A stretch of DNA of 64,000 bases, from assembly GCF_963921235.1 (NCBI RefSeq), contig NC_086108.1, positions 14,880,001 through 14,944,000 on the forward strand, in the 5' to 3' direction. The position numbers were made by a program, and so were the translations under genes. Positions 1 through 64,000 of this stretch are shown here, in pieces. The number at the start of each line of letters is the position of its first letter. The stretch's first letter is position 1. This DNA is from Mobula hypostoma (taxonomy: Eukaryota). A model generated the notes under the pieces. That model made no database searches. It worked only from the letters and a program-made list of their open reading frames with translations, and had not been told where the DNA came from.

Positions 1-27
1 GACCAGGTGTGCCCAAACTTTTGCATT
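1..27 (+). mobile_element. Tc1 terminal inverted repeat remnant
   Basis: GACCAGGTGTGCCCAAACTTTTGCAT closely matches the Tc1 right end at ~29566-29590. Confidence 0.45.
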
Positions 28-45
28 CCTTTGTAGATCATATTA

Positions 46-990
46 CCATATAACCATATAACAATTACAGCATGGAAACAGGCCATCCCCGCCTTCCTAG
101 TCTTTGCCGAACTCTTACTCTCACCTAGTCCCACTGACTTGCACTCAGTCTATAACCCTCCATTCCTTTCCTGTCCATATATCTATCCAATTTAACTTTA
201 AATGACAACATCAAACTCGCCTCAACCACTTCTGCTGAAAGTTCGTTCCAAACAGCTACCACTCTCTGAGTAAAGAAGTTCCCTCTCATGTTACCCCTTA
301 ACTTTTGCCCTTTAACTCTCAACTCATGTCCTCTTGTTTGAATCTCCCCCATTCTCAATGGAAAAAGCCTATCCACTTCAACTCTATCAATACCCCTCAT
401 AATTTTAAACACCTCTATCAAGTCCCCCCTCAACCTTCTATGCTCCAAAGAATAAAGACCTAACTTGTTTAACCTTTCCCTTTAACTTAGGAGATGAAAC
501 CCAGGCAACATTTTAGTAAATCTCCTCTGTACTCTCTCAATTTTATTGATATCTTTCCTATAATTCAGTGACCAGAACTGTACACAATACTCCAAATTTG
601 GCCTTACCAATGCCTTATACAATTTCAACATTACATCTCAACTTCTATACTCAATGCTCTGATTAATAAAGGCCAGCATACCAAAAGCTTTCTTCACCAA
701 CCTATCCACATGAGATTCCATCTTCAGGGAACTATGCACCATTATTCCTGGATCCCTCTGTTCTACTGCATTCTTCAATGTCCTATTTTGATTAGTCCCA
801 CCAAAATGTAGCACCTCACATTTATCGGCATTAAACTCCATCTACCATCTTTCAGCCCACTCTTCTAACTGGCCTAAATCTCTCTGTAAGCTTTGAAAGC
901 CTACTTCATTATCCACAACACCACCTATCTTAGTATCATCTGCATACTTACTAATCCAATTTACCACCCCATCTTCCAGATCATTAATAT
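46..990 (-). mobile_element. CR1 LINE, 3' fragment (RT C-terminus, 3'UTR, microsatellite tail)
   Basis: ORFs MEFNADKCEVLHFG and RRLRGDLIEVFKI...TRGH...FFTQRVV..WN; (TATGGTTA)n-type tail near 46-62. Confidence 0.9.
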
Positions 991-992
991 AT

Positions 993-1805
993 CAGTTGCA
1001 GATCTGGGCAGAGAAGTGGCAGATGGAGTTTAACCCAGATAAATGTGAGGTGTTGTACCTTGGTAGGGCAAATGCAAGGAGACAGTACACTGTTAAGGAC
1101 AAGACCCTTAACTGTGTTGGGGCCCAAGTTCATAGTTCCATGAAGATGACTGTACAGGTTGATAAGGTAGTTAAGAAGGCTGATGGAATGCTTGCTTTTA
1201 TTAGCTGAGGCATTGAGTTTAAAAGTCAAGAAGCTATGTTCCAACTTTATAAAGATCTGGTTTGGCTACTTCTTGACTATTGCAGTTCTGGTCACCCCAC
1301 TATAGGAAGGATGTTGTGGCTTCGGGAAGAAGGCAGAGAGGTTTACCAGGATGCTGCCTGGTTTGGAGGTCATGTGCTACTATCACAAGAGGCTGGACCA
1401 ACTTAGGTTGTTTTCTCTGGAGCAGCGGAGGCTGAGGAAGATCTGATAGAGGTTTATAAGATTATGAGAGGCAAAGATAGAGTATTCAGGGAGTATCTCT
1501 AGTTCCAGAGGGCATGCATTGAAGTTGAGAGGGACTACATTCAAAGGGGTATGAGTGATAAGTTTTTTATTCAGAATGGTGGATGCTTGGAATGTGTTAT
1601 GGGGGTAGAGGCAAATACACTAGAGGCTTTTAAGAGATGTTTAGATAGGCACGTGGATGTGAGGAAGATGGAGGGATATGGACATTGTGCAGGTAGGAGG
1701 GATTAGTGTTGGCGGGGGGGGGTGTTTGATTTACTTTTTTGCCAGTTCATCACAACATTGTGGGCTGAGGGGCCTTTTCCTGTGCTGTACTGTTCTGTGC
1801 TCTTT
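993..1805 (+). mobile_element. CR1 LINE, decayed 3' fragment
   Basis: WAEKWQMEFNPDKCEV motif, followed by decayed CR1 C-terminal coding sequence and a 3'UTR ending ctgtgctgtactgttct. Confidence 0.85.
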
Positions 1806-2684
1806 ATTTCACTCTGTAGATGCTGCTTGTCCCGATGACTTCTCCATTTCATCTCCGCTCGCAGATTATCTGTTGGTCCAGCTTCCTGTATCTACTGTCT
1901 CCTGTCAGTATCCGGTGAGTTGTGGCTCAGTGGGGTGGAGGGTTAGAGAAGGCGCACGGAGATACCTCATTCACACCCGGCTGAAGATCCCTGCAGCCTT
2001 GCAGCCATCAGCATATCCATCCCAGCCATCTCAGTGGCCTCCGGGATACACGTCCAAATGTATGGGGTACCCATCAGTAGGAAGTTTGTAGCCTTGGGAT
2101 GACCTTTACTGCTGTTAGGACAGAATCCATGACCCTGAACTATCTATCCAAATGAAGGACATCGACTGTCCATTTCCTTCCACAGATGCTGCTGGCTAAG
2201 TTCTTCTGGCAGCTTGTCAGTTGCTCTAGGTTCCTACATCTGCAGTCTCTCTTAGTGTTCCCCTCTCCCCATTCTCAAAGAACTGATGTCCCAAGCCCAG
2301 CTCCTCAAAGCTCTTTCTGGTCTGCCACTGCCCTTCCCAACTTGGACTGGCCCTACCAATGTCCATTGGGGCTGCAAACATCAGCAGACCATTCCCAGCT
2401 GCCAGTTTTCAAGCTTCAGTTGGCCCAGTAGGTTCACCACCCTACTGCAGCCAGTGGAAACTGCCACACTGCCCATTCACAGATCAAAGCCAAATTCCCC
2501 AGCAGGGGTTGGCATAGGTTCTCAGTCCAGGCAGTAGACCAGACTACGTGTCAGCCGTGTGCTGTGGGAAGTTGAGTGCTCACCGAGAACGGCAGGTGAT
2601 GCTAACTCCACCAAGGCACTGGAGAGGCAGTGGCAGGTCCCACTCCTCCAAATTTACCCCAGATTTACCAAGGTCACAAAGTCA

Positions 2685-3050
2685 TCTCTGCAGTATCCGG
2701 TTCAGGGCTGAGCTATAGAGAGTCTAGTTTCCTGCCAATGGTAGCCCCCAGGATGTTGATAGTACTGGATTCAGTGATGATGATGCCACTGAATGTCAAG
2801 GGATGATGGTTAGAGTCTCTCATTGGAGATAGTCATTGCCTGGCACTTGCATGGCTCGAATGTTATTTGCCACGTGTCAGCCCAAGCCTGGATATTGTCC
2901 AGGTCCTGTTGCATTTGGGTATGAACTGTTTCACTATCTGAGGAGTCACGAATGGTGCAGAACGTTGTGCAGTCATCTGCGAACATCCCCACTTCTGACC
3001 TGATGACAGAAGGAAGGACATCGATGAAGCAGCTGAAGATGATTGGTTGA
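2685..3050 (-). mobile_element. Old CR1/L2-like RT fragment
   Basis: VGMFADDCT...MQQDLDNIQAWADTWQITFEPCKCQAM contains the FADD catalytic motif. Confidence 0.6.
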
Positions 3051-3354
3051 AGTTTATCTGGAAACATTAGTGACAGGTGAAGCCTTGTGCAAGAAAGCAC
3101 CATCGGTTCTTGTTCATTTCCAGTTGGAGCTAAAGTGGAAACTGATGGCCCAAGAGCTCAGGCCTGTTGGATGCTGTGGTGGTTACTGCTGAACTGATTT
3201 GTCTTGAATTTGGAATCTGAAGAAGGATTTCTCACAAAACTAAATGTGGTCATAATTGTATTGTCCACTCAGACAATCCTCTCCACACAAACATGGGTGT
3301 TGGGGTCGAGACAAGATCTTCTCTGTAGGAGTTAGGCAGGTGAACTCAGCAGCC

Positions 3355-3975
3355 TTGAGTAATAAACAGTTTGGTGGAGGAACAGTGTGTCAGGCACTAT
3401 CTATGTAGGGAAATGAATGATCAATGTTTCGGGCTGAAAGCTAGAGAGGTGATAACCAGTATAAAGTGGTGAGGGGAAGGAGTGGAGCAGAAGCAGGCAG
3501 GTGATAGGTGGATCGAAGTGAGGAGTGGTGATAGTCGATGGGGAAATAGGGACAGAGACTGGGGGTGATCAGAGGAGGTAACAAAGGACTGCAGATGATG
3601 GACTCTGACAGGAGAGACAGGTGGATCATAGAATCAAATAAGGAAGGTGGTAAGGGCAGATGGGAACAGTTGGGGGAAGGGAACCAGTGACCTACCAATC
3701 ACTGTCTCATCCTCCCTCTGTTGTGGCAATCTTTCCTATTGCATCTCAGTCCTGATACTGGGATTCAGCCTGAATGTTGACCTATACTTTTTGCCTCACC
3801 AATGCTACTTGACCTGCCAAGCTCTTCCAGCGTTCTGTGTTTAGTTCCAGATTCTAACATCTGTAGATACAAGAGACTCCAGATGCTGGAATCTGGAGCA
3901 ACACACAAAATACTGGAGGGACTCAGCAGATCAGGCAGCCTTGTGGAGGGAAATGGACAGTTGAGCATCAGCAGT
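3355..3975. mobile_element. Decayed Penelope-derived fragments in both orientations
   Basis: Similar to the tails at 8535-8665, 41217-41650 and 62965-64000; degenerate hammerhead-like remnants at ~3420 and ~3751. Confidence 0.55.
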
Positions 3976-5039
3976 TTCTTTTGTTCTTCTCAGATGAAGC
4001 TGCAAGGTCCAAGACGACCTTAGTCTTCACAAGTTGCTGACTATTGGTAGTATATTGCTTTGATTATTATCGTACCAAGATGCGGTGAAAACATTGTTTG
4101 CATGCCATCTTGACAGATTATTTCATACACAGTATGGAAAAAGACATGCAGAATAAAGTGTTACAATTACAGACAAAATGAGGTGCAGGTAGACAAGTGA
4201 AGTGCAAGGGCCATGGCGATGTAGATTAGGAGGACAAAAGTTCATATATAGCAAATGGGAGGTCTGTTTCTGTTCAAGAGTCAGAGGAGAGATGAATAGA
4301 AGTTATCACTGAGCCTGGTTGTATGTGTTCCCAAGCTATCGTATCTTCTGCCCAAGGAGATGGGGGAGAAGAGTGGAAGTCCAGGGTTAGAGCAATCATT
4401 GATCCTGCGGGTTACTTTCATGGGAGAGCTGGAAGTATAAATGGCGTTCATGAAGGGTAGGCTGTTTTTCATGGGGGACTGGTCTGTGTTCACAACTTTC
4501 TGCAATTTTTCATGGTATCTCCTGCATGATGGGAGAGAGAAGAAATAATGACCAGGGAGAGAGTCCCTGATTATGCAAGAGAAGGAACAAGCACATGCAC
4601 TTGAAATGTGTGATCCCAAACACCATCTCCTCTGATGGCAGAGGTAGCCAGCTCACAGGAAGAGGAGAACAGATATATGTCCCAATACTCACCCTCCCTG
4701 CAGTTTATTGAACATTAACAAATGGTTTGAGAACAAGAGCCGCTATACTCCCCAGAGGTCAGAGAGTGGCTCTGAAGAATTTCTCTGCATGTGGCAAAGT
4801 GTGAGGACATTGGCGAAAGGTAAAGAGAAGCTTAGGATGCACCTTCTCTCTCCCAGAAGAGAGACTGCAGACTCAGGAGCCCAGGTAACAGAGCTCTCGG
4901 AAAACATAGAACATCCCTACCACTGGGGACGCAGTCAGTCATAGTCTGGGAACAACGGCAACAGTGACCTTCACCAGTTCATCAATGTGGCTAAAAGGGG
5001 ATGCAGATCTCAACAACCATGGCCTTTGACTACATCGTG

Positions 5040-5947
5040 ATTCATCAATTCTTAGCAGTGTGGAGGAACTGAGGGATCTTGGGGTCCACTTCCATTGGTC
5101 CCTTAAAGCTGCTGGGCAAGTTGATAGGGTGGTTAAGAAGGTGTATGGTGTGTTGGCCTTCATTAGTCAGGGGGCTGAGATCAAGGGCCATTCCAGCTTT
5201 TTAAAACTCTGATTGTACCACACTTGGAATATCATGTTCAGTTCTTGATGCCTCATTATAGGAAGGATGTGGTAGCTTTATAGAGTGTGCAAAGGAGATT
5301 TACTAGGATGCTGCCTGGATTAGAGAGCATGTCTTATGAGGAGAGGCTGAGTAAGCTAGGGCTTTACTCTGTGGGGAGAAGGAAGATGAGAGGTGACTTG
5401 ATAGAAGTGTATAAGATGTTAAGAGGCATAGATAGAGTGGACAGACAGAGACTTTTACCGAGGGTAGAAATGGTGAATATGGGTGGACATAAATCAAAGC
5501 TGATTAGTGGAAAGTATAGGATGATGTCAAAGGTATGTGTTTTTTACACAGAGAACAGTGGGTGCATGGAATGTCCTGCCAGGGGTTACGGACAATCAGG
5601 AAACTCTTAGTTAGCTACATGATGGCTTGATAGAGGGATACAAGATGATAAGTGGATAGCCAGAGATTTTTTTTCCCCAGGGCAGAAATAGTGAATATAT
5701 AATTTTATGGTGATTGGAGGAAAGTATCAGAGGGATGTTTCTTCACACAGAGAATGGTAGGCGTGTGGTATACACTACCAGGGTTGGTGGTAGACAGTAA
5801 TACATTAGGGAGATTTCAGACACTCTCAGATAGGCACATGGATGAAAGAAAAATGGAGGGATAGGAAACATTAGAGTAGCTTAAGAGATCAGGACAACAT
5901 GGGGTGGGGGAGCAAAGGTTCTGAACTGTGCTGTACTGTTCTATGTT
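5040..5947 (+). mobile_element. CR1 LINE 3' fragment(s)
   Basis: QRRFTRMLPGLESMSYEERL..LGLYS..RR.MRGDLIEVYK; ends with tgtactgttctatgtt. Confidence 0.85.
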
Positions 5948-6569
5948 TCACCAGTGTGTTACTCTCTCAGTACCGCCCCTTGATCAATGTAATGTTCCCT
6001 CAGCACTCCCCCTCCCACAGTGCAGCATCCCAGCTGTTTATTTCTCTCTAGCTGGATTGCCACCCATGCTCCTTGTCTGTAGTTAGAAACCCTCAAAGGT
6101 AATTATCAGTTGGAATAAGGACTTAGCTCAACAGTGTCTCTCTTACTATCAACAATCAAAGCAAGGACTGTCCCTGTACCATCACCCTGACAACATCTTC
6201 CATCATACTGTGTGGCACTATAAGCATCTTAACTGGGGCAATTAGAACTGGCCGCCCACGGTGATCTGGGCCGTTGAAGACAGTGCAGTAAGAGAGGTGA
6301 CATGGATCAGGAAGTATCATGTGGACCGTTGGCAGCATAAGGAATCACTGGACCATGTAATCTCATGGCTTGTACAACCCACAGACCTGGGGAATTCAAA
6401 TTGGGCACAGAAAGGTGGATTTGATTCCATCTCACTGGACCACCCTGTAGGCCTGGGCTCAGCTGCTTCCTCCATTAACCACCTTAGTCTCTTTTTACTA
6501 TGCTCCCTTTTGTGACCGCACATTTTGTCACATCAGTCACAATATCTCTTCATGTCCAATGTGAGCTTC

Positions 6570-7405
6570 ATGCCACAATCTTCCAGTGGATGATGCCAAA
6601 ATTAGTGGTGTGGTGGGCAGTGAAGTAGGTCATCTAAGATTACAGCCAGATCCTGGTCAGCTGGGGAAGTGGGCCAAAGAAAGGCAGATAGAATTTTACT
6701 CAAAGAAAAGCAAAATTATCAAGTTAAACCAGGGAAGGACAACAAACGGCAGGAGCCCGAGGAGTATCGTAGGCTGAGAGGTAGAGGTACACAGTTCCCT
6801 GAAAGTGTCTACACAGATAAATAGGGAGATGAAGAAGGCTTTGTCATGCTGGTCTTCATCAGTTAGAGTATCGAATACAGCATTTGGGATGTCATGTTAC
6901 AACTGTGCGAGTCATTGGCGTACAAAACCACACTTGGAGGTTGTTTGAAGTTCTGGTCACCCAGCAATAGGAAGGCTGTCATTAAGCTGGGAAGATTGGA
7001 GAGAAGATTCATAAGGATATTACTGGCACTAGATGGCTTGAGTTACAAGGAGAGATTGGATAGGCTGAGGCTTCTTTCCCATAAGTGCAGGATACTGAGG
7101 GATGACCTTAGAAGATTTATAAAATCATGAGGGTCGAAGATAAGGTGGACAGTCGCAGTCTTTTTCCCAGGGTACGTGGGGAGTTTTAAAAGAAACCTGA
7201 AAGAAATCTTTTTCACAAAGAGGGTGGTAGATACAACAATTCTTGAGAGGAAGTGGCAGAGCTGAGTACAATTAATATGTTTAAAAGAACTTTGGACAGG
7301 TACATTAATAAGTAAAGTTCAGAGTGCCCAATGCCAGCATTAGGACTAGCTTAGGTAATCACCTTAGTTGGCATGGATGAGTTTGCTGAAAGGCCTATTT
7401 CCATT
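6570..7405 (+). mobile_element. Decayed CR1 RT fragment
   Basis: DDAKISGVV and FWSP..RK..IKL.RLERRF..I motifs. Confidence 0.75.
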
Positions 7406-8172
7406 CCATTAGTATTGTTAGTATTTTCATGGAGCTAATTGCCATATAAGACAGTGTGAACTGAGGAGAAGAGGGAGCAGTACCAGGCGTGTAACAGTTA
7501 TATATTTAGCTTCCTCACAGAGCAACAGACAGGCCTTTGTCATGTTGCCCGTTGGCCCTGATTGCTGTTGACTAGGAACATAATTTGAATACTCCTGCAG
7601 CGCCCAAATCCCAGAGTGCGTTCCCTAGCAACTAAACTGCAAAGTCGGAACACAAAATATCAAGCTGGAATACCAGAAGAGATTTTGTCACCAGAGATAC
7701 AGGATTGTTGAATTTGGTCAGGGTTAGTCACTGACAGGGTTTGAGCAGGAGTGTCAGTCAAGGAGGAGCCTCATCGAGGCTGCAAAATACACCGAAAATG
7801 TTCCACCATTTTTTCATTTTTTTTTCCATTTCTTGTACTGTAACACCGCTGCAAGATAAATTTCATGACATTAAGTATGTCAGTGATAATACACCTGATT
7901 CTGATTTATCGGGCAGCTCCATGCATTACCCACCTCTGGAGGAGGCAGGGAGGAGGGGAAGGGGGGGTTGTCAGCACCCTGTATCTCAATGGTTATTGGC
8001 TGCACTGCCAAGCACCCCAACTGCCCATGTTCATGACCTGGGCACAAGCCCACAGGGATCATTTTCCAGGCTAGTGCCAGGCTGAATGTCTCTGTTACTC
8101 CGGAATCTCCCAACAGACAGGAGGGCTGGAAATTTTGCAATCAGTGACAGGCACTGTCTCTTTTCCGTATTG

Positions 8173-8442
8173 GGTGGTACGATAGCGTAGTGGTTAGCAC
8201 AACGCTTTACAGTATGGGCAAATCAGGTTCAATTCCCGCCACTGACTGGAAGGAGTTTGGATGTTCTCCCCGTGACTGCACGGGACTCCTCCCACAACCC
8301 AAAGACGTACTGGTTGGTAGGTTAATTGATCATTATAAATTGTCCCGTGATTAGGCTAGGATGAAATCGGGGAATTGCTGGATGGAGCAGGTTGAAGGGC
8401 CAGAAGAGTCTATTCTGCGTTGCATCTCAATAAATGAATAAA
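8173..8442 (+). mobile_element. tRNA-derived SINE, HE1/V-SINE-like
   Basis: Pol III A box TAGCGTAGTGG, B box GGTTCAATTCC, V-domain-like GGAGTTTGGATGTTCTCCCCGTG, and an (AATAAAT)n tail. A related copy lies at ~37165-37400. Confidence 0.75.
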
Positions 8443-8532
8443 TTTGAACAGAGAACTGCCCAGCAACACTCATCACTGAGTAATGGCAGGCATGGAAATA
8501 CAGATAGAGAGACAAATAGAGAACATTACAGT

Positions 8533-8568
8533 GTCCTGACGAAGGGTCTTGGCCTGAAACGTCGACTG
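8533..8568 (+). ncRNA. Minimal type I hammerhead ribozyme motif
   Basis: gtc-CTGACGA-agg..cct-GAAA-CGTC|gac: conserved core, short stem II, palindromic ACGT stem III, as known for Penelope pLTRs. Confidence 0.7.
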
Positions 8569-8665
8569 TACCTCTTCCTAGAGATGCTGCCTGGCCTGCT
8601 GCGTTCACCAGCAACTTTGATGTATGTTGCTTGAATTTCCAGCATCTGCATAATTCCTGTTGTTT
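8535..8665 (+). mobile_element. 131-bp Penelope-derived insertion with 12-bp TSD
   Basis: Direct repeat ACATTACAGTGT at 8523-8534 and 8666-8677; body matches 41521-41650. Confidence 0.8.
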
Positions 8666-8684
8666 ACATTACAGTGTGTTTGGG

Positions 8685-9730
8685 CTACACCTGTATATCC
8701 AGGTGGAGAATGTTCATTGAGGTACAGCTGCAGAGATAGGTAGTGAAAGTTACTCCTTGTGGATGGAACATCACCTCTAGAGACAGGTAGTCAAGATTAC
8801 ATAGAAACATAGAAAATAGGTGCAGGAGTAGGCCATTTGGCCCTTCGAGCCTGCACCGCCATTTATTATGATCATGGCTGATCATCCAACTCAGAACCCC
8901 GCCCCTGCCTTCCCTCCATACCCCCTGACCCCTGTAGCCACAAGGGCCACATCTAACTCCCTCTTAAACATAGCCAATGAACTGGCCTCAACAGTTTGCT
9001 GTGGCAGAGAATTCCACAGATTCACCACTCTCTGTGTGAAGAAGTTTTTCCTAATCTCGGTCCTAAAAGGCTTCCCCTCTATCCTCAAACTGTGACCCCT
9101 CGTTCTGGACTTCCCCAACATCGGGAACAATCTTCCTGCATCTAGCCTGTCCAATCCCTTTAGGATCTTATACGTTTCAATCAGATCCCCCCTCAATCTT
9201 CTAAATTCCAACGAGTACAAGCCCAGTTCATCCAGTCTTTCTTCATATGAAAGTCCTGCCATCCCAGGAATCAATCTGGTGAACCTTCTTTGTACTCCCT
9301 CTATGGTAAAGATGTCTTTCCTCAGATTAGGGGACCAAAACGGCACACAATACTCCAGGTGTGGTCTCGCCAAGGCCTTGTACAACTGCAGTAGTACCTC
9401 CCTGCTCCTGTACTCGAATCCTCTCGCTATAAATGCCAGCATACCATTCGCCTTTTTCACCGCCTGCTGTACCTGCATGCCCACTTTCAATGACTGGTGT
9501 ATAATGACACCCAGGTCTCGTTGCACCTCCCCTTTTCCTAATCGGCCACCATTCAGATAATAATCTGTTTTCCCATTTTTGCCACCAAAGTGGATAACTT
9601 CACATTACGCAGTATGGATGGAACTACACCTGTAGAGACAGGTGTGGATGGAACTACACCTGCAGAGACAGGTAGAGAATGTTACTCAGTGTGAATAGAA
9701 TTACGCCTCTAGAGACAGGCAGAGAATATC
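8685..9730. repeat. ~30-bp degenerate tandem repeat interrupted by a CR1
   Basis: Units like TGTGGATGGAACTACACCTGTAGAGACAGG occur on both sides of the CR1 at 8799-9606. Confidence 0.7.
8799..9606 (-). mobile_element. Young 5'-truncated CR1
   Basis: Uninterrupted 211-aa ORF (8891-9526) nearly identical to the C-terminal half of 52560-53795; (TTCTATGT)n tail. Confidence 0.95.
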
Positions 9731-12700
9731 CTGGATGTGTTTCAGACTGTCTAAGTGGAGAGCTTGGAGAGCCTCCTCACTTGGTAATGCTTGGGTGTCA
9801 TTCTAAAAGTCACAACCTCTTTGATGATCTTTAAACTTTGTAGGTCTCTATACAGTATGGATCTAATTCTTTTAGATCAATGACACCCCCCCCTTAGCAC
9901 TATGTATTGATCTGTTGTCTGCACATTTGCAGTTGTCTACGCATGTGCCTTGTTCTCTCTCTCACTGCAATGTGACTACATCAATTAAAGCCATCTCACG
10001 CGTGCATGTTTTTATTTAATCGATATGTAGTTGTGCACAGACACACAAGTTGTTGACAAGTACGAACCTGAATGTCAGGAAATATCATGAACTGCTCCAA
10101 CAGTTATGGGATGAAACAGCATGGAGAAGGTTGTCACAGATGCTAACAAAGGAATGCATGAGTAACTGCCTGCTTAGTACACAGTGAAAGACACACTGAA
10201 TTTAAAGTGAAAATAACATAGTGACAGCTTCAGTTGGGAAAGTTGATGAATTTGATAGTGCTAATGATGGCTGGGGATCATATATCGAGAGAGTGGAACT
10301 GTATTGTAATGCAAACAATGTGGAGGAGCAAAAGAAAGCCCCTACACTTCTTTGTTTAATGGGTGCAAGAGCATACAGTCTCGACACCCCTGCAAACCCA
10401 GCTTGCAATTGTGATAATTTTACAAAATCACTTGAGCCCTAAACTGCAAGTAATAGCTGAGAGATTTAGATGTTACATGATCAGATATGGAGACGTCATG
10501 TGGACCAGATACTGGATGCTCAACCAAAGAACACACCTGCGTCGATTACATCCAACAAGACTGACACATTGCACTCACTGGACTTACCTCTCAGTGATTT
10601 TGTCACTGACAACAATGTGACTCCGGAAACCAAGAATGTTGTCTTAGACAAGACACCTGCCACACCCAGTGCCGCTCCACATTCGATCATGGATGTCAGC
10701 AAGTTAGACTGGCAGGAAGAATCTAAAAAGAATACAGCTTTATAGAGCAGGCGCCAGAGGAGTGGTCATCAGGGCAGAGGGAGTCAGAGTAGGAGGGCTT
10801 TGGTAATAACAGGTCAAGGCAAGGTAAGTTAGCTGTGAAGAATAGGAATAGGAAGTATGTCTGCTGGGCCGGTGTTCTGCACGGAGTGTCGGATATGGGA
10901 TGTCCGGGAGAGTCCCAGCCTCCCGGACAGCCACATGTGCGCCAGGTGTATTGAGCTGCAGCTCCTTAGGGACTGGGTTAGGGAACTGGAGATGCAGCTT
11001 GATGACCTTCGTCTGGTCAGGGACAGTGAGGAGGTGATAGATAGAAGCAATAGGCAAGTAGTCACACCGGGGCCTTGGGAGACAGTTAAGTGGGTAACAG
11101 TCAGGAGAGGGAAGGGCAAGAGTCAGATGCTAGAGAGTATCACTGTGGCTGTCCCCCTTAACAATAAGTACTCCTGTCTGAGTACTATTGGAGGGGACGA
11201 TCTATCTGGGAGAAGTAACAGTGGCCGTGCCTCTGGCACAGAGTTTGGCCCTGTGGCTCAGAAGGGTAGGGAAAGGAAGAGGATGGCAGCAGTGATAGGG
11301 GACTCTATAGTCAGGGGGTCAGACAGGCGATTCCGTGGACGCAGGAAAGAAGCACGGATGGTAGTTTGCCTGCCATGTGCCAGGGTCCGGGATGTTTCTG
11401 ATCGCGTCCAATATCCTGAAGTGGGAAGGTGTAACAGCCAGAGGTTGTGGTACATATTGGTACCAACAACATAGGTAAGGAAAGGGAGGAGGCCCTGAAA
11501 ACAGACTACAGGGAGTTAGGAGAGAAGTTGAGAGAAGCAGAAACTCAAAGGAAGTAATTTTGGGATTACTGCCTGTGCCTCGCAACAGTGAGCATAGGAA
11601 TAGAGTGAGGTGGAGGATAAATGCGTGGCTGAGGGATTGGAGCAGGGGGCAGGGATTCAGATTTCTGGATCATTGGGACCTCTTTTGGGGCAGGAGTGCC
11701 CTGTACAAAAAGGATGAGTTGCACTTGAATCCGAGGGGGATCAATATCCTGGCGGGGAGGTTTGCTAAGGCTACTGGGGAAAGTTTAAACTAGAATTGCT
11801 GGGGGGGGGGTGGGAACTGAACTGAAGAGATGGAGGAAGGGGCAATTGGTTCACAAATTGAGAAAGCTTGTAGACAGTGTGAGAGGGAGGATAGGCAGGT
11901 CAAGTCAAGTCAAGTCATTTTTTATTGTCATTTCAACCATAACTGCTGGTACGGAACATAGTAAAAATGAGACAACATTTTCCAGGACCATGGTGCTACA
12001 TGAAACAATACAAAAACTACACTGAACTACGTAAGAAAAAACACAAAAACTACACTAGACTACAGTCCTATCCAGGACAGCATAAAGTGCACAAAACAGT
12101 GCAGGAATTACAATAAATAATAAACAAGACAATAGGCACAGTAGAGGGCAGTAGGTTGGTGTCAAGCCAGGCTGTGGGTATTGAGGAGTCTGATGACCTG
12201 GGGGAAGAAACTGTTTCATAGTCTAGTCGTGAGAGCCCGAATGCTTTGGTGCCTTTTTCCAGATGGCAGGAGGGAGAAGAGTTTATATGAGGGGTGCGTG
12301 GGGTCCTTCATAATGTTGTTTGCTTTGTGGATGCAGCGTGTGGTGTAAATGTCTGTGATGGCGGGAAGAGAGACCCCGATGATCTTCTCAGCTGACCTCA
12401 TTATCCGCTGCAGGGTCTTGCGATCCGAGATGGTGCAATTTCCGAACCAGGCCGTGATGCAGCTGCTCAAGATGCTCTCAATACAACCTCTGTAGAATGT
12501 GGTGAGGTTGGGGGGGTGGGAGATGAACTTTTCTAAGCCTTCGCAGAAAGTAGAGACGCTGCTGGGCTTTCTTTGTTATGGAACTGGTGTTGAGGGACCA
12601 GGTGAGATTCTCCGCCAGGTGAACACCAAGAAATTTGGTGCTTTTAACGATCTCTATGGAGGAGACATTGATGTTCAGTGGAGAGTAGTCGCTACATGTC

Positions 12701-12773
12701 CTCCTGAAGTCAACAACCATCTCTTTTGTTTTGTTTACATTCAGAGACAGGTTGTTGGCTCTGCACCAGTCCG

Positions 12774-15700
12774 TTGGTGAGTAGGGTAAAGGAAAACCCC
12801 AAAGCATTCTTCAATTATGTGAAGAAAAAAAGGAAGACAGGAGTGAAGGTAGGACCGATTGGAGATAAAGGTGGGAAGATGTGCCTGGAGGCTGTGGAAG
12901 TGAGCGAGGTCCTCAATGAATACTCTTCGGTATTCACCAATGAGAGGGAGCTTGATGATGGTGAGGACAATATGAGTGAGGTTGACATTCTGGAGCATGT
13001 TGATATTAAGGGAGAAGAGGTGTTGGAGTTGTTAAAATACATTAGGATGGGTAAGTCCCCGGGGCCTGATGGAATATTCCCCAGGCTGCTCTACAAGGCA
13101 AGGGAAGAGATTGCTGAGCCTCTGGCTAGGATCTTTATGTCCTCGTTGTCCACGGGAATGGTACTGGAGGATTGGAGGAAGGCGATTGTTGTCCCCTTGT
13201 TCAAAAAAGGTAGTAGGGATAGTCCGGGTAATTATAGACCAGTGAGCCTTACGTCTGTGGTGGGAAAGCTGTTGGAAAAGATTCTTAGAGATAGGATCTC
13301 TGGGCATTTAGAGAATCATGGTCTGATCAGGAACAGTCAGCATGGCTTTGTGAAGGGCAGATCGTGTCTAACAAGCCTGATAGAGTTCTTTGAGGAGGTG
13401 ACCAGGCATATAGATGAGGGTAGTGCAGTGAATGTGATCTATATGGATTTTAGTAAGGCATTTGACAAGGTTCCACATGGTAGGCTTATTCAGAAAGTCG
13501 GAAGGCATGGGATCCAGGGAAGTTTGGCCAGGTAGATTCAGAATTGGCTTGCCTGCAGAAGGCAGAGGGTCGTGGTGGAGAGAGTACATTCAGATTGGAG
13601 GATTGTGACTAGTGGTGTCCCACAAGGATCTGTTCTGGGACCACTACTTTTTGTGATTTTTATTAACATCCTGGATGTGGGGGTAGAAGGGTGGGTTGGC
13701 AAGTTTGCAGATGACACAAAGGTTGGTGGTGTTGTAGATAGTGCAGAGGATTGTCAAAGATTGCAGAGAGACATTGATAGGATGCAGAAGCGGGCTGAGA
13801 AGTGGCAGATGGAGTTCAACCCAGAGAAGTGTGAGGTGGTACACTTTGGAAGGACAAACTCCAAGGCAGAGTACAAAGTAAATGGCAGGATACTTGGTAG
13901 TGTGGAGGAGCAGAGGGATCTGGGGTACATGTCCACAGATCCCTAAAAGTTGCCTCACAGGTAGATAGGGTAGTTAAGAAAGCTTATGGGGTGTTAGCTT
14001 TCATAAGTCGAGGGATAGAGTTTAAGAGTCGCGATGTAATGATGCAGCTCTATAAAACTCTGGTTAGGTCACACTTGGAGTACTGTGTCCAGTTCTGGTC
14101 GCCTCACTATGGGAAGGATGTGGAAGCATTGGAAAGGGTACAGAGGAGATTTACCAGGATGTTGCCTGGTTTAGAGAGTATGCATTATGATCAGAGATTA
14201 AGGGAGCTAGTGTCATGGTCCGGATCGGAGTCCCTTTAAATTTACCTTGTTTATGTTACAATCCGGACTGTTGATTCCCTGTTTTCCCATGTCCCTCGAC
14301 TTTGGTGATTAGAGGCAATTAACACTCGGCTGAACCAGTAGTTTATAGTCTCCGGCTTTCAGCCATTGGGTGCAAGAGCGTCTGCAAAGTCATCCAAGGT
14401 ATGGTTTGACGATGTCATCTGGCCGGAGCAAGCCTAGTTTCTGCCGAAGCGAGTGCCGGTAATTCGCCTCTCCTCACCGGAGTAACCCTATCCAGTTACC
14501 TCTCCAAAGCGAGCCTGAAAAGTTTCCTCACTGAGGTGGGTCCGTCAGTTAACCCGCCGAAGGGAATCAAGAACCGCTGTCTACTGTTCCCGGGCCGAGT
14601 CGAGAGCTCGCCACGACCCGAAGGCTCCAAGTCAAGTCCTGGCTCCGGCGGCATTCTAGCACCAAGTCAAGTCCTGTCCCTGGCGGCTTCCCAGTTCTGA
14701 GTCAAGTCTTGGCCCTGGCGGTCTGTGATTCCTGACCTACCCCCTTGTCTGAATCCCTTCTCTGCCCCTCTCGCCTCTAGCCCTCGTCTGCAGCCCCGCC
14801 TGCACTTCGGTCTAGTTCCATCACCGGAGCTAGATAGGTACTGTCTGGTGTTCATTCATGTTGGTCTTGTCTTCTCTTGTCTTGTTCTCACCTCCGTGGG
14901 GTAAGTCAGGCCGTCTTGCCATTGCCCCGCGGAGTGTCATGAGTCCCGGCCCTATGTCCTGTACCCAAGGAGGGGTCCCGGCTCTCTGTTCTGTGTGTGA
15001 ATCCCGGCCCTATGTCCTGTACCCAAGGAGAGGTCCTGACTCTGCGTTCTGTGTATGTGTCCATGGTTCCATGTACCTGCTCTCCCGAGACCGAGGCCCT
15101 GTGTTCCCATGTTCCTTCTCTCCCTAGCCCATGTCATGTCCATGCCTGGTTCTGGGATCCAAGCCCGAGGCAAGACCCAGGTACTAGGTCCTTGCCCAGT
15201 CTCTGGCTCGGAGTCCATACCCTAGCCTCTTCATGTCTCCTCCAGTTCTGGAAGCCGATTCCGAGTCCAAGCCCAGACCCCTAGTCCCAGCCTAGTCGTA
15301 GTCCTGAATCCTTGTCCAGTTCGCTATTTCCTGCTCCTGCCTTGCTCTCCTGGTATCAAACAATAAACTAAATCTAAGTAACCTCACAAGATGTGTCTTG
15401 CATTTGGGTCCACCCTTGCTCCCAATGCCCCCGCCTCTGTGACAGCTAGGGCTTTACTCTTTGGAGAGAAGGAGGATGAGAGGAGATATGATAGAGGTGT
15501 ACAAGATAATAAGAGGAATAGATAGAGTGGATGGCCAGCGCCTCTTCCCCAGGACACCACTGCTCAATACAAGAGGACATGGCTTTAAGGTAAGGGGTGG
15601 GAAGTTCAAGGGGGATATTAGAGGAAGGTTTTTTTACTCAGAGAGTAGTTGGTGCGTGGAATGCACTGCCTGAGTCAGTGGTGGAGGCAGATACACTCGT

Positions 15701-15837
15701 GAAGTTTAAAAGACTACTAGACAGGTATATGGAGGAATCTAAGGTGGGGGCTTATATGGGAGGCAGGGTTTGAGGGTCGGCACAACATTGTGGGCCGAAA
15801 GGCCTGTACTGTGCTGTACTATTCTATGTTCTATGTT
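12774..15837 (+). mobile_element. 5'-truncated CR1 ORF2, split by a solo LTR
   Basis: KSPGPDG, NYRPVSLTS, DFSKAFD, SGVPQGSVLGP and FADDT motifs; CTATGTT tail. Confidence 0.92.
14211..15444 (+). mobile_element. Solo LTR (1234 bp)
   Basis: TGTCA...TGACA termini, perfect 5-bp TSD GCTAG, AATAAA near 15362, internal tandem duplications near 14940-15050. Confidence 0.85.
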
Positions 15838-18800
15838 AGCCACTGCATCTCCTCTCTGTATGTTGTCTCATCATTCTTGCTGATGAGACCCACCACGGTC
15901 GTGTCTTCGGCAAACTTGATGATGTGGTTCAAGCTGTGTGTTGCAGCACAGTCGTGGGTCAGCAGAGTGAACAACAGTGGACTGAGCACACAGCCCTGGG
16001 GGGCCCCTGTGCTCAGTGTGATGGTGTTGGAGATGCTGCTACCAATTCGGACTGACTTGAGTTCTCCCAGTCAGGAAGTCTAGGATCCAGTTGCAGAGGG
16101 AGATGTTCAGGCCCAGTAGGCTCAGCTTTCCAATCAGTTTCTGAGGAATGATTGTGTTGAATGCTGAACTGAAGTCTATGAACAGCATTTTCAAGTACGT
16201 GTACATGATAATGAAGGGATGCGCTCAGACTGATGGCTTGAGATGCGTCTATTTTAATGCAATGAGTGTCATGAACAAAGCAGATGAGCTTAGAGCGTGG
16301 ATCAGTACTTGGAGCTATGATGTTGTGGCCATTACAGAGACCTGGATGGCTTGGGGCAGGAATGGCTACTTAGAGTGCCAGGCTTTAGATGCTTCAGAAA
16401 GTACAGGGAGGGAGGCAAAAGAGGTGGGGGCATGGCACTGCTGATCAGAGATAGTGTCATGGCTGCAGAAAAGGAGGAAGTCATGGAGGGATTGTCTACT
16501 GAGTCTCTGTAGGTGGAAGTTAGAAACAGGAAGGAGTTAATACTCTACTGGGTGTTTTATTATAGACCACCCAACAGTAGCAGGGACATCAAGGAACAGA
16601 TAGGGAGACAAATTCTGGAACAGTCCAGTAATAATGGGGTTGTCTTGATGGGAGATTTAAATTTCCCCAATATTGATTGGCATCTCCCTAGAGCAAGGGG
16701 TTTAGATGGGGTGGAGTTTGTTATGTGGGTTCAGGAAGGTTTTCTGACACAGTATGTTGATAAGCCTACAAGAGGAGAGGCTGCACTTGATCTGGTATTG
16801 AGAAATGAACCTGGTCAGGTGTCAGATCTCTCAGTGGGAGAGCATTTTGGAGATAGTGATCACAATTCTATCTCCTTTACCGTAACATTGGAGAGGGATA
16901 GGAACAGACAAGTTAGGAAAGCATTTAATTGGAGTAAGGGGAAATATGAAGCTATCAGGCGGGAACTTGGAAGCATAAATTAAGAACAAATGTTCTCAGG
17001 GAAATGTATGGCAGAAATGTGGCAAATGTTCAGGCGATAGTTGCGTGGCGTTCTGCATAAGTATGTTCCAATGAGACAGGGAAAGGATGGTAGGGTACAG
17101 GAACCATGGTGTACAAAGGCTGTTGAAAATCTAGTCAAGAAGAAAAGAAAAGCTTATGAAAGGTTCATAAAACTAGGTAATGATAGAGATCTAGAAAATT
17201 ATAAGTCTAGCAGGAAGGAGCTTAAGAATGAAATTAGGAGAGCCAGAAGGGGCCATGAGAAGGCCTTGGCAAGCAGGATTAAGGAAAACCCCAAGGCATT
17301 CTGCAAGTATGTGAAGAGCAAGAGGATAAGACGTGAGAGAATAGGATCAATCAAGTGTGACAGTGGAAAAGTGTGTATGGAACCAGAGGAGGTAGCGGAG
17401 GTACCTAATGAATACTTTGCTTCAATATTCACTATGGAAAAGGACCTTGGCAATTGTAGGGATGACTTACAGCAGACTGAAAAGCTTGAGCATATAGACA
17501 TTAAGAAAGAGGATGTGCTGGAGCTTTTGGAAAGCATCAAGTTGGATAAGTCACCGGGACTGGATGAGATATATCCCGGGCTACTGTGGGAGGCGAGGGA
17601 GGAGATTGCTAAGCCTCTGGCAATGATCTTTGCATTATCAATGGAGATGGGAGAGGTTTGGAGGATTGGAGGGTTGCAGATGTGGTGCCCTTATTCAAGA
17701 AAGGGAGTGGAGATAGCCTAGGAAATTATAGACCAGTGAGTCTTACCTCAGTGGTTGGTAAGTTGATGGAGAAGATCCTGAGAGGCAGGATTTATGAACA
17801 TTTGGATTAGGAATAGTCAGCATGGCTTTGTCAAGGGCAGGTCGTGCTTTACAATCCTGACTGAATTTTTTGAGGATGTGACTAAACACATTGATGAAGG
17901 TAGAGCAGTAGATGTAGTGTATATGGATTTCAGCAAGGCATTTGATAAGGTTACCCATGCCAGACTTATTGAGAACATAAGGAAGGATGGGATCTAAGGG
18001 GACATTGCTTTGTGGATCCAGAACTGGCTTGCTCACAGAAAGCAAAGAGTGGTTGTAGATGGGTCATGTTCTGCATGGAGGTCGGTCACCAGTGGAGTGT
18101 CTCAGGGATTTGTTCTGGGACCCCTTCTCTTGTGATTTTCCTGGATGAGGAAGTGGAGGGTTGGGTTAGTAAATTTGCTGATGACACAAAGGTCAGAGGT
18201 GTTGTGAATAGCGTGGAAGGCTGTCAGAGGTTACAGTGGGACATCGATAGGATGCAAAACTGGGCTGAAAAGTGGCAGATGGAGTTCAACCCAGAAAACT
18301 GTGGGGTGGTTCATTTTCATAGGTCAAATATGATGGAAGAATATAGTGTTAATGATAAGACTCTTGGCAGTGTGGAGGATCAGAGGGAACTTGGGGTCCG
18401 AGTCCATAAGATACTCAAAGCTGCTGTGCAGATTGACTGTATGGTTAAGAAGTCATACGGTGCATTGGCCTTCATCAACTGTGGGATTGAGTTCAAGAGC
18501 CGAAAGGTAATGTTACAACTACATAGGACCCTGGTCAGACCCCACTTGGAGTACTGTGCTCAGTTCTGGTCACCTCACTACAGGAAGGATGCGGAAACTA
18601 TAGAAAGGGTGCAGAGGAGAGTCACAAGGATGTTGCCTGGATTGAGGACCATATCTTATGAGAATAGGTTGAGTGAACTTGGCCTTTTCTCCTTGGAGTG
18701 ACGGAGGATGAGAGGTGACCTGATGGAGGTGTATAAGATGATGAGAGTCATTGATCATGTGGATAGTCAGAGGCTTTTTCCCAGGGCTGAAATGGTTGCC

Positions 18801-19567
18801 ACAAGAGGACACAGGTTTAAGGTGCCGGGGAGTAGGTATGGAGGAGATGTCAGGGGTAAGTTTTTCACTCAGAGAGTGGTGAGTGCGTGGAATGGGCTGC
18901 CGGCGACGGTGGTGGAGGCAGATATGATTGGGTCTTTTAAGAGAATCCTAGATAGGTACATGGAGCTTAGAAAAATAGAGGGCTATGGGTAACCCTAGGT
19001 AATTTCTAAAGTAAGTACATGTTCGGTACAGCATTGTGGGCTGAAGGGCCTGTACTGTGCTGTAGGTTTTCTATGTTCCTATGTTTCTATGTCCAGAGGC
19101 GCGACAAAAACGTTATCATTGACAAGACACCTGCCAAACCTGATGCCACTCCACAGGTCAGAGGTGCTATCCTGAAAGAAACAGAGCACCACTCAAAAGA
19201 CTGAACCTTCAGAACTGTAAAGTTCGTCATAGACTGTTAATGTAAAAGCATGTTTATTTGGAATATGGGTTTATGAAAGGGAAATTGAATGTTTTATACA
19301 TATATAGTTTATGTCACATTAATCTAATGAGGATGAAGTGTAATGTATGGATCTATTTATTTTAGAATGATGACCCCCCACCCTCCCCCCTTTAGAACTA
19401 CGTACTGATCTGTTGTCTGCATATGCACATTGTTCTCCCTCTCTTCCTCTCTCACTACAATGTGAATACAGCAGTTAAAGCCATCTCCTGCATACATGTT
19501 TTTATTTAATTGGTATGTAGTTGTGCACGGACACCACAGTCTCCATCTGATAACTTTCAGAGCAACA

Positions 19568-20640
19568 GAGTTACAGTTATGGTTACGGATTCCGCAACCC
19601 GCCTGGGCCGTAGGGACTCTGTACAGATGAGCTCTGCACCAGTTGCCTCCATTTCTCACAGTTGTGGGCAAGTGCCTGGATTGTGGCAAACCTCTCTCCA
19701 GTCCACTTTGCAATGTTGTCCGTCCATTTCTTCCTCTGTTTGCCCCTTTTTTCCTTTCCCCTGCACCATCCCCTGAAGGATGGTCTCTGAGAGTCCACTT
19801 GATCTTGTTATGTGGCCATACCACCTCAGTTTCCTCTTCTTTACTGTGGACAGTAGATGTTCGTAGTGTCCCATGTGCTGGGTGATGGTCCTTCATACTT
19901 CGTCGTTTGAGACATGGTCTGTATAGGAGATGCCAAAGGAGCCTCTGAAGCATCTCATTTCTACTGCCTGGATCTTCTTTTGCAGTTCTGCTGTCAAAGT
20001 CCATGATTCACATGCATTCAAGAAGATGGAGAGCACAAGTGCATGTAGGGATCTGAGAGCGATGTTATTGCCTCTCCAGATTGGTTTTAGTTCAGCCAGC
20101 ATTGCTGTTTTTCGGGCTGGCCTTGCAAGGACTTCAGACTTTGATCCTTCTTGGTTGATGATGGCGCCAAGATACTTGAACCATTTGACAGTCTCTAGTC
20201 CTTGTCCACTGACTGTGATTTTTGGCGTCATTGGCTATTCACTGTTGCTCAAAGGCTTGGTTTTCTCTGTGCTGATCTCTGTGCCATACCTGGTAGATGT
20301 ATTGACCAGAGCAACAGAGATCCTCAGCAACAAACAGGGAACTATTTACTTTACTCTTGCTGCCGCTGGCTAGTATGTTTGTGGTGTGGTGATAACTTGG
20401 CAATTATTATCCCAAGTCGAAACATTGCCCATGTTTTGTATGTGACCGACTGTGTCTTTGTTCATTCGTGGATCAACGGATTTCATCCACACGTCACCCT
20501 GACTGAGTGCTTATATCGGTTCCCTCAGCTTCTCATCAGCACTTTTCAATGCGGCTGTCTTCATCCCAGCACAACCCACTTTCCTCACTCCCATTGGGAC
20601 ATTGGCGGCTTCCCTTAAGACAGATGCAAGTAGTATTCTC
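19568..20640 (-). mobile_element. RTE-clade LINE 3' fragment
   Basis: FKYLGAII, CESWTL..E.QKKIQA.EMRCFR and LRWYGHITRSSGL motifs; short (CATAAC)-like tail. Confidence 0.8.
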
Positions 20641-20939
20641 ATCGCATCCTCCACGTTGAGGCATCAATCTTCATCTTTACTGTGGTTTCCAGCAGTTTAC
20701 TTTTTTGCTGTCTGTGGTTTCTGTAAGAACTCTCATATTTAATTGGAACGTCCCATATCATTAACCCAGTGCTTCTCACACACCTTCTTCTGCTCCCATT
20801 TCTCCTCTTTTCTCCATCTTCTGCATTTCATTTCTCTTCTTTCCCTCTTGTGAGAATGTGAAGACACTGCCTCCAGTTCTGCCTGCCAGTTCACTCGGAG
20901 ACATTGTGTTTGAACTGCTCTGGAAGTGACAGGTGGAAA

Positions 20940-21240
20940 ACATTATAATCAGGTTCCACCCCCTGCCAGCCCTTTGTGACCTCTCCCCACCATCTCACAG
21001 TCTTTGGTGCCCTTTCATACTCATCTTCTCCATCTGCCCATCGCCCTCCATTCACCTGCATCCGCCCGTCACATGCCAGCTTTTGCCACGCCCTCTCCTC
21101 TCACCGCTTCACCTCCGGCAACTCCCTTCCACCATTCAGTCTGGATAAAAGGTCTGAACCCCAAGCGTTGACTGTCCATTTCCTGCCACAGGTGCTGTCT
21201 GAGCCACTGAAGTCGTCCATTGGCTTGATTTTTATTATTT
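20940..21240 (+). mobile_element. Decayed Penelope-derived tail
   Basis: Pyrimidine-rich body and a degenerate hammerhead-like segment at ~21140-21175. Confidence 0.5.
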
Positions 21241-21967
21241 CCCACACCCAGGTGATAAAGGAGGGATAATTCTCACCACACCCTCAGCCCCAGACCAGCT
21301 CAATTAAATAGCTAGACTCAACACAGCAGCTAAACAGATACAGTAACTAGAAGTCCTAATCTATAAATTATTGGGAGAGCAGGGATCAAAAGTGCACTGA
21401 ATGAGTATCAGTGGAAGCAGACTGTTGCTGCAAATACTGCTGAACTGAGCAGAAGAGGATTTTATTTCATCTGGAGTTCGGACTTTTCCTAGAACCTGAT
21501 GTGCTTCTGGAATGCATCAGTCTTCGAAAGTAGTTTTGTAATCTGACTCCTCGATGTTTTGTCACTGATATAACCAGGCTCCGATATTCTGGTGGAGGAC
21601 AGCCTGCTGCTCTTTGAAGGCTGTTTAAACCCAGCGAGTGTTCAGTGTTGCCATCGCACTCCTGATCTGGTGTTGCAGTCTGTGTGTCGGAGCGCACTGC
21701 TGACGGACTCAACCCGCTGCTCCACAACAAGCTTACCACTTATCTGGGCAGATGGAAGTCTGCCCGATCGGTAACTTTCCACAACACTCGATCCTCTCGG
21801 AAGAGGATCGCTACTGCCAAGGTCACAGTACATTGACTCATGTACCCTGGCCCTGGCTCAGTGATATCTTCGTCTGTCACCTACACCAGCTGTACTCGTG
21901 GGACAACTCACCTTAGCCAGTCCACAGCACAAACCCTTCTCCGAGCACGGAGCTCCCTGCTGCTCCT

Positions 21968-22550
21968 CCCACAGTGCCGCACTCCCTCAGTACCACCCTC
22001 CCACAGTGTGACCCTCCCTCAGTACCACCTCTCCCATAGTGCGACTCTCTCTCAGTACCACCCATCCCACAGTGCGACCCTCCCTCAGTACCACCCCTCC
22101 CACAGTGCGACCCTCCCTCAGTACCATCCCTCCCACAGTGTGACCCTCCCTCAGGACCACCCTTCCCACAGTGTGACCCTCCCTCAGTACCACCCCTCCC
22201 ACAGTGAGACCTTCCCTCAGTACCACCCCTCCCACAGTGTGACCCCCCCCTCAGTACCACCCCTCCCACAGGGCGACCCTCCCTCAGTACCATCCCTCCC
22301 ACAGTGTGACCCTCCCTCAGGACCACCCTTCCCACAGTGTGACCCTCCCTCAGTACCACCCCTCCCACAGTGAGACCTTCCCTCAGTACCACCCCTCCCA
22401 CAGTGTGACCCCCCCTCAGTACCACCCCTCCCATAGTGCGACCCTCCCTCAGTACCACTTCTCCCACAGTGTGACCCTCCCTCAGGACCACCCCTCCCAC
22501 AGTGCGACCCCTCCCTCAGTACCACCCTTCCCATAGTGAGACACTCCCTC
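21968..22550. repeat. 33-bp minisatellite, ~17 copies
   Basis: Unit CCCTCCCTCAGTACCACCCCTCCCACAGTGTGA; related monomers at ~5960-6030. Confidence 0.95.
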
Positions 22551-22554
22551 AGAC

Positions 22555-23930
22555 TATCTTTGTCAACCTTACTAATCAAGAACCACAGTTTGAATAAACT
22601 CAATGACCTGGCCTCCACAGCCATCTGTGGCCAAGAATTCCACAGATTCACCAACCTCTAGCTGAAGAAATTCCTCCTCATCTCCGTTTTAAAGGGACAT
22701 CTTTCTATTTTGAGGTAGTATGTACAGGCACAGAGCCATCAAATGCTCCTCAAACTTTGATCCTTTCATTCCTGGGGTCATTCTCATGAACTTCCTCTGA
22801 GCTTTCTCCAATGGCAGCATATCCTTACTCAGATAAGAGGCCCAAAATTGCTCACAACATTCCAAGTGTGATCTGACTAATACCTTATAAAGCCTCAGCA
22901 TTACGTCCTTGCCCTTATATTCTAGTCCACTCAAAATGAATGCTAAGTTAACCTTTAGAGAACCCCGCACAAGACTCTCAAGTCCCTTTGCACCACTGAG
23001 TTTTGAATTTTCATCCCGTTTAGTAAATAATCTACAACTTTAAACCTGCCAAAATGCATGACCATACACTTCCCCACTCTATATTCCATCTACAACTTAT
23101 TTGCTCATTCTCCTTCTGCAGACTTCCTGCTTCCTCAATACTACCTGCCCCTTCACCTATCTTTATACTATCCACAAACTTTGCCACAAAGGCCATCAAT
23201 TCGGTCATCCAAATTATTGATATATAATCTAAAAATAGACCCCTGTGAACATCACCAGTCACCGGCAGCCAACCAGAGAAGGCTCTTTTATCCCCATTCC
23301 TTGCCTCCCTCCAATCAGCCAATGTATATTTCCTGCAATACCATGGGCTCTTAACTTGTTAAGCAGCCTCACATGAGACACCTTGTCAAAGGCCTTCTAA
23401 ATATCCAAGTACACAACATCCACCGATTCTGCTTTGTCTATCCTGCTTGTTATTTCTTCAAAGATTTGTCAGGCAAGATTTTCCCTGAGGAAACCATGCT
23501 GACTGTGGCCTATTTTATCATGTGCCACCAAGTACCCTGAAACCGCATCCTTAATCTTCCCAACCACTGAAGTCAGACTAACTGGAACGTATCTTCAAGC
23601 CTTTTGCCTCTGTCCTTTCTAAAATAATGGAGCGATATTTGCAATTTTCTAGTCCTCCAGAACCATTCCAGAATCAAGTGATTCCTGAAAGATGTCTCCA
23701 CAATCTCTTCAGCCACCTCTTTCAGAACCCTGGGGTTTTGCCCATCTGGTTCTGGTGACTTATCTACCTTCAGACCTTTCAGTTCCCCAAGAATTACTCC
23801 TTAGTAATAGCAACTGCATTCCCTTCTGCCCCCCCCAGACACTTTCAGGTTTCTGACAGACTGCTGGTGAAAATTGGCATAACACTTAATAAGTTTATCT
23901 GCCATTTCCATTTCCCCATTATTATTTCTT
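22555..23930 (-). mobile_element. Decayed CR1 ORF2 fragment
   Basis: LEYKGKDVMLRLYKVLVRSHLECCEQFW and VNLWNS motifs; RT remnants. Confidence 0.85.
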
Positions 23931-23995
23931 CAGGCATAAGGTGATCAGAATTACTAACAATGTCACTGCACCTTCACTGTAACTGCAACACTATA

Positions 23996-25095
23996 TCAGG
24001 GTGGAGGAGCAACACCTTAACGCTGATTTATACTTGTGAGTACCAGCTTACGCCGTAGCCTACACAAGTGGGCTACGCCGTTGTGAGCATTTATACTTGT
24101 GCGTTGGTGTGTCTGCGTCTCTCTGCAATTCACTGCCAAAGCACTAGTTGGCGGTGGGGTTTCTATGCCACCGCGTTGAGTTTCTTCGTGTTGAAACTCA
24201 AACTTCAAACAATGGTGACTGTAACTGAATGAGGGTGAATTTTCTGTGCTTATCCGGCCACTGAGAGACATGGACGAAGAAATGCATTTCAAATGTTTTC
24301 GGTTGTCGGCAGGTAGATCTGACGATTTGGTTCATCATCTCCAACCATTTATTTCACATCAGTGTACGCACAGTATACTGAGAGACTGGCAATCACCATT
24401 TGAGTTTTAGCTTCAGGTGGAAGTCAACAGGCTGTAGCAGCTAGCTACAAACTGGCGTCAAGCACAAGGTCCTCCGTAATTTCGGAGGTCTGTAAAGCTT
24501 TATGGAAAGCATTGCAGCCAGAGTTCCTTCCCTGCCCTTCAGTCGCCCAATGGCAAGCTATTGCAGCGTAGGAGGAAATGCGATGCTATCAAGTGGACCA
24601 ATCACAGTTGTTGCGGTCTGTGTCATCGAGACGTGTCGTTACATTTTGGGAGGGGTGCGCTTTAGGCTACGGCATAGGGTTCAGTGTAGAGTACAGCGTA
24701 GGGTACGCGGCTATGGCGTACATTTGTCGCACAAGTATAAATTGGCGTTCATACTCCATCTGGGTAACCTTCAACCTGATTGCACAAATATCAATTTCTA
24801 CTTCTGGTAAAAAAAAATCACCCCTCCCTTCCTCTATTCCCTTCATTCTATGGATCACTTTTTACTGCTATCAGATTCCTTCTTCTCCAGTCCTTGACCT
24901 TTCCCAGCCACCTGGCTTCACCTATCATCTTCCAGCCAGTCTCTTTCCCTTCCCCCCCACCAGCCTGGTGCCTTCCACCTTCCTTTCAGTCCTGAAGAAG
25001 GGTCTCGGCCTGAAACATTCATTTCCATGGATGCTACCTGACCTCCTGAGTTTTGTGTGTATTGATTTGGATTTCCATCATCTACAGACTTTCTT
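23996..25095 (+). mobile_element. Penelope fragment (GIY-YIG C-terminus and tail) interrupted by Harbinger
   Basis: GGAGGAGCAACACCTT resumes as ATACTCCATCTGGGT, matching 63735-63765; hammerhead-like core CTGAAGA..GAAAC at 24992-25016. Confidence 0.75.
24020..24748 (+). mobile_element. Non-autonomous PIF/Harbinger DNA transposon
   Basis: TIRs ACGCTGATTTATACTTGTG / CACAAGTATAAATTGGCGT; 3-bp TTA/TCA flanks; internal [19 protein letters not shown]...LASGGSQ...[16 protein letters not shown] resembles a Harbinger transposase N-terminus. Confidence 0.8.
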
Positions 25096-25869
25096 GTTTT
25101 TGTTGTATCCTGAATTCTGCTTCCATTTTACTACCTCTGTGTACTTATGTATGGAATTATCTGTCTGCATAGCAGGCAAACGAAAGATTTTCACTGTATC
25201 TTGTACGTTTGACAATAATAAGCCAATAATTATTACAAAGACAACCCCTCCCTCAACATCGGTAAGATAAAGAACTGATTGTTGACCATGGAGTGGAAGG
25301 AGGTGAAACATGCACCAATTTACATTGTGGGACTGGCAGTGGAGAGAGTCAGTGACTTTAAGTTACTGGGTGTTAACGTGTACAACCTGTCCTGTCCTGG
25401 GCCCAACACAGAGATGTAATCATATGGAAAAGCACCAGGATAAAATTCATTCTTGAGCCTGGTCGTTCATTTTTCAGGATTTTGCCCAAAGGTCGGGGGA
25501 GAAGAGGGTGGGGTGGTGTTTTTCCAAGCAGTGAGTCATGTAGACACTCATGATGTAGCTTGCTTTCACTTGTGTTCGTCACTCTCTACAATTTCTTCTG
25601 GTCTTGGGCAACACAGTTGCTATAACAAGCTGTGATGCAGCTGGATGGGATACTTCTCACAGTGCATCTGTAAACATTGATGACAGTCACAGGGGACGTG
25701 CCAAATGTCTTTAGCCCCTGAAGAGGTAAAGATGCTATTGTGCTTTCTTGACCATATTGTTGATGTAGCTGGACCAGGCGAAATCGCTGGTGACATTTAC
25801 TCCGAGGAACATGAAGCTCTCCATCCTCTTGGCCTCAGCACCATTGAAACAGACAACAATATGGCCTCT

Positions 25870-26243
25870 GCATGATAGAAGCTGCAGAAGGTTGTAAATC
25901 TAGTCAGCTCCATCTTGGGTACTAGCCTACAAGGTACCCAGGACGTCTTCAGGGAGCGATGTCTCAGGAAGACACTGTCCATTATTAAGGACCTCCAGCA
26001 CCCAGGGCATGCCCTTTTCTCACTGTTGCCATCAGGTAGGAGGTACAGAAGCCTGAAGGCACACAGTCGGCGATTCAGGAACAGCTTCTTCCCCTCTGCC
26101 ATCCGATTTCTGAATGGACGTTGAAGCTTTGGACACTACCTCACATTTTTTAGTATACAGTATTTCTGTTTTTGCATATTTTTTAATCTATTCAATATAC
26201 ATATACTGTAATTGATTTACTTATTTATTTTTTAAATTTTATT
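25870..26243 (+). mobile_element. Rex1/Babar-like 3' fragment
   Basis: IIKDLQHPGHALFSLLPSGRRYRS...RFRNSFFPSAIR. Confidence 0.8.
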
Positions 26244-28560
26244 TAGTCATAGTCATAGTCATACTTTATTGATCCCGGGGGAAATTGGTTTTCGTTACAG
26301 TTGCACCATAAATAATAAATAGTAATAGAACCATAAATAGTTAAATAGTGATATGTAATTTATGCCAGTAAGTTATGAAATAAGTTCAGGACCAGCCTAT
26401 TGGCTCAGGGTGTCTGACCCTCCAAGGGAGGAGTTGGAAAGTTTGATGGCCACAGGCAGGAATGACTTCCTATGACGCTCTGTGTTGCATCTCGGTGGAA
26501 TGAGTCTCTGGCTGAATGTACTCCTGTGCCCACCCAGTACATTATGTAGTGGATGGGAGACATTGACCAAGATGGCATGCAACTTGGACAGCATCCTCTT
26601 TTCAGACACCACCATGAGAGAGTCCAGTTCCATCCCCACAACATCACTGGCCTTATGAATGAGTTTGTTGATTCTGTTGGTGTCTGCTACCTTCAGCCTG
26701 CTGCCCCAGCACGCAACAGCAAACATGATAGCACTGGCCACGACAGACTCGTAGAACATCCTCAGCATCGTCCAGCAGATGTTAAAGGACCTCAGTCTCC
26801 TCAGGAAATAGAGACGGCTATGTCCCTTCTTGTAGACAGCCTCAGTGTTCTTTGACTAGTCCAGTTTATTGTCAATTCGTATCCCCAGGTATTTGTAATC
26901 CTCCACCATGTCCACACTGACCCCCTGGATGGAAACAGAGGTCGCCGGTACCTTAGCTCTCCTCAGGTCTACTACCAGCTCCTTAGTCTTTTTCACATTA
27001 AGCTGCAGATAATTCTGCTCACACCATGTGACAAAAGTTTCCTACCGTAGCCCTGTACTCAGCCTCATCTCCCTTGCTGATGCATCCAACTATGGCAGAG
27101 TCATCCGAAAACTTCTGAAGATGACAAGACTCTGTGCAGTAGTTGAAGTCCGAGGTATAAATGGTGAAGAGAAAGGGAGACAAGACAGTCCCCTGTGGAG
27201 CCCCAGTGCCGCTGATCACTCTGTCGGACATACAGTGTTGCAAGCACACGTACTGTGGTCTGCCAGTCAGGTAATCAAGAATCCATGACACCAGGGAAGC
27301 ATCCACCTGCATCGCTGTCAGCTTCTCCCCCAGCAAAGCAGGGCGGATGGTGTTGAACGCACTGGAGATGTCAAAAAACATGACCCTCACAGTGCTCGCT
27401 GGCTTGTCCAGGTGGGCGTAGACATGGTTCAGCAGGTAGACTATGGCATCCTCAACTCCTAGTCGGGGCTGGTAGGTGAACTGGAGGGGATCTAAGTGTG
27501 GCCTCACCATAGGCCGGAGCAGCTCCAGAACAAGTCTCTCCAGGGTCTTCATGATGTGGGAGGTCAATGCCACTGGTCTGTAGTCACTGAGGCCGCTGGG
27601 GCGCAGCGTCTTCGGCACAGGGACAAGGCAGGATGTCTTCCACAGTACAGGAACCCTCCAGAGCCTCAGGCTCACGTTGAATACATGGCGAAGTACTCCA
27701 CGTAGCTGAGGGGCACAGGCTTTGAGCACCCTGGTACTGATACCATCCGGTCCTGCAGCCTTGCTTGGGTTGAGACGTTTCAGCTGTCTTCTCACCTGTT
27801 CAGCTGTGAAGCCCACTGTGGTGGTTTCGTGTGGGGAAGGGGTATAGTCATGAGAGCAGGGTGGGGGACTGTGAGGAGGGGTAGGAGAGGAGAGTTGGTT
27901 GGGGGCCGACAACAGATGGCTCATGTGGGGGATGGGCAGGGGCCACAATGTCAAATCTGTTAAAGAACAGATTAAGTTCATTGGCCCTGTCCACACTGCC
28001 TTCAGCTCCTCTGTTGCTAGTTTGCTGGAACCCAGTGATGGTCCTCATTCCCCTCCAGACCTCTCTCATGTTGTTCTGCTGGAGTTTCCACTCAAGCTTC
28101 CTCCTGTACCTGTCTTTAGCCTCCCTGATCCTGGCTTTCATGTCCCTCTGTATTGCCCTCAGCTCCTCCCTATTTCCATCTCTAAACGCCCTCTTTTTAG
28201 CGTTCAGGATGTCCTTAATGTTCTTTGTCACCCATGGCTTGTTATTTGAATAACAAAGATCAGTTCCTGTCGGAACATTGCAGTCCACACAGAAGTTGAT
28301 GTAATCAGTGATGCGCTCTGTGAGCCCATCAATATCCTCTCCATGTGGCTCACTGAGTGCCTGCCAGTCTGTCACCTCAAAACAACCCTGGAGCGCCTCA
28401 TAAGCCTCCTCCGACCATTTCCTCACTGTCCTCAAGGTTGCAGGTTTACTCTTCACCAGAGGCACATAGCAGGGTTTTAGATGCACCAGGTTGTGATCTG
28501 ACCTTCCCAGTGGGGGGAGGGGAGAGGAGCTGTATGCATCCTTAACGTTAGCGTACATCA
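26244..28560 (-). mobile_element. Rex1/Babar-like LINE, 2.3 kb (EN C-terminus + RT)
   Basis: LGRSDH, KAAGPDG, YRPVALTS, GAPQGTVLSP and FSDDS motifs; (ATGACT)n tail. Confidence 0.85.
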
Positions 28561-28562
28561 AA

Positions 28563-28710
28563 TCACACGTGATCAGTGAGAGACAGGTACCCACCGAACA
28601 CACGTGAACTGTGAGTGACAACAACCCACCAAACATAGATCCGTGAGTGGCAGCTACCTACTGAACACACGTGATCACTGAGAGACAGGTACCCACTGAA
28701 CACACGTGGT
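28563..28710. repeat. ~35-bp tandem repeat, ~4 units
   Basis: CACGTGATCAGTGAGAGACAGGTACCCACCGAACA-like units. Confidence 0.7.
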
Positions 28711-28734
28711 CACCAAGAGACGGCTACCCATTGT

Positions 28735-29597
28735 GGCCAAAAATTTCTATTCAAAAGATTTTACAGAATATCTAAACAAGCCTGATGCATTTTGGAAACA
28801 AGTCCTGTGGACTGATGAAGTTAAAATAGAACTTTTTGGCCACAATGAGCAAAGGTATGTTTGGAGAAAAAAGGGTGCAGAATTTCATGAAAAGAACCTC
28901 CAAATGTTAAGCACAGGGGGTGGATCAATCATGCTTTAAGCTTGTGTTGCAGCCAGTGGCATGGGGAACATTTCACTGGTAGAGGGAAGAATGAGTTCAA
29001 TTAAATACCAGCAAATTCTGAAAGCAAACATCACACCATTTGTAAAAAAGCCGAAGGTGAAAAGAGGATGGCTTCTACAACAGGATAATGAACCTAAGCA
29101 CACCTCAAAATCCACAATGGACTACCTCAAGAGGCACAAGCTGAAGGTTTTGCCATGGCCCTCACAGTCCCCCGACCTGAACATCATCGAGAATCTGTGG
29201 ATAGACCTCAAAAGAGCAGTGCATGCAAGACGGCCCAAGAATCTTACAGAACTAGAAGCCTTTTGCAAGGAAGAATGGGCGAAAATCCCCCAAACAAGAA
29301 TTGAAAGACTCTTAGCTGGCTACAGAAAGCATTTACAAGCTGTGATACTTGCCAAAGGGGATATTACTAAGTACTGACCATGCAGGGTGCCCAAACTTTT
29401 GCTTTGGGCCCTTTCCCTTTTTTGATATTTTGAAACTATAAAAGATGGAAATAAAAAAGTTTTCTTGCTTAAAATATTAAAGAAATGTGTCATCTTTAAC
29501 CTTATGCCTTTTGGAAATCAGTTCATCTTTTACTCGCTTAGCTATTCACAGTAACAGAAATTTTGACCAGGGGTGCCCAAACTTTTGCATGCCACTG
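28735..29597 (+). mobile_element. Tc1 transposon, 3' half (DD34E) with right IR/DR-type TIR
   Basis: WTDE, QDN and SPDLNIIE with 34 residues between D and E; repeated GGGTGCCCAAACTTTTGC at ~29385 and ~29572; ends CACTG followed by TA. Confidence 0.9.
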
Positions 29598-29604
29598 TAC
29601 TTTA

Positions 29605-31735
29605 TACAGTGTACGTATATTGAATAGATTAAAAATCGTGCAAAAAACAGAAATACTATATGTTAAAAAAAGTGAGGTAGTGTCCAAGGGTTCAATGACC
29701 ATTTAGGAATTGGATGGCAGAGGGGAAGAAGCTGTTCTTAAATCGCTAAGTGTGTGCCTTCAGGCTTCTGTACTTCCTACCTCACGGTAACAGTGAGACA
29801 AGGGCATGCCCTGGGTGCTGGAGGTCCTTAATAATGGACACTGCGTTTCTGAGACACCACCCCTTGAAGATGTGAAACTTTTCCCCGGGTGTTACATAAT
29901 TGCTGAGCTGTAATCAATGAAGAGCATCCTGTATCTACGTTTGCTGTCCAGATGTTCCAGTGTTGTGGGAAGAGCCAATGAGATGGCATCCGCTGTTGAC
30001 CTGTTGCTTCAGTAGCCAGATTGGAGGGATCCAAGTCACTACTCAGACAGGAACTGATAGGTTTCAACACTGACCTTTCAGAATACTTAATCACTGTGGA
30101 TGTAAGTGCCACTGGGCGACAGTCATTGGGACAGGTTACCAACTCTTATTGGGCAGTGGTATGATTGAAGCCTGCTTGAAGCAGGTGGGTGCCACACACT
30201 GCCAGAGTGAGAGGTTGAAGATATCCGTGAACACACCAGCTCGAGTCTTCAGTACTCAGCCAGGTACTCCACCCGGACAAGATGCTCTCCTTGTATTCAC
30301 TCTCTTGAAGGCAGCCCACAGGTCATCTTCAGATACTGAGACCAAAGAATCATTGGGAGACATGGGGGCGCGCGATGGTTCCCCCATGTTCTGGTGGTCA
30401 AAGTAAGCACAGAAGACATTGAGCTCATCGGAAGCGAAACTCTGCTGTCCCCTATGTAGCAAGATTTAACTTTGTAGGAGGTTATGGCATTCAAACCTTG
30501 CCACAACCGGTGGGCATTTCTCGTTAATTCCAGTCTAGTCCAGAATCTCCACTTTGCCGAAAATGGCTTTCTGGAGATTATACCTGCACCTCTTGCAGCA
30601 TTCTTGATCTCCAGACTTGAATGCTTCTGATCTGGCTCTCAGCAGATTCCAGATTTCATTGTTCATCCAGGGCTTGTGATTGTGGAAAACCCTGAATGAT
30701 TTTGTGGGGACACACTCATCCACTGCTGTTTTAATGAAGTCTGTAACGTGAGTGCTCGAACATGCCCAGTCCAGCAACTGTTCCTCTGCCTCCCACATCC
30801 ACCTCTTAGTTGCCGTAATCCCTGGAGCCTTGCTTTTTAGGCTCTGTCTGCATGTTGGAGGTTGGAGTGCAGCCAAATGATCCGATTTGACAGGTTTTGG
30901 TGATCTTGAAGGTTTCTCACCTCTTCCAATATTTGGAAGAGTTCAGTGCGCGTGCAACAGCTCAGCACTCTGAAACTTGCTGGGTTTTATGTCGGAGATC
31001 ATTCTTCATTGTCTTTTGATAGATAATTGGTGCAGAGAGCCAGCAGCTCTCAATTCCGGATAGTTTAACATATTTGATATTAAGGCATTTTGACAGGTTA
31101 CATCATGGCCTGGTACAGCAATTTGAATGCCATGATGTAACCTGTCAAGATATCTTCATCTGCACATGACTCAATGGTTTTTCAGAGTGTTTGATGACAA
31201 GCCAAATCTCTTTAGCCTCTCAGAAAGTAAACACGCTGATGAGCCTTCCTCCTGATTGTGAAGTTCATGAAGTACTTTACCCAATAAATCACTGGCACAT
31301 CCCTCCCTACAATTGGCAGGACCTTCAGGAGGTGCTGCCGCAACAAGACAGCGTTCATCATCGAAGCTCCCCACCCTGCCTTCTTATCACAGGTGCCATT
31401 GGGCAGGAAGCAGGAAATCCTGATGCCCCTCGACGCCGGGTTCAAGAAGAGCTATTTCCCTTCGGTCATTCATTTCTTGAACCAATCAGCACAACCCTAA
31501 TTACTATTAGTCAGCAGTTATGATGACTTTGATCACCTTGCATCAAAATGGACTTTGTTTTTGTTCTAGTTGTGTTCTTTCTTGTGTAATATTTGTATAA
31601 TATACATTTAATTTATGTTTATCTTGTGAATGCTGTATTTCTGATGTATATGTCTGTAATGCTGCTGGAAATAAGTTTTTCATTGCACCTGTCCATACAT
31701 ATACTTGTGCTTTTATGACGATAAACTCGACTTTT
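29605..31735. mobile_element. Several Rex1/Babar-like fragments
   Basis: RPVALTST, KPWMNNEI and KAHQRVYFLR motifs; 3' tails; an inverted piece near 31270. Confidence 0.7.
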
Positions 31736-32564
31736 TCAAATTTTTCAACTTTATTTTCAGTCAAGACAACTGTGCATTTGTGGGTGGCTCAGTCACAGTT
31801 CACCCCCACACAGAAGAAAGTAATTCCCATTGTCCCAGGATTTGTTTATGTGTGTCAGGAGTTAGGAGGTTTTGAAGTGCTGACACAGCTGTTCAGAGAT
31901 CAGATCTGTGTGCTGAACCAGTCAGTTTGGTCTGCCCCTTACACCCTCCCCATTCAGAGTACACTCAGCTGGAGCCATTAATCCTGCCTTTATCACATCT
32001 ACCTGCACAATCCTGCACTAAACTCATTACGATGGTGGATAGGTAATCCAATATACTGATAATTTACTCTTGGTTGGGACTCTGACCTAATATAATTATT
32101 ACTCAAAGGATGAGAGTCACTCAACACTGTTTGCTGTTCCAGCAAGTTTCTGCTGTGTGATGGCTGGAACTCAAGAGTCCCAGTAGCCCACAAACAGACA
32201 GCCTGAAGTAACCTTTTTGTCCTGAGAGTGGGCCAGTTGAAATGGAGGATCATCCAGAAGGTATATCAGCATAACAGGAGCAGGAATAAACCACTTGGCC
32301 CCTGAAACGCCCCCTAATTCTATAAGAAGCTGGCTAATCTGGTAAAGCTGTGTTGTTCGCATTTTAAGCTTAACTTCCCTGCTCTAATATTCCAAGGGTA
32401 ATCCAACTGTGTTGCAGACAGTGGATTTGCTAAAAGAGTGTGGAGAAGAATGCAAGTGTTTGTGTCTGAATTCATCCCCAAAAGCATAGCAGAGGACTCT
32501 CTGACCTAGGGGCTGTTCCCAGGGATGCACACCGAGACAGATACCAAGTGCTGCTGAAAGTTCA

Positions 32565-32831
32565 TCAACTTAGCTCTTTGATCTGCACAAAACCTATTGG
32601 TCTTCCAGCGCAGTGAGATGTCCGTATGGGGTGCTGCAGGCTGGCACACTCCAGGCCGCAGGAGTAGGTGCTGTGGGATGCACATACACAGTGGTGGTTA
32701 GGTAATGCTCTCCTCTTTGGGGAATGGCCACAGTCTAATCTCTTTCCACTACTGCATATGAAGGGATTGTCAGATGGGGAAACATTGAAAGGTGTTTCAC
32801 CCCTGGGGGCCACATGAGTGGCAACCGTGCT
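32565..32831 (-). CDS. Candidate terminal exon of an unidentified host gene
   Basis: Acceptor gctttttaattgacag, then 88 open codons and a stop (STVATHVAPRG...IKELS*), then ~800 bp unique sequence and an AATAAA at 31750-31755. Confidence 0.45.
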   Translation of the reverse strand, partial: STVATHVAPRGETPFNVSPSDNPFICSSGKRLDCGHSPKRRALPNHHCVCASHSTYSCGLECASLQHPIRTSHCAGRPIGFVQIKELS

Positions 32832-33084
32832 CTGTCAATTAAAAAGCTTTAACACTCCTGAATGTATTAACCAGATGATTCTAAGAATGTAAAACTTTTC
32901 ACACTGTCTTTTATTCATCAAGATTAAAGTCTATTTTTGAACTGAAAATTAAAAAAAGATATTCTAATCTCAGCTAATAAAGAAAAGTATCTGCTGAGAC
33001 TCTTTGAGTTTGCCTTGTTGCTTCTATGCAAAATACTGTCTAAGGTCCTTCTGTTGCTTCCCACCACTCAATATACAGTGGTTT

Positions 33085-33800
33085 TTTTCTCCCCTTGCCT
33101 CAGTGGAAAAAGCCTGCTTGTATTCACTCTGTCTATACCCATCATAATTTTATATACCTCCATCAAATCTCCCCTCATTCTTCTACGCTTCAGGGAATAA
33201 AGTCCTAACTTATTCAACCTTTCTCTGTAACTCAATTTCTTAAGTTCCAGCAACATCCTTTTAAACCTTCTCTGCACTCTTTCAACCTTATTTATATCCT
33301 TCCTGTAATTTGGTGACCAAAACTGAACACAATACTCCAGATTCGGCCTCACCAATGTCTTATACAACCTCACCATAACATTCCAGCGCTTATACTCAAT
33401 ACTTTGATTAATAAAGGCCAATGTACCAAAAGCTCTCTTTACGACCCTATCTACCTGTGACGCCACTTTTAGGGAATTTTGTATCTGTACTCCCAGATCC
33501 CTCTGTTCCACTGCACTCCTCAGTGCCTTACCATTAACCCTGTATGTTCTACGTTGGTTTGTCCTTCCAACGTGCAATACCTCACACTTGTCAGTATTAA
33601 ACTCCATCTGCCATTTTTCGGCCCATTTTTCCAGCTGATCCAAATCCCTCTGCAAGCTTTGAAAACCTTCCTCACTGTCCACTACACCTCCAATCTTTGT
33701 ATCATCAGCAAATTTGCTGATCCAATTTATCACATTATCATCCAGATCTTTGATATAGATGACAAATAACAATGGACCCAGCACTGATCCCTGTGGCAGA
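33085..33800 (-). mobile_element. CR1 RT fragment
   Basis: 238-aa ORF with LGPLLF, FADDTK and RPNLEYCVQFWSP. Confidence 0.92.
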
Positions 33801-33929
33801 CCACACCACTAAATGTAGAAAGATTTGTAAAACATGAAATAGAGATATATAGGAATGAACATAAACCTCAGAATCTGAGGCAGGCGATATAGGAAAGCGT
33901 ACCATGTGCCTTTTCAACCAGTCTGTTGC

Positions 33930-36900
33930 CTGGGAAGGTGTCTCAGTCCATCCGCTCCATTTACTATCCTCCCACTCTTTGTATATCCCCGCACTTCGTT
34001 GCAGTTTCCTGACTTCATTACCTCACACCTCTCAGGATTAAACTCTATTTGCCATCTGACCAACTCTCTGCTGTCAATCTCATGGCCAATGTTTATTGCA
34101 TCTGCAACCTTGCTTATTATGACCCCCCCCCCCTTTTTCAATTTCACTATTTCACTGCACTGTGTAATAATCAGATCTGTATGAACTGTACACAAAACAA
34201 GCTTTTCACCATATCTCGGTACATGTGACAATATTAAACCAATTCCACTTCCAATTTGTCTACGTCTCCTTCCAGCCACTAAAACACTCATCACCTATTA
34301 CCTTTTGTTTCCTGCCAAGCTAGGCTTTAAGATATCCTTAGAAGCCACCATCTTTTATCTTGACCAGACTGACATGAGGTACCTTATCAAAATTTTTGCT
34401 ATAGTCCACATAGACTGCATTAAACTCACCACCCCAATGATGCTCCATTTTACAATGTCATTGAAGTAAACAGAAAGTCGAGTGTGCCTTCACGTATGAA
34501 GTCCATGCTGGCTCTTCCTGATTAACTTGTCCCTGGCCAAGCAAAGCTTCATGCTGTTACAGCCAATTGCTCCAATAATTTATTTCCCAGTGAAGTTAAA
34601 TTAATTGCCCTGTAACTGCCCGGTTTATCCCTTCCACTCTCTTTAAACAATGGTAGAAAGTCAGCAGCCCCCCGATCCTCCTTTAGCCAGGGAGGACAGG
34701 AAAACTGTACTCAGAATCTCTGGAATTTCCTCCCTTGCTCCCCTTCACAGCCTCAAAGAGACTTCATCCTGGCCTGGGGATTTATGCAAGATGTTAAACC
34801 CTTTCAGACTTTCACTTTTGATTGTAAATTATGAGATGTTTTGCGCAGACAGATATCTTTCCCCAGGGTGGAAACACTAAACACTAGGATACATGCATTT
34901 AAGGTGAGAGGGGGAAAGCTTAGAGGAGATGAGTGAGGCACGTATGGAGGGTGTCTGGAATGGGTTGCCAGTGAAGGCAGATAGGAGAGAGGCATTTAAG
35001 AGGCTGTCAGATAGAGCTATGAAGAAGCCAGGAATAGAGGGATTATGGATCATGTACAAGCAGAAGGGATGTTGTTCCCTTCAGCTTTGTGTTCAACACA
35101 GACATTGAGTGCTGCACTGTTCCAACTCCTTTGTTTATTAGATTTATCCCATCAAATATTTCACATTTTAACTCTTCCACAAAACACCGACATTATCAAC
35201 TATCTACTGAGAATCTTATCCTCATGATCACTATCCAGATCATATTGTTGGCTATCTTCAGCCTGTACTTTTTCCTCACTAATTTTCCTGGACTTTATGC
35301 AATTATAAAACTCCCTGGATTGTTTTTTGGACTTTGCTTGCCAGCATTCTCTCACTCTACCCCCCACCTCCCCCCACCCCCGGCACTTCTCAGCTCTTCT
35401 AGCATCTACACCCGGTCCATTTTTGCTAAATTACCTCCTAGTCCTGTGAAATTGGCCAGCAGTCAATTTAGAAACTTTCTTCCTTTTCCAAATCTATTCT
35501 GAATCTGAGTCCAGATCACAACCGCAAACTGCTCTCCAACTGAGACTTTATTCATCTGCTCAGCTATGCTCTACGTTTCTAACTCCGTTATAATTGTTGG
35601 TGAGACCACCCGGAGTACTGTCCACATTTTTTGTTGCCACACCGTAGGAAAGGTTCCATTAAGGTGGAAAGGGTGCTGGAGCAATTCATGAGGATGTTAC
35701 CAGAACTGGAGGGTTTGAGTTCTAAGGAGAAGCTGAATAGGCTGGGATTGTTTTCCCTGGAATGAAGGCAGCTGAGGAGTGACCCCATAGAAGTTTATAA
35801 AGTCATGATAGGCAAAAATAAGGTGAATGGCCACAGTGTACTCCCCAGGATAGAGGAGTCTAAAGCAAGGGGACAACGGCTTAAGATAAGATGGGAAAGA
35901 TTTTCAAAGTTCAAATTCCAAAGTATATTTATTATCACAGTAGGTATACTTTATACAACCTTGAGATTTGTCTCCTTACAGGCAGCCACAAAACAAAGGA
36001 AGCCAATAGAACCCTTTGAAGAAATACAAGACCGTCAAACACCCAATGTGCATAGTGAAAAAACAAATCATGCAAACAATAAAAGTAAGCAAATACTACT
36101 CAGAACGGAAGTTCACAAAGTGAGTCCATAGACACAAAGCCAGGCATCTCTGCAGCCGATTCAGGCGCAGGCCTTAGCCCCAGTTCAGCGCAGAGACGAG
36201 TAATCCTCACGTAGAAGTGAGCTCAACTGGCCCATCCCTCGCCTCCGGCCCCAACACTCAATCGCTTCAATTTGGCCCGGTGCTTCAATTGTCCAGACCT
36301 TGGGTTGCTCCTTGCTCTCGGGCCTGGGCCCGCCGCTTCAGTTTGGCCCATCCCTGACCTTTCCAATTTAGCCCTGTGCTTAAATTGATCAAACCTCGGA
36401 TCTTTCCTCACTTGGGCCCGGGCTCCACTTTGACTGCCTAGCCTCCACTCGCCTCACCTCAGTTCTGTCGACCTAATCACCTTTCAAGTCCACTCCAGCA
36501 ATGGCCAAACATTTTAAAGAGTAACTGAGGGGCAAGAGTGATAGTTATATGGAATGAGCTGCCAGAGGAAGGTGGGTACATTAAAAACATTTAAACAACC
36601 CATTCGGACAGGTCCACAGACATGAAATGAAATGAATAGGATTAGCTCAGTCAGCAAGGACGAGTGGGGTTAATGGGCTGGTTTCCACGTTGTGTAACTT
36701 TACAACTTCTTACAGCCGTTCATTGTTCCGCAACTACACACATGTTGCCTGACCTGCTGACTTGTTTTGGATTTCTAGCAGTCTCCAATCACTGTTACAA
36801 TAGAGGTGATATGGGAGACAGTGTGTGCACAGCAAGATTCTACAATGCGCAGTCTGCTAACGGCTACATTAGTGTGACCTGGATTGTGGGGACACCTTCC

Positions 36901-37870
36901 CTGCTCTGTGTTATGCAATGCCATAGGACCTTGTGCATCTACTCAGAAAGGGGCTAGTGGCTAGTCTGGAAGACCAGTTAAACCAGGGCAGGATTTACAC
37001 AGTAAATGGTAGAGCCCCAGAGGGTGTTGTAGAACAGAGAAACCAAGAGGTACAGATACATAATTCCCTGAAAGTGGCACAATGGGAAGAGAGGTGGCTA
37101 ACTCCTTGACTGACTCTTGGCTTCATCAGTCAGAGTGCTGAGAATTGAGACTTCATGATACAACTCCTGCTGCTATTTGTAAGGAGTTTGTACATTCTCC
37201 CCCTCCCACCCCACCCCGTGATTGCATGGGTTTCCTGAATCCAGGTGCTCTGGTTTCCTCCCACAGTCCAAAGATGAGTCAGTTGATAGGTTAACTGGTC
37301 ATTGTAAGTTGTCCTGTGATTGGGGGTTGTTGGGCAGTGCAACTCAAAGGTCTGGAGGGACCGACTCCACTCTGTTTCTCAATAAATAAGTAAATAAATG
37401 AGCTGTACAAGCCATTAGTGAGACCATACCTGAAGCACTATATGCAGGAAGGATATCATTAAACTTGAGAAGATCAGAACAGATTCACACATCTGCTACT
37501 GGGACTGGTTTCCCAGGAGTGAAATAGGCTGGGTGGGGGGTGGTGACCTTGTAGATGTTTATAAAATCATAAGGGATCTAGATAAGGTTAATGGTTGCAG
37601 ACTTTTTATCCATGGTAGGGGAGTCAAAAACTAGAGGGCATTGGTTTTTACACAGATGGTGGAGGGTATGTGGAATGAGCTGGCAGAGGAAGTGGTTGAG
37701 GTAGATACAATTACAGTGTCTTAAAAACATTTGACCAGGTACATGCACAGGAAAAGTTTAGAGGAACGTGGGCCAAACACAGGCAAATTAGACTAGTTCA
37801 GGTAGGCACCTTGGTCAGGACGGATGAGTTGAACCAAAGGGTCTGATTGTGTGCTTGCATGACACTCTCA
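33930..37870. mobile_element. Patchwork of decayed CR1 fragments and SINE-like inserts
   Basis: CR1 RT and 3' remnants on both strands; SINE-like inserts at ~35903-36510 and ~37165-37400. Confidence 0.65.
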
Positions 37871-37958
37871 CTCCCTCAGCAGCAGGGAAAGTCATTGTCC
37901 TCCAACCTGCCCAAAGATGGTTATATCACTAACCCAGATTAATGTCAGTCACTTTTAC

Positions 37959-38017
37959 CATCCACACATTCGAAAGTGTGTCTGCATTCACATCTTCAAT
38001 ATCCCCCACTATATACA
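37959..38017 (-). CDS. Candidate internal exon (59 nt, phase 1 to 0)
   Basis: tttctgttaaatag | (L)YIVGDIEDVNADTLSNVWM | gtaaaa. Confidence 0.45.
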
Positions 38018-38101
38018 CTATTTAACAGAAACTTTGCACCATCTATTTTGAGTCAAACTTCCTCTAAAACATCAGATGTGCAATTCTACTGAAGTACATA
38101 C

Positions 38102-38147
38102 AATTGCACAACTTGTTCCTGCAGCCACCATGATGTTTATCAGGTAT
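38102..38147 (-). CDS. Candidate internal exon (46 nt, phase 0 to 1)
   Basis: ttctgtttcaacag | IPDKHHGGCRNKLCN | gtatgt; 84-bp intron to the next exon. Confidence 0.45.
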
Positions 38148-39157
38148 CTGTTGAAACAGAATAATCATCGGTTCCAAATTCATGCAAAATTTTAATTAAT
38201 TAATTGTGACTCATGGACTTACAGAAAACAACAACTTAGAAACAAGCCCTGTGGCCCATCTAGTCCATGCTGACCCATTTAAACTGCCTACTCCCATTGA
38301 CCTGCACCTGAACTATAGATCCCAGGTTAGAAAGCCCTGCCTTAACCCCAACCCATGACCTCTAGTTGTAGTCTCACCCAATGTCAGTGGAAAAGGTTTT
38401 CTTGCATTTATCCTGTCTATACCCCTCATAATTTTGTATACCGCTATCAAATCCCCCCATCAATCCTTTATGTTCCAGGGAATAAAGTCCTAACTTATTC
38501 AATCTTTCCTGATAACTCAGGTCCTTCAGTTCAGCAATCAGCAATATTCATGTAAAATCCCCCTGCACTCTTTCAACCTTATTTACATCTTTCCTGTAGG
38601 TAAGTGACCATAACCACACACAATACTCCAAATTCGGCCTCACCAACATCTTATACAACTTCAACATAATATCCCATTTCCCATACTCAGTACTTTGATC
38701 TATGAAAAGCAATATGCCAAAAGCTTTCTTTACGACCCTATCTACGTATGATGCCACTTTCAATGAATTATGGGCCTGTATTTCCAGGTGCCTTTGTTCT
38801 ACTACACTCCTCAGTGCCCTACTGTTAATTGTGTAAGACCTACCCTGGTTGGTCCTCCCAATGTGCAACACCTCACACTAGTCTGCATTAAATTTCATCT
38901 ACCATTTTTTAGTCCTATTTTACAGCTGGTCCAGATCCTGATGAATGCTTTGATAGTCTTCCTCACTGTCCAATACAACCCCAGTCTTGGTGTCATCTGC
39001 AAATTTGCTGATCCAGTTAACCATGTTATCAACCAGATCATGGATCTAGATGACAAACAATATCAAACCCAGCACCAATCCTTGTGGCACTCCGCTAGTC
39101 ACAGGCCTCTAATCAGAGAGAAAACTATCTACTACCACTCTCTGGCTTCTCCCACAA

Positions 39158-39870
39158 AGTCAAGTCAAGTCAAGTCGAGTCATTTTTTATCGTCATTTCG
39201 ACCATAGCTGCTGGTACAGTACACAGTAAAAACGAGACAACGTTTTTCAGGACCATGGTGCTACATGAACAATACAAAAACTACACTGAACTACGTAAAA
39301 CAACACAAAACTACACTAGACTACAGACCTACCCAGGACTGCATAAAGTGCACAAAACAGTGCAGGCATTACAATAAATAATAAACAAGACAATAGGCAC
39401 AGTAGAGGGCAGTAGGTTGGTGTCAGTCCAGACTCTGGGTATTGGGGAGACTGACGGCTTGGGGGAAGAAACTGTTACATAGTCTGGTCGTGAGAGCCCG
39501 AATACTTAGGTGCCTTTTGCCAGATGGCAGGAGGGAGGAGAGTTTGAATGAGGGATGCGGGGGGTCCTTCATAATGCTGTTCGCTTTACAGATGCAGTGT
39601 GTGGTGTAAATGTCTGTAATGGCGGGAAGAGAGAACCCGATGATCTTCTCAGCTGACCTCACTATCGATCTGAGATGGTGCAATTTCTGAACCAGGCAGT
39701 GATGCAGCTGCTCAGGATGCCCTCAATACAACCTCTGTAGAATGTGGTGAGGATGGGGGGTGGGAGATGGACTTTTCTCAGACTTCACAGAAAGTAGAGA
39801 CGCTGCTGGGCTTTCTTTGCTATGGAGCTGGTGTTGAGGGACCAGGTGAGATTCTCCGCCAGGTGAACAC
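39158..39870 (-). mobile_element. Rex1/Babar-like 3' fragment
   Basis: Highly similar to 11899-12630, with the same (TGACT)n tail. Confidence 0.85.
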
Positions 39871-41216
39871 CTGTTCAATCCAATTTATTACCTCATCTTC
39901 AATGCCAAGCAACTGAACTTTCTTGACCAGCCTCCCATGGAGATTGTCAAATGCCTTGCTAAAGTCAAAGATAATCCACTGCCTTGCCTTCATCAACTAT
40001 CCTGACTTCCTCAAAATACTATGAGATTGGTTAGACATGACCTGCCACACAAGAAGCCATGCTGACTATCCCTAAAAAGTCTCCGTCTATCCGAATACTT
40101 ATATATCCAGTCCCTTAGAGTTCCTTCCAATAGCTTTCCCACTGCTGATGTCAGGCTTACCAACCTATAATTCCTGGCTTATTCTTCCAGCCTTGCTTAA
40201 ACAGCTGAACAACATTAGCCATCCTCCAGTATCTAACCTGTCATTAAGGATGATTTAAAAATCCCTGCAATTTCTGCACTAGCCTTCCGTAGGGTCCAAG
40301 GGAACACCTTATCAGGCTTTGGGGATTTTCCTCAAGACAGCTAACACCTCCTCCTCTGTAATCTGTATAAGGTCCATGACCTCGCGCGGCTTTGCCTCAC
40401 TTCTATAGACTTTTCGTGTCTGTCTTCTGAGTAATTACAGATGCAAAAGATACGTTTAAGATCTCCCCTATTTCTTCTGGCTCCACACATGGATTGCCAT
40501 TCTGATCTTCCAGAGGACCAATTTTGTCACTTGCAATCCTTTTGCTCTTAATATATCTGTAGAATCTCTTAGGGTTCTCCTTCACCTTGTCCGCTAGAGC
40601 AACCTCATGCCTTCTTTTAGCCTTCCTGATTTCTTTCTTAAGTGTTCTCTTGCATTTTTATACTCCATAAGTATCTCATTTGTTCCTACCTTCCTATAAC
40701 CGCTATGCACCTCCTTTTTTCTGAACAAGGGCCTCAATATCTCTCAAAAAACAAAGTTCCTTAAACCTGTTATCCTTATTTTTATTCTGACAGGCACATA
40801 CAAGCTTTGTACTCTCAAACTTTCGCTTTTGAAGGTCTTCTAATTCCAAGTGCACCTTCACCAGAAAAAGCCTGACCAATCCACACTTGCCAGATCCTTT
40901 CTGATACCATCAAAATTGGCCTTTCTCCGATTTTGAATCTCTACCAAGGACTAGACCTACCTTTTTCCATAATTACTTTGAAATTAATGGCATTATGATC
41001 ACTAGATGCAAAGTGTTCACCTACACAAACTTTTGTGACCTGCCCTGTCTCGTTCCCTAATAGGAGGTCAAGTATTGAACACTCTATGGGATTTCAATGT
41101 ACTGATTAAGGAAGCTTTCCTGAACACATTTGATAAACTCTTTCCCAGCTAGTCCTTTTACAGTATGGAGTCCCAGTCAATATGTGGAAAGTTCAAAACA
41201 CCTACTGTCATAACCT

Positions 41217-41650
41217 AAAAAATGCTGGTGAACACAGCAGGCCAGGCAGCATCTATAGGAAGAGGTACAGTCGACGTTTTTCTCCCTCTGTCCCTCTCAC
41301 TATACTCCTTGCCCATCCTCTGGGCTTCCCCCCTCCCCTTTTCTTTCTCCCTAGGCCTCCCGACCCATGATCCTCTCCCTTCTCCAGCCTCATATCCCTT
41401 TTGCCAATCAACTTTCCAGCTCTTAGCTCCATCCCTCCCCCTCCTGTCTCCTCCTATCATTTCAGATCTCCCCCTCCCCTCCCTCTTTCAAATCTCTTAC
41501 TATCTCTTCTTTCAGTTAGTCCTGACGAAGGGTCTCAGCCCGAAAAGTCGACTGTACCTCTTCCTATAGATGCTGCCTGGCCTGCTGCGTTCACCAGCCT
41601 TTTTTATGTGTGTTCCTTGAAATTCCAGCATCTGCAGATTTCCTCATGTT
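41217..41650 (+). mobile_element. Penelope-derived insertion with inverted 5' part, hammerhead motif and 14-bp TSD
   Basis: TACTGTCATAACCT at 41203-41216 and 41651-41664; 41221-41279 is the reverse complement of ~41545-41598; CTGACGA..GAAA at 41522-41545. Confidence 0.85.
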
Positions 41651-41979
41651 TACTGTCATAACCTTATGCTTTTGTAACAATTGGTGATCTCTCTACAAAT
41701 TTATTTCTCTAAATCCCTAGGACTGTTGGGTGGTCTATAATATAACCCCCTTAAAGTGGTCTCACATTTCCTATTCCTCAGGTACACCCATAACACCTCA
41801 CTAGCTGAGTTCTGCAGTCTGTCCTGACAGAGCACTGCAAAGACATTTTCCCTGACGAGTAACTCTATCCCTCCCCCTTTAATCCCTCCTCCTCTGTCTC
41901 ATCAAAAACAACTGAACACCAAAATATTGAGCTGCCAGGTACAGGAGTCTTTGGTGTTGGCCAACATTTGATTAGTGCA

Positions 41980-42202
41980 TGTTGTGTATGTGGCTGGGTT
42001 ACACAACCAGGCTATAAATAAGAATTCTGGAGACGGAAGATAGGTTAACAGGGTTCTTCACTGACTGAAACCGAACTGAACACACACATACAGATCAATA
42101 CGCGCCTAATAACGCATGCTCAATACGTGCCTAATAGCGCATGCAACAACGTGTCCCTACAACATAAAGTGATCTCATATTATACAGTAGCTATCCAGTA
42201 CA
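41980..42202 (-). repeat. 3' LTR
   Basis: Minus strand begins TGTACTG right after AAAAGGGGAGGAG and ends ACACAACA; homologous to 45850-45999. Confidence 0.85.
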
Positions 42203-42456
42203 CTCCTCCCCTTTTATTTTAATGGTGTATCAACTGTTTTTTTGACTGGGACACTACACTAAACAAGTATGTTTACCCTTCACATACAAACGCCTACTAA
42301 TTGTTTACTTAATAACTTAATAATATCAAATTATAACAAAGTAATGTAATAATATTAAATTATAATAAGCTTTTTTTTAAACTTTTGGTCTAAGACCCAT
42401 TTATAACTCAAGTCTCGGGGGGGGGGGTACTCTGCTCACTGTGCCGTACTTCTCTA

Positions 42457-43257
42457 GGTGATGATTATGTACCAGCAGTAACAGAAGAAATAAGTGAAGC
42501 TCTAGCAAAATTAATCATATTTCGCAAGAGGTGTGATGCATTTTTCATAACTTTGGTCTCCATGGTCTGCTTCAAAGATGACTTGCCACCAACAAAAGAA
42601 GCGCTGTCTCTGCTAGTTATTCAAAAGTCGGGGCAATCCAATGACTCACAGAAAGATCAGTACTTTACCAGTAATCTTTCACCGTTGATGAAGCAGTTGA
42701 TCGAAATCCTGTTGTTTGTTCCATTGTTCTTAAGCTGCTGTTAAAGTACAGTTTTGCTGATATTAAGGATTACCTGCAGAGCTATCTGTCTGAAGTTCAA
42801 CAAAAAACAAATCTTGGTCAAGAAGATGAGACTGAACTCTATGCACTGTTTCTGAATTGTTTGGAGGATTCTATGTATGAAGTTGTTCACAATGCAAGAA
42901 AAGACTGCATACCTGGCTGAAGAGGGAGGATTCCTTCAGATGCACATTCAGCACAAGTGTGAAAATACAACAATAGAAACCTTACAGTTTGTTGCCAAAA
43001 TTTCCCTCTGTTTTGATGCTGTTTCCCAACTTCTTTGTGCAAAACAAGACACATTGGCTGAGGATTCAACACATGTACGTGCAAAAGAAACTTCCCTCCA
43101 AAGGATTAAGTGTATGATTCTCAGTGGAGGAAATGATTGGTTCAAGATTTACCTTGAGCGAAAGCTGTTCTGTTTCAGTGGAATTGATTTTGTCCAAGAG
43201 CTTTTAAGGAATGACCAATTTTCATGGATCTCTCCCAAGGAAATTGTTCAGGAGAAG
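42457..43257 (+). pseudogene. RNF213: Intronless fragment of E3 ligase RNF213 (post-RING region), antisense to the element
   Basis: FRKRCDAFFITLVSMVCFKDDLPP, LSP.DEAVDRNPVV.SIVLKLLLKYSF.DIKDYLQ, ELYALFLNCLEDS, EEGGFL and NDWFKIYL.RKL parallel vertebrate RNF213; frameshifts near 42684 and 42895. Confidence 0.88.
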
Positions 43258-43911
43258 ACGGAGATGCTGGTCTTTTCGGAGATTTAAGCTTATTGAGAGT
43301 CGCAGATCTTCCATTATCCGTTCATCTGTTAACAAGTAACTTAACTGCACAGGTGCAGGTTTTCATCTTTTGTCTGTAATTGGAACAGGGTCATTAGGTC
43401 TCCTCCTTAGTCTCCTAATCATTATTGGCTTTACCTCCACAGAATCTCCTGTGAGTTCCATTGTTAGCCTCTCATTCTCAATCATCTTTTTCTTTTCTTC
43501 TAACTCAATCTTTTCATCTTCAAATTCCTTCACTACTGCTTTCTTCTCTTTAATATAATTCCTTTCCACTTGTTCTGTCTCCAGTTGCAGAAAAAGCTCT
43601 GCATTTCATATTCTTTCCTTGTATTGTTGATCCAGTGTCTTCACCCTTTTCTGATACTCCTGCAAAGTGTCTTCCTGTAACTGCTGTAGCTGTCTTTTGA
43701 GGGATGCCAATTTCTCCTGGTACATCTGCTCTTTTATTTCCAGGTAGTCTTCATCATCCTGCTTATTGGCAATATCCGTCTCCCTTGCATCCTCTGTACC
43801 TTCATCTGAGTCACGGCTACGGATACTGTGTTTGTCCTCATCGTCGACGTTGTCTAGCTCCTCCTCATTGTTGTAATAGCCAACAATGGGTGAGAGGAGA
43901 GCTGCGGACAT
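43245..43911 (-). pseudogene. SUDS3: Intronless 5' part of Sin3-HDAC corepressor subunit SDS3
   Basis: MSAALL...[23 protein letters not shown]...[22 protein letters not shown]...[13 protein letters not shown]...KSPKRPASPSSPE; two TGA stops, one frameshift, 8-codon deletion. Confidence 0.95.
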
Positions 43912-43933
43912 CTTCCCCGCTGAGCTGCCCTCC

Positions 43934-45115
43934 TTTGTTGACACATCTATTGCATTGATGGTGTACCAATCCAACTGGATTTTCCTGAGCCATTCACGTC
44001 CTAGCAACGGTGATCCTCCGTTTTTCAGTACATAGAGGTTCAGCTGCTGTGTTTTGTCTCTGTAGGTCACTGACACTTTAATTTTACCTTTGGGATGCAC
44101 TTTCTGTCCTGTGTAAGTCTTTAGTAGTAGTTTAGTTCGTTTCAGAGGCATGTGAGAAAACAGTCATTTGTAGTCATGTACAGAGATTGCTGTTAAAACT
44201 GAGCCTGTGTCCAACTCCATTTTCAGTCTCACGCCTGCCACTTGTGGAGTGATCCATATTACTCTTTGATCATCTGTCTCTTTCACACTGTGAGGTTGCA
44301 GACAAGACAATTCACCTTTGTCTGAGTCATTTTCATCAGAATTGCTTTCTTTCATTTTGTGCACATTGTTGTATTTTCCTTTCTGGGGTTTCTTGTTTCT
44401 CTGTATTTTGTCCTTTTTCTGCTGTTTACTAGCTTTGCATACTCTGCCAATGTGGCCCTGTTTGCCACAGTTTCTGCATTCTTTATCTTTAACCACAATC
44501 ATCAGGGTCATGTGACCTGTTCCCACAACAGTAACATTTCTTTCCTTCATTTCTGTTTAGTGACATTTTATTTGTGGCATATTCCAGAGATTTTTGTTGT
44601 ATCTCGGAAGCACCTCGTGCGGCTGTTTCCATTGATTTTGCAATGTTCAGCGCCTTCTCTAACGTAAGGTCCCTTTCACACAGAAGCTTCTTCTGTGTGG
44701 TTTCACAGTGCATGCCACACACTAACTTGTCCCTCATTGCGTCCGATAGACCCGCTCCAAATTGACAATGCTCGGATAATTTGCACAATTCAGCACAATA
44801 TTCAGAAATGCTTTCATTTTTGCCCTGATTCCGATTGTGAAATTTAAATCTTTCAGCAATGACCTGTAGTTTGGGGTGTAAATGCTGTTGGAGAGTGTCT
44901 ACTATTTGCTTGAACGTTTTGTCAGCTGGCTTTTCAGGGGTTAACAAGCTCCATAGCAGCCCGTATGTTTTTGCTTCCATAATACTGAGTAAGATGCTGG
45001 CTTTCTTTTCATCATTAACATCGTTAGCATCACAATATAACTTCAGTCTTTCAATGTAAGTTGCCCAGTTTTCAATGCTACTATCAAATGCTGTAATTGT
45101 TCCAATCATCGCCAT
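43934..45115 (-). pseudogene. Gypsy/Mag gag, zinc knuckles and aspartic protease
   Basis: YIERLKLYCDAN...VIAERFKF..RNQ, RDKLVCG, CYCCG..SH..DDC, CRNCGKQGHIGRVC, MELDTGS and LLGREWL; one frameshift ~44490 and a TGA at 44164. Confidence 0.92.
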
Positions 45116-45383
45116 CTTTGTTATGTTAATTTAGTCCCGTTCTCCCTTTTTTTTTGACTCACATGACCTTTTTGCTAGCTCCACGAGTGCACTCCATCTA
45201 GATGTGTGCATGTCACTCCTTTTTATCTCCCTTCTGGGGCAGGCAGACCCTCAGCCCGGGGGTCAGCGCTGGCTGTTGTCTCGCCTGAACTCACTGCAGC
45301 TCCGACTGTGTCTCATGGTCTCCCGACGTTCCCGACCTGCGGCTGTGCTTCCGTTTCCTTTCGGACTCGTGGCCTCGCTCTGC

Positions 45384-45832
45384 CTTGGCTCGTACCTTGT
45401 GCTCTTCATACTCATTCTGAATTTTCTTTGGCCTTTTCTTGTTCAGAATTTCTTCCTCTTCAGGTGGCAGTTTGGCACCCTTCTTCCGACCAAGTGGAAG
45501 GGCAAAGTGAGATTCATACCACTGTCTGAACAATGAGTTCTTTACTAATGTTTTTGTCCTGACCAATTCATTGTTGGAAGCATTGTAAACTACATCAATG
45601 ATCCTGGTCTTCCGTGTACAATATTCGGAACCCCAGGAGTAGTTTCCTGCATCCAACCTCAAAGGGCGATTTTTTTATTTCCACCATGGACTCTCACTGT
45701 GTGGATACGACATGGTCCAATCTTTGTATTTGCAGGAGGACGTTCAAGTTCATATTTTCTCTTTTTATGATATGGCTTCCTTTTACCTCCAGTCTTGCAG
45801 TGTTTGTGCCAATTATTCCAGGACATACCTAT
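45384..45832 (-). pseudogene. RPS8: Intronless 5' two-thirds of 40S ribosomal protein S8
   Basis: [69 protein letters not shown] and [19 protein letters not shown]; start codon reads ATA, frameshift ~45665, short internal deletion. Confidence 0.97.
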
Positions 45833-45849
45833 TCTCAGGTTTCGGCCAC

Positions 45850-45999
45850 TTACACAACCAAGAGGCAAGTTAACAGGGCTCTTTACTGTCCGAAACCGAA
45901 CTGAACACACGCATACCGATCAATACGCGCCTAATAATGCATGCAACGTGTCCCTACAACATAAAGTAGTCCCATATTATACAGTAGCTATACAGTACA
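45850..45999 (-). repeat. 5' LTR, truncated at its inner end
   Basis: Matches 41999-42202 with indels; lacks the final ~20 nt and any PBS, and abuts the RPS8 leader. Confidence 0.85.
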
Positions 46000-48509
46000 G
46001 TGCGGTTTGTGGATTGGTCTCACTTTTAGAGGAGTGCAGTTCATGTCATGTTTTTTTCTGACTTCCAGTTACTCCTCCTTTATTGTCATTTTGTGCGATG
46101 TTGATCAGGGCGTTCTGGATCTGCAGCTTGCAGTCAACAAAAGGAGACAGCGCTAAATTGAACTGAACTGAACCAAACTGAGCTTTCCTAGACTGCTTCC
46201 AGGCTGTGCAGTTATGTTTAATATTCTGGCGTTTGGCGTTCGTGTGATTTGTTCTTTTTTTATGTGTGTGTTGGGTGTTTGATGTTTTCTTTGAGTGGAT
46301 TCCATGCTGGCTGTCTGTGAGATGACAGGTCTCAGAGTTGTATTCTTCATACATACTTTGATAATAAATGTACTTTGGATCTTTGAATCTTTCAATCTTT
46401 GGCCCATGCCTGAGCTCATCTGCCTTTGCTGCAATACTTCTTGCATTGCACTATTCAGAAGATTAATCGCACCATGCTCAATCTTTTGATTCCTGACTTT
46501 GTCTGAGGTCTTAACAACATCTGTCTGCACAACCTCTGCACTAATTGTTCTGGCACTCTGGTTCACATCCCCCTGCAATTCTGATTTAACCCCCCTCCTG
46601 CCAGGCAGTACTAGCAAACCTTCCTGCCAGGATATTAGTTTAGGTGCAAATCGTCCCTTCTGTACAAGTCCCACCTTCCATGGAAGCAGGGATTCCCACA
46701 CTGGGGTTCACAGACCCCTCGTTAATGGTGAGGGTCCACGGCATAACAAAAGGCTGGGAACCCTTGCCAGGAAGAGAGCCCAATGATCCAAAAATATGAA
46801 GACCTCGCTCCTTCACCAACTCTTTATCCACATGTTAAACTGTATGACCTTCCTATTTTTGGTGGCACTAACACATGGTACAGATTGCAATCCCAAGATC
46901 ACAACCCTGGAGGTCCTGCCCTTTAACTTAGCACCTAACTCCCTGAACCTACTTTGCAGGATCTCGTCACTCTTCCTATCTGAGTCATTGGTAGCTACAT
47001 GGGCCATGACCTCTGGCTCACCCTCCCACTTATGAATGCCAAGGACTTGATCCAAGACGTCCCGGACACTGGCACCTGGGAGGCAACATACCATTAGGAA
47101 ATCTCATTCTCATCCACAGAACCTCCTTTTTGTTCCCCTAACTAACAAATCCCCTAACACCACGGTTAGCCTCTTCTCCCCCACCCCCCACTTCCCTTCT
47201 GAATCACAGAGCCAGCCTCAGTGCCAGAGACCTGATCAATGTGTCTTTCCTCTGCTAGGTCATTCCCCCTCCAACAGTATCCAAAGTGGTGTACTTGTTG
47301 AGGGGGATGGCTACAACAGTACTCTGCACTGGTGTTTAAACCCTTTTCCCTTCCTGACTGTTACCCAATTTCCTGCACCCTGCACCATGGATGTAATTAC
47401 CTCTCTATATGTCCTATCTATCACCCCCTTAGCCTCCTGAATTATCCAGAGATCATCCAATTCCAGCTCCAACTCCTTAATTCAGAATGTTAGAAGCTGC
47501 AGCTGGATGCACTTCTTGCAGGTGAAGTTGTATAATGGGAAAATTATTCCCATTATATTTCAAAATCTTGGCTACAGCAGCCAATCAATAACAGTAGCAT
47601 ACAGAACGTCATTTCATCCTTGATGGGTCACTTTTTAATGTCACAAGTTCATCCCCCTGCTCTGCATGTCAAACAGTGTGTCCACAAAGGAATCATTGCT
47701 TCACTCTTTTGGCCATTGGCACATTCCACGTTTGGAAAAATACTGCGATCACAAGTCAGGAGTAATTCTGGGTGTTGTGGAAAAATACCTGAGCCAAAAG
47801 CCTCCTGTGTTTCTCATTATCATCACAGACTTATCAAAGTTTGATAAGAACCCTAGCTTTAGAAGGAAGAAACAACTCCCCCTGCCTCACACACTCTGTA
47901 CATTACAACTGTTCGTGCAAAGACTGTGCACATCAATACTGCAGACACACCAGATATTCTGCTGTTACTATCATAGGCTAGGGAAACAGGAAAACTTTCC
48001 TATACTTTTTTGAAATACCCCATCAATATTCAACAGCCCTTTTGGTTTGTCATTCTGCCTGAAAGAGCACAGCTCCTTGCTGTCAAATGCCAAGTGTCAT
48101 TTTAAATCTGTAGCTTGAGAGCACTGAGTCTCCATGGTGTCCGGGTGGAACCATCTCCCTTGCACAAGATGACGGTGTCAGCCTTTCCCTATCATTCCAA
48201 CTCAATGTCTCTGCCCTTTGGCATTTAATTCACAGTTTTAATGGGAGTGCTATTCATTAATCAGCAGAGAAAAATCTCATCTAATCTTTTGAATTTAGTG
48301 GATAAGCACAATAAAAAGCTGAATGATAATTGATAAGACTGTACACTATTTCAAGAAACAGTTGCAGTGAAGTTTATTCCATGTATTGGTCAGGCTCAGT
48401 TACAGTCTACAAAGAACACATTCAGCCCCAGCATTCAATCAAATGCCATCGTGTTTATTTCTCCCATGTAATCCAATCACCTGTCAAAATAAAGTTGAAA
48501 TAAAAGTCA

Positions 48510-49130
48510 GCATCTTACCACACGGGGCCCTCCAATGGTCGGAGTCGACCATCATTGCTGCGGCCTAGCTGTCTACGTTATTATGCAAACTACGGCAGTA
48601 CAATATGGAAACCAGCCGGTTTCCAACACAGCAGCCTCCCCCTCTTCATGCAGCTGATGAATCCGAAGGAACAGCAGGGACTGAGACAGATTTGCACCAG
48701 CAACGTTGTCACAGGAGTCGCCAGTCAGCATTGAAGTCAACGTAGAGCTGCCTTGCCCACTCCAGCTCTGGATTTTTCCTCAGGGTTTACTCCCAAAGCC
48801 TTCCCCATGAGTGGATATAACCGTAAGGCAGTGGAAGTTTCAGATCAGAGTTTCCCTTCTCCTAAATGAGCTGCCAACCGCAGCTGACGAATCCCATCTG
48901 CCCAAAGTGATTGGTTTTAAGGTGGGAGTCACCCACCTTTGCCCCTTATCCTGTCAGAGGAAATGGTTCTGCCGGGCTTTGTAGCTAAGCCACATGTGAA
49001 GGCCAGGAGCTGGACTTGGTTGTCAGAGGCTATTTTAGACACATGCCACTGGGAGCATTTAATATATAGTGGGAGCTTATCCCAACTAGCACCCCTGGTT
49101 ATGACAACCTCAAGGAACCAACCCGTATAT
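48510..49130. mobile_element. Probable non-autonomous interspersed repeat
   Basis: Discrete non-coding block resembling RTE/SINE-type repeats; family not securely assigned. Confidence 0.35.
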
Positions 49131-49144
49131 CAAAGTCCCTAATT

Positions 49145-51150
49145 ATGAGCATAGAACAGTACAGCACCGAAACAGACCCTTCGGGACACTATGTCTGTAC
49201 CAATCATGATGCCAGGTGAATCTAATCCTATCTCTCTGTACATAGGCCACATTCTCCCCCCCCCCCCACACCCCCAACTCTCTTCCTGTTCATGTGCCTT
49301 TTAAATGTTGTTCCAACACCCCTGGCAAGATGCTTTCCAGGCACCTACCAGTCTGTGTGTAAAAACAATTGCTTCACACATCTCCTTTAAACATTCCCCC
49401 TCTCACTTTAAATCTGTGCCCTCTAGTATTTGACAATTCCACCCTAGATTCTGATTACCTACTCTGTCTATTCCTCTCTAATTTGGTAAACAGATTGGGT
49501 CTCCCTTCAGCCTACAATACTCTTTTCAATTTGAAAGCAATCCAAATTTGTCTAACTTCCTCTTACAGTTAGCACTCTGTAATCTTGGCAGCATCCTGGG
49601 TGAGTCTCCTCTGTGCTTCCTCCAAAGCCTCAACATCCTTCCTAAACTGCACTCAGTACTCCAAAGACAGCCTTACCAAAGTTTTATACAGATGCAACAA
49701 GACTGCACAGCTTTTTTATTCAAGATCCTGACCAATGAGGGAAGCCTGCCATATGCCTTTTTTACCACTGTATCTACTCATGCAGCCACTTTCAGGGAAC
49801 TACGGACTTTGAACCCCTAGACTTCTTTGTACATCATTGCACCTCACATCCCTGGCCTTATAGCTCCTCTGGACCCCCAGATGTCACTGGCGTGGTCTGA
49901 TGTCAGTTGTTGCCTCTGTAGATCAGAGGCTGATGCAGTGTGAAGCTAGTTCTGAATCTGCTTAGAGGGCATCTCCTGATGGCCCAGACCTGGTCTTTAC
50001 ATACTTTACTGACTGGACTCTTCTTCCATAACCTCACTCCACAGAGGAACAGAGTAACTGCAATCTCGCTGAATACAGTAACCAGGGTAAACATTTCTGC
50101 ACACACTGAGCATGGCAGGTGTTCCTGAAGACATCGGTGTGACTGCATGCACAAATCTACTGCAAAACATCTTGTTCAGACACTCATCACTGCAAAGCCT
50201 ACTGCACACAGCCGGTGTGGTAGAATTTCCTGCACTTACCACTGCGGCAAACCCTGCTTCATGCTCCAGCCAAGGGAGACGTTACTGCACGCACAAACTG
50301 CGTGCAGAACTTGCTGCAAGTACTAACTGCGCTGGACTTGCTACATGGATTAACCTTGCTGCACACAGACCTTCCAGCACAAATGAGCTACAGCACAGCT
50401 TACCTCACACGTGACTGCAGCAGACCTTGCTGAATGCAACAACCATTGTTGCATATTCTAACACAGCAGATCTTGCTGTGTTCACCAAATCTAACCCTGC
50501 CACATGCTCTACCTGCAGTAGACATTACCCTTGACAGGGCTTATGTAGGACACTGAACGTTCCAGCACAGGAGCAGGCACCTTGGCCTACCACGTCTTTG
50601 CCAAGGGTGATGCCTATTTAAGTTGCCTATCTGATCCCATGTGTCTCAATTAACTGCAACTTCCAGCTTTGTCTGTGTGGAATAGGCACATTCTCCCTGT
50701 GCCCACATGGGTTCCTACAGTTAGAGTCATTGAGGCATAATCATACAGCACAGAAACAGGCCCTACAGCCCAACAGGTCCATGCTGACTATGATTTATCC
50801 TAGTCCCATTTGCCCATGTTTCACCTATACCACTCTAAACCTTTTTTTTCTCCATGTACTTCTCCAAATATCTTTCAAAAGTTCTTAATGGTATCTGCTT
50901 CAACCTCTTCCTTTGACTGTTCATTCCATATGCAGACCATTCTCTGTGTGAAAAGTTGCCCTTTGGGTTCCTATTAAATCTTAAACCCATGCCCTCGAGT
51001 TTTTGATTCTCTTTCCCTGTAAAAATGTCTGTGCACATTGACCCTGTCTATGCCCTTCATGATTTCCTACATCTCTATAGGGTCACCTCTCAGCCTCCTA
51101 CAGTCAAATAGACAAAGCCCTTGTCTACCCAATCTTGAGTACTCTGATTT
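49145..51150 (-). mobile_element. Decayed CR1 3' fragments (49145-49830, 50740-51150)
   Basis: RRLRGDPIE and NFSHR motifs; CR1 3'UTR-like tails. Confidence 0.7.
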
Positions 51151-51225
51151 CCTCTCACATCCCAAAGACAAGCAGGGTTTGGGGATCAGGAGGGAAAGTG
51201 TTGCACAGAGCAGTGCCGTGTGATA

Positions 51226-52090
51226 TACAGGGAGTGATTGATAAGTTCGTGGCCTACGATAGAAGGAGTCAATTTTAGAAAACCTAGCACATCTATTTTT
51301 CCTACATTTACACACTTAGTCCAGCAGTCGTGGAGCATACAGATCCCTTGTTTGTAGAAGTCGGCGTCTTAGACCTCCAGAAAGTGGTCCACAGCAGGAG
51401 TGATTGATAAGTTTGTGGCTTAAGGTAGAAGGAGATGAGGAGAAACTTCAAAACTTCCTGCATTTTCACACAAAGAGTTGAACTGCACGTGCATGGGATG
51501 TGGAGTTGCTTCTGGGGATCTAGCTCTAACACATGTCAATGAAGAGGCAATAGGTCCTTTGAGACACTTTTGACCATTCTGATGCACATAACAGAAGTTA
51601 TTTAATCTGCCTTGTGACTCCCCACGGTTGAAGCAAAGTCTTCTGCATTCTCCCAGGTGCACAGTGCTCAGTGGCTGCTCAACACGCTTACACGTTCCAT
51701 TATTATCTGAGTTCAATGACTGTCATTCCCACTGTGTATAGTGTTTACTGATCTCTGTCCGCCTCGTCCACATGCAAACAGCTCACAATGCACTGTGTTC
51801 ACTCCTGCACGAGCGTGACCATCGTCGGTCTCCATTCCATGTGCATGTTGCTCACTAACTGTCTTTTCCACATCGCACGTTGGTGTCAGAATATGCCCAC
51901 ATCCCCTCTTCAATCTGCACGCTGTTCACTCCACCACTGGATGTCTTCCAAACCGCTTGCTCATGTGCTCACGTTGCAGTGTTGTACCTTGCCACACAAA
52001 GCTCTGTCTCTGTCTCTCCCAGCTACATTCTCTCTTATAAAACAGTTGACCCTTGCATCAGTTGGAGTCTCCTGACGTCATGCAAGTAGG
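51226..52090. mobile_element. Mariner-like non-autonomous fragment
   Basis: TACAGGGAGTGATTGATAAGTTCGTGGCCT resembles a mariner TIR and recurs at ~51395; no matching right TIR found. Confidence 0.45.
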
Positions 52091-52374
52091 TTGACATGAA
52101 ATGGCAGAGTACCAGACTGAAAGTTTCTGCTCTCTTGTTTTGATAGAACCTGTTCTATTATTTACTCATTGGATTGTTAAACAAATTTGCATTGATAGTT
52201 TAAAAAAATGGCTTGTGAGATTTGCCAGCCAGTTTATCTTTTGGTATTCCAATGCAAATGCTTACTGGAATGTAAAGTCCCCTCCACCAAACATTAGCAC
52301 TCAGTCATTGACCCTTGTTCACTTGCCTTCAGCTTCTCCCTCAGAAAAGGTAAAGGTATTGGCATACTGGCCTT

Positions 52375-54090
52375 CATCGCGCAGGGTGGAGATACGTCTC
52401 TACCAAAGGAGGTGTAAGGCAGTCGTTCCCTCCGCTAGCCTGCAGGTTACTCTTGGGCAAGGTGTAGCACCTGCTTAGCCCCTTCCCCCCTCCTCCTTGA
52501 TCAGGGTCACATGAAGCCATAGGAGCAGGCGGTGAATGGTCGTATGAGTAACAGCACATTTGGAAAGCGGTGAAATGATCGGACAAAGTCAGCATGGATT
52601 TGTGAAAGGAAAATCATGTCTGACGAATCTCATAGAATTTTTTGAGGATGTAACTAGTAGAGTGGATAGGGGAGAACCAGTGGATGTGGTATATTTGGAT
52701 TTTCAAAAGGCTTTTGACAAGGTCCCACACAGGAGATTAGTGTGCAAACTTAAAGCACACGGTATTGGGGGTAAGGTATTGGTGTGGGTGGAGAATTGGT
52801 TAGCAGACAGGAAGCAAAGAGTGGGAATAAACGGGACCTTTTCAGAATGGCAGGCGGTGACAAGTGGGGTACCGCAAGGCTCAGTGCTGGGACCCCAGTT
52901 GTTTACAATATATATTAATGACTTGGATGAGGGAATTAAATGCAGCATCTCCAAGTTTGCGGATGACACGAAGCTGGGTGGCAGTGTTAGCAGTGAGGAG
53001 GATGCTAAGAGGATGCAGAGTGACTTGGATAGGTTGGGTGAGTGGGCAAACTCATGGCAGATGAAATTTAATGTGGATAAATGTGACGTTATCCACTTTG
53101 GTGGCAAAAATAGGAAAACAGATTATTATCTGAATGGTGGCCGATTAGGAAAAGGGGAGGTGCAACGAGACCTGGGTGTCATTATACACCAGTCATTGAA
53201 AGTGGGCATGCAGGTACAGCAGGCGGTGAAAAAGGCGAATGGTATGCTGGCATTTATAGCGAGAGGATTTGAGTACAGGAGCAGGGAGGTACTACTGCAG
53301 TTATACAAGGCCTTGGTGAGACCACACCTGGAGTATTGTGTGCAGTTTTGGTCCCCTAATCTGAGGAAAGACATCTTTGCCATAGAGGGAGTACAAAGAA
53401 GGTTCACCAGATTGATTCCTGGGATGGCAGGACTTTCATATGAAGAAACACTGAATGAACTGGGCTTGTACTCGTTGGAATTTAGAAGATTGAGGGGGGA
53501 TCTGATTGAAACGTATAAGATCCTAAAGGGATTGGACAGGCTAGATGCAGGAAGATTGTTCCCAATGTTGGGGAAGTCCAGAACGAGGGGTCACAGTTTG
53601 AGGATAGAGGGGAAGCCTTTTAGGACCGAGATTAGGAAAAACTTCTTCACACAGAGAGTGGTGAATCTGTGGAATTCTCTGCCACAGCAAACTGTTGAGG
53701 CCAGTTCATTGGTTATGTTTAAGAGGGAGTTAGATATGGCCCTTGTGGCTACGGGGGTCAGGGGGTATGGAGGGAAGGCTGGGGCGGGGTTCTGAGTTGG
53801 ATGATCAGCCATGATCATAATAAATGGCGGTGCAGGCTCGAAGGGCCGAATGGCCTACTCCTGCACCTATTTTCTATGTTTCTATGTTTCTATCTCACAA
53901 GTCCCGGTCAGGCGACCACTGAAGCCAGGCAGACAATTTCTGGAGTATTAATAATGGCTGGGGTCACCCATCTTGTAAAGACTCTGCCCAGAAGAAGGCA
54001 ATGGAAAACCACTTCTGAGGAGAAGTTTGTCAAGAACAATCATGGTCATGGAAAGACCATGACCACCCACGTCATACGACACAGTACAAA
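52375..54090 (+). mobile_element. SINE-like repeat split by a young CR1
   Basis: Segments 52375-52555 and 53894-54090 appear to be one non-coding unit once the CR1 is removed. Confidence 0.45.
52555..53893 (+). mobile_element. Young 5'-truncated CR1 with uninterrupted 411-aa RT ORF
   Basis: QHGFVKG, YLDFQKAFD, SGVPQGSVLGP and FADDTK motifs; no stops in 52560-53795; (TTCTATGT)n tail. Confidence 0.95.
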
Positions 54091-54094
54091 AAGA

Positions 54095-55570
54095 ACAAAC
54101 AGCCTTCATCAGTCAGGGCACTGAGTATAAAAGCTGGAAGGTCATAGTGGAGTTGTTCAGGACACTGGTGGGGCGGCACTTGGAGTATTACGTTCTGATT
54201 TGGACATCCTGCAATAGGAAAGAAGTTATTAAACAGAAAAAAATTAAAAGGATGTTTGCAGTACTTGAGGGAGAGGTTGAATAGGTTAGGACTTCATTCC
54301 TTGAATGTAGGAGACTCAGAGGTTATCTTATCAAGGTGTATAAATCATGAGAGACATAGATAGGGTGAATGCACTCAATCTGTTTCAAATCAAGAACTAA
54401 AGGGCATATATTTAAGGGGAGAGGGGAAAGATTTGTTAGAAACTTGGTAACTTTTTTAAACAAAGGGTGGTATCTATGTGGAATGAGCTATCAGATGGAG
54501 TGCTGGAGGTGGATACAAGAGCAATTTTTAAAGGACAGTTGGACAGGTACATCGATTGGAAAGATTTAGAAAGATATGGTTGAAATGCTGGGGATGGGGC
54601 ACCTTGGTCAGCAATGACCAGATGGGCTGAAGGGCCTGTCCATGCTGTAAGATTTTATGGCACTATTTGTAGTAGAGCACAAGAGAGCTACGGTAATACT
54701 GTGACTGCCCATGTTAACACCTCGCCATCCTTGCACTGAATGGTGCTGCCTGCCTCTCCTTCCCATACCCACTCCTCAGACACACAGGTCCTGCATTACA
54801 CACTGCACACAGAAACACAAAGAAACAAGAGCGGGAATAGAGATCAACCCATCAAGCCAGCCCAGCAATTCGATGTAATCATGTCCAATCTATGCTGCTT
54901 TTCCTGTACCACTTCTCCATAACTCTCAATCTTTTAAATATCAGTCTACCTCCTCTTTAAATACCACATTGATCTGACCTCCACCCAGCCTCTTCATCCT
55001 CAGAACTTTTTCTCTACAAAAAAGTTCATATCCATCTCAGTTTGAAATGACTTAAATTACCTTCAAGTTCAAGATTGTTGTTGTCATAGGCATACATATA
55101 CAGGGTATAATGCTATGAAAGTGAGATTTTACAACAGCAGAACAGTACATTACAAACATAACAAAGATGAATTGACATCAACATAAACTCACATGAGTTT
55201 TACACCCTTAGATCTATACAAAACACATGCAAAATTGAGAGAGGAAAGAATGTTATAATCTGAGGTAGTGTTAGGATTTTTCAGGTTGATTCAAGAACCT
55301 AACAGCAGTGAGGAAGTAACTGTTGCTGAACCTTGAGGTGTAGGTCATCAAGTTCATGTATCTTCTGCCTGGTGGCAACATGGAGAAGAGGGCACGGCCC
55401 GGATGGCGATGGTCTCTGGTGATGGACTGAGTCAACACCTCCCGTAGATGTCCTCAACAATGAGGAGACCTGTCCCTGTGATGGAACTGGCTGAGACCAC
55501 TGCTCTCTGTAGCCGCTTACATTCCTGTGCCTTGGATTTTCCATACTAGGCTATGATACAACCAGTCAGG
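54095..55570. mobile_element. Decayed CR1 and Rex1-like fragments
   Basis: CR1 C-terminal remnants on plus; Rex1-like 3' end on minus (55060-55570). Confidence 0.65.
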
Positions 55571-55734
55571 GCTTCACATTTTGCTGGGGCTGGTGTTGGA
55601 TCCACTACTCCTCACGTTATATGCTACTGATCTGGATGATGGAATTGATGGCTTTGCGGCCAGGTTTATGGAGGTGACTGTGTGGCTAGGCATAGCTCAA
55701 ATACCATCTCTAAATTTACTGACAGTACAACCAT

Positions 55735-57000
55735 TGTTAGTAGAATCTCAGGTGGTGACGAGTGGGCGTACAGGAGATATGCCAACTAGTGGAGTGGTGC
55801 TGCACCAACAACCTGGCACACAACATCAGTAAGACGAAAGAGCTGATTGTGGACTTCAGGAAGGGTAAGACAAAGGAACACATACCAATCCTCATAAAGG
55901 GATCGGAAGTGGAGAGAATGAGCAGTTTCAAGTTCCTGGGTGTCAAGATCTCTGAAGATCTAACCTGGTCCCAACATATCAATGTAGTTATAAAGAAGGC
56001 AAGACAGCAGCTATACTTCATTAGTAGTTTGAAGAGATTTGGCATGTCAATAAATACACTGAAAAACTTCTATAGATGTACCGTGGAGAGCATTCTGACA
56101 GGCTGCATCACTGTTTGGTGTAAGGGGGCTACTGCACAGGACCGAAAGAAGCTGCAGAGGGTTGAAAATCTAGTCTGGTCCATCTTGAGTACTAGCCTAC
56201 AAGGTACCCAGGACATCTTCAGGGAGCGGTGTCTCAGAAAGGCAGCGTCCATTATTAAGGACCTCCAGCACCCAGAGCATGTCCGTTTCTCATGGTTACC
56301 ATCAGGTAGGAGGTACAGAAGCTTGAAGGCGCACACTTAGTGATTCAGGAACAGCTTCTTCCCCCTGCCATCCAATTCCTAAATGGACATTGAATCCTTG
56401 GACACTATCTCACTTTTTTAAATATAAAGTATTTAGAAACATAGAAAACCTACAGCACAATACAGGCCCTTCAGTCCACAAAGCTGTGCCGAACATGTCC
56501 TTACCTGAGAAATTACCTAGGGTTACCCATAGCCCTCTATTTTTCTGAGCTCCATATACCAGCCCAGGAGTCTCTTAAAAGACCCTATCATATCTGCCTC
56601 CACCACCGTTGCCGGCAGCCCATTCCACGCACTCACCTCTCTCTACGCAAAGAAACTTACCCTTGACATCTCCTCTGTATCTGCTTTCAAGCACCTTAAA
56701 ACTATGCCCTCTCATGCTAACCATTTCAGCCCTGGGAAAAAGCCTCTGACTATCCACACGATCAATGCCTCTCATCATTTTATACACTGTTTCTGTTTTT
56801 TGTTTTTGTTATTTCTGTTTTTTGCATGTTTTTTAATCCATTCAATATATGTATACTGTAATTTATTTATTTACTATTATTACTATTTTTATTTTATTTA
56901 TTTTTTTTCTCTTCTAGATTATGTTTTGCATTGAACTGCTGCTGCTAAGTTAACAAATTTCGCGTCACATATTGGTGATAACAAACCTGATTCTGAATCT
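55735..57000 (+). mobile_element. Rex1/Babar-like 3' fragment with a nested minus-strand CR1 tail (56433-56787)
   Basis: SKTKELIVDFRK, FKFLGV, KARQQLYF and LPSGRRYRS motifs; 3'UTR resumes after the CR1. Confidence 0.8.
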
Positions 57001-57039
57001 GATACAAAGATAGATGATGGGGCAGGCGAGTTGAGGAAC

Positions 57040-58330
57040 CCTTTCATTCCTGGGATCATTCTCATAAACTTTCTGTGGAGCCTCTTCAATGCAGCACAAT
57101 CTTTCTTAAATAAGGAGCACAAAACTGAGCGCAATACTCCGTGTGGTCGGACCAGTGCTTTGTAAAGCTTTATACTTGCTCTTATATTCTAGTCCTCTCA
57201 AAATGAATCATTTGCCTTCCTTACCACATATAACTTACTTTATCAAGTGCCACCAAGTACCATGAAAGCTCATCCTTAATAATAGACTCCAATGTCTTCC
57301 CATTCACTGAAGTCAGGACAACCACCCTATAATTTCCTTTCTTCTGCCTGCCTCCCTTCTTAAAGAGTAAAGTGACATTTGCAATTTTCCAGTCCTTTGG
57401 AACCATTCCAGAATCTAGTGATTCTTGAAAGATCACTATGATTGCCTCCACAATCTCTTCAGCTACCTCTTTCAGAACCCTGGAGTGTTGTTCATATGGT
57501 CCAGGTGATTTATATACCTTCAGACCTTTCAGCATCCCAAGCACTTTCTCCTTAGTAATGGCAATGACGCTCATTTCTGCCCCGTGGCACTCTCAAATTC
57601 TGGCATACTGCTGGTGTCTTCCACAACAAAATACTTACTAAATTTATATGCCATTTCTTTGTCCCCCATTATTACATCTCCAGTGTAATTTTCCAGAGGC
57701 ACTCTCATTTTTCTTTTACTCTTTATATATTTGTATAAACTTTCAGTATCCCCTTTTATATTATTGGATAGTTTACCTTCATATTTCATTTTTTCTCTTC
57801 TTATGGGTTTTTCAGTTGCCTTCTGTTCTTTTTTAAAAGTTTCCCCATCCTCTAGCTTTCCATTAATGTTTGCTATATTATGCCTTCTCTTTTGGTTTTA
57901 TGATGTCTTTGGCTACCCTTGTTAGCCACGGTTGTCTCATCCACCCTTTTGAATATTTCTTTTTTGGGATGATTCTATGTGTGTCTTCCCAAACTGCTCC
58001 CAGAAACTTCAGCTATTGCTGTTTTGCCATCATCCCTGCTAGTATCCCCTTTCAATCAACGTTGGCTAGCTCCTCTCTCGTGTCTTGTAATTTATTTTAG
58101 TCCACTTAATACATACATCTGATAACACTGATATTCCCTCTCAAATGGCAGGGTGATTTCTATCATATTATGGCCATTGGCTCCTACGTGTTCCTTTACC
58201 TTAAGCTCCCTAATCAAATCTGATTCATTACATAACACCCAATCCAGAATTGCCTTTTCCTTAGTGGGCTCAATCACAAGCTGCTCTATAAAGCCATCTT
58301 TTAGGCATTCTACAAATTCCTTCTCTTGGA
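57040..58330 (-). mobile_element. Decayed, deleted CR1 ORF2
   Basis: EPTKEKAILDWVLCNE and KSPGP...WKIANVT.LFKKG...NYR motifs. Confidence 0.8.
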
Positions 58331-58970
58331 ATCAGAATCAGGTTTAATATCTCTGGCATATGTTATGAAATTTGTTGTTTTGTAGCAGTGGTATGTTGCA
58401 ATACATAATAAAAACTCTAAACTACGGTAAGAAATATATGTATAAATTAATTTAAATAAGTAGTGCAAAGACAGAGCATAAAAGATAAAAAAAAATAGTG
58501 AGGTACGGTTTTATTGTCCATTCTGAAATCTGATGGCGTAGGGAAAGAAGTTGATTTTCTCAATTTACCTGCATAGTGGAATCCCCCACAACTATCGTAA
58601 TATTGCTCCTTTTACAAGTTCTTTTTCTATCTCCAACATCCTGGTTACTGTTTGGAGACCATCAGGATCTTTTTACTCTTCCTGTTTCTTAATCCTTCCT
58701 CTTTCTTAACTACCCACAAATACCTAAAACAAAAAGAACCACTTCATTGTGACTGTTTACCCTCATTCATTGACAAGTAAAGGAAAATGTTTTTGACTCT
58801 TCTATCACTTGGCAGGCACTCAGCAATAACCTGCTCATCAGCTGAATGGCAATCAGGTCTGATGAAACATCGACTCTGTTTCTCTCCTCATTGATATAGG
58901 CTAACCAGTTGAGTCTTTTCAGCATTTTCTTGACGAGATTTCCAGCATGTATAGATCCTTTGATTGTCAC

Positions 58971-59038
58971 CTGCCAGGACCACTCCACTCCAGACCTTTT
59001 CACTGCCTCAGCCCAGATGCAACCAAAAGAGCTGAATT
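58971..59038 (-). CDS. Candidate internal exon (68 nt, phase 1 to 0)
   Basis: cacctctctttag | FSSFGCIWAEAVKRSGVEWSWQ | gtgaca, in unique sequence. Confidence 0.4.
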
Positions 59039-60349
59039 CTAAAGAGAGGTGACAGTGACCCCCCCCCCGACCCAAACTCCATTTAACAAATAATAGTAAA
59101 TAAGCCAATGAGAATCAAAATAAAAATGCTTCACAGGTTTAATATTAATATTATTGAGAAATTTGTTGTTTGCAGCAGCAATGCATAGCAACACATAATA
59201 ATTTAAAAACTATAAATTACTATCAATATATAATGTATACACTTGAATTAAATAAGTAGTGAAAAAAGAGAGGGAAAATGGTGAGGTAGTGTTCATTGCT
59301 TCATTGTTCATTCAGAAATCTGATGGCAGAGTGAAGAAGCTGCTTCTGAAACATTGAGTGTATGTCTTCACGCTCCTGTATAACACCACACTCTGCATTC
59401 TGTGTTTTTTCCCCCCTTTCTGTATTACTCAACATACTTACCAATGTACTGTCTGGATGGTATACAATGAAAGCTTTAGAGTACCTCAGTACATGCGACA
59501 ATCATAAACAAATTATCGATGACTAATCCCTCACTCAGTGACTCACTACTCTATCTCAATCTTCACTCCCTCCCCTGTACCTTTCTTTCTATCCCTGTCT
59601 CTCAATCACCCTTCCCTTTCCTCATTCAGCTCACTTCCTCGCTCCTCCTTTTTCCTTCATCTGTTCTCCCTCACCCCCAATCTCTCTCCATCAAGCACCT
59701 TTCTTTTCAGAAAACTCTCCTCTCATTCCTTCTGTGCCTCCAAATACTCACTCTTCCTCAATGCTTCCCTCTCTGCCTCCCCTCATGCAACATATATTTT
59801 CAAACTTTGCATGCAGTCCTTGTACAAAGGGATTTGAAAAGTATGTTCCACTGTCACATCCATAGCTGGAATTAAACTTCAATATGTTATCAGAAATCAG
59901 TAAAACTCAATCTACTCCAAGAGCCAGCTGTTGTTTTTCACCAATCTAACATCTGGCACCTGAAACTAAACTAAAATTACTTCATCCAAATCTGCTGTCT
60001 GATGTGGTGGAATTAAAGCCCCTCTAAAACTCTCAGCCCACTGATTAAAGTCCTAAATCCCACACTGATTATAGTTTGTTGTCAGCAGGCAAGGTGAGAG
60101 GGCATGGACTGCTTTTATATAATGCCTTGTGTGACATTGCGACCTACAGCATTTTACAACCAATAAGATATGAGAAGCACAAAAGTTGTTTTCCTCCACC
60201 AGATTGTGTGTTGCTCCGGATTTTGAGCGGAAGCATCAGCAGCTCCTCTCCTTAACCAGACGCTGCTCAACCTGCTGAGTTCCTCCACTAGTTTGGTTTG
60301 TGTCATCTTGCAAGTCATCTTTACCCACACGTCTATTAAGTGGTAGGGT

Positions 60350-60915
60350 AGTATGGCATTATTAGTCGAGTTCAAGAGTCAAGATGTTATGCTGCAGTTT
60401 TACAAGACTCTGGTTAGGTCACATCTGAGTATTGCATTCAGTTCTGGTCACACCATTATAGAAATGATGTGGAGATGTTGGAGAGGGTACAGAAGAAGTC
60501 TGCCTTGATGTTGCCTGGATTAGGGGGCATGTGTTGTAAGGAGAGGGTGGACAAACTTGGGTAGTTTTCTCTGAAGTGATAGAGGCTGATGGGAGAGCTG
60601 ATATAAGATTATGAGAGGCATAGATGGATAGCCAATATATTTTTACCAGGATCAAAATCTCTAATCCTAGAAGCCATGCATTTAAGGCAAAAGAGATTTA
60701 GTTCAAAGGAGACAGTGACGTGTGCCTGGAATGTACTGCATGTGGTGATGGTGGAGACATTTAAGAGGCTCTCAGGCAGGCACTTGAATTGGCAGAGAAC
60801 AAAGGGATATGAACCATGAGCAGACAGAAGGGATTAAATATCATTAGGTTAATTAGTGCTGTGCAACATGTAGGCTGAAGGGCCTGTTCCTGCATTGTAC
60901 TGCTTTATGTTCTAT
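60350..60915 (+). mobile_element. Decayed CR1 3' fragment
   Basis: YKTLVRSHL..QFWS remnants and a CR1 tail. Confidence 0.75.
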
Positions 60916-60916
60916 A

Positions 60917-61413
60917 CTATGTGGCCAATTTATAAGGTGCATCTGTCCAGCTGCATGTTAATGTAAATATCTGATCAGCCAATCATGAGGCAGCACCTCA
61001 TTGTATAAAAGCATGCAGACATGGTCATGAGGTTCAGTGTTGTTCAGAATGGGAGAGAAATGTAATCTAAGTGACTTTCAATATGGTGTCAGACAGGGTG
61101 GTTTGAGTATCTCAAATCTCCTAGGATTTTTACGCATAACCCAAAGTTTACAGAGAATGGTGCAATAAACAAAAAACACCCAGTGATTGGCAGTCCTGTG
61201 GGCATACACGCCATGTTCATGAGAGAGGTCAGAGGAGAATGGCCAGACTGGTTCAAGCATACAGGAAGGCGATAGTAATTCAAATAACCATGCGTTACAA
61301 AAGTAGTGTGCAGAAGAGTATCTCTGAAAGCATAACATGTCGAACCTTGAAGTGGGTGAGATACAGCAGCAGAAGACCATGAACTACACTCAGTGGCCAC
61401 TTTATTAAGTGTA
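60917..61413 (+). mobile_element. Tc1-like fragment (transposase N-terminal region)
   Basis: RGQRRMARLVQAYRKA...CRTLKW..YSSRRP; GTGGCCA.TTTAT.A.GT at both ends in the same orientation. Confidence 0.6.
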
Positions 61414-62964
61414 AAGGGTATGTGTGTGTTCGGTGTTCCATGCTCTACGTTCTACCCCTTCACACTGCACCCCAACTCGCTAATAGCCAGCTTGGTTCCT
61501 GTGATCTGCACCCACCCTGACCCCATCTGATCCCTTCCCAATCCCAGCTTCTATATCTTCCACTCCATTGCCCAATGCTTCTTTGAGTGCACTTGAGTTC
61601 CTAGGCACATCTCTTTGCCCAGATGTTGGACGAGGGTGACTTTGATTGGAGGCTGAGAACAATAGAAATGCCCTGCGATTATTGACAAATGAGCAGGAAA
61701 ATTCTCAGCAAGTTCATCAGCAAGTGCACTAAAAGTTCCTGGCATGTGTTTAGGTTTCAAAGGTATATTTAACTTCAATGAAATGTATACAATATACATC
61801 CTGAAATTCTTTTTCTTCACAACCATCCACAAAAACAGAGGAGTGGTTCCAAAGAATGAATGACAGTTAGATGTTAGAACCCCAAAAAGTCCCCCCCAGC
61901 TCCCCTCCCTCCCGTGTGTAAGCGGCAGCAAGCAACGATCCCCCCTCCCCCCACTGGCAAAAAAAAGCGTCAGCACCTGCCACCGAACACTCAAGCGTGA
62001 GCAAAGCAACAGCAAAGACACAGACTTACAGTACCCCAAAGACTACTTGTTCACCCGGTATTCAACATACCACAGGCTCTCTCACTCCCTAATAAGGGAG
62101 AAAGAGATGTCTCCATTTCACAGCGAGAGGGGAGACATAATAAACAATTCACTGGTTTATGATGTTAAGTCTGTTATGTCTCTTTTTCCGAGCTCTGTGC
62201 CCAAAGATCTCAAGTCTCTGGGCACATAGCCTTAGATCTTCCATCTCCCACAAAACACCAATCTCCTGCCTGGACACCGACCTCTGATCCCCCATCTCCA
62301 GAGCCATTAAATCTCAGTCCTCCGAAGGTGAGCTGAGCTCTTAGGCCACACCCTTGGTGCGCTGAATAACAACCACTCATGAAACCCTGAGAGCAGGACC
62401 CATTCCCACAAAGAACTGTAGTCAGTGTATAGCTCCAGGTCAGGGTCTTCAAAAGAAGCCTGAAAGGGAAAAATAGAGATATTAAGGATGGAAATAGAGC
62501 TGTTTCCGAAAATGCAAGCAAAGGAGTCACCGTTAAGCACCATTGATCCTCCTAAGCTCCTCCCTCTAGTTCTGGTCTGGGCCCTCCATCCACAGCGTCC
62601 CTCCTTGGAGGAAGGGCACTTATCCGGAGCAGGAAAGCTCAGAACACAAAGCCACAAACATTTGCCTAACCTTGGAAAGTCCCTGAAAGGAACAGAGAGT
62701 CCACTGAAGAAAGTACTCTAGTTCCTGACAACAGAACTTCACTGCCTTTCTGAAGGCTGTCTCTCACTGTGTCACCTTACCCCACTCTCACTGAAGGTCC
62801 TTGCACTGGGAACTGCATCCAAAGCTATTTCATTCCCTCAAACCATCCTGATGCCAAGGAAGGACTTGACTCAATGTTGGTTTCTTCAGCTATGAAGGGG
62901 GAATTTCCATGTTTCAGAGGAGATTGCATACTCTCCATTTGACCAGGTAGGTTGGTAGTTTAAA

Positions 62965-63361
62965 AACGCAAACATGAGGAAATCTACAGATGCTGGAAGT
63001 TCAAGTAACACGCACAAAATGCTGGTGGAACACAGCAGGCCAGGCAGCATCTATAGGAAGAAGTACAGTCGACATTTCGAGCCAAGACACTTCATCAGGA
63101 CTAACTGAAAGAAGAGATAGTAAGAGATTTGAAAGTGGGAGGGGGAGGGGGAGATCGGAAATGATAGGAGAAGACAAGGGGGGTTGTGATAGAGCTAAGA
63201 GCTGGAAAGTTGATTGGCAAAAGGGATAAAAGGCTGGAGAAGGGAGAGGATCACGGGACGGGAGGCCTAGGGAGAAAGAAAGGGGGAAGGGTGTACTAGA
63301 GGAAGATGGAGAGCAGGTAAGGAGTTATTGTGAGAGGGATAGAGAGAGAAAAAAAAGGGAA

Positions 63362-63392
<31 letters not shown>

Positions 63393-64000
63393 GGGATGGG
63401 GTAAGAAGGGGAGGAGGGGCATTAACGGAAGTTAGAGAAATCAACATTCATGCCATCAGGTTGGAAGCTATGCAGACGGAATATAAGGTATTGTTCCTCC
63501 AACCTGAGCGTGGCTGGTGTGATATACTGCGGTCGGTGCTCCTGATGCGGCCTTCTATATATTGGCAAGACCTGACGCAGACTGGGAGATCGTTTCGCTG
63601 AACACCTACACTCTGTCCGCCAGAGAAAGCAGGATCTCCCAGTGGCCACACATTTTAATTCCACGTCCCATTCACATTCTGACATATCTATCCAGAGCCT
63701 CCTCTACTGTAAAGATGAAGCCACACTCAGGTTGGAGGAACAACACCTTATATTCCATCTGGGTAGCCTCCAACCTGATGGCATGAACATGGATTTCTCT
63801 AACTTCCGTTAATACCCCTCCTCCCCTTCTTACCCCATCTCATGTTGCTTGCTCTCCATCTTCCACTGGTGCTCCCCTCCCCCTTTCTTTCTCCCTAGGC
63901 CTCCCGTCCCATGATCCACTCCCTTCTCCAGCCTTGTATCCCTTTTGCCAATCAACTTTCCAGCTCTTAGCTCCATCCCTGCCCCTCCTGTCTTCTCCTA
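62965..64000. mobile_element. Penelope-like element with inverted arms, GIY-YIG C-terminus and hammerhead motif
   Basis: Plus frame LYIGKT*RRLGDRFAEHL...PVATHFN...RLEEQHLIFHLGSLQPDGMN; inverted copy at 63422-63515; minus-strand CTGATGA..GAAATGTCGAC at 63068-63098. Confidence 0.85.

Follow-up and report, generated by a model that had tools for sequence, protein, structure and literature searches.

A non-autonomous Ty3/Gypsy retrotransposon family of rays and its probable serial capture of host mRNAs

Structure and identity of the element

The window analysed here, a stretch of 64,000 nucleotides from Mobula hypostoma, contains at positions 41980-45999, on the minus strand, a non-autonomous Ty3/Gypsy LTR element that carries pieces of three host genes (Table 1). 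In element order, it consists of a truncated 5' LTR, the 5' part of RPS8, a leader, gag with zinc knuckles and protease, the 5' part of SUDS3, an antisense RNF213-like piece, a pol tail, a polypurine tract (PPT), and the 3' LTR. Every feature listed in the initial annotation was found again, in place or displaced by a few bases, with two corrections to what had been said of them. A segment described as a GC-rich piece of unknown nature (~45400-45131) is the family's own leader, and the pol tail, while present, is not ~50 nt long in this copy; ~26 nt are left of it here versus ~51 nt in copies that carry only SUDS3. LINE fragments are common within the window. A related element at position 9849, with a second LTR near 19339-19545, has the perfect 5-bp target site duplication (TSD) that had been attributed to it (GTCTC on both sides).

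Table 1. Features of the element and its flanks (window coordinates).
Feature	Positions	Strand	Remarks
Downstream TSD	41975..41979		TGCAC on minus strand (GTGCA on plus)
3' LTR	41980..42202	-	Complete, TG...CA
Pol remnant, 3' stretch and PPT	42203..42427	-	Aligned with autonomous element
RNF213-like coding piece	42428..43238	+	Antisense to element; frameshifts; ~290 aa just after RING finger
SUDS3 5' part, intronless	43239..43923	-	Pfam Sds3; parental exon alignment
Aspartic protease region	43924..44290	-	LDTGS motif ... LLGREWL; ends at pol-SUDS3 junction
gag, two CCHC zinc knuckles	44420..45115	-	Broken by stops and frameshifts
Leader (5' untranslated region)	45116..45408	-	89.5% identity to autonomous element
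RPS8 5' part, intronless	45401..45848	-	Most of 5'UTR and ~140 codons
5' LTR	45850..45999	-	Last 19 nt gone; shares TGGTTGTGTAA with 3' LTR
Upstream TSD	46000..46004		CGCAC on minus strand (GTGCG on plus)

The two LTRs are in direct orientation; the 5' LTR begins with TG and its end is missing. Compared with the 3' LTR, it is without a 27-nt internal stretch and without a 28-nt tandem duplication, and the pair shows 13 mismatches over 150 aligned bases. The LTR is a genome-wide repeat, with matches at all 40 places scored out of 1347 first-look candidates, a figure that, like the other first-look counts (2539 and 150), is not a copy number. The flanking duplications agree at 4 of 5 positions and differ by a CG-to-TG change, which bears out the earlier reading of a 5-bp TSD with one CpG-type change. 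The leader of the window copy is missing the primer binding site (PBS) and ~75 nt upstream; a PBS-like TGGCGA... motif is present in copies L032-L042 and absent here. At the other end, the segment between the RNF213-like piece and the 3' LTR contains, up to the pol stop, a poly-C run and GAGACTTGAGTTATAA, then an untranslated 3' region rich in AT and the PPT, AAAATAAAAGGGGAGGAG.

With regard to coding capacity, gag matches the Pfam families DUF7083, Retrotrans_gag, and zf-CCHC, all below the Pfam cut-offs, and shows 62% identity to P0122 (aa 1-209) and 70% to P0121; the nearest named proteins carry the annotation "K02A2.6-like". The protease region matches P0122 aa 211-404 in tblastn, and gag, zinc knuckle, and protease together show 55-62% identity to aa 1-404 of a Gypsy polyprotein. 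The nearest annotated proteins of the family come from Mobula, Hypanus, and Hemitrygon. Reverse transcriptase (RT), RNase H, and integrase, reported as missing from the start, were indeed not found in the window element; all three are present in an autonomous relative from the same genome (L066). The 11 examined copies and the autonomous relative are all broken; their longest open frames measure 176-461 aa. The locus is very probably an old and dead member of a non-autonomous Ty3/Gypsy family from a myliobatiform ray.

A chimeric order of this kind could also arise if an assembly joined unrelated repeats, and it is true that all parts except RPS8 are multi-copy and that the Logan contigs over them are short. 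The LTR-RPS8 junction is, however, bridged by unitigs of two runs, one of X1 (0 differences) and one of X6, from another organism and another study (6 differences in 178 nt); the junction of the downstream (3') flank with the LTR is likewise spanned by an X1 unitig with 0 differences. Since unitigs of two organisms bridge the private LTR-RPS8 junction, it cannot be put down to misassembly, and the chimera stands against the misassembly that had been named as a possible refutation. The remaining junctions are found again in numerous copies at independent positions, and we regard an artefact as extremely improbable.

The three host gene pieces and their parents

The autonomous relative has LTRs 91% alike and contains, in this order, gag-asp_proteas, RVT_1, RT_RNaseH, Integrase_H2C2, and rve_3 domains, its pol ending in RRYPERQRRPPQRLEL and a stop. 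It matches element positions 593-2076 at 89.5% (positions 453-1936 of the autonomous element) and 3576-4018 at 79%, and nothing between element positions 2076 and 3576 matches it. SUDS3 stands where ~2.7 kb of pol is found in the autonomous relative, and it is in frame with the protease. Both the pol-SUDS3 junction (...GGCAGC followed by TCAGCGGGGAAGATG) and the pol tail are family-wide; the protease-SUDS3 junction was seen in 39 of 39 other scored copies, most of which hold the full SUDS3 coding sequence.

In the window copy, the SUDS3 part comprises ~12 nt of 5'UTR, an ATG at 43911-43909, and then ~224 codons, which correspond approximately to parental residues 1-232 minus eight; these missing residues (KENLIAEL) reflect a 24-nt deletion flanked by TGAGTT repeats. 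The piece is 77-93% identical to vertebrate SDS3 proteins, and its parent in the same genome (G000:C78:8394481-8412318) matches it in 9 exon pieces, with 26 mismatches over 579 bases. Comparison with this locus confirmed the expected intron loss, as 8 parental introns are absent from the cargo. The same 8 residues are also absent from several Mobula and Hypanus gene models annotated "SDS3-like", and a Hemitrygon model (P0197) combines the same gag and the same protease-SUDS3 junction with a YBX1 cold-shock domain.

The RNF213-like piece replaces the 3' end of SUDS3 inside an exon and stops at the pol tail. It matches RNF213 in the PDB (E 2e-10), is collinear with P0201 aa 1873-2165, and shows only 24-37% identity to RNF213 representatives, which points to a divergent paralog as its parent; the parent gene was looked for and not found. 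The piece occurs end to end with the same boundaries at 25 other places (40 scored of 150 first-look candidates, the latter not being a copy number). The SUDS3-RNF213 junction was identical at 11 of 11 fetched loci, and the junction of RNF213 with the tail was uninterrupted at 10 of these 11. Given the antisense orientation, as well as the missing parent and the low identity, the source of this piece may have been something other than a spliced mRNA: genomic DNA, a large exon transcribed in antisense or by read-through, or an older RNF213 retrocopy located beside a source element. We consider such a source possible, if unlikely: the canonical RNF213 paralog in the genome (C68:41.28 Mb) has its homologous region split by a ~910-nt intron, whereas the cargo is collinear with ~290 aa over ~840 nt, and the piece replaces SUDS3 within an exon and runs up to the pol tail in the manner of the other captures.

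RPS8 takes the place of the terminal 19 nt of the LTR together with the PBS and ~75 nt of the leader. It matches Pfam Ribosomal_S8e in two frames (E 2.5e-15 and 3.5e-13), and the exons of its parent (G000:C50:80952659-80956937) match it as 4 pieces with 21 mismatches over 430 bases; the 3 parental introns between them are absent, again in agreement with the intron loss expected of an mRNA copy. A 21-nt internal deletion has TTCAG repeats on its flanks. The 3' junction shows an 8-nt microhomology between exon 5 and the leader (~45408-45401, GAAGAGCG), while no clear microhomology was seen at the LTR-RPS8 junction. A genome query with the RPS8 part, in which 5 of 5 candidates were scored, had no matches other than itself, the 4 exons of the parent, and an unrelated retrocopy, such that RPS8 lies inside an element in the window copy only; the 39 other scored element copies gave 0 of 39. 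The unrelated retrocopy (L044) is ordinary-looking and retains the mRNA 3' end in full. The 4.9% divergence from the parent (21/430) agrees with half the LTR-LTR divergence of ~4.3% (13/150), a dating that is rough because the LTRs also differ by the 28-nt duplication and the 27-nt deletion. This agreement is consistent with capture of RPS8 at about the time of insertion, as far as sequence divergence can tell.

For RPS8 only, an alternative is a break near the PBS after integration, closed by end joining with RPS8 cDNA as filler, in which repair would have removed part of the leader along with the PBS and the end of U5. Because the 5' junction lies inside U5, the product is without a PBS and a second strand transfer would be non-canonical, so that completed reverse transcription is awkward to envisage. 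Furthermore, nothing shows that this private cargo transposed with the element, the 8-nt microhomology suits microhomology-mediated end joining as well as template switching, and the extra 27-nt deletion in the 5' LTR adjoins the junction. We nevertheless judge the filler explanation improbable, as the divergence from the parent is close to that expected for simultaneous capture and insertion, the 5' part of the mRNA is kept nearly to its end, as when RT runs off its template, and the family made at least three other replacement captures (SUDS3, RNF213, and YBX1 in Hemitrygon).

Nested spread and a proposed course of capture

No poly(A) tail and no separate TSD accompanies any of the three cargos, and each cargo takes the place of element sequence without interrupting it, with the same element and its LTRs on both sides; RPS8 and SUDS3 keep the 5' ends of their mRNAs and have lost the 3' ends. 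The signs of independent later insertion for which the initial annotation had asked were thus not seen. Separate insertion of the three pieces into a pre-existing LTR element, as LINE-mediated processed pseudogenes, has in its favour the abundance of LINE fragments in the window and the existence of a conventional RPS8 retrocopy with a full mRNA 3' end. It would have to account, however, for exact replacements (of 2.7 kb of pol, of the SUDS3 3' third, and of the U5 end with PBS and leader), for retained 5' parts, the opposite of LINE-type 5' truncation, and for SUDS3 and RNF213 junctions that are identical in dozens of copies with different TSDs. LINE-mediated processed pseudogene formation was rejected, being contradicted by the state of the poly(A) tails, cargo TSDs, and 5' ends, and we hold it to be very improbable.

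The cargos differ in their spread among copies: SUDS3 is present in 39 of 39 other scored copies, RNF213 sequence in 9 of 39 (in addition to the end-to-end places given above), and RPS8 in the window copy alone. In keeping with the serial capture first suggested, we are confident that the three captures are nested in time, with SUDS3 first, then the RNF213-like piece, and then RPS8; two of the three predate the window copy and occurred in its ancestors. Perfect 5-bp TSDs flank L033, L037, L038, L039, and L040, i.e., 5 of the 5 copies with both ends readable among 11 examined. As cargo-bearing copies share junctions yet have different perfect 5-bp TSDs of their own, the chimeras transposed as units, and the description as a gene-transducing family holds.

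In all probability, then, host mRNAs were built into this element three times in succession. In a first step, spliced SUDS3 mRNA would have replaced ~2.7 kb of pol (RT, RNase H, and integrase) in an element like the autonomous relative; the junctions of this founding step are observed directly, and its mechanism is inferred. The resulting chimera would have kept LTRs, PBS, leader, gag, protease, pol tail, and PPT, and would have been mobilised in trans by autonomous relatives to give many copies. In one lineage, an 811-nt antisense RNF213-like coding piece would then have replaced the 3' third of SUDS3, and the subfamily with this piece would have gone through a second round of amplification. 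Finally, the RPS8 5' part would have entered during, or possibly after, the retrotransposition that made the window copy, replacing the final 19 nt of U5 along with the PBS and ~75 nt of leader and leaving a copy unable to prime reverse transcription.

The most likely mechanism, we infer, is template switching by reverse transcriptase between element RNA and co-packaged host mRNAs at sites of short similarity. A switch during minus-strand synthesis would give sense cargo (SUDS3 and RPS8), and antisense cargo (RNF213) would result if the enzyme moved onto an mRNA while making the plus strand; antisense capture needs this less usual route. The small, repeat-flanked internal deletions (24 and 21 nt) are consistent with slippage by the same enzyme.

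Relation to known gene capture and implications

In acutely transforming retroviruses, spliced host mRNA replaces replication genes, often as a Gag fusion, giving defective, helper-dependent viruses, and v-onc capture involves non-homologous or microhomology-mediated RT recombination. The family described here resembles these viruses in the replacement of pol by spliced host mRNA, in the Gag fusion, and in its dependence on a helper; by contrast, it is a Ty3/Gypsy retrotransposon without env that spreads in the germline within the genome. Such viruses are also named by Tan et al. (2016, Genome Res, PMC5131818).

Closer still are the LTR-mediated retrocopies that, according to Tan et al. (PMC5131818), form by template switching in animals including vertebrates, with a median microsimilarity of 6 bp at switch points (8 nt here, at the one fully evaluable junction). 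As in the cases they set out, intronless mRNA copies, often partial, lie in a discontinuous LTR element, replace parts of its open reading frames, and come with neither a poly(A) tail nor a separate TSD. That paper also describes multi-gene chimeras, including a mouse "Super" retrocopy of four genes, and chimeras that can retropose again as non-autonomous elements, a secondary retroposition matched here by the same junctions in dozens of places with different TSDs. Capture by an LTR element, as proposed in the initial annotation, stands, and events of this kind are less rare than was supposed there, given these vertebrate retrocopies, chimeras, and secondary events (PMC5131818). The differences lie elsewhere. 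The cases described there have one to few copies, whereas sequenced copies of the SUDS3 chimera number at least in the dozens and first-look candidates in the thousands, the latter not being copy numbers; our family is found in several ray genera, and its three captures are nested in time, with one antisense; and the vertebrates considered there are zebrafish, chicken, mouse, and human, while ours is a cartilaginous fish. LTR-mediated retroposition by template switching is accordingly already published (PMC5131818); high copy number together with three-step nesting in a vertebrate does not figure in the published accounts so far as we draw on them.

Maize Bs1, as cited in PMC5131818, is a copia-like element with 1-5 copies per Zea genome and, like the present family, a gag-bearing, pol-less LTR element with exonic pieces of three unlinked host genes. 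Unlike Bs1 as presented there, the ray family has one cargo that is a full-length coding sequence in frame with gag-protease, and its captures can be ordered by their spread among copies.

A preprint on 244 vertebrate genomes (bioRxiv 10.64898/2026.06.26.734816) places SUDS3 among the top five retrocopy parents in cartilaginous fishes, along with MIPOL1, SDF2L1, SLU7, and ZNF276, and, in the portion available to us, ties retrocopy abundance to non-LTR retrotransposon content and selective filtering. It is very likely that its excess SUDS3 retrocopies are the same sequences as the element cargo. The SUDS3 copies described here sit inside an amplifying LTR element; therefore, their number reflects transposition of the element, and not repeated mRNA retroposition or selection.

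A more far-reaching proposal is that the in-frame Gag-protease-SUDS3 fusion acted as a helper, in that a copy of a Sin3-HDAC corepressor subunit might have aided the element, for example by titrating or misdirecting host germline chromatin silencing. We think this quite doubtful. If true, it would explain how a pol-less chimera outgrew its autonomous parent and lasted across ray families, and how the element persisted while it gained further host mRNAs (the RNF213-like piece, RPS8, and YBX1 in Hemitrygon). Extended further, the idea would make the MIPOL1, SDF2L1, SLU7, and ZNF276 retrocopies transposon cargo and not selected retrogenes.

For retrocopy surveys, the finding means that SUDS3 copies ride in a transposon, and that counting them as independent or selected retrogenes misleads; for annotation, several ray "SDS3-like" models and a "Y-box-binding protein 1-like" model look like copies of the element. 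As the captures can be placed on the history of the family and the RPS8 and SUDS3 parents in the same genome allow comparison at the level of junctions, the stepwise pick-up of host genes by a retrotransposon is clearer here than in most animal examples. The family also indicates that high copy numbers are within reach of a vertebrate non-autonomous LTR element that carries genes, where the animal and maize cases published in the source cited above comprise one to few copies (PMC5131818).

A Ty3/Gypsy backbone that lacks most of pol

The focal copy is bounded by direct repeats, its LTRs, at window 41980-45999 on the minus strand; 13 of 150 aligned LTR bases differ, and the 5-bp flanks (CGCAC and TGCAC, minus strand) differ by one CG-to-TG change. 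In the 3.48-Gb assembly that contains the window, the 3' LTR yielded 1347 first-look candidates, and all 40 of the places for which identity was scored matched at 86-100% identity. By protein search, the nearest annotated proteins to the window's genes come from myliobatiform rays, and the gag ORF of the focal copy is up to 70% identical to Gypsy polyproteins annotated as "K02A2.6-like". Full-length relatives were located in the window's own genome with the best gag-matching polyprotein as query; one that was fetched (L066), with LTRs of 199 bp that are 91% alike, encodes domains for protease, RVT_1, RNase H, and integrase in the Ty3/Gypsy order, each of them broken by stops. All family copies examined are decayed. 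Approximately 2.7 kb of L066 pol has no counterpart in the focal copy, in agreement with the absence of pol noted in the initial annotation. The same annotation listed an "unknown GC-rich piece", which is actually the family's own leader, since it lies within the stretch that matches L066 at 89.5%.

Features of the focal copy and of a second LTR element in the window
Feature	Position	Strand	Remarks
3' LTR of focal copy			termini TG...CA
Leader, gag, zinc knuckles, and protease of focal copy	element 593-2076 (window 45407-43924)		89.5% match to L066
Last pol codons, 3' untranslated stretch, PPT, and LTR of focal copy	element 3576-4018		79% match to L066
Second, more distant Gypsy-like element	window 9849 to ~19545	+	perfect 5-bp TSD GTCTC
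LTRs of second element	window 9849-10046 and ~19339-19545	+	~77% alike
gag N-terminal fragment of second element	window 10227-10439		51% identical to the Gypsy polyprotein P0122
pol-end fragment of second element	window 10486-10535		nearly adjoins gag fragment

The second element does have the perfect TSD previously ascribed to it, and a PBS-like motif follows its 5' LTR. It has likewise lost pol, and the remainder of its 9.7 kb consists of other repeats. Within it lies a pair of coding-looking repeats (window 12774-13519 and 17266-17999; 74-78% alike, at a spacing of 4.48-4.49 kb), which probably arose by duplication or as a nested LINE-like insertion. An inverted repeat just downstream of the focal copy (window 41213-41279 and 41543-41609), with 67-nt arms that are 94% complementary, probably represents either a SINE or a small DNA transposon of the non-autonomous type; related sequence is found at window 63007-63424 and 8533-8630 and as an insertion in family copy L010. 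In two family copies, L016/L035 (982 nt; these two handles denote one genomic place) and L013 (778 nt), gag is interrupted by a repeat whose terminal inverted repeats are 34 nt long.

Host-derived cargos and their distribution among copies

The switch from pol to SUDS3 lies directly after the protease (...GGCAGC/TCAGCGGGGAAG ATG), and the cargo, which continues the protease reading frame across the junction, shares 77-93% identity with SDS3 proteins of vertebrates when translated. The parental gene, found via a 24-nt stretch that is present in the genuine protein and missing from the cargo, is on contig C78; nine of its exon pieces align to the cargo over element positions 2199-2761, with 26 of 579 bases mismatched, and eight introns are thus absent from the cargo. 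The 24 missing nucleotides fall within a parental exon with TGAGTT repeats on both sides, which suggests that slippage, not splicing, removed them. Several gene models annotated as "SDS3-like" in Mobula and Hypanus share this eight-residue gap with the cargo. The SUDS3 capture is not private to the focal copy; in a whole-element search with 40 places scored, the protease-SUDS3 junction was spanned by 39 of 39 other copies. Thirty of these cease to match the focal copy at element position ~2684-2761, and in those inspected, such as L037, L039, and L042, the remaining SUDS3 mRNA follows as far as the pol tail. The copies of the SUDS3 cargo form a star-like set, with differences that mostly represent post-insertion decay.

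In the focal copy, SUDS3 sequence gives way, 30 bases into one exon, to 811 nt of RNF213-like coding sequence on the opposite strand, which terminates at the pol-tail remnant. This piece matches PDB RNF213 with an E value of 2e-10 and is collinear with ~290 residues of the RNF213-like protein P0201, just after the RING finger; the RNF213 proteins that it matched in a representative protein library were no more than 24-37% identical, and a word-index protein search for longer relatives was negative. An identically ended piece is present in 25 other places (40 scored of 150 candidates), the SUDS3-RNF213 junction is the same in 11 of 11 fetched loci, and the tail junction is uninterrupted in 10 of these 11. 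The shared ends and junctions mark one capture event, which defines a subfamily. In this RNF213-bearing subfamily, the LTRs are 86-90% identical to the focal LTR, as compared to 72-82% for copies that carry SUDS3 only.

A 120-nt sub-query yielded 133 candidates; the 40 that were scored were 93-97% identical, and none of them stood out as the parent of the RNF213-like piece. Three loci were found with a 355-aa flank of P0201 as query: C2:218.46 Mb, which is unrelated to the cargo; C68:41.28 Mb, a canonical paralog of RNF213 that does not resemble the cargo at the DNA level; and C68:48.84 Mb, where the 9 kb fetched showed no cargo similarity. At the first of these (L067, C2:218463629-218463799), an 836-aa open frame includes an RZ-finger-like stretch that is 39% identical to P0201 residues 2330-2398. 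A spliced-mRNA source for this cargo, whose parent was not found among the loci examined, is inferred on one indirect basis, namely that the canonical RNF213 paralog in this genome has a ~910-nt intron within the span homologous to the cargo.

The RPS8 cargo begins where the 5' LTR of the focal copy ends, 19 nt early, and extends from ~8-10 nt inside the 5'UTR to approximately codon 140. The parental gene is located at 80.95 Mb on C50, the contig that also carries the focal copy; four of its exon pieces match the cargo (21 mismatches in 430 bases), and three introns are thus missing. Exactly at the switch, an 8-nt microhomology, GAAGAGCG, is common to RPS8 exon 5 and the element leader. Other copies have a PBS-like motif and ~75 nt of leader between the LTR and the switch point, both of which are missing in the focal copy; judged from this structure, the focal copy would be unable to prime reverse transcription after the RPS8 capture. 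A genome-wide RPS8 query found, beyond the focal copy and the parental gene, one ordinary retrocopy outside any element (5 of 5 candidates scored); as no other element-borne copy was found, the RPS8 capture is private to the focal copy. The cargo diverges from its parent by 4.9% and half of the LTR-LTR divergence is ~4.3%, similar values as would be expected if RPS8 was captured at about the time of insertion. An alternative for RPS8 alone, that cDNA was captured as a break was repaired in a copy that had already integrated, seems improbable to us. A read-out of the RPS8 5'UTR was provided by L044 (C21:155149918-155150387 and downstream), an intronless RPS8 retrocopy that is 87% identical to the cargo, lies apart from the LTR element, and retains the mRNA 5'UTR and entire 3' end.

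Mobilization as a unit and proposed route of capture

Among 11 family loci examined, all five with both ends readable have perfect 5-bp TSDs, each different from the others; these five loci include both SUDS3-only and RNF213 copies. Short-read unitigs from sequencing run X1 span the LTR-RPS8 and 3' flank-LTR junctions with 0 differences, although X1 may be the assembled sample itself and hence is not independent evidence. A unitig from run X6, which comes from another study and carries another organism label, spans the LTR-RPS8 junction with 6 differences in 178 nt, which argues against misassembly of this junction and suggests that the focal insertion is older than the split of the X1 and X6 organisms. 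For the 5' flank-LTR junction, the unitigs listed had only 28 nt on the LTR side, under the bridging rule of 31, and were not counted; unitig read depths were not taken as copy numbers. Contigs from run X5, which we only guess to be RNA and whose library may be DNA, match window 42847-42966, 43747-43912, 44585-44702, 45241-45354, and 45965-46100 (the last of which includes upstream flank) with no differences. These exact matches could reflect either low-level read-through transcription or DNA carried in the library; no expression is concluded from them, and the run search listed no RNA data set with this sequence. Nothing indicates a function for the cargo.

The structure given in the initial annotation (LTRs, a TSD matching at four of five bases, and cargo order) is upheld, and introns are missing relative to the RPS8 and SUDS3 parents. 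None of the cargos has poly(A) or a TSD of its own, which speaks against independent later insertions. Its proposal of serial capture is supported by the nesting of the three cargos among copies; however, the SUDS3 and RNF213 captures are ancestral and family-wide.

While the order of parts, the replaced intervals, the intron loss for two cargos, and one microhomology are established, the route of capture is proposed. In each capture, reverse transcriptase would have switched templates to a host mRNA packaged alongside the element RNA and then returned, following the model in Tan et al. 2016 (PMC5131818, relevant text); autonomous relatives such as L066 would then have mobilized the chimeras in trans. 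The mRNA 5' ends that were kept would fit a reverse transcriptase travelling toward the end of the captured template before the return switch. For the antisense RNF213-like piece, we propose that the switch onto mRNA may have occurred during plus-strand synthesis, or that the template may have been antisense; no such route was found in the relevant text of PMC5131818.

Possible captures in other rays and relation to known cases

The Hemitrygon akajei gene model P0197, annotated as "Y-box-binding protein 1-like", combines the family gag N-terminus, the same protease-SUDS3 junction, and ~75 SUDS3 residues with a YBX1 cold-shock domain. It seems to record a fourth kind of capture, made in a different ray by the same family, and suggests that the family went on capturing genes in other rays. 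Another protein, P0129 (498 aa), has a gag and zinc-knuckle part that is 60% identical to the focal gag, with an acidic stretch and C2H2 zinc fingers after it; it may be a fused gene model or, in a related family, a further chimera of gag and host sequence. Further host cargo was not evident in the 51 fetched family loci: 12 internal gaps of 120 nt or more that were otherwise unexplained have no long ORF and resemble either insertions of other transposons or untranslated sequence that is shared.

Events of this kind are already established. The relevant text of Tan et al. 2016 (PMC5131818) describes multi-gene chimeras and secondary retroposition, as well as maize Bs1, which carries three gene fragments in 1-5 copies. 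In the literature searched, we found no description of this ray element family and no animal case that matches it both in amplification and in having three captures ordered in time; the focal family is an unusually prolific example of an established type of event. A 2026 preprint (bioRxiv 10.64898/2026.06.26.734816), in its relevant sections, counts SUDS3 as one of the top five retrocopy parents in cartilaginous fishes, and its discussion of such lists centers on the non-LTR machinery and on selective filtering. The presence of SUDS3 copies inside an LTR element offers a different, simpler cause for this excess of SUDS3 retrocopies.

Follow-up and report, generated by a model that had tools for sequence, protein, structure and literature searches.

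A Gag-protease-SUDS3 element of rays is a probable, secondarily amplified LTR-mediated retrocopy

SUDS3 (SDS3) is a subunit of the Sin3/HDAC corepressor. On the minus strand of a 64,000-nucleotide stretch of the Mobula hypostoma genome (contig NC_086108.1, positions 14,880,001 to 14,944,000; hereafter the window, numbered from its first letter), a copy of SUDS3 follows the protease of an LTR retrotransposon in the same reading frame, raising the question of how a cellular transcript came to occupy this place and whether the element profits from it. The first-pass annotation, which drew attention to the locus, proposed that the ancestral copy could have encoded a polyprotein carrying a truncated corepressor subunit. 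Its observation was confirmed and its interpretation was in part supported. The frame from 44556 to 43244 (minus strand) is an unbroken run through a zinc knuckle, the protease (DTG) and the peptide EGSSAGK into MSAALL, whose ATG lies at 43911, and contains the Pfam domains zf-CCHC, gag-asp_proteas and Sds3. Three in-frame TGA stops were found where they had been reported, at 44166-44164, 43608-43606 and 43365-43363. The gag sequence (45115 to 44495) occupies a different frame; the single frameshift described near 44490 is real, but a second one, at about 43299-43300 inside SUDS3, had been missed.

To place this stretch, we delimited the entire element, a non-autonomous member of Ty3/Gypsy that measures 4.0 kb, lies on the minus strand and has the Gag-protease-SUDS3 stretch as its middle. 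It is bounded by a short target-site duplication (GTGCG at 46000-46004 versus GTGCA at 41975-41979, 4/5 identical, with the mismatch at a CpG). Alignment of the LTR pair gave a 3′ LTR (TG...CA) at 41980-42202 and a 5′ LTR at 45850-45999 that lacks its 3′ end and is identical to the former at 137/150 aligned bases, with 13 mismatches and 3 indels. Thirteen purines (42203-42215) immediately ahead of the 3′ LTR form a polypurine tract. The leader preceding gag (45116-45379) had no coding match and is covered by many diverged contigs. The gag region (44495-45115), of the K02A2.6-like type and open up to the break, was 58-72% identical to gag of 11 relatives (81 matches in total), and the region holding the second zinc knuckle and the aspartic protease (43924-44493), which ends in the protease-RT linker, had 47-56% identity to the same relatives, which are Ty3/Gypsy elements of fishes. 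All 11 match the gag and knuckle-protease frames as a single chain across 44495/44493, and the frameshift in the zinc-knuckle region (44490-44495) is private. Paired TG...CA LTRs, a purine tract, a short target duplication and Gypsy gag and protease in an element that lacks RT identify it as non-autonomous Ty3/Gypsy. In full-length relatives, RT, RNase H and integrase lie in the single ORF. Here, the element sequence breaks off about 12 residues beyond the motif that ends the protease and is not taken up again until the last ~10 pol codons, the integrase tail with its stop (42401-42433; PPPRLEL-stop versus PPKRL[DE]L at the ends of relatives, recognized by eye, with no tblastn hit), and the gap left by RT, RNase H and integrase is filled by SUDS3 and an antisense fragment of RNF213.

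The SUDS3 copy (43248-43930, minus strand) comprises a short leader and residues 1 to ~232, is 85% identical to ray SUDS3, and is collinear with it over residues 1-233 without introns. The tblastn matches (residues 1-212 and 213-233) lie in two frames, and this switch at residue 212/213, together with an indel row, places the second frameshift at ~43299-43300, a shift that throws the final ~17 codons of SUDS3 out of frame. Eight residues (within 136-145) are missing owing to a 24-base deletion at 43501, unnoticed in the first-pass annotation, which sits between two in-frame Glu-Leu repeats and falls inside the SUDS3 stretch solved as PDB 4zqa. We take 4zqa to be the SUDS3 dimerisation coil and, likewise, PDB 2n2h to be its Sin3-binding segment. 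Beyond residue ~241, SUDS3 had no match anywhere in the window; in the examined copy its last third is replaced by the RNF213 fragment (42427-43247, plus strand, antisense to the element), which corresponds to approximately human residues 4070-4353 in three frames (PDB RNF213, E 2e-10, 1e-18 and 5e-15). In the RNF213-bearing sublineage, the coil and the segment that matches 2n2h are still present, and the loss is confined to the capped Tudor domain at the C-terminus, a domain described in PMC8800102.

A third captured mRNA explains why this copy is immobile. The sequence at 45380-45850 stands in for the 5′ LTR end and the primer site, and consists of a spliced RPS8 fragment (45380-45849, minus strand, 3′ border approximate) with Pfam Ribosomal_S8e in two frames and a match to PDB eS8 at E 1e-45. 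The fragment runs from the start region to about residue 150-158, is frameshifted, carries a 7-residue deletion, and is 5′-complete and 3′-truncated, with no poly(A) seen. The RPS8-LTR shape would result if a minus strand had terminated at the 5′ end of RPS8 and the second strand transfer had then been aberrant. No tRNA primer-binding site follows the 5′ LTR of the examined copy, whose end joins RPS8 directly, and a search for tRNA genes found none. Because RPS8 replaces both the 5′ LTR end and the primer site, this copy could not be copied again; it is a dead end, but the Gag-protease-SUDS3 family need not be. Inspection by eye of the SUDS3, RNF213 and RPS8 borders revealed neither poly(A) nor target duplications around the inserts, the 3′ end of SUDS3 being missing here.

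To look for other copies, we aligned four public runs on positions 43150-45420: X1 and X6 are DNA from two organisms, and X5 and X11 were guessed to be RNA. The two DNA runs gave 3783 and 4531 contigs and the two guessed RNA runs 270 and 183, and a single variant at one site was carried by up to 71-72 contigs, although summed contig depth does not equal copy number. Depth was lower over the RNF213 and RPS8 bins, where it is likewise no measure of copy number, and one X6 contig reaches just 11-27 letters into the RPS8 join. In the DNA runs, 'from_end' values of 59-78 beside the protease/SUDS3 junction fit bridging contigs without proving bridging, and among the listed contigs of the guessed RNA runs none bridges it with 31 letters on each side.

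The contigs also revealed how the two parents meet. On the protease side, five X1 contigs match the element as far as 43924 and diverge into other sequence beyond it (agreement 0.72); read by hand in the protease frame, their loose letters give the RLSQ motif that leads relatives into RT. Record 9 of X11 fits SUDS3 up to 43930, with 223 unlike letters beyond. Together, the contigs ending at 43924 and the record reaching 43930 indicate that about 7 bases (43924-43930) fit both parents, an overlap that rests on five contigs and one record and concerns the protease/SUDS3 join only. The first-pass annotation had cut the junction at 43934; instead, the overlap makes EGS common to both parents, and a shark SUDS3 model has EGGLAGK ahead of its start. 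Microsimilarity of this kind at a join is described as a mark of template switching in parts of Tan et al. (2016; PMC5131818), and the protease/SUDS3 join, at 43924-43930, displays it. Since the SUDS3 side is an untranslated leader, the match of frames is a one-in-three outcome, the same odds that had been given for a chance fusion. The RT-side sequence of the five X1 contigs past 43924 also points to close RT-bearing relatives, likely helpers, in organism A.

We then asked what the founder of the family looked like. The 8-residue deletion recurs in seven proteins, encoded by six SDS3-like gene models of Mobula birostris, M. hypostoma and Hypanus sabinus; among 341 proteins compared, these 7, all from Mobula or Hypanus, were the only ones with it besides the window's own, and 211 keep the residues. 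The 24 deleted letters had depth 0 in X1, X6 and X5 and were present only in record 8 of X11, which continues as SUDS3 past 43248 and which we read as a probable parental SUDS3 mRNA, possibly of a different species. Five of the sister proteins extend to or near the SUDS3 C-terminus, which argues that the founder had a near full-length SUDS3 and that the truncation here is secondary. P0198, a Hemitrygon akajei model, has its gag start and its in-frame junction in common with the examined copy, followed by the start of SUDS3, a piece of YBX1 and an antisense RNF213 tail, so that the in-frame junction is seen in a fourth ray species. Indel rows at ~44490, found in 8-9 contigs for each DNA run, show that most copies lack the break. 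The two SUDS3 stops are missing from 67-81% of summed depth, and between 43501 and 44490 no indel reaches 35%. Given the private break, the minority stops, the lack of a common indel, the P0198 junction and the single-ORF relatives, a single open Gag-protease-SUDS3 frame is very likely for the founder, as judged from its copies rather than from an assembly. The locus is therefore not the single dead-on-arrival copy against which the first-pass annotation had proposed a check, and its polyprotein is supported as a very likely open fusion in the founder, but the truncation of SUDS3 is limited to the RNF213-bearing sublineage.

An intact fusion protein was absent from the best 120 of 180 matches to a protease-SUDS3 query and from the best 150 of 5289 matches, and 0/81 gag matches contained one; an Sds3 domain was present in 0/81 gag relatives, P0198 being the sole chimeric model. 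These absences are weak evidence. One X5 contig (RNA by guess, DNA possible) is identical to the examined copy over 166 letters (43747-43912, depth 16), and it matches that copy at six sites where most copies differ. X5 also contains a deletion-type contig with 3 differences and X11 a parent-like contig, DNA being possible in both runs.

The captured mRNAs vary among copies. In P0122, a Mobula birostris model, FKQNSFR, which matches the antisense RNF213 stretch, occurs at the same join with SUDS3 sequence on either side, and from this model RNF213 seems to have been inserted into a full-length SUDS3 in other copies. In P0198, most of SUDS3 has given way to the YBX1 piece, a fourth captured mRNA annotated as 'YBX1-like', which precedes the antisense RNF213.

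To determine whether SUDS3 had been maintained by selection, we compared the examined copy with X11 record 8 and found 19 differences in 535 bases besides gaps. Seventeen of these are listed: 15 in changed codons (2 of them stops) and 2 silent; of the other two, one must be changed codon 179 and one may be of either kind, so that at least 16/19 alter the protein. With at most 3 silent differences of 19, where 27-35% would be expected to be silent, dN/dS for the SUDS3 part is ~2, with record 8 taken as the parental mRNA of a possibly different species. This value is not significantly above 1 (P 0.06-0.2), but 0.5 is rejected (P ≤0.014), as is 0.3 (P ≤5e-4). All 17 listed differences also set the examined copy apart from the family majority, and the ratio therefore reflects the decay since insertion, a phase in which any transposon copy evolves neutrally. 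The active lineage, from capture to spread, acquired at most 2 substitutions and the 24-base deletion in the 535 bases, too few for a selection test. Divergence from the parent (3.6%) is close to half the LTR divergence (4.3%), indicating that insertion came soon after capture.

The pattern of changes was that of decay. Parental SUDS3 proteins of Mobula and Pristis show 0 differences in 176 residues, and the examined copy differs from the parent at 19/168. Seven copies have 11-20 differences each, of which 78 are private, 13 common to two and 1 common to five, giving a star shape, and the few shared changes all alter residues that are invariant in parents. For the DNA contigs we used 34 coding-frame variant rows out of 40 listed among 186, leaving out 6 leader or RNF213 rows. 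In these listed rows, the examined copy's letter was found at a median of 17% and 32% of depth at the 8 CpG-type sites, versus 0.3-0.4% at the 26 others; the SUDS3 stop letters are kept by 19-33% of depth, and the letters at the other 6 CpG-type sites by 1-62%. The stops fall within the range of CpG sites, so nonsense decay is not depleted. A strand bias of changes (25 versus 7) was not significant given base composition (P 0.08). The earlier proposal that the stops arose by CGA-to-TGA decay fits the two in SUDS3, which behave like CpG-type sites and stand opposite Arg in the parental SUDS3 proteins. It is not confirmed for the one in the protease (44166-44164), where Arg was found in 0/10 relatives inspected and which is absent from the 40 listed variant rows. 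Purifying selection on the SUDS3 part was not detected, for the time after insertion only. The SUDS3 part thus decayed after insertion without purifying selection and is probably a passenger.

We consider it probable, at about 0.82, that SUDS3 mRNA was captured by a template switch, came to be in frame by chance, was amplified in trans, and has been a neutrally decaying passenger. A single-ORF Ty3/Gypsy element would have packaged spliced SUDS3 mRNA, and its reverse transcriptase would have switched template where the protease-RT linker and the SUDS3 leader share ~7 bases of microhomology. A return to the element at the integrase tail would account for the replacement of RT, RNase H and integrase seen in its structure. 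The chance in-frame join would have given a founder frame of ~400 residues of Gag-protease plus ~310 of SUDS3, an estimate drawn from the copies and not from an assembly. The chimera, which kept LTRs, leader and purine tract, was presumably copied in trans by autonomous relatives; the 24 SUDS3 bases would have been lost early, and wide spread would have preceded the split of devil rays and whiptail stingrays. One sublineage would then have acquired antisense RNF213, and the examined copy would also have acquired RPS8 in place of the primer site, ending its movement. Some points may speak against a passenger: two events in the active lineage, the junction and the 24-base deletion, both kept the frame (~1 in 9 by plain chance), five sister models have a long open SUDS3, and the family has been greatly successful. 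The frame-keeping deletion is less striking because it falls between in-frame Glu-Leu repeats.

The first-pass annotation had raised a counter-silencing role as speculation. In the form considered here, the active element would translate Gag-protease-SUDS3, and a coil-shortened SUDS3 released by the protease would poison or divert Sin3/HDAC in a dominant-negative manner, helping the family to multiply, the copies decaying later. The in-frame join is family-wide and lies just past the protease, at the predicted cleavage site that would normally free RT; the in-frame deletion falls within the 4zqa stretch; the RNF213 sublineage loses the capped Tudor domain only, keeping the coil and the 2n2h-matching segment; and cargo that was useful would still be expected to leave neutral terminal branches. 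Nevertheless, we found no support for this role and regard it as improbable. No sign of constraint appeared anywhere: dN/dS of the examined copy is not below 1, its stops recur like CpG decay, and shared changes hit parent-invariant residues. The family also took up pieces of RNF213 (antisense), RPS8 and YBX1, showing that capture needs no benefit. A trans-acting product would aid all copies and elements alike, so that selection on it would probably be weak, and none of the 81+120+150 matches listed is an intact fusion, although this is weak evidence.

There is a slim chance that SUDS3 arrived as a passenger and that some other copies were later kept by the host as LTR-driven SUDS3-like retrogenes, as the annotated open Mobula models of 292-480 residues (P0005-P0008 and P0134) might suggest. 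These models, however, differ from the parent at 11-20/168 residues, like the broken examined copy (19/168); a few open frames are expected by chance among many copies, on a rough estimate; and gene models can step over breaks. That a LINE-made processed pseudogene of SUDS3 inserted into a Gypsy copy, with a local or recurrent fusion, is very improbable: CR1-type LINE remains are abundant in the window, and passages of a preprint (10.64898/2026.06.26.734816) tie retrocopy numbers in cartilaginous fishes to non-LTR elements, but pol is replaced and not interrupted, neither poly(A) nor an inner target duplication was seen, and the junction shared with Hemitrygon akajei, the common 24-base deletion and the microhomology at the join largely refute it.

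Capture of a host transcript followed by amplification has parallels in known systems. In acutely transforming retroviruses of the gag-onc type, replication genes are replaced by a spliced host gene and copying depends on a helper. As in these viruses, the host gene is in frame with gag and copying would be helper-dependent; unlike them, in which the host frame is selected, the ray element has no env, is not infectious as far as seen, and shows no selection in sequence tests. The single-ORF K02A2.6-like fish Ty3/Gypsy elements (P0344, P0347 and others) share its gag, knuckle-protease and pol tail, but carry the RT, RNase H and integrase that it lacks. Tan et al. described animal LTR-mediated retrocopies, or pseudo-LTR retrotransposons, and according to sections of that paper (PMC5131818) they carry spliced host sequence flanked by non-contiguous portions of a single LTR element, with microsimilarity at switch points, several parental genes per locus, secondary retroposition and a sense in-frame product. 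The ray locus likewise has intronless host sequence between discontinuous LTR-element parts (preceded by gag-protease and followed by the pol tail, purine tract and LTR), and its P0198 junction, common deletion and own target duplication indicate secondary retroposition with common switch points. By the features tested, the Gag-protease-SUDS3 element is an LTR-mediated retrocopy, secondarily amplified. The cases in those sections have few copies, whereas the ray family spans at least four species with very many copies, and cartilaginous fishes are absent from the species lists there. Maize Bs1, as presented in the same source, is similarly an LTR element with parts of three host genes whose copies have common switch points; it differs in its number of copies, 1-5, and in the evidence that its hybrid protein is functional, no constraint being seen here. 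In the founder, the host part was very likely in frame with element proteins, as in a functional transduced gene of the Bs1 or gag-onc kind, but no purifying selection on it was detected for the time after insertion.

A literature search found no description of a Gag-protease-SUDS3 family, although the supplements of two preprints may list loci; SUDS3 has 0 mentions in PMC13320880. New here are the family-wide in-frame junction, its microhomology, the cross-species common deletion and the selection numbers. The preprint 10.64898/2026.06.26.734816 ranks SUDS3 with the leading parents of retrocopies in cartilaginous fishes, in passages that contain no LTR explanation; amplification of one captured copy, and not repeated LINE retroposition or host selection, would explain this rank. 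Among vertebrates, the family is also a large case of LTR capture in which further mRNAs were taken up in series (RNF213, RPS8, YBX1), and it cautions that ray genes bearing the annotation 'SDS3-like' are cargo of a transposon. Counter-silencing, if true, would make it a vertebrate LTR element with a stolen corepressor subunit, a new anti-silencing strategy that would explain amplification across rays.

In the surroundings of the element, 100 of the 128 long frames that flank it were searched with Pfam, which detected no host exon. A stretch at 48480-48370 (minus strand), on the element's own strand and some 2.4 kb upstream of it, has the look of a last exon (splice acceptor, 13 codons, stop and AATAAA), and transcription reading through from this candidate could enter the element. 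The window also contains a second, more distant Gypsy gag remnant at 10221-10602 (plus strand; tblastn E 1e-16), a DDE_3 transposase remnant at 28940-29374 (plus strand) and a 33-base tandem array at 21897-22700. An 808-base inverted pair with 98% identity (8799-9606 and 53080-53887) overlaps an RT frame at 52548-53792 and represents young LINE copies.

What the first reader, a model, noticed from the sequence alone, without database searches (positions are those of the whole stretch)
43245..45849. Captured cargo keeps mRNA 5' ends and lacks 3' ends, unlike LINE-made pseudogenes
Seen: RPS8 and SUDS3 each begin with ~17-22 nt of apparent 5'UTR plus the start codon position, and stop mid-CDS with no poly(A). 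Established: LINE TPRT retrocopies keep the 3' end and lose the 5' end. Inference: reverse transcriptase jumped onto co-packaged mRNAs internally, copied to their 5' ends and jumped again.
Basis: partly seen in the sequence, partly recalled or inferred. Interest (0 to 1): 0.7.

Follow-up and report, generated by a model that had tools for sequence, protein, structure and literature searches.

The report
Serial mRNA capture by ray retrotransposon
A dead jumping gene in a ray-like genome carries intron-free pieces of three host messages that were likely picked up one after another; the RPS8 piece likely records a copying enzyme that ran from mid-message to just short of the message's start and jumped back, whereas SUDS3 was likely captured whole and cut later, so the proposed 'keep the start, lose the end' rule is only half right.

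Summary
The sequence is as described, but the two cargos are not parallel events. Window 41980-45999 (minus strand) is a non-autonomous Mag-like Gypsy element with a 5-bp target duplication. SUDS3, in frame behind gag-protease, is family cargo: DNA-run depth is about 150-fold that of RPS8, it shares an 8-residue deletion with 7 ray 'SDS3-like' loci, and 3 of those reach the stop codon. Its 3' end here was likely replaced later by an internal, antisense RNF213 piece (8-nt microhomology), which keeps neither end. RPS8 is near single-copy, abuts a 5' LTR lacking its last 19 nt, and carries 17 nt of leader (6 verified against a parent-like contig) without the expected pyrimidine (TOP) start, so it likely stops a few bases short of the cap. 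A Hemitrygon copy appears to hold YBX1 from its N-terminus. Re-counting Tan et al. 2016, 8 of 40 LTR-captured segments begin within 6 nt of the annotated mRNA start, against 2 of 90 in their simulation (P=0.001); their 3'-truncation bias also appears in that simulation. Exit near the 5' end is likely real but minor; the 3' rule is not. The scan noted the SUDS3 family many times before on other DNA.

The parts
41975..41979 (-). target-site duplication, copy after the 3' LTR (one transition against the other copy)
41980..42202 (-). 3' LTR, 223 nt, TG...CA; ends in an 8-bp hairpin
   Evidence: X1 record 1 with 0 differences
42203..42215 (-). polypurine tract next to the 3' LTR
   Evidence: sequence
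42216..42428 (-). AT-rich family-wide 3' internal stretch (element 3' region or SUDS3 3'UTR; not resolved)
   Evidence: X1 depth 5000-6200, like SUDS3
42429..43255 (+). RNF213 internal CDS piece (about residues 4071-4353 of the PDB chain), colinear without introns, antisense to the element
   Evidence: parent-like contigs X11 record 10 and X17 record 19
43248..43255 (.). 8-nt overlap shared by the SUDS3 and RNF213 parent-like contigs (microhomology)
   Evidence: alignment ends table 8; chance about 1e-4
43248..43911 (-). SUDS3 CDS from ATG to the SSPE motif (residue 222 of 311 in sister P0007), with the family's 24-nt deletion, one stop and one frameshift
43912..43933 (-). putative SUDS3 5'UTR; only the 6-12 nt next to the ATG are free of possible element homology
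43934..44493 (-). zinc knuckle and aspartic protease, reading frame continuous into SUDS3
44489..45112 (-). gag N-terminal part (decayed), Mag-like
   Evidence: clade name recalled
45113..45400 (-). element leader; its upper end may hold the remnant of the primer site
   Evidence: X1 depth 2170-7385 and X5 record 30; weak match to a second element, P=0.04
45401..45832 (-). RPS8 CDS codons 1 to about 152, start codon reads ATA, 21-nt deletion, one frameshift
   Evidence: parent-like contig leaves at 45401, table 7
45833..45849 (-). 17-nt RPS8 leader, no TOP tract; 45833-45838 verified
45850..45999 (-). 5' LTR lacking the last 19 nt; 11 mismatches in 131 cleanly aligned columns to the 3' LTR
46000..46004 (-). 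target-site duplication, copy before the 5' LTR

Best explanation
This is one dead copy of a high-copy, non-autonomous Gypsy element whose three host pieces were likely captured by reverse-transcriptase template switching in three separate rounds, and in the last round the enzyme likely copied RPS8 mRNA from mid-CDS to within a few bases of its 5' end and jumped back into the LTR. Round 1 (inferred): a founder replaced RT, RNase H and integrase with the whole SUDS3 CDS, in frame behind the protease (frame shown), and amplified in trans. Round 2 (inferred): in a sub-lineage an antisense internal RNF213 piece replaced the last third of SUDS3 through an 8-nt microhomology (overlap shown). The antisense orientation would follow if the switch onto the mRNA happened during plus-strand synthesis. 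Round 3 (inferred): near the end of minus-strand synthesis the enzyme left the element leader, copied RPS8 towards its 5' end, and rejoined inside U5, 19 nt before the LTR end. The outer LTR ends stayed intact, so the product could integrate (target duplication shown). Probable loss of the primer site would make it a dead end, which fits its near single-copy depth. Running out of template at or near the cap is then one real exit route from captured mRNAs, used by a minority (about a fifth of published cases); it is not a rule.
For: Copy contrast in X1 (summed contig depth, not a true copy number): RPS8 36-55, RNF213 262-1261, SUDS3 5991-8402, gag-protease 10321-15593; the 8 listed long contigs have median depth 13. 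The protease/SUDS3 junction is shared: 27 X1 contigs differ from the window at 43921, one reaching 59 nt past it, and Hemitrygon model P0257 has the same fusion. The 8-residue deletion is in 8 of 142 SUDS3-like proteins held, all ray 'SDS3-like' models from 7 loci; 3 of 7 reach the C-terminus and 1 more passes this window's break. Other copies share both RNF213 junctions (X1 record 2, X17 record 18; RNF213-antisense tail in P0257). In P0257 a YBX1 piece begins 24 residues before the cold-shock domain with a VSEAES motif and stops mid-CDS (that this is the N-terminus is recalled). Published set: 8 of 37 segments with both values start within 6 nt of the annotated 5' end and 0 of 37 end within 20 nt of the 3' end; uniform expectation 0.26. 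Against the authors' own simulation, 8 of 40 vs 2 of 90, P=0.001; fly alone 3 of 17, P=0.03. A 5' cap enhances end-of-template switching by MMLV RT in vitro (PMC6885630 abstract).
Against: No CAGE or full-length cDNA: 11 of the 17 RPS8 leader bases are unverified, and the leader shows no significant likeness to a mammal-type RPS8 5'UTR (P=0.95). The TOP tract is missing, so the exact cap was not retained. The chance that the RPS8 5' junction falls in a 25-nt UTR is about 7% on its own. SUDS3's start may have been kept by selection for a whole in-frame ORF. The YBX1 case rests on a spliced gene model, not DNA. RNF213 does not fit, and unchecked scan notes describe pieces of SH3KBP1, myosin and USP35 as cargo. 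In the published set 32 of 40 segments do not reach the 5' end; chicken and zebrafish zeros may reflect short annotations; the simulation is fly-only. That 45400 is the primer-site border is weakly supported (P=0.04), and no LTR-to-leader joint of a sister copy was among the 15 of 105 joints shown.
Confidence: 0.62

Rival explanations
1. All junctions are ordinary internal microhomology switches (Tan et al. model). Start codons are present because RPS8 is short, because SUDS3 was filtered for a whole in-frame ORF, and because intron-spanning copies are easier to notice; there is no special 5'-end exit.
For: 8-nt microhomology at SUDS3/RNF213. TOP tract absent from the RPS8 leader. The authors' random simulation already gives median 5' and 3' truncations of 342 and 932 nt. 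The single-event chance for RPS8 is about 7%. 86% of fly junctions carry microsimilarity.
Against: The pile-up within 6 nt is not reproduced by the simulation (8 of 40 vs 2 of 90) nor by local density (8 in 0-10 nt vs 9 in 11-120 nt, P=5e-5). Three sense cargos seen in this family (RPS8, SUDS3, probably YBX1) all begin just before the start codon.
Confidence: 0.2
2. RPS8 entered after the element had integrated: a cDNA made by a LINE (CR1/L2-type) enzyme, or used to patch a break, replaced the U5/primer-site stretch at DNA level.
For: Near single-copy depth. The window is full of LINE RT remnants. CR1-associated retrocopies with large 3' truncations are listed in Tan Table S8.
Against: No poly(A) and no target duplication noticed around RPS8. 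It is in the element's sense orientation and sits at the LTR border, a small target where strand transfer happens. RPS8 differs from parent-like contigs by 3.4-5.6% (7/206, 17/303), about half of the 8.4% LTR-LTR difference, as expected if both date from the same event. A review states that CR1 recognises its own RNA, limiting trans mobilisation (PMC5470649 passage).
Confidence: 0.11
3. Most of the 17-nt RPS8 'leader' is element-derived (a primer-site remnant or a self-complementary priming site), and the mRNA piece begins only about 6 nt before the start codon.
For: It lies where a primer site would lie. It holds an 8-nt complement of the element's own LTR just upstream of the poly(A)-like signal (1% of cargo 17-mers, 2.9% of shuffles). 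It resembles a tRNA-Phe primer site (recalled, untested). Scan notes propose self-priming Mag-like elements in this genome.
Against: The 5' LTR is cut 19 nt before its end, so a primer site would not be expected directly there. The fold of this stretch is no better than shuffles (z = -0.79). No complement of the LTR was found in the element leader (P=0.8). No tRNA or Rfam hit.
Confidence: 0.07

Closest known systems
LTR-mediated retrocopies of animals (Tan et al. 2016, PMC5131818; read: parts 1-4 of 8 of the text, passage searches, and Supplemental Tables parts 1 and 4-8 of 9)
   Same: Spliced, partial host mRNA pieces replace internal ORFs between two LTRs; no poly(A); microhomology at a junction; several parent genes in one element; re-amplification as a non-autonomous element; larger 3' than 5' truncation.
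   Different: Hundreds of copies by depth rather than a few; three successive rounds; one cargo replaces the LTR end and probably the primer site; one cargo is antisense. The pile-up of 5' junctions at the mRNA start is in their tables but is not remarked in the parts read.
Cap-enhanced end-of-template switching by MMLV reverse transcriptase (Wulf et al. 2019, PMC6885630; abstract and outline seen)
   Same: The enzyme reaches an RNA 5' end and continues on a new template.
   Different: In vitro, with a designed acceptor. Here no untemplated bases are shown, and the cap-proximal TOP bases appear to be lost.
Retroviral transduction and patch repair with co-packaged host RNA (review PMC4997597, passages seen; Hajjar and Linial 1993 and Duggal 2007 only as cited there, not held)
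   Same: Unlinked host RNAs are copied into the genome by switching during reverse transcription.
   Different: Here a Gypsy element without env, fixed in a vertebrate germ line.
L1 processed pseudogenes
   Same: Intron-free mRNA copy; can also keep the 5'UTR when the mRNA is short.
   Different: No poly(A), no 3'UTR, no own target duplication; embedded in an LTR element.

Membership tests
LTR-mediated retrocopy (Tan et al. 2016) | Host piece flanked by LTR-element sequence on both sides, with both LTRs present | tested here: met
LTR-mediated retrocopy (Tan et al. 2016) | Host piece is intron-free (mRNA-derived) | tested here: met
   colinear with proteins and with RNA-type contigs over 430-830 nt; that the parent genes have introns in these stretches is recalled
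LTR-mediated retrocopy (Tan et al. 2016) | Element sequence is replaced, not merely interrupted | tested here: met
   RT, RNase H and integrase are absent after the protease, where relatives P0241/P0393 go on; 19 nt of the 5' LTR are missing
LTR-mediated retrocopy (Tan et al. 2016) | No poly(A) at the cargo's 3' end | tested here: met
LTR-mediated retrocopy (Tan et al. 2016) | Microsimilarity at switch points | tested here: inconclusive
   8 nt at SUDS3/RNF213; the other five junctions lack one of the two parent sequences
LTR-mediated retrocopy (Tan et al. 2016) | Further amplification as a non-autonomous element | tested here: met
   met for SUDS3 and RNF213; RPS8 is near single-copy
5'-end run-off (cap-directed) template jump | 5' junction coincides with the parental transcription start | tested here: inconclusive
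   within 17 nt (RPS8) and 6-22 nt (SUDS3) of the ATG; TOP tract missing; no CAGE
5'-end run-off (cap-directed) template jump | Untemplated bases or no homology at the 5' junction | not testable with these tools
   parental 5'UTRs beyond 45838 and 43912 were not obtained
L1-type processed pseudogene | Poly(A) tail, 3'UTR and own target duplication | tested here: not met
   no poly(A), CDS ends internally
Ty3/Gypsy (Mag-like) LTR retrotransposon | TG...CA LTRs, target duplication, polypurine tract, gag with CCHC knuckle, aspartic protease | tested here: met
Ty3/Gypsy (Mag-like) LTR retrotransposon | RT-RNase H-integrase order and RT phylogeny | not testable with these tools
   these domains are absent from this copy; the 'Mag-like' label is recalled from the gag motif

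The most novel reading that the evidence does not exclude
LTR-element reverse transcriptase has a second, homology-poor exit from captured mRNAs: it runs to the capped end and jumps. About a fifth of LTR-captured segments across animals would then carry the start codon and its context, and ray Gypsy families with many independent captures (SUDS3, RPS8, YBX1 and others) would be a natural large-scale record of this route, biasing which protein parts (N-termini) get fused to Gag-protease and amplified.
Probability: 0.45. Interest if true: 0.6.

Novelty: new variant of a known kind. Interest (0 to 1): 0.42.

Why it matters
It separates two things that look alike. Greater 3' than 5' truncation is published and is reproduced by the authors' own simulation, so it says little about mechanism. 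A sharp pile-up of 5' junctions at the mRNA start is not reproduced, and would add a run-off route to the 'microhomology anywhere' model of LTR gene capture. Such copies keep their start codon, which matters for the birth of new genes. The case also warns that counting SUDS3 'retrocopies' in rays (a top parent in the VGP preprint) likely counts copies of one element rather than independent events.

Tried and rejected
No whole genome is held, so no census of copies or parental exons was possible. No listed holder is on record as RNA; X5, X11 and X17 are guessed RNA, contigs cannot show starts, and no expression claim is made. Scans for sister elements found nothing in viral contigs (0 of 11 pattern matches confirmed) or metagenome contigs (0 of 47). 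The RPS8 homolog search (best 120 of 5356) listed no ray-named copy; I did not scan them for the 21-nt deletion. The metagenome RPS8 scan (80 of 441 kept) gave one mammal-type intron-free copy, L010. I first suspected retroviral env flanks, then dropped this: its 3' side is a bacterial metallohydrolase-like ORF (weak hits below cut-off), so it is probably a chimeric contig. I used it only for the 23-nt TOP leader. Leader likeness to L010: not significant. Self-priming or tRNA primer reading of the leader: weak or no support. X17 record 20 (depth 103, undeleted SUDS3) runs 64 nt across the protease junction; this is either an undeleted element copy or an assembly-graph merge of a parent mRNA that ends near the junction, and was not counted as evidence. 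In the re-count I dropped the second FAM8A1 row (11 nt, likely the same event) and, for, 3 fly rows without a 3' value. Literature: 10 searches showed no listing that names a 5'-end pile-up of LTR retrocopies or a SUDS3-bearing element; most subscription papers are not held, and two classic retroviral papers could not be read. Unseen supplements that may bear on this: Tan Table 1 content, Dataset 1 (junction sequences), Supplemental Methods and the cut table headers (definition of truncation, meaning of negative microsimilarity); the supplements of the VGP preprint.

Full report
Anatomy. The finding lies inside a decayed LTR retrotransposon on the minus strand, 45999 to 41980, bounded by a 5-bp target duplication with one transition. 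In order: 5' LTR (45999-45850, lacking the last 19 nt of the 223-nt 3' LTR), 17-nt leader and RPS8 codons 1 to about 152 (45849-45401), element leader, gag, zinc knuckle and protease (45112 to about 43934), SUDS3 from its ATG (43911-43248) in the protease frame, an RNF213 piece on the opposite strand (43255-42429), a 3' stretch, polypurine tract and 3' LTR. The best SUDS3 hits are rays (87% to Mobula and Pristis). No whole genome is held.

The observation. Both cargos begin just before the start-codon position, end inside the CDS and have no poly(A). The RPS8/LTR junction is spanned by a 200-nt contig with no difference (X1 record 7). The leaders are less certain than stated. A deep RPS8 contig of run X5 aligns to 45838 and then ends in adapter; the bin depth equals exactly 135 covered bases, so nothing else of note in that run covers 45839-45849. 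Six of 17 bases are thus verified. Ribosomal-protein mRNAs begin with a pyrimidine tract at the start site (abstract starts in the search listing), and a mammal-type RPS8 copy fetched here has a 23-nt leader starting with one (L010). The window's leader has none (longest run 3), so the copy likely stops some 5-10 bases short of the cap. For SUDS3, the closest pol-bearing relative aligns to 43918, inside the supposed 22-nt leader, so the UTR part is 6-22 nt.

SUDS3 is inherited cargo, and its 3' loss is secondary. Summed contig depth in DNA-type run X1 is 5991-8402 over SUDS3, 10321-15593 over gag-protease, 262-1261 over RNF213 and 36-55 over RPS8; the 8 listed long contigs have median depth 13 (the tool warns this is no copy number, so only the order of magnitude is used). 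The window's SUDS3 lacks 8 residues that 131 proteins held keep. The same deletion is in 8 of the 142 SUDS3-like proteins held, all ray 'SDS3-like' models from 7 loci in Mobula and Hypanus (only the best 120 of 573 and 150 of 2016 hits were kept). Three of the 7 run to the natural C-terminus, one passes this window's break, and three stop earlier. That these loci are element copies is inferred from the shared deletion and from Hemitrygon model XP_072884955 (P0257), which joins gag, the protease end and SUDS3 exactly as here. Parent-like SUDS3 contigs align down to 43248 and a parent-like RNF213 contig up to 43255: an 8-nt overlap, chance about 1e-4. Other copies share both RNF213 junctions. 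RNF213 therefore likely replaced SUDS3's 3' third in a second event. It is internal at both ends and antisense, which a switch onto the mRNA during plus-strand synthesis would give (inference).

RPS8 is the one clean case. It is near single-copy, in sense orientation, and replaces the LTR end and probably the primer site (weak support: P=0.04 likeness of 45400-45387 to the post-LTR stretch of a second element at about 10056). Its difference from parent-like contigs (3.4-5.6%) is about half the LTR-LTR difference (8.4%), as expected if it arrived in the round that made this insertion. The simplest path is an aberrant last strand transfer: leave the element leader, copy RPS8 from codon 152 towards its 5' end, rejoin inside U5. 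Alone this has about a 7% chance of landing in the UTR. P0257 adds a probable second case: after SUDS3 residue 57 it carries YBX1 starting 24 residues before the cold-shock domain, ending mid-CDS and followed by antisense RNF213. This is a gene model, and the N-terminal motif is recalled.

Tan et al. 2016 described this class and reported median truncations of 419 (5') and 1387 nt (3'), explained by microsimilarity that can occur anywhere. Re-counting their Tables S2 and S8, 8 of 37 segments with both values start within 6 nt of the annotated 5' end, none ends within 20 nt of the 3' end, and uniform placement predicts 0.26. Their simulated set is a stricter control: 2 of 90 start within 10 nt, against 8 of 40 real (P=0.001), 6 of 30 in fly, mouse and human (P=0.003) and 3 of 17 in fly alone (5, 6, 6 nt; P=0.03). 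The same simulation gives medians of 342 and 932 nt, so the 3' bias is largely expected from ascertainment while the pile-up is not. By hand count in Table S8, the first microsimilarity value is negative in 3 of 4 resolvable near-end rows and 4 of 15 others; the meaning and order of these values were cut from view. Limits: annotated starts are not CAGE, zeros may mean short annotation, the control is fly-only and tuned on the real set, and 32 of 40 segments do not reach the start. A cap enhances end-of-template switching by MMLV RT in vitro (abstract).

LINE contrast.

Verdict. The element is a member of the known class of LTR-mediated retrocopies. The scan had already noted the SUDS3 family on other DNA of this genome (121 notes fit the look-up; my reading was written before). 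What this finding adds is a likely minor exit route near the mRNA 5' end, seen in RPS8, on the 5' side of SUDS3, probably in YBX1, and as an excess in published tables. The 'lacks 3' ends' half does not hold for SUDS3. Confidence in the three-round model with a near-5' exit for RPS8 is 0.62; interest 0.42.

Noticed in passing
window 44163-43609 (minus): The protease reading frame runs into SUDS3 without a stop at the junction, so the founder would have encoded a Gag-protease-SUDS3 polyprotein; the same junction is in Hemitrygon model P0257.
   Followed up: partly
P0257 (XP_072884955): A further derivative of the family in which YBX1 replaces most of SUDS3 and part of the antisense RNF213 piece: another captured gene in the same lineage.
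   Followed up: partly
window 41980-42010 (minus) and 45850: The LTR ends in an 8-bp hairpin; the RPS8 junction falls one base into its loop in the 5' LTR (fold not better than shuffles).
   Followed up: partly
window 45860-45869 vs 42006-42043: The two LTRs differ by a 34-nt versus 8-nt segment and a 28-nt indel; many other copies carry the long form (X1 depth about 1450 at 42037-42040).
   Followed up: no
window about 9890-10490 (+): A second, older Mag-like fragment (LTR-like stretch, leader, gag start), interrupted by LINE sequence; it has an inverted repeat around its ATTAAA signal.
   Followed up: partly
window 21897-22624: 33-nt minisatellite of about 22 units, with a related unit at 5952-6022.
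   Followed up: no
window 8799-9606 and 53080-53887: 808-nt inverted pair, 98% alike, inside LINE RT sequence: a young LINE family.
   Followed up: no
window 63028-64000: Nested inverted repeats of 128-156 nt, 90% alike, related to a SINE-like repeat at 41330-41592.
   Followed up: no
L010 195-722: Mammal-type intron-free RPS8 copy with a full TOP leader, joined to a bacterial-type ORF in a metagenome contig; probably a chimeric assembly.
   Followed up: partly
PMC5131818 Table S14: The authors' simulated LTR retrocopies already show larger 3' than 5' truncation (medians 932 vs 342 nt).
   Followed up: yes
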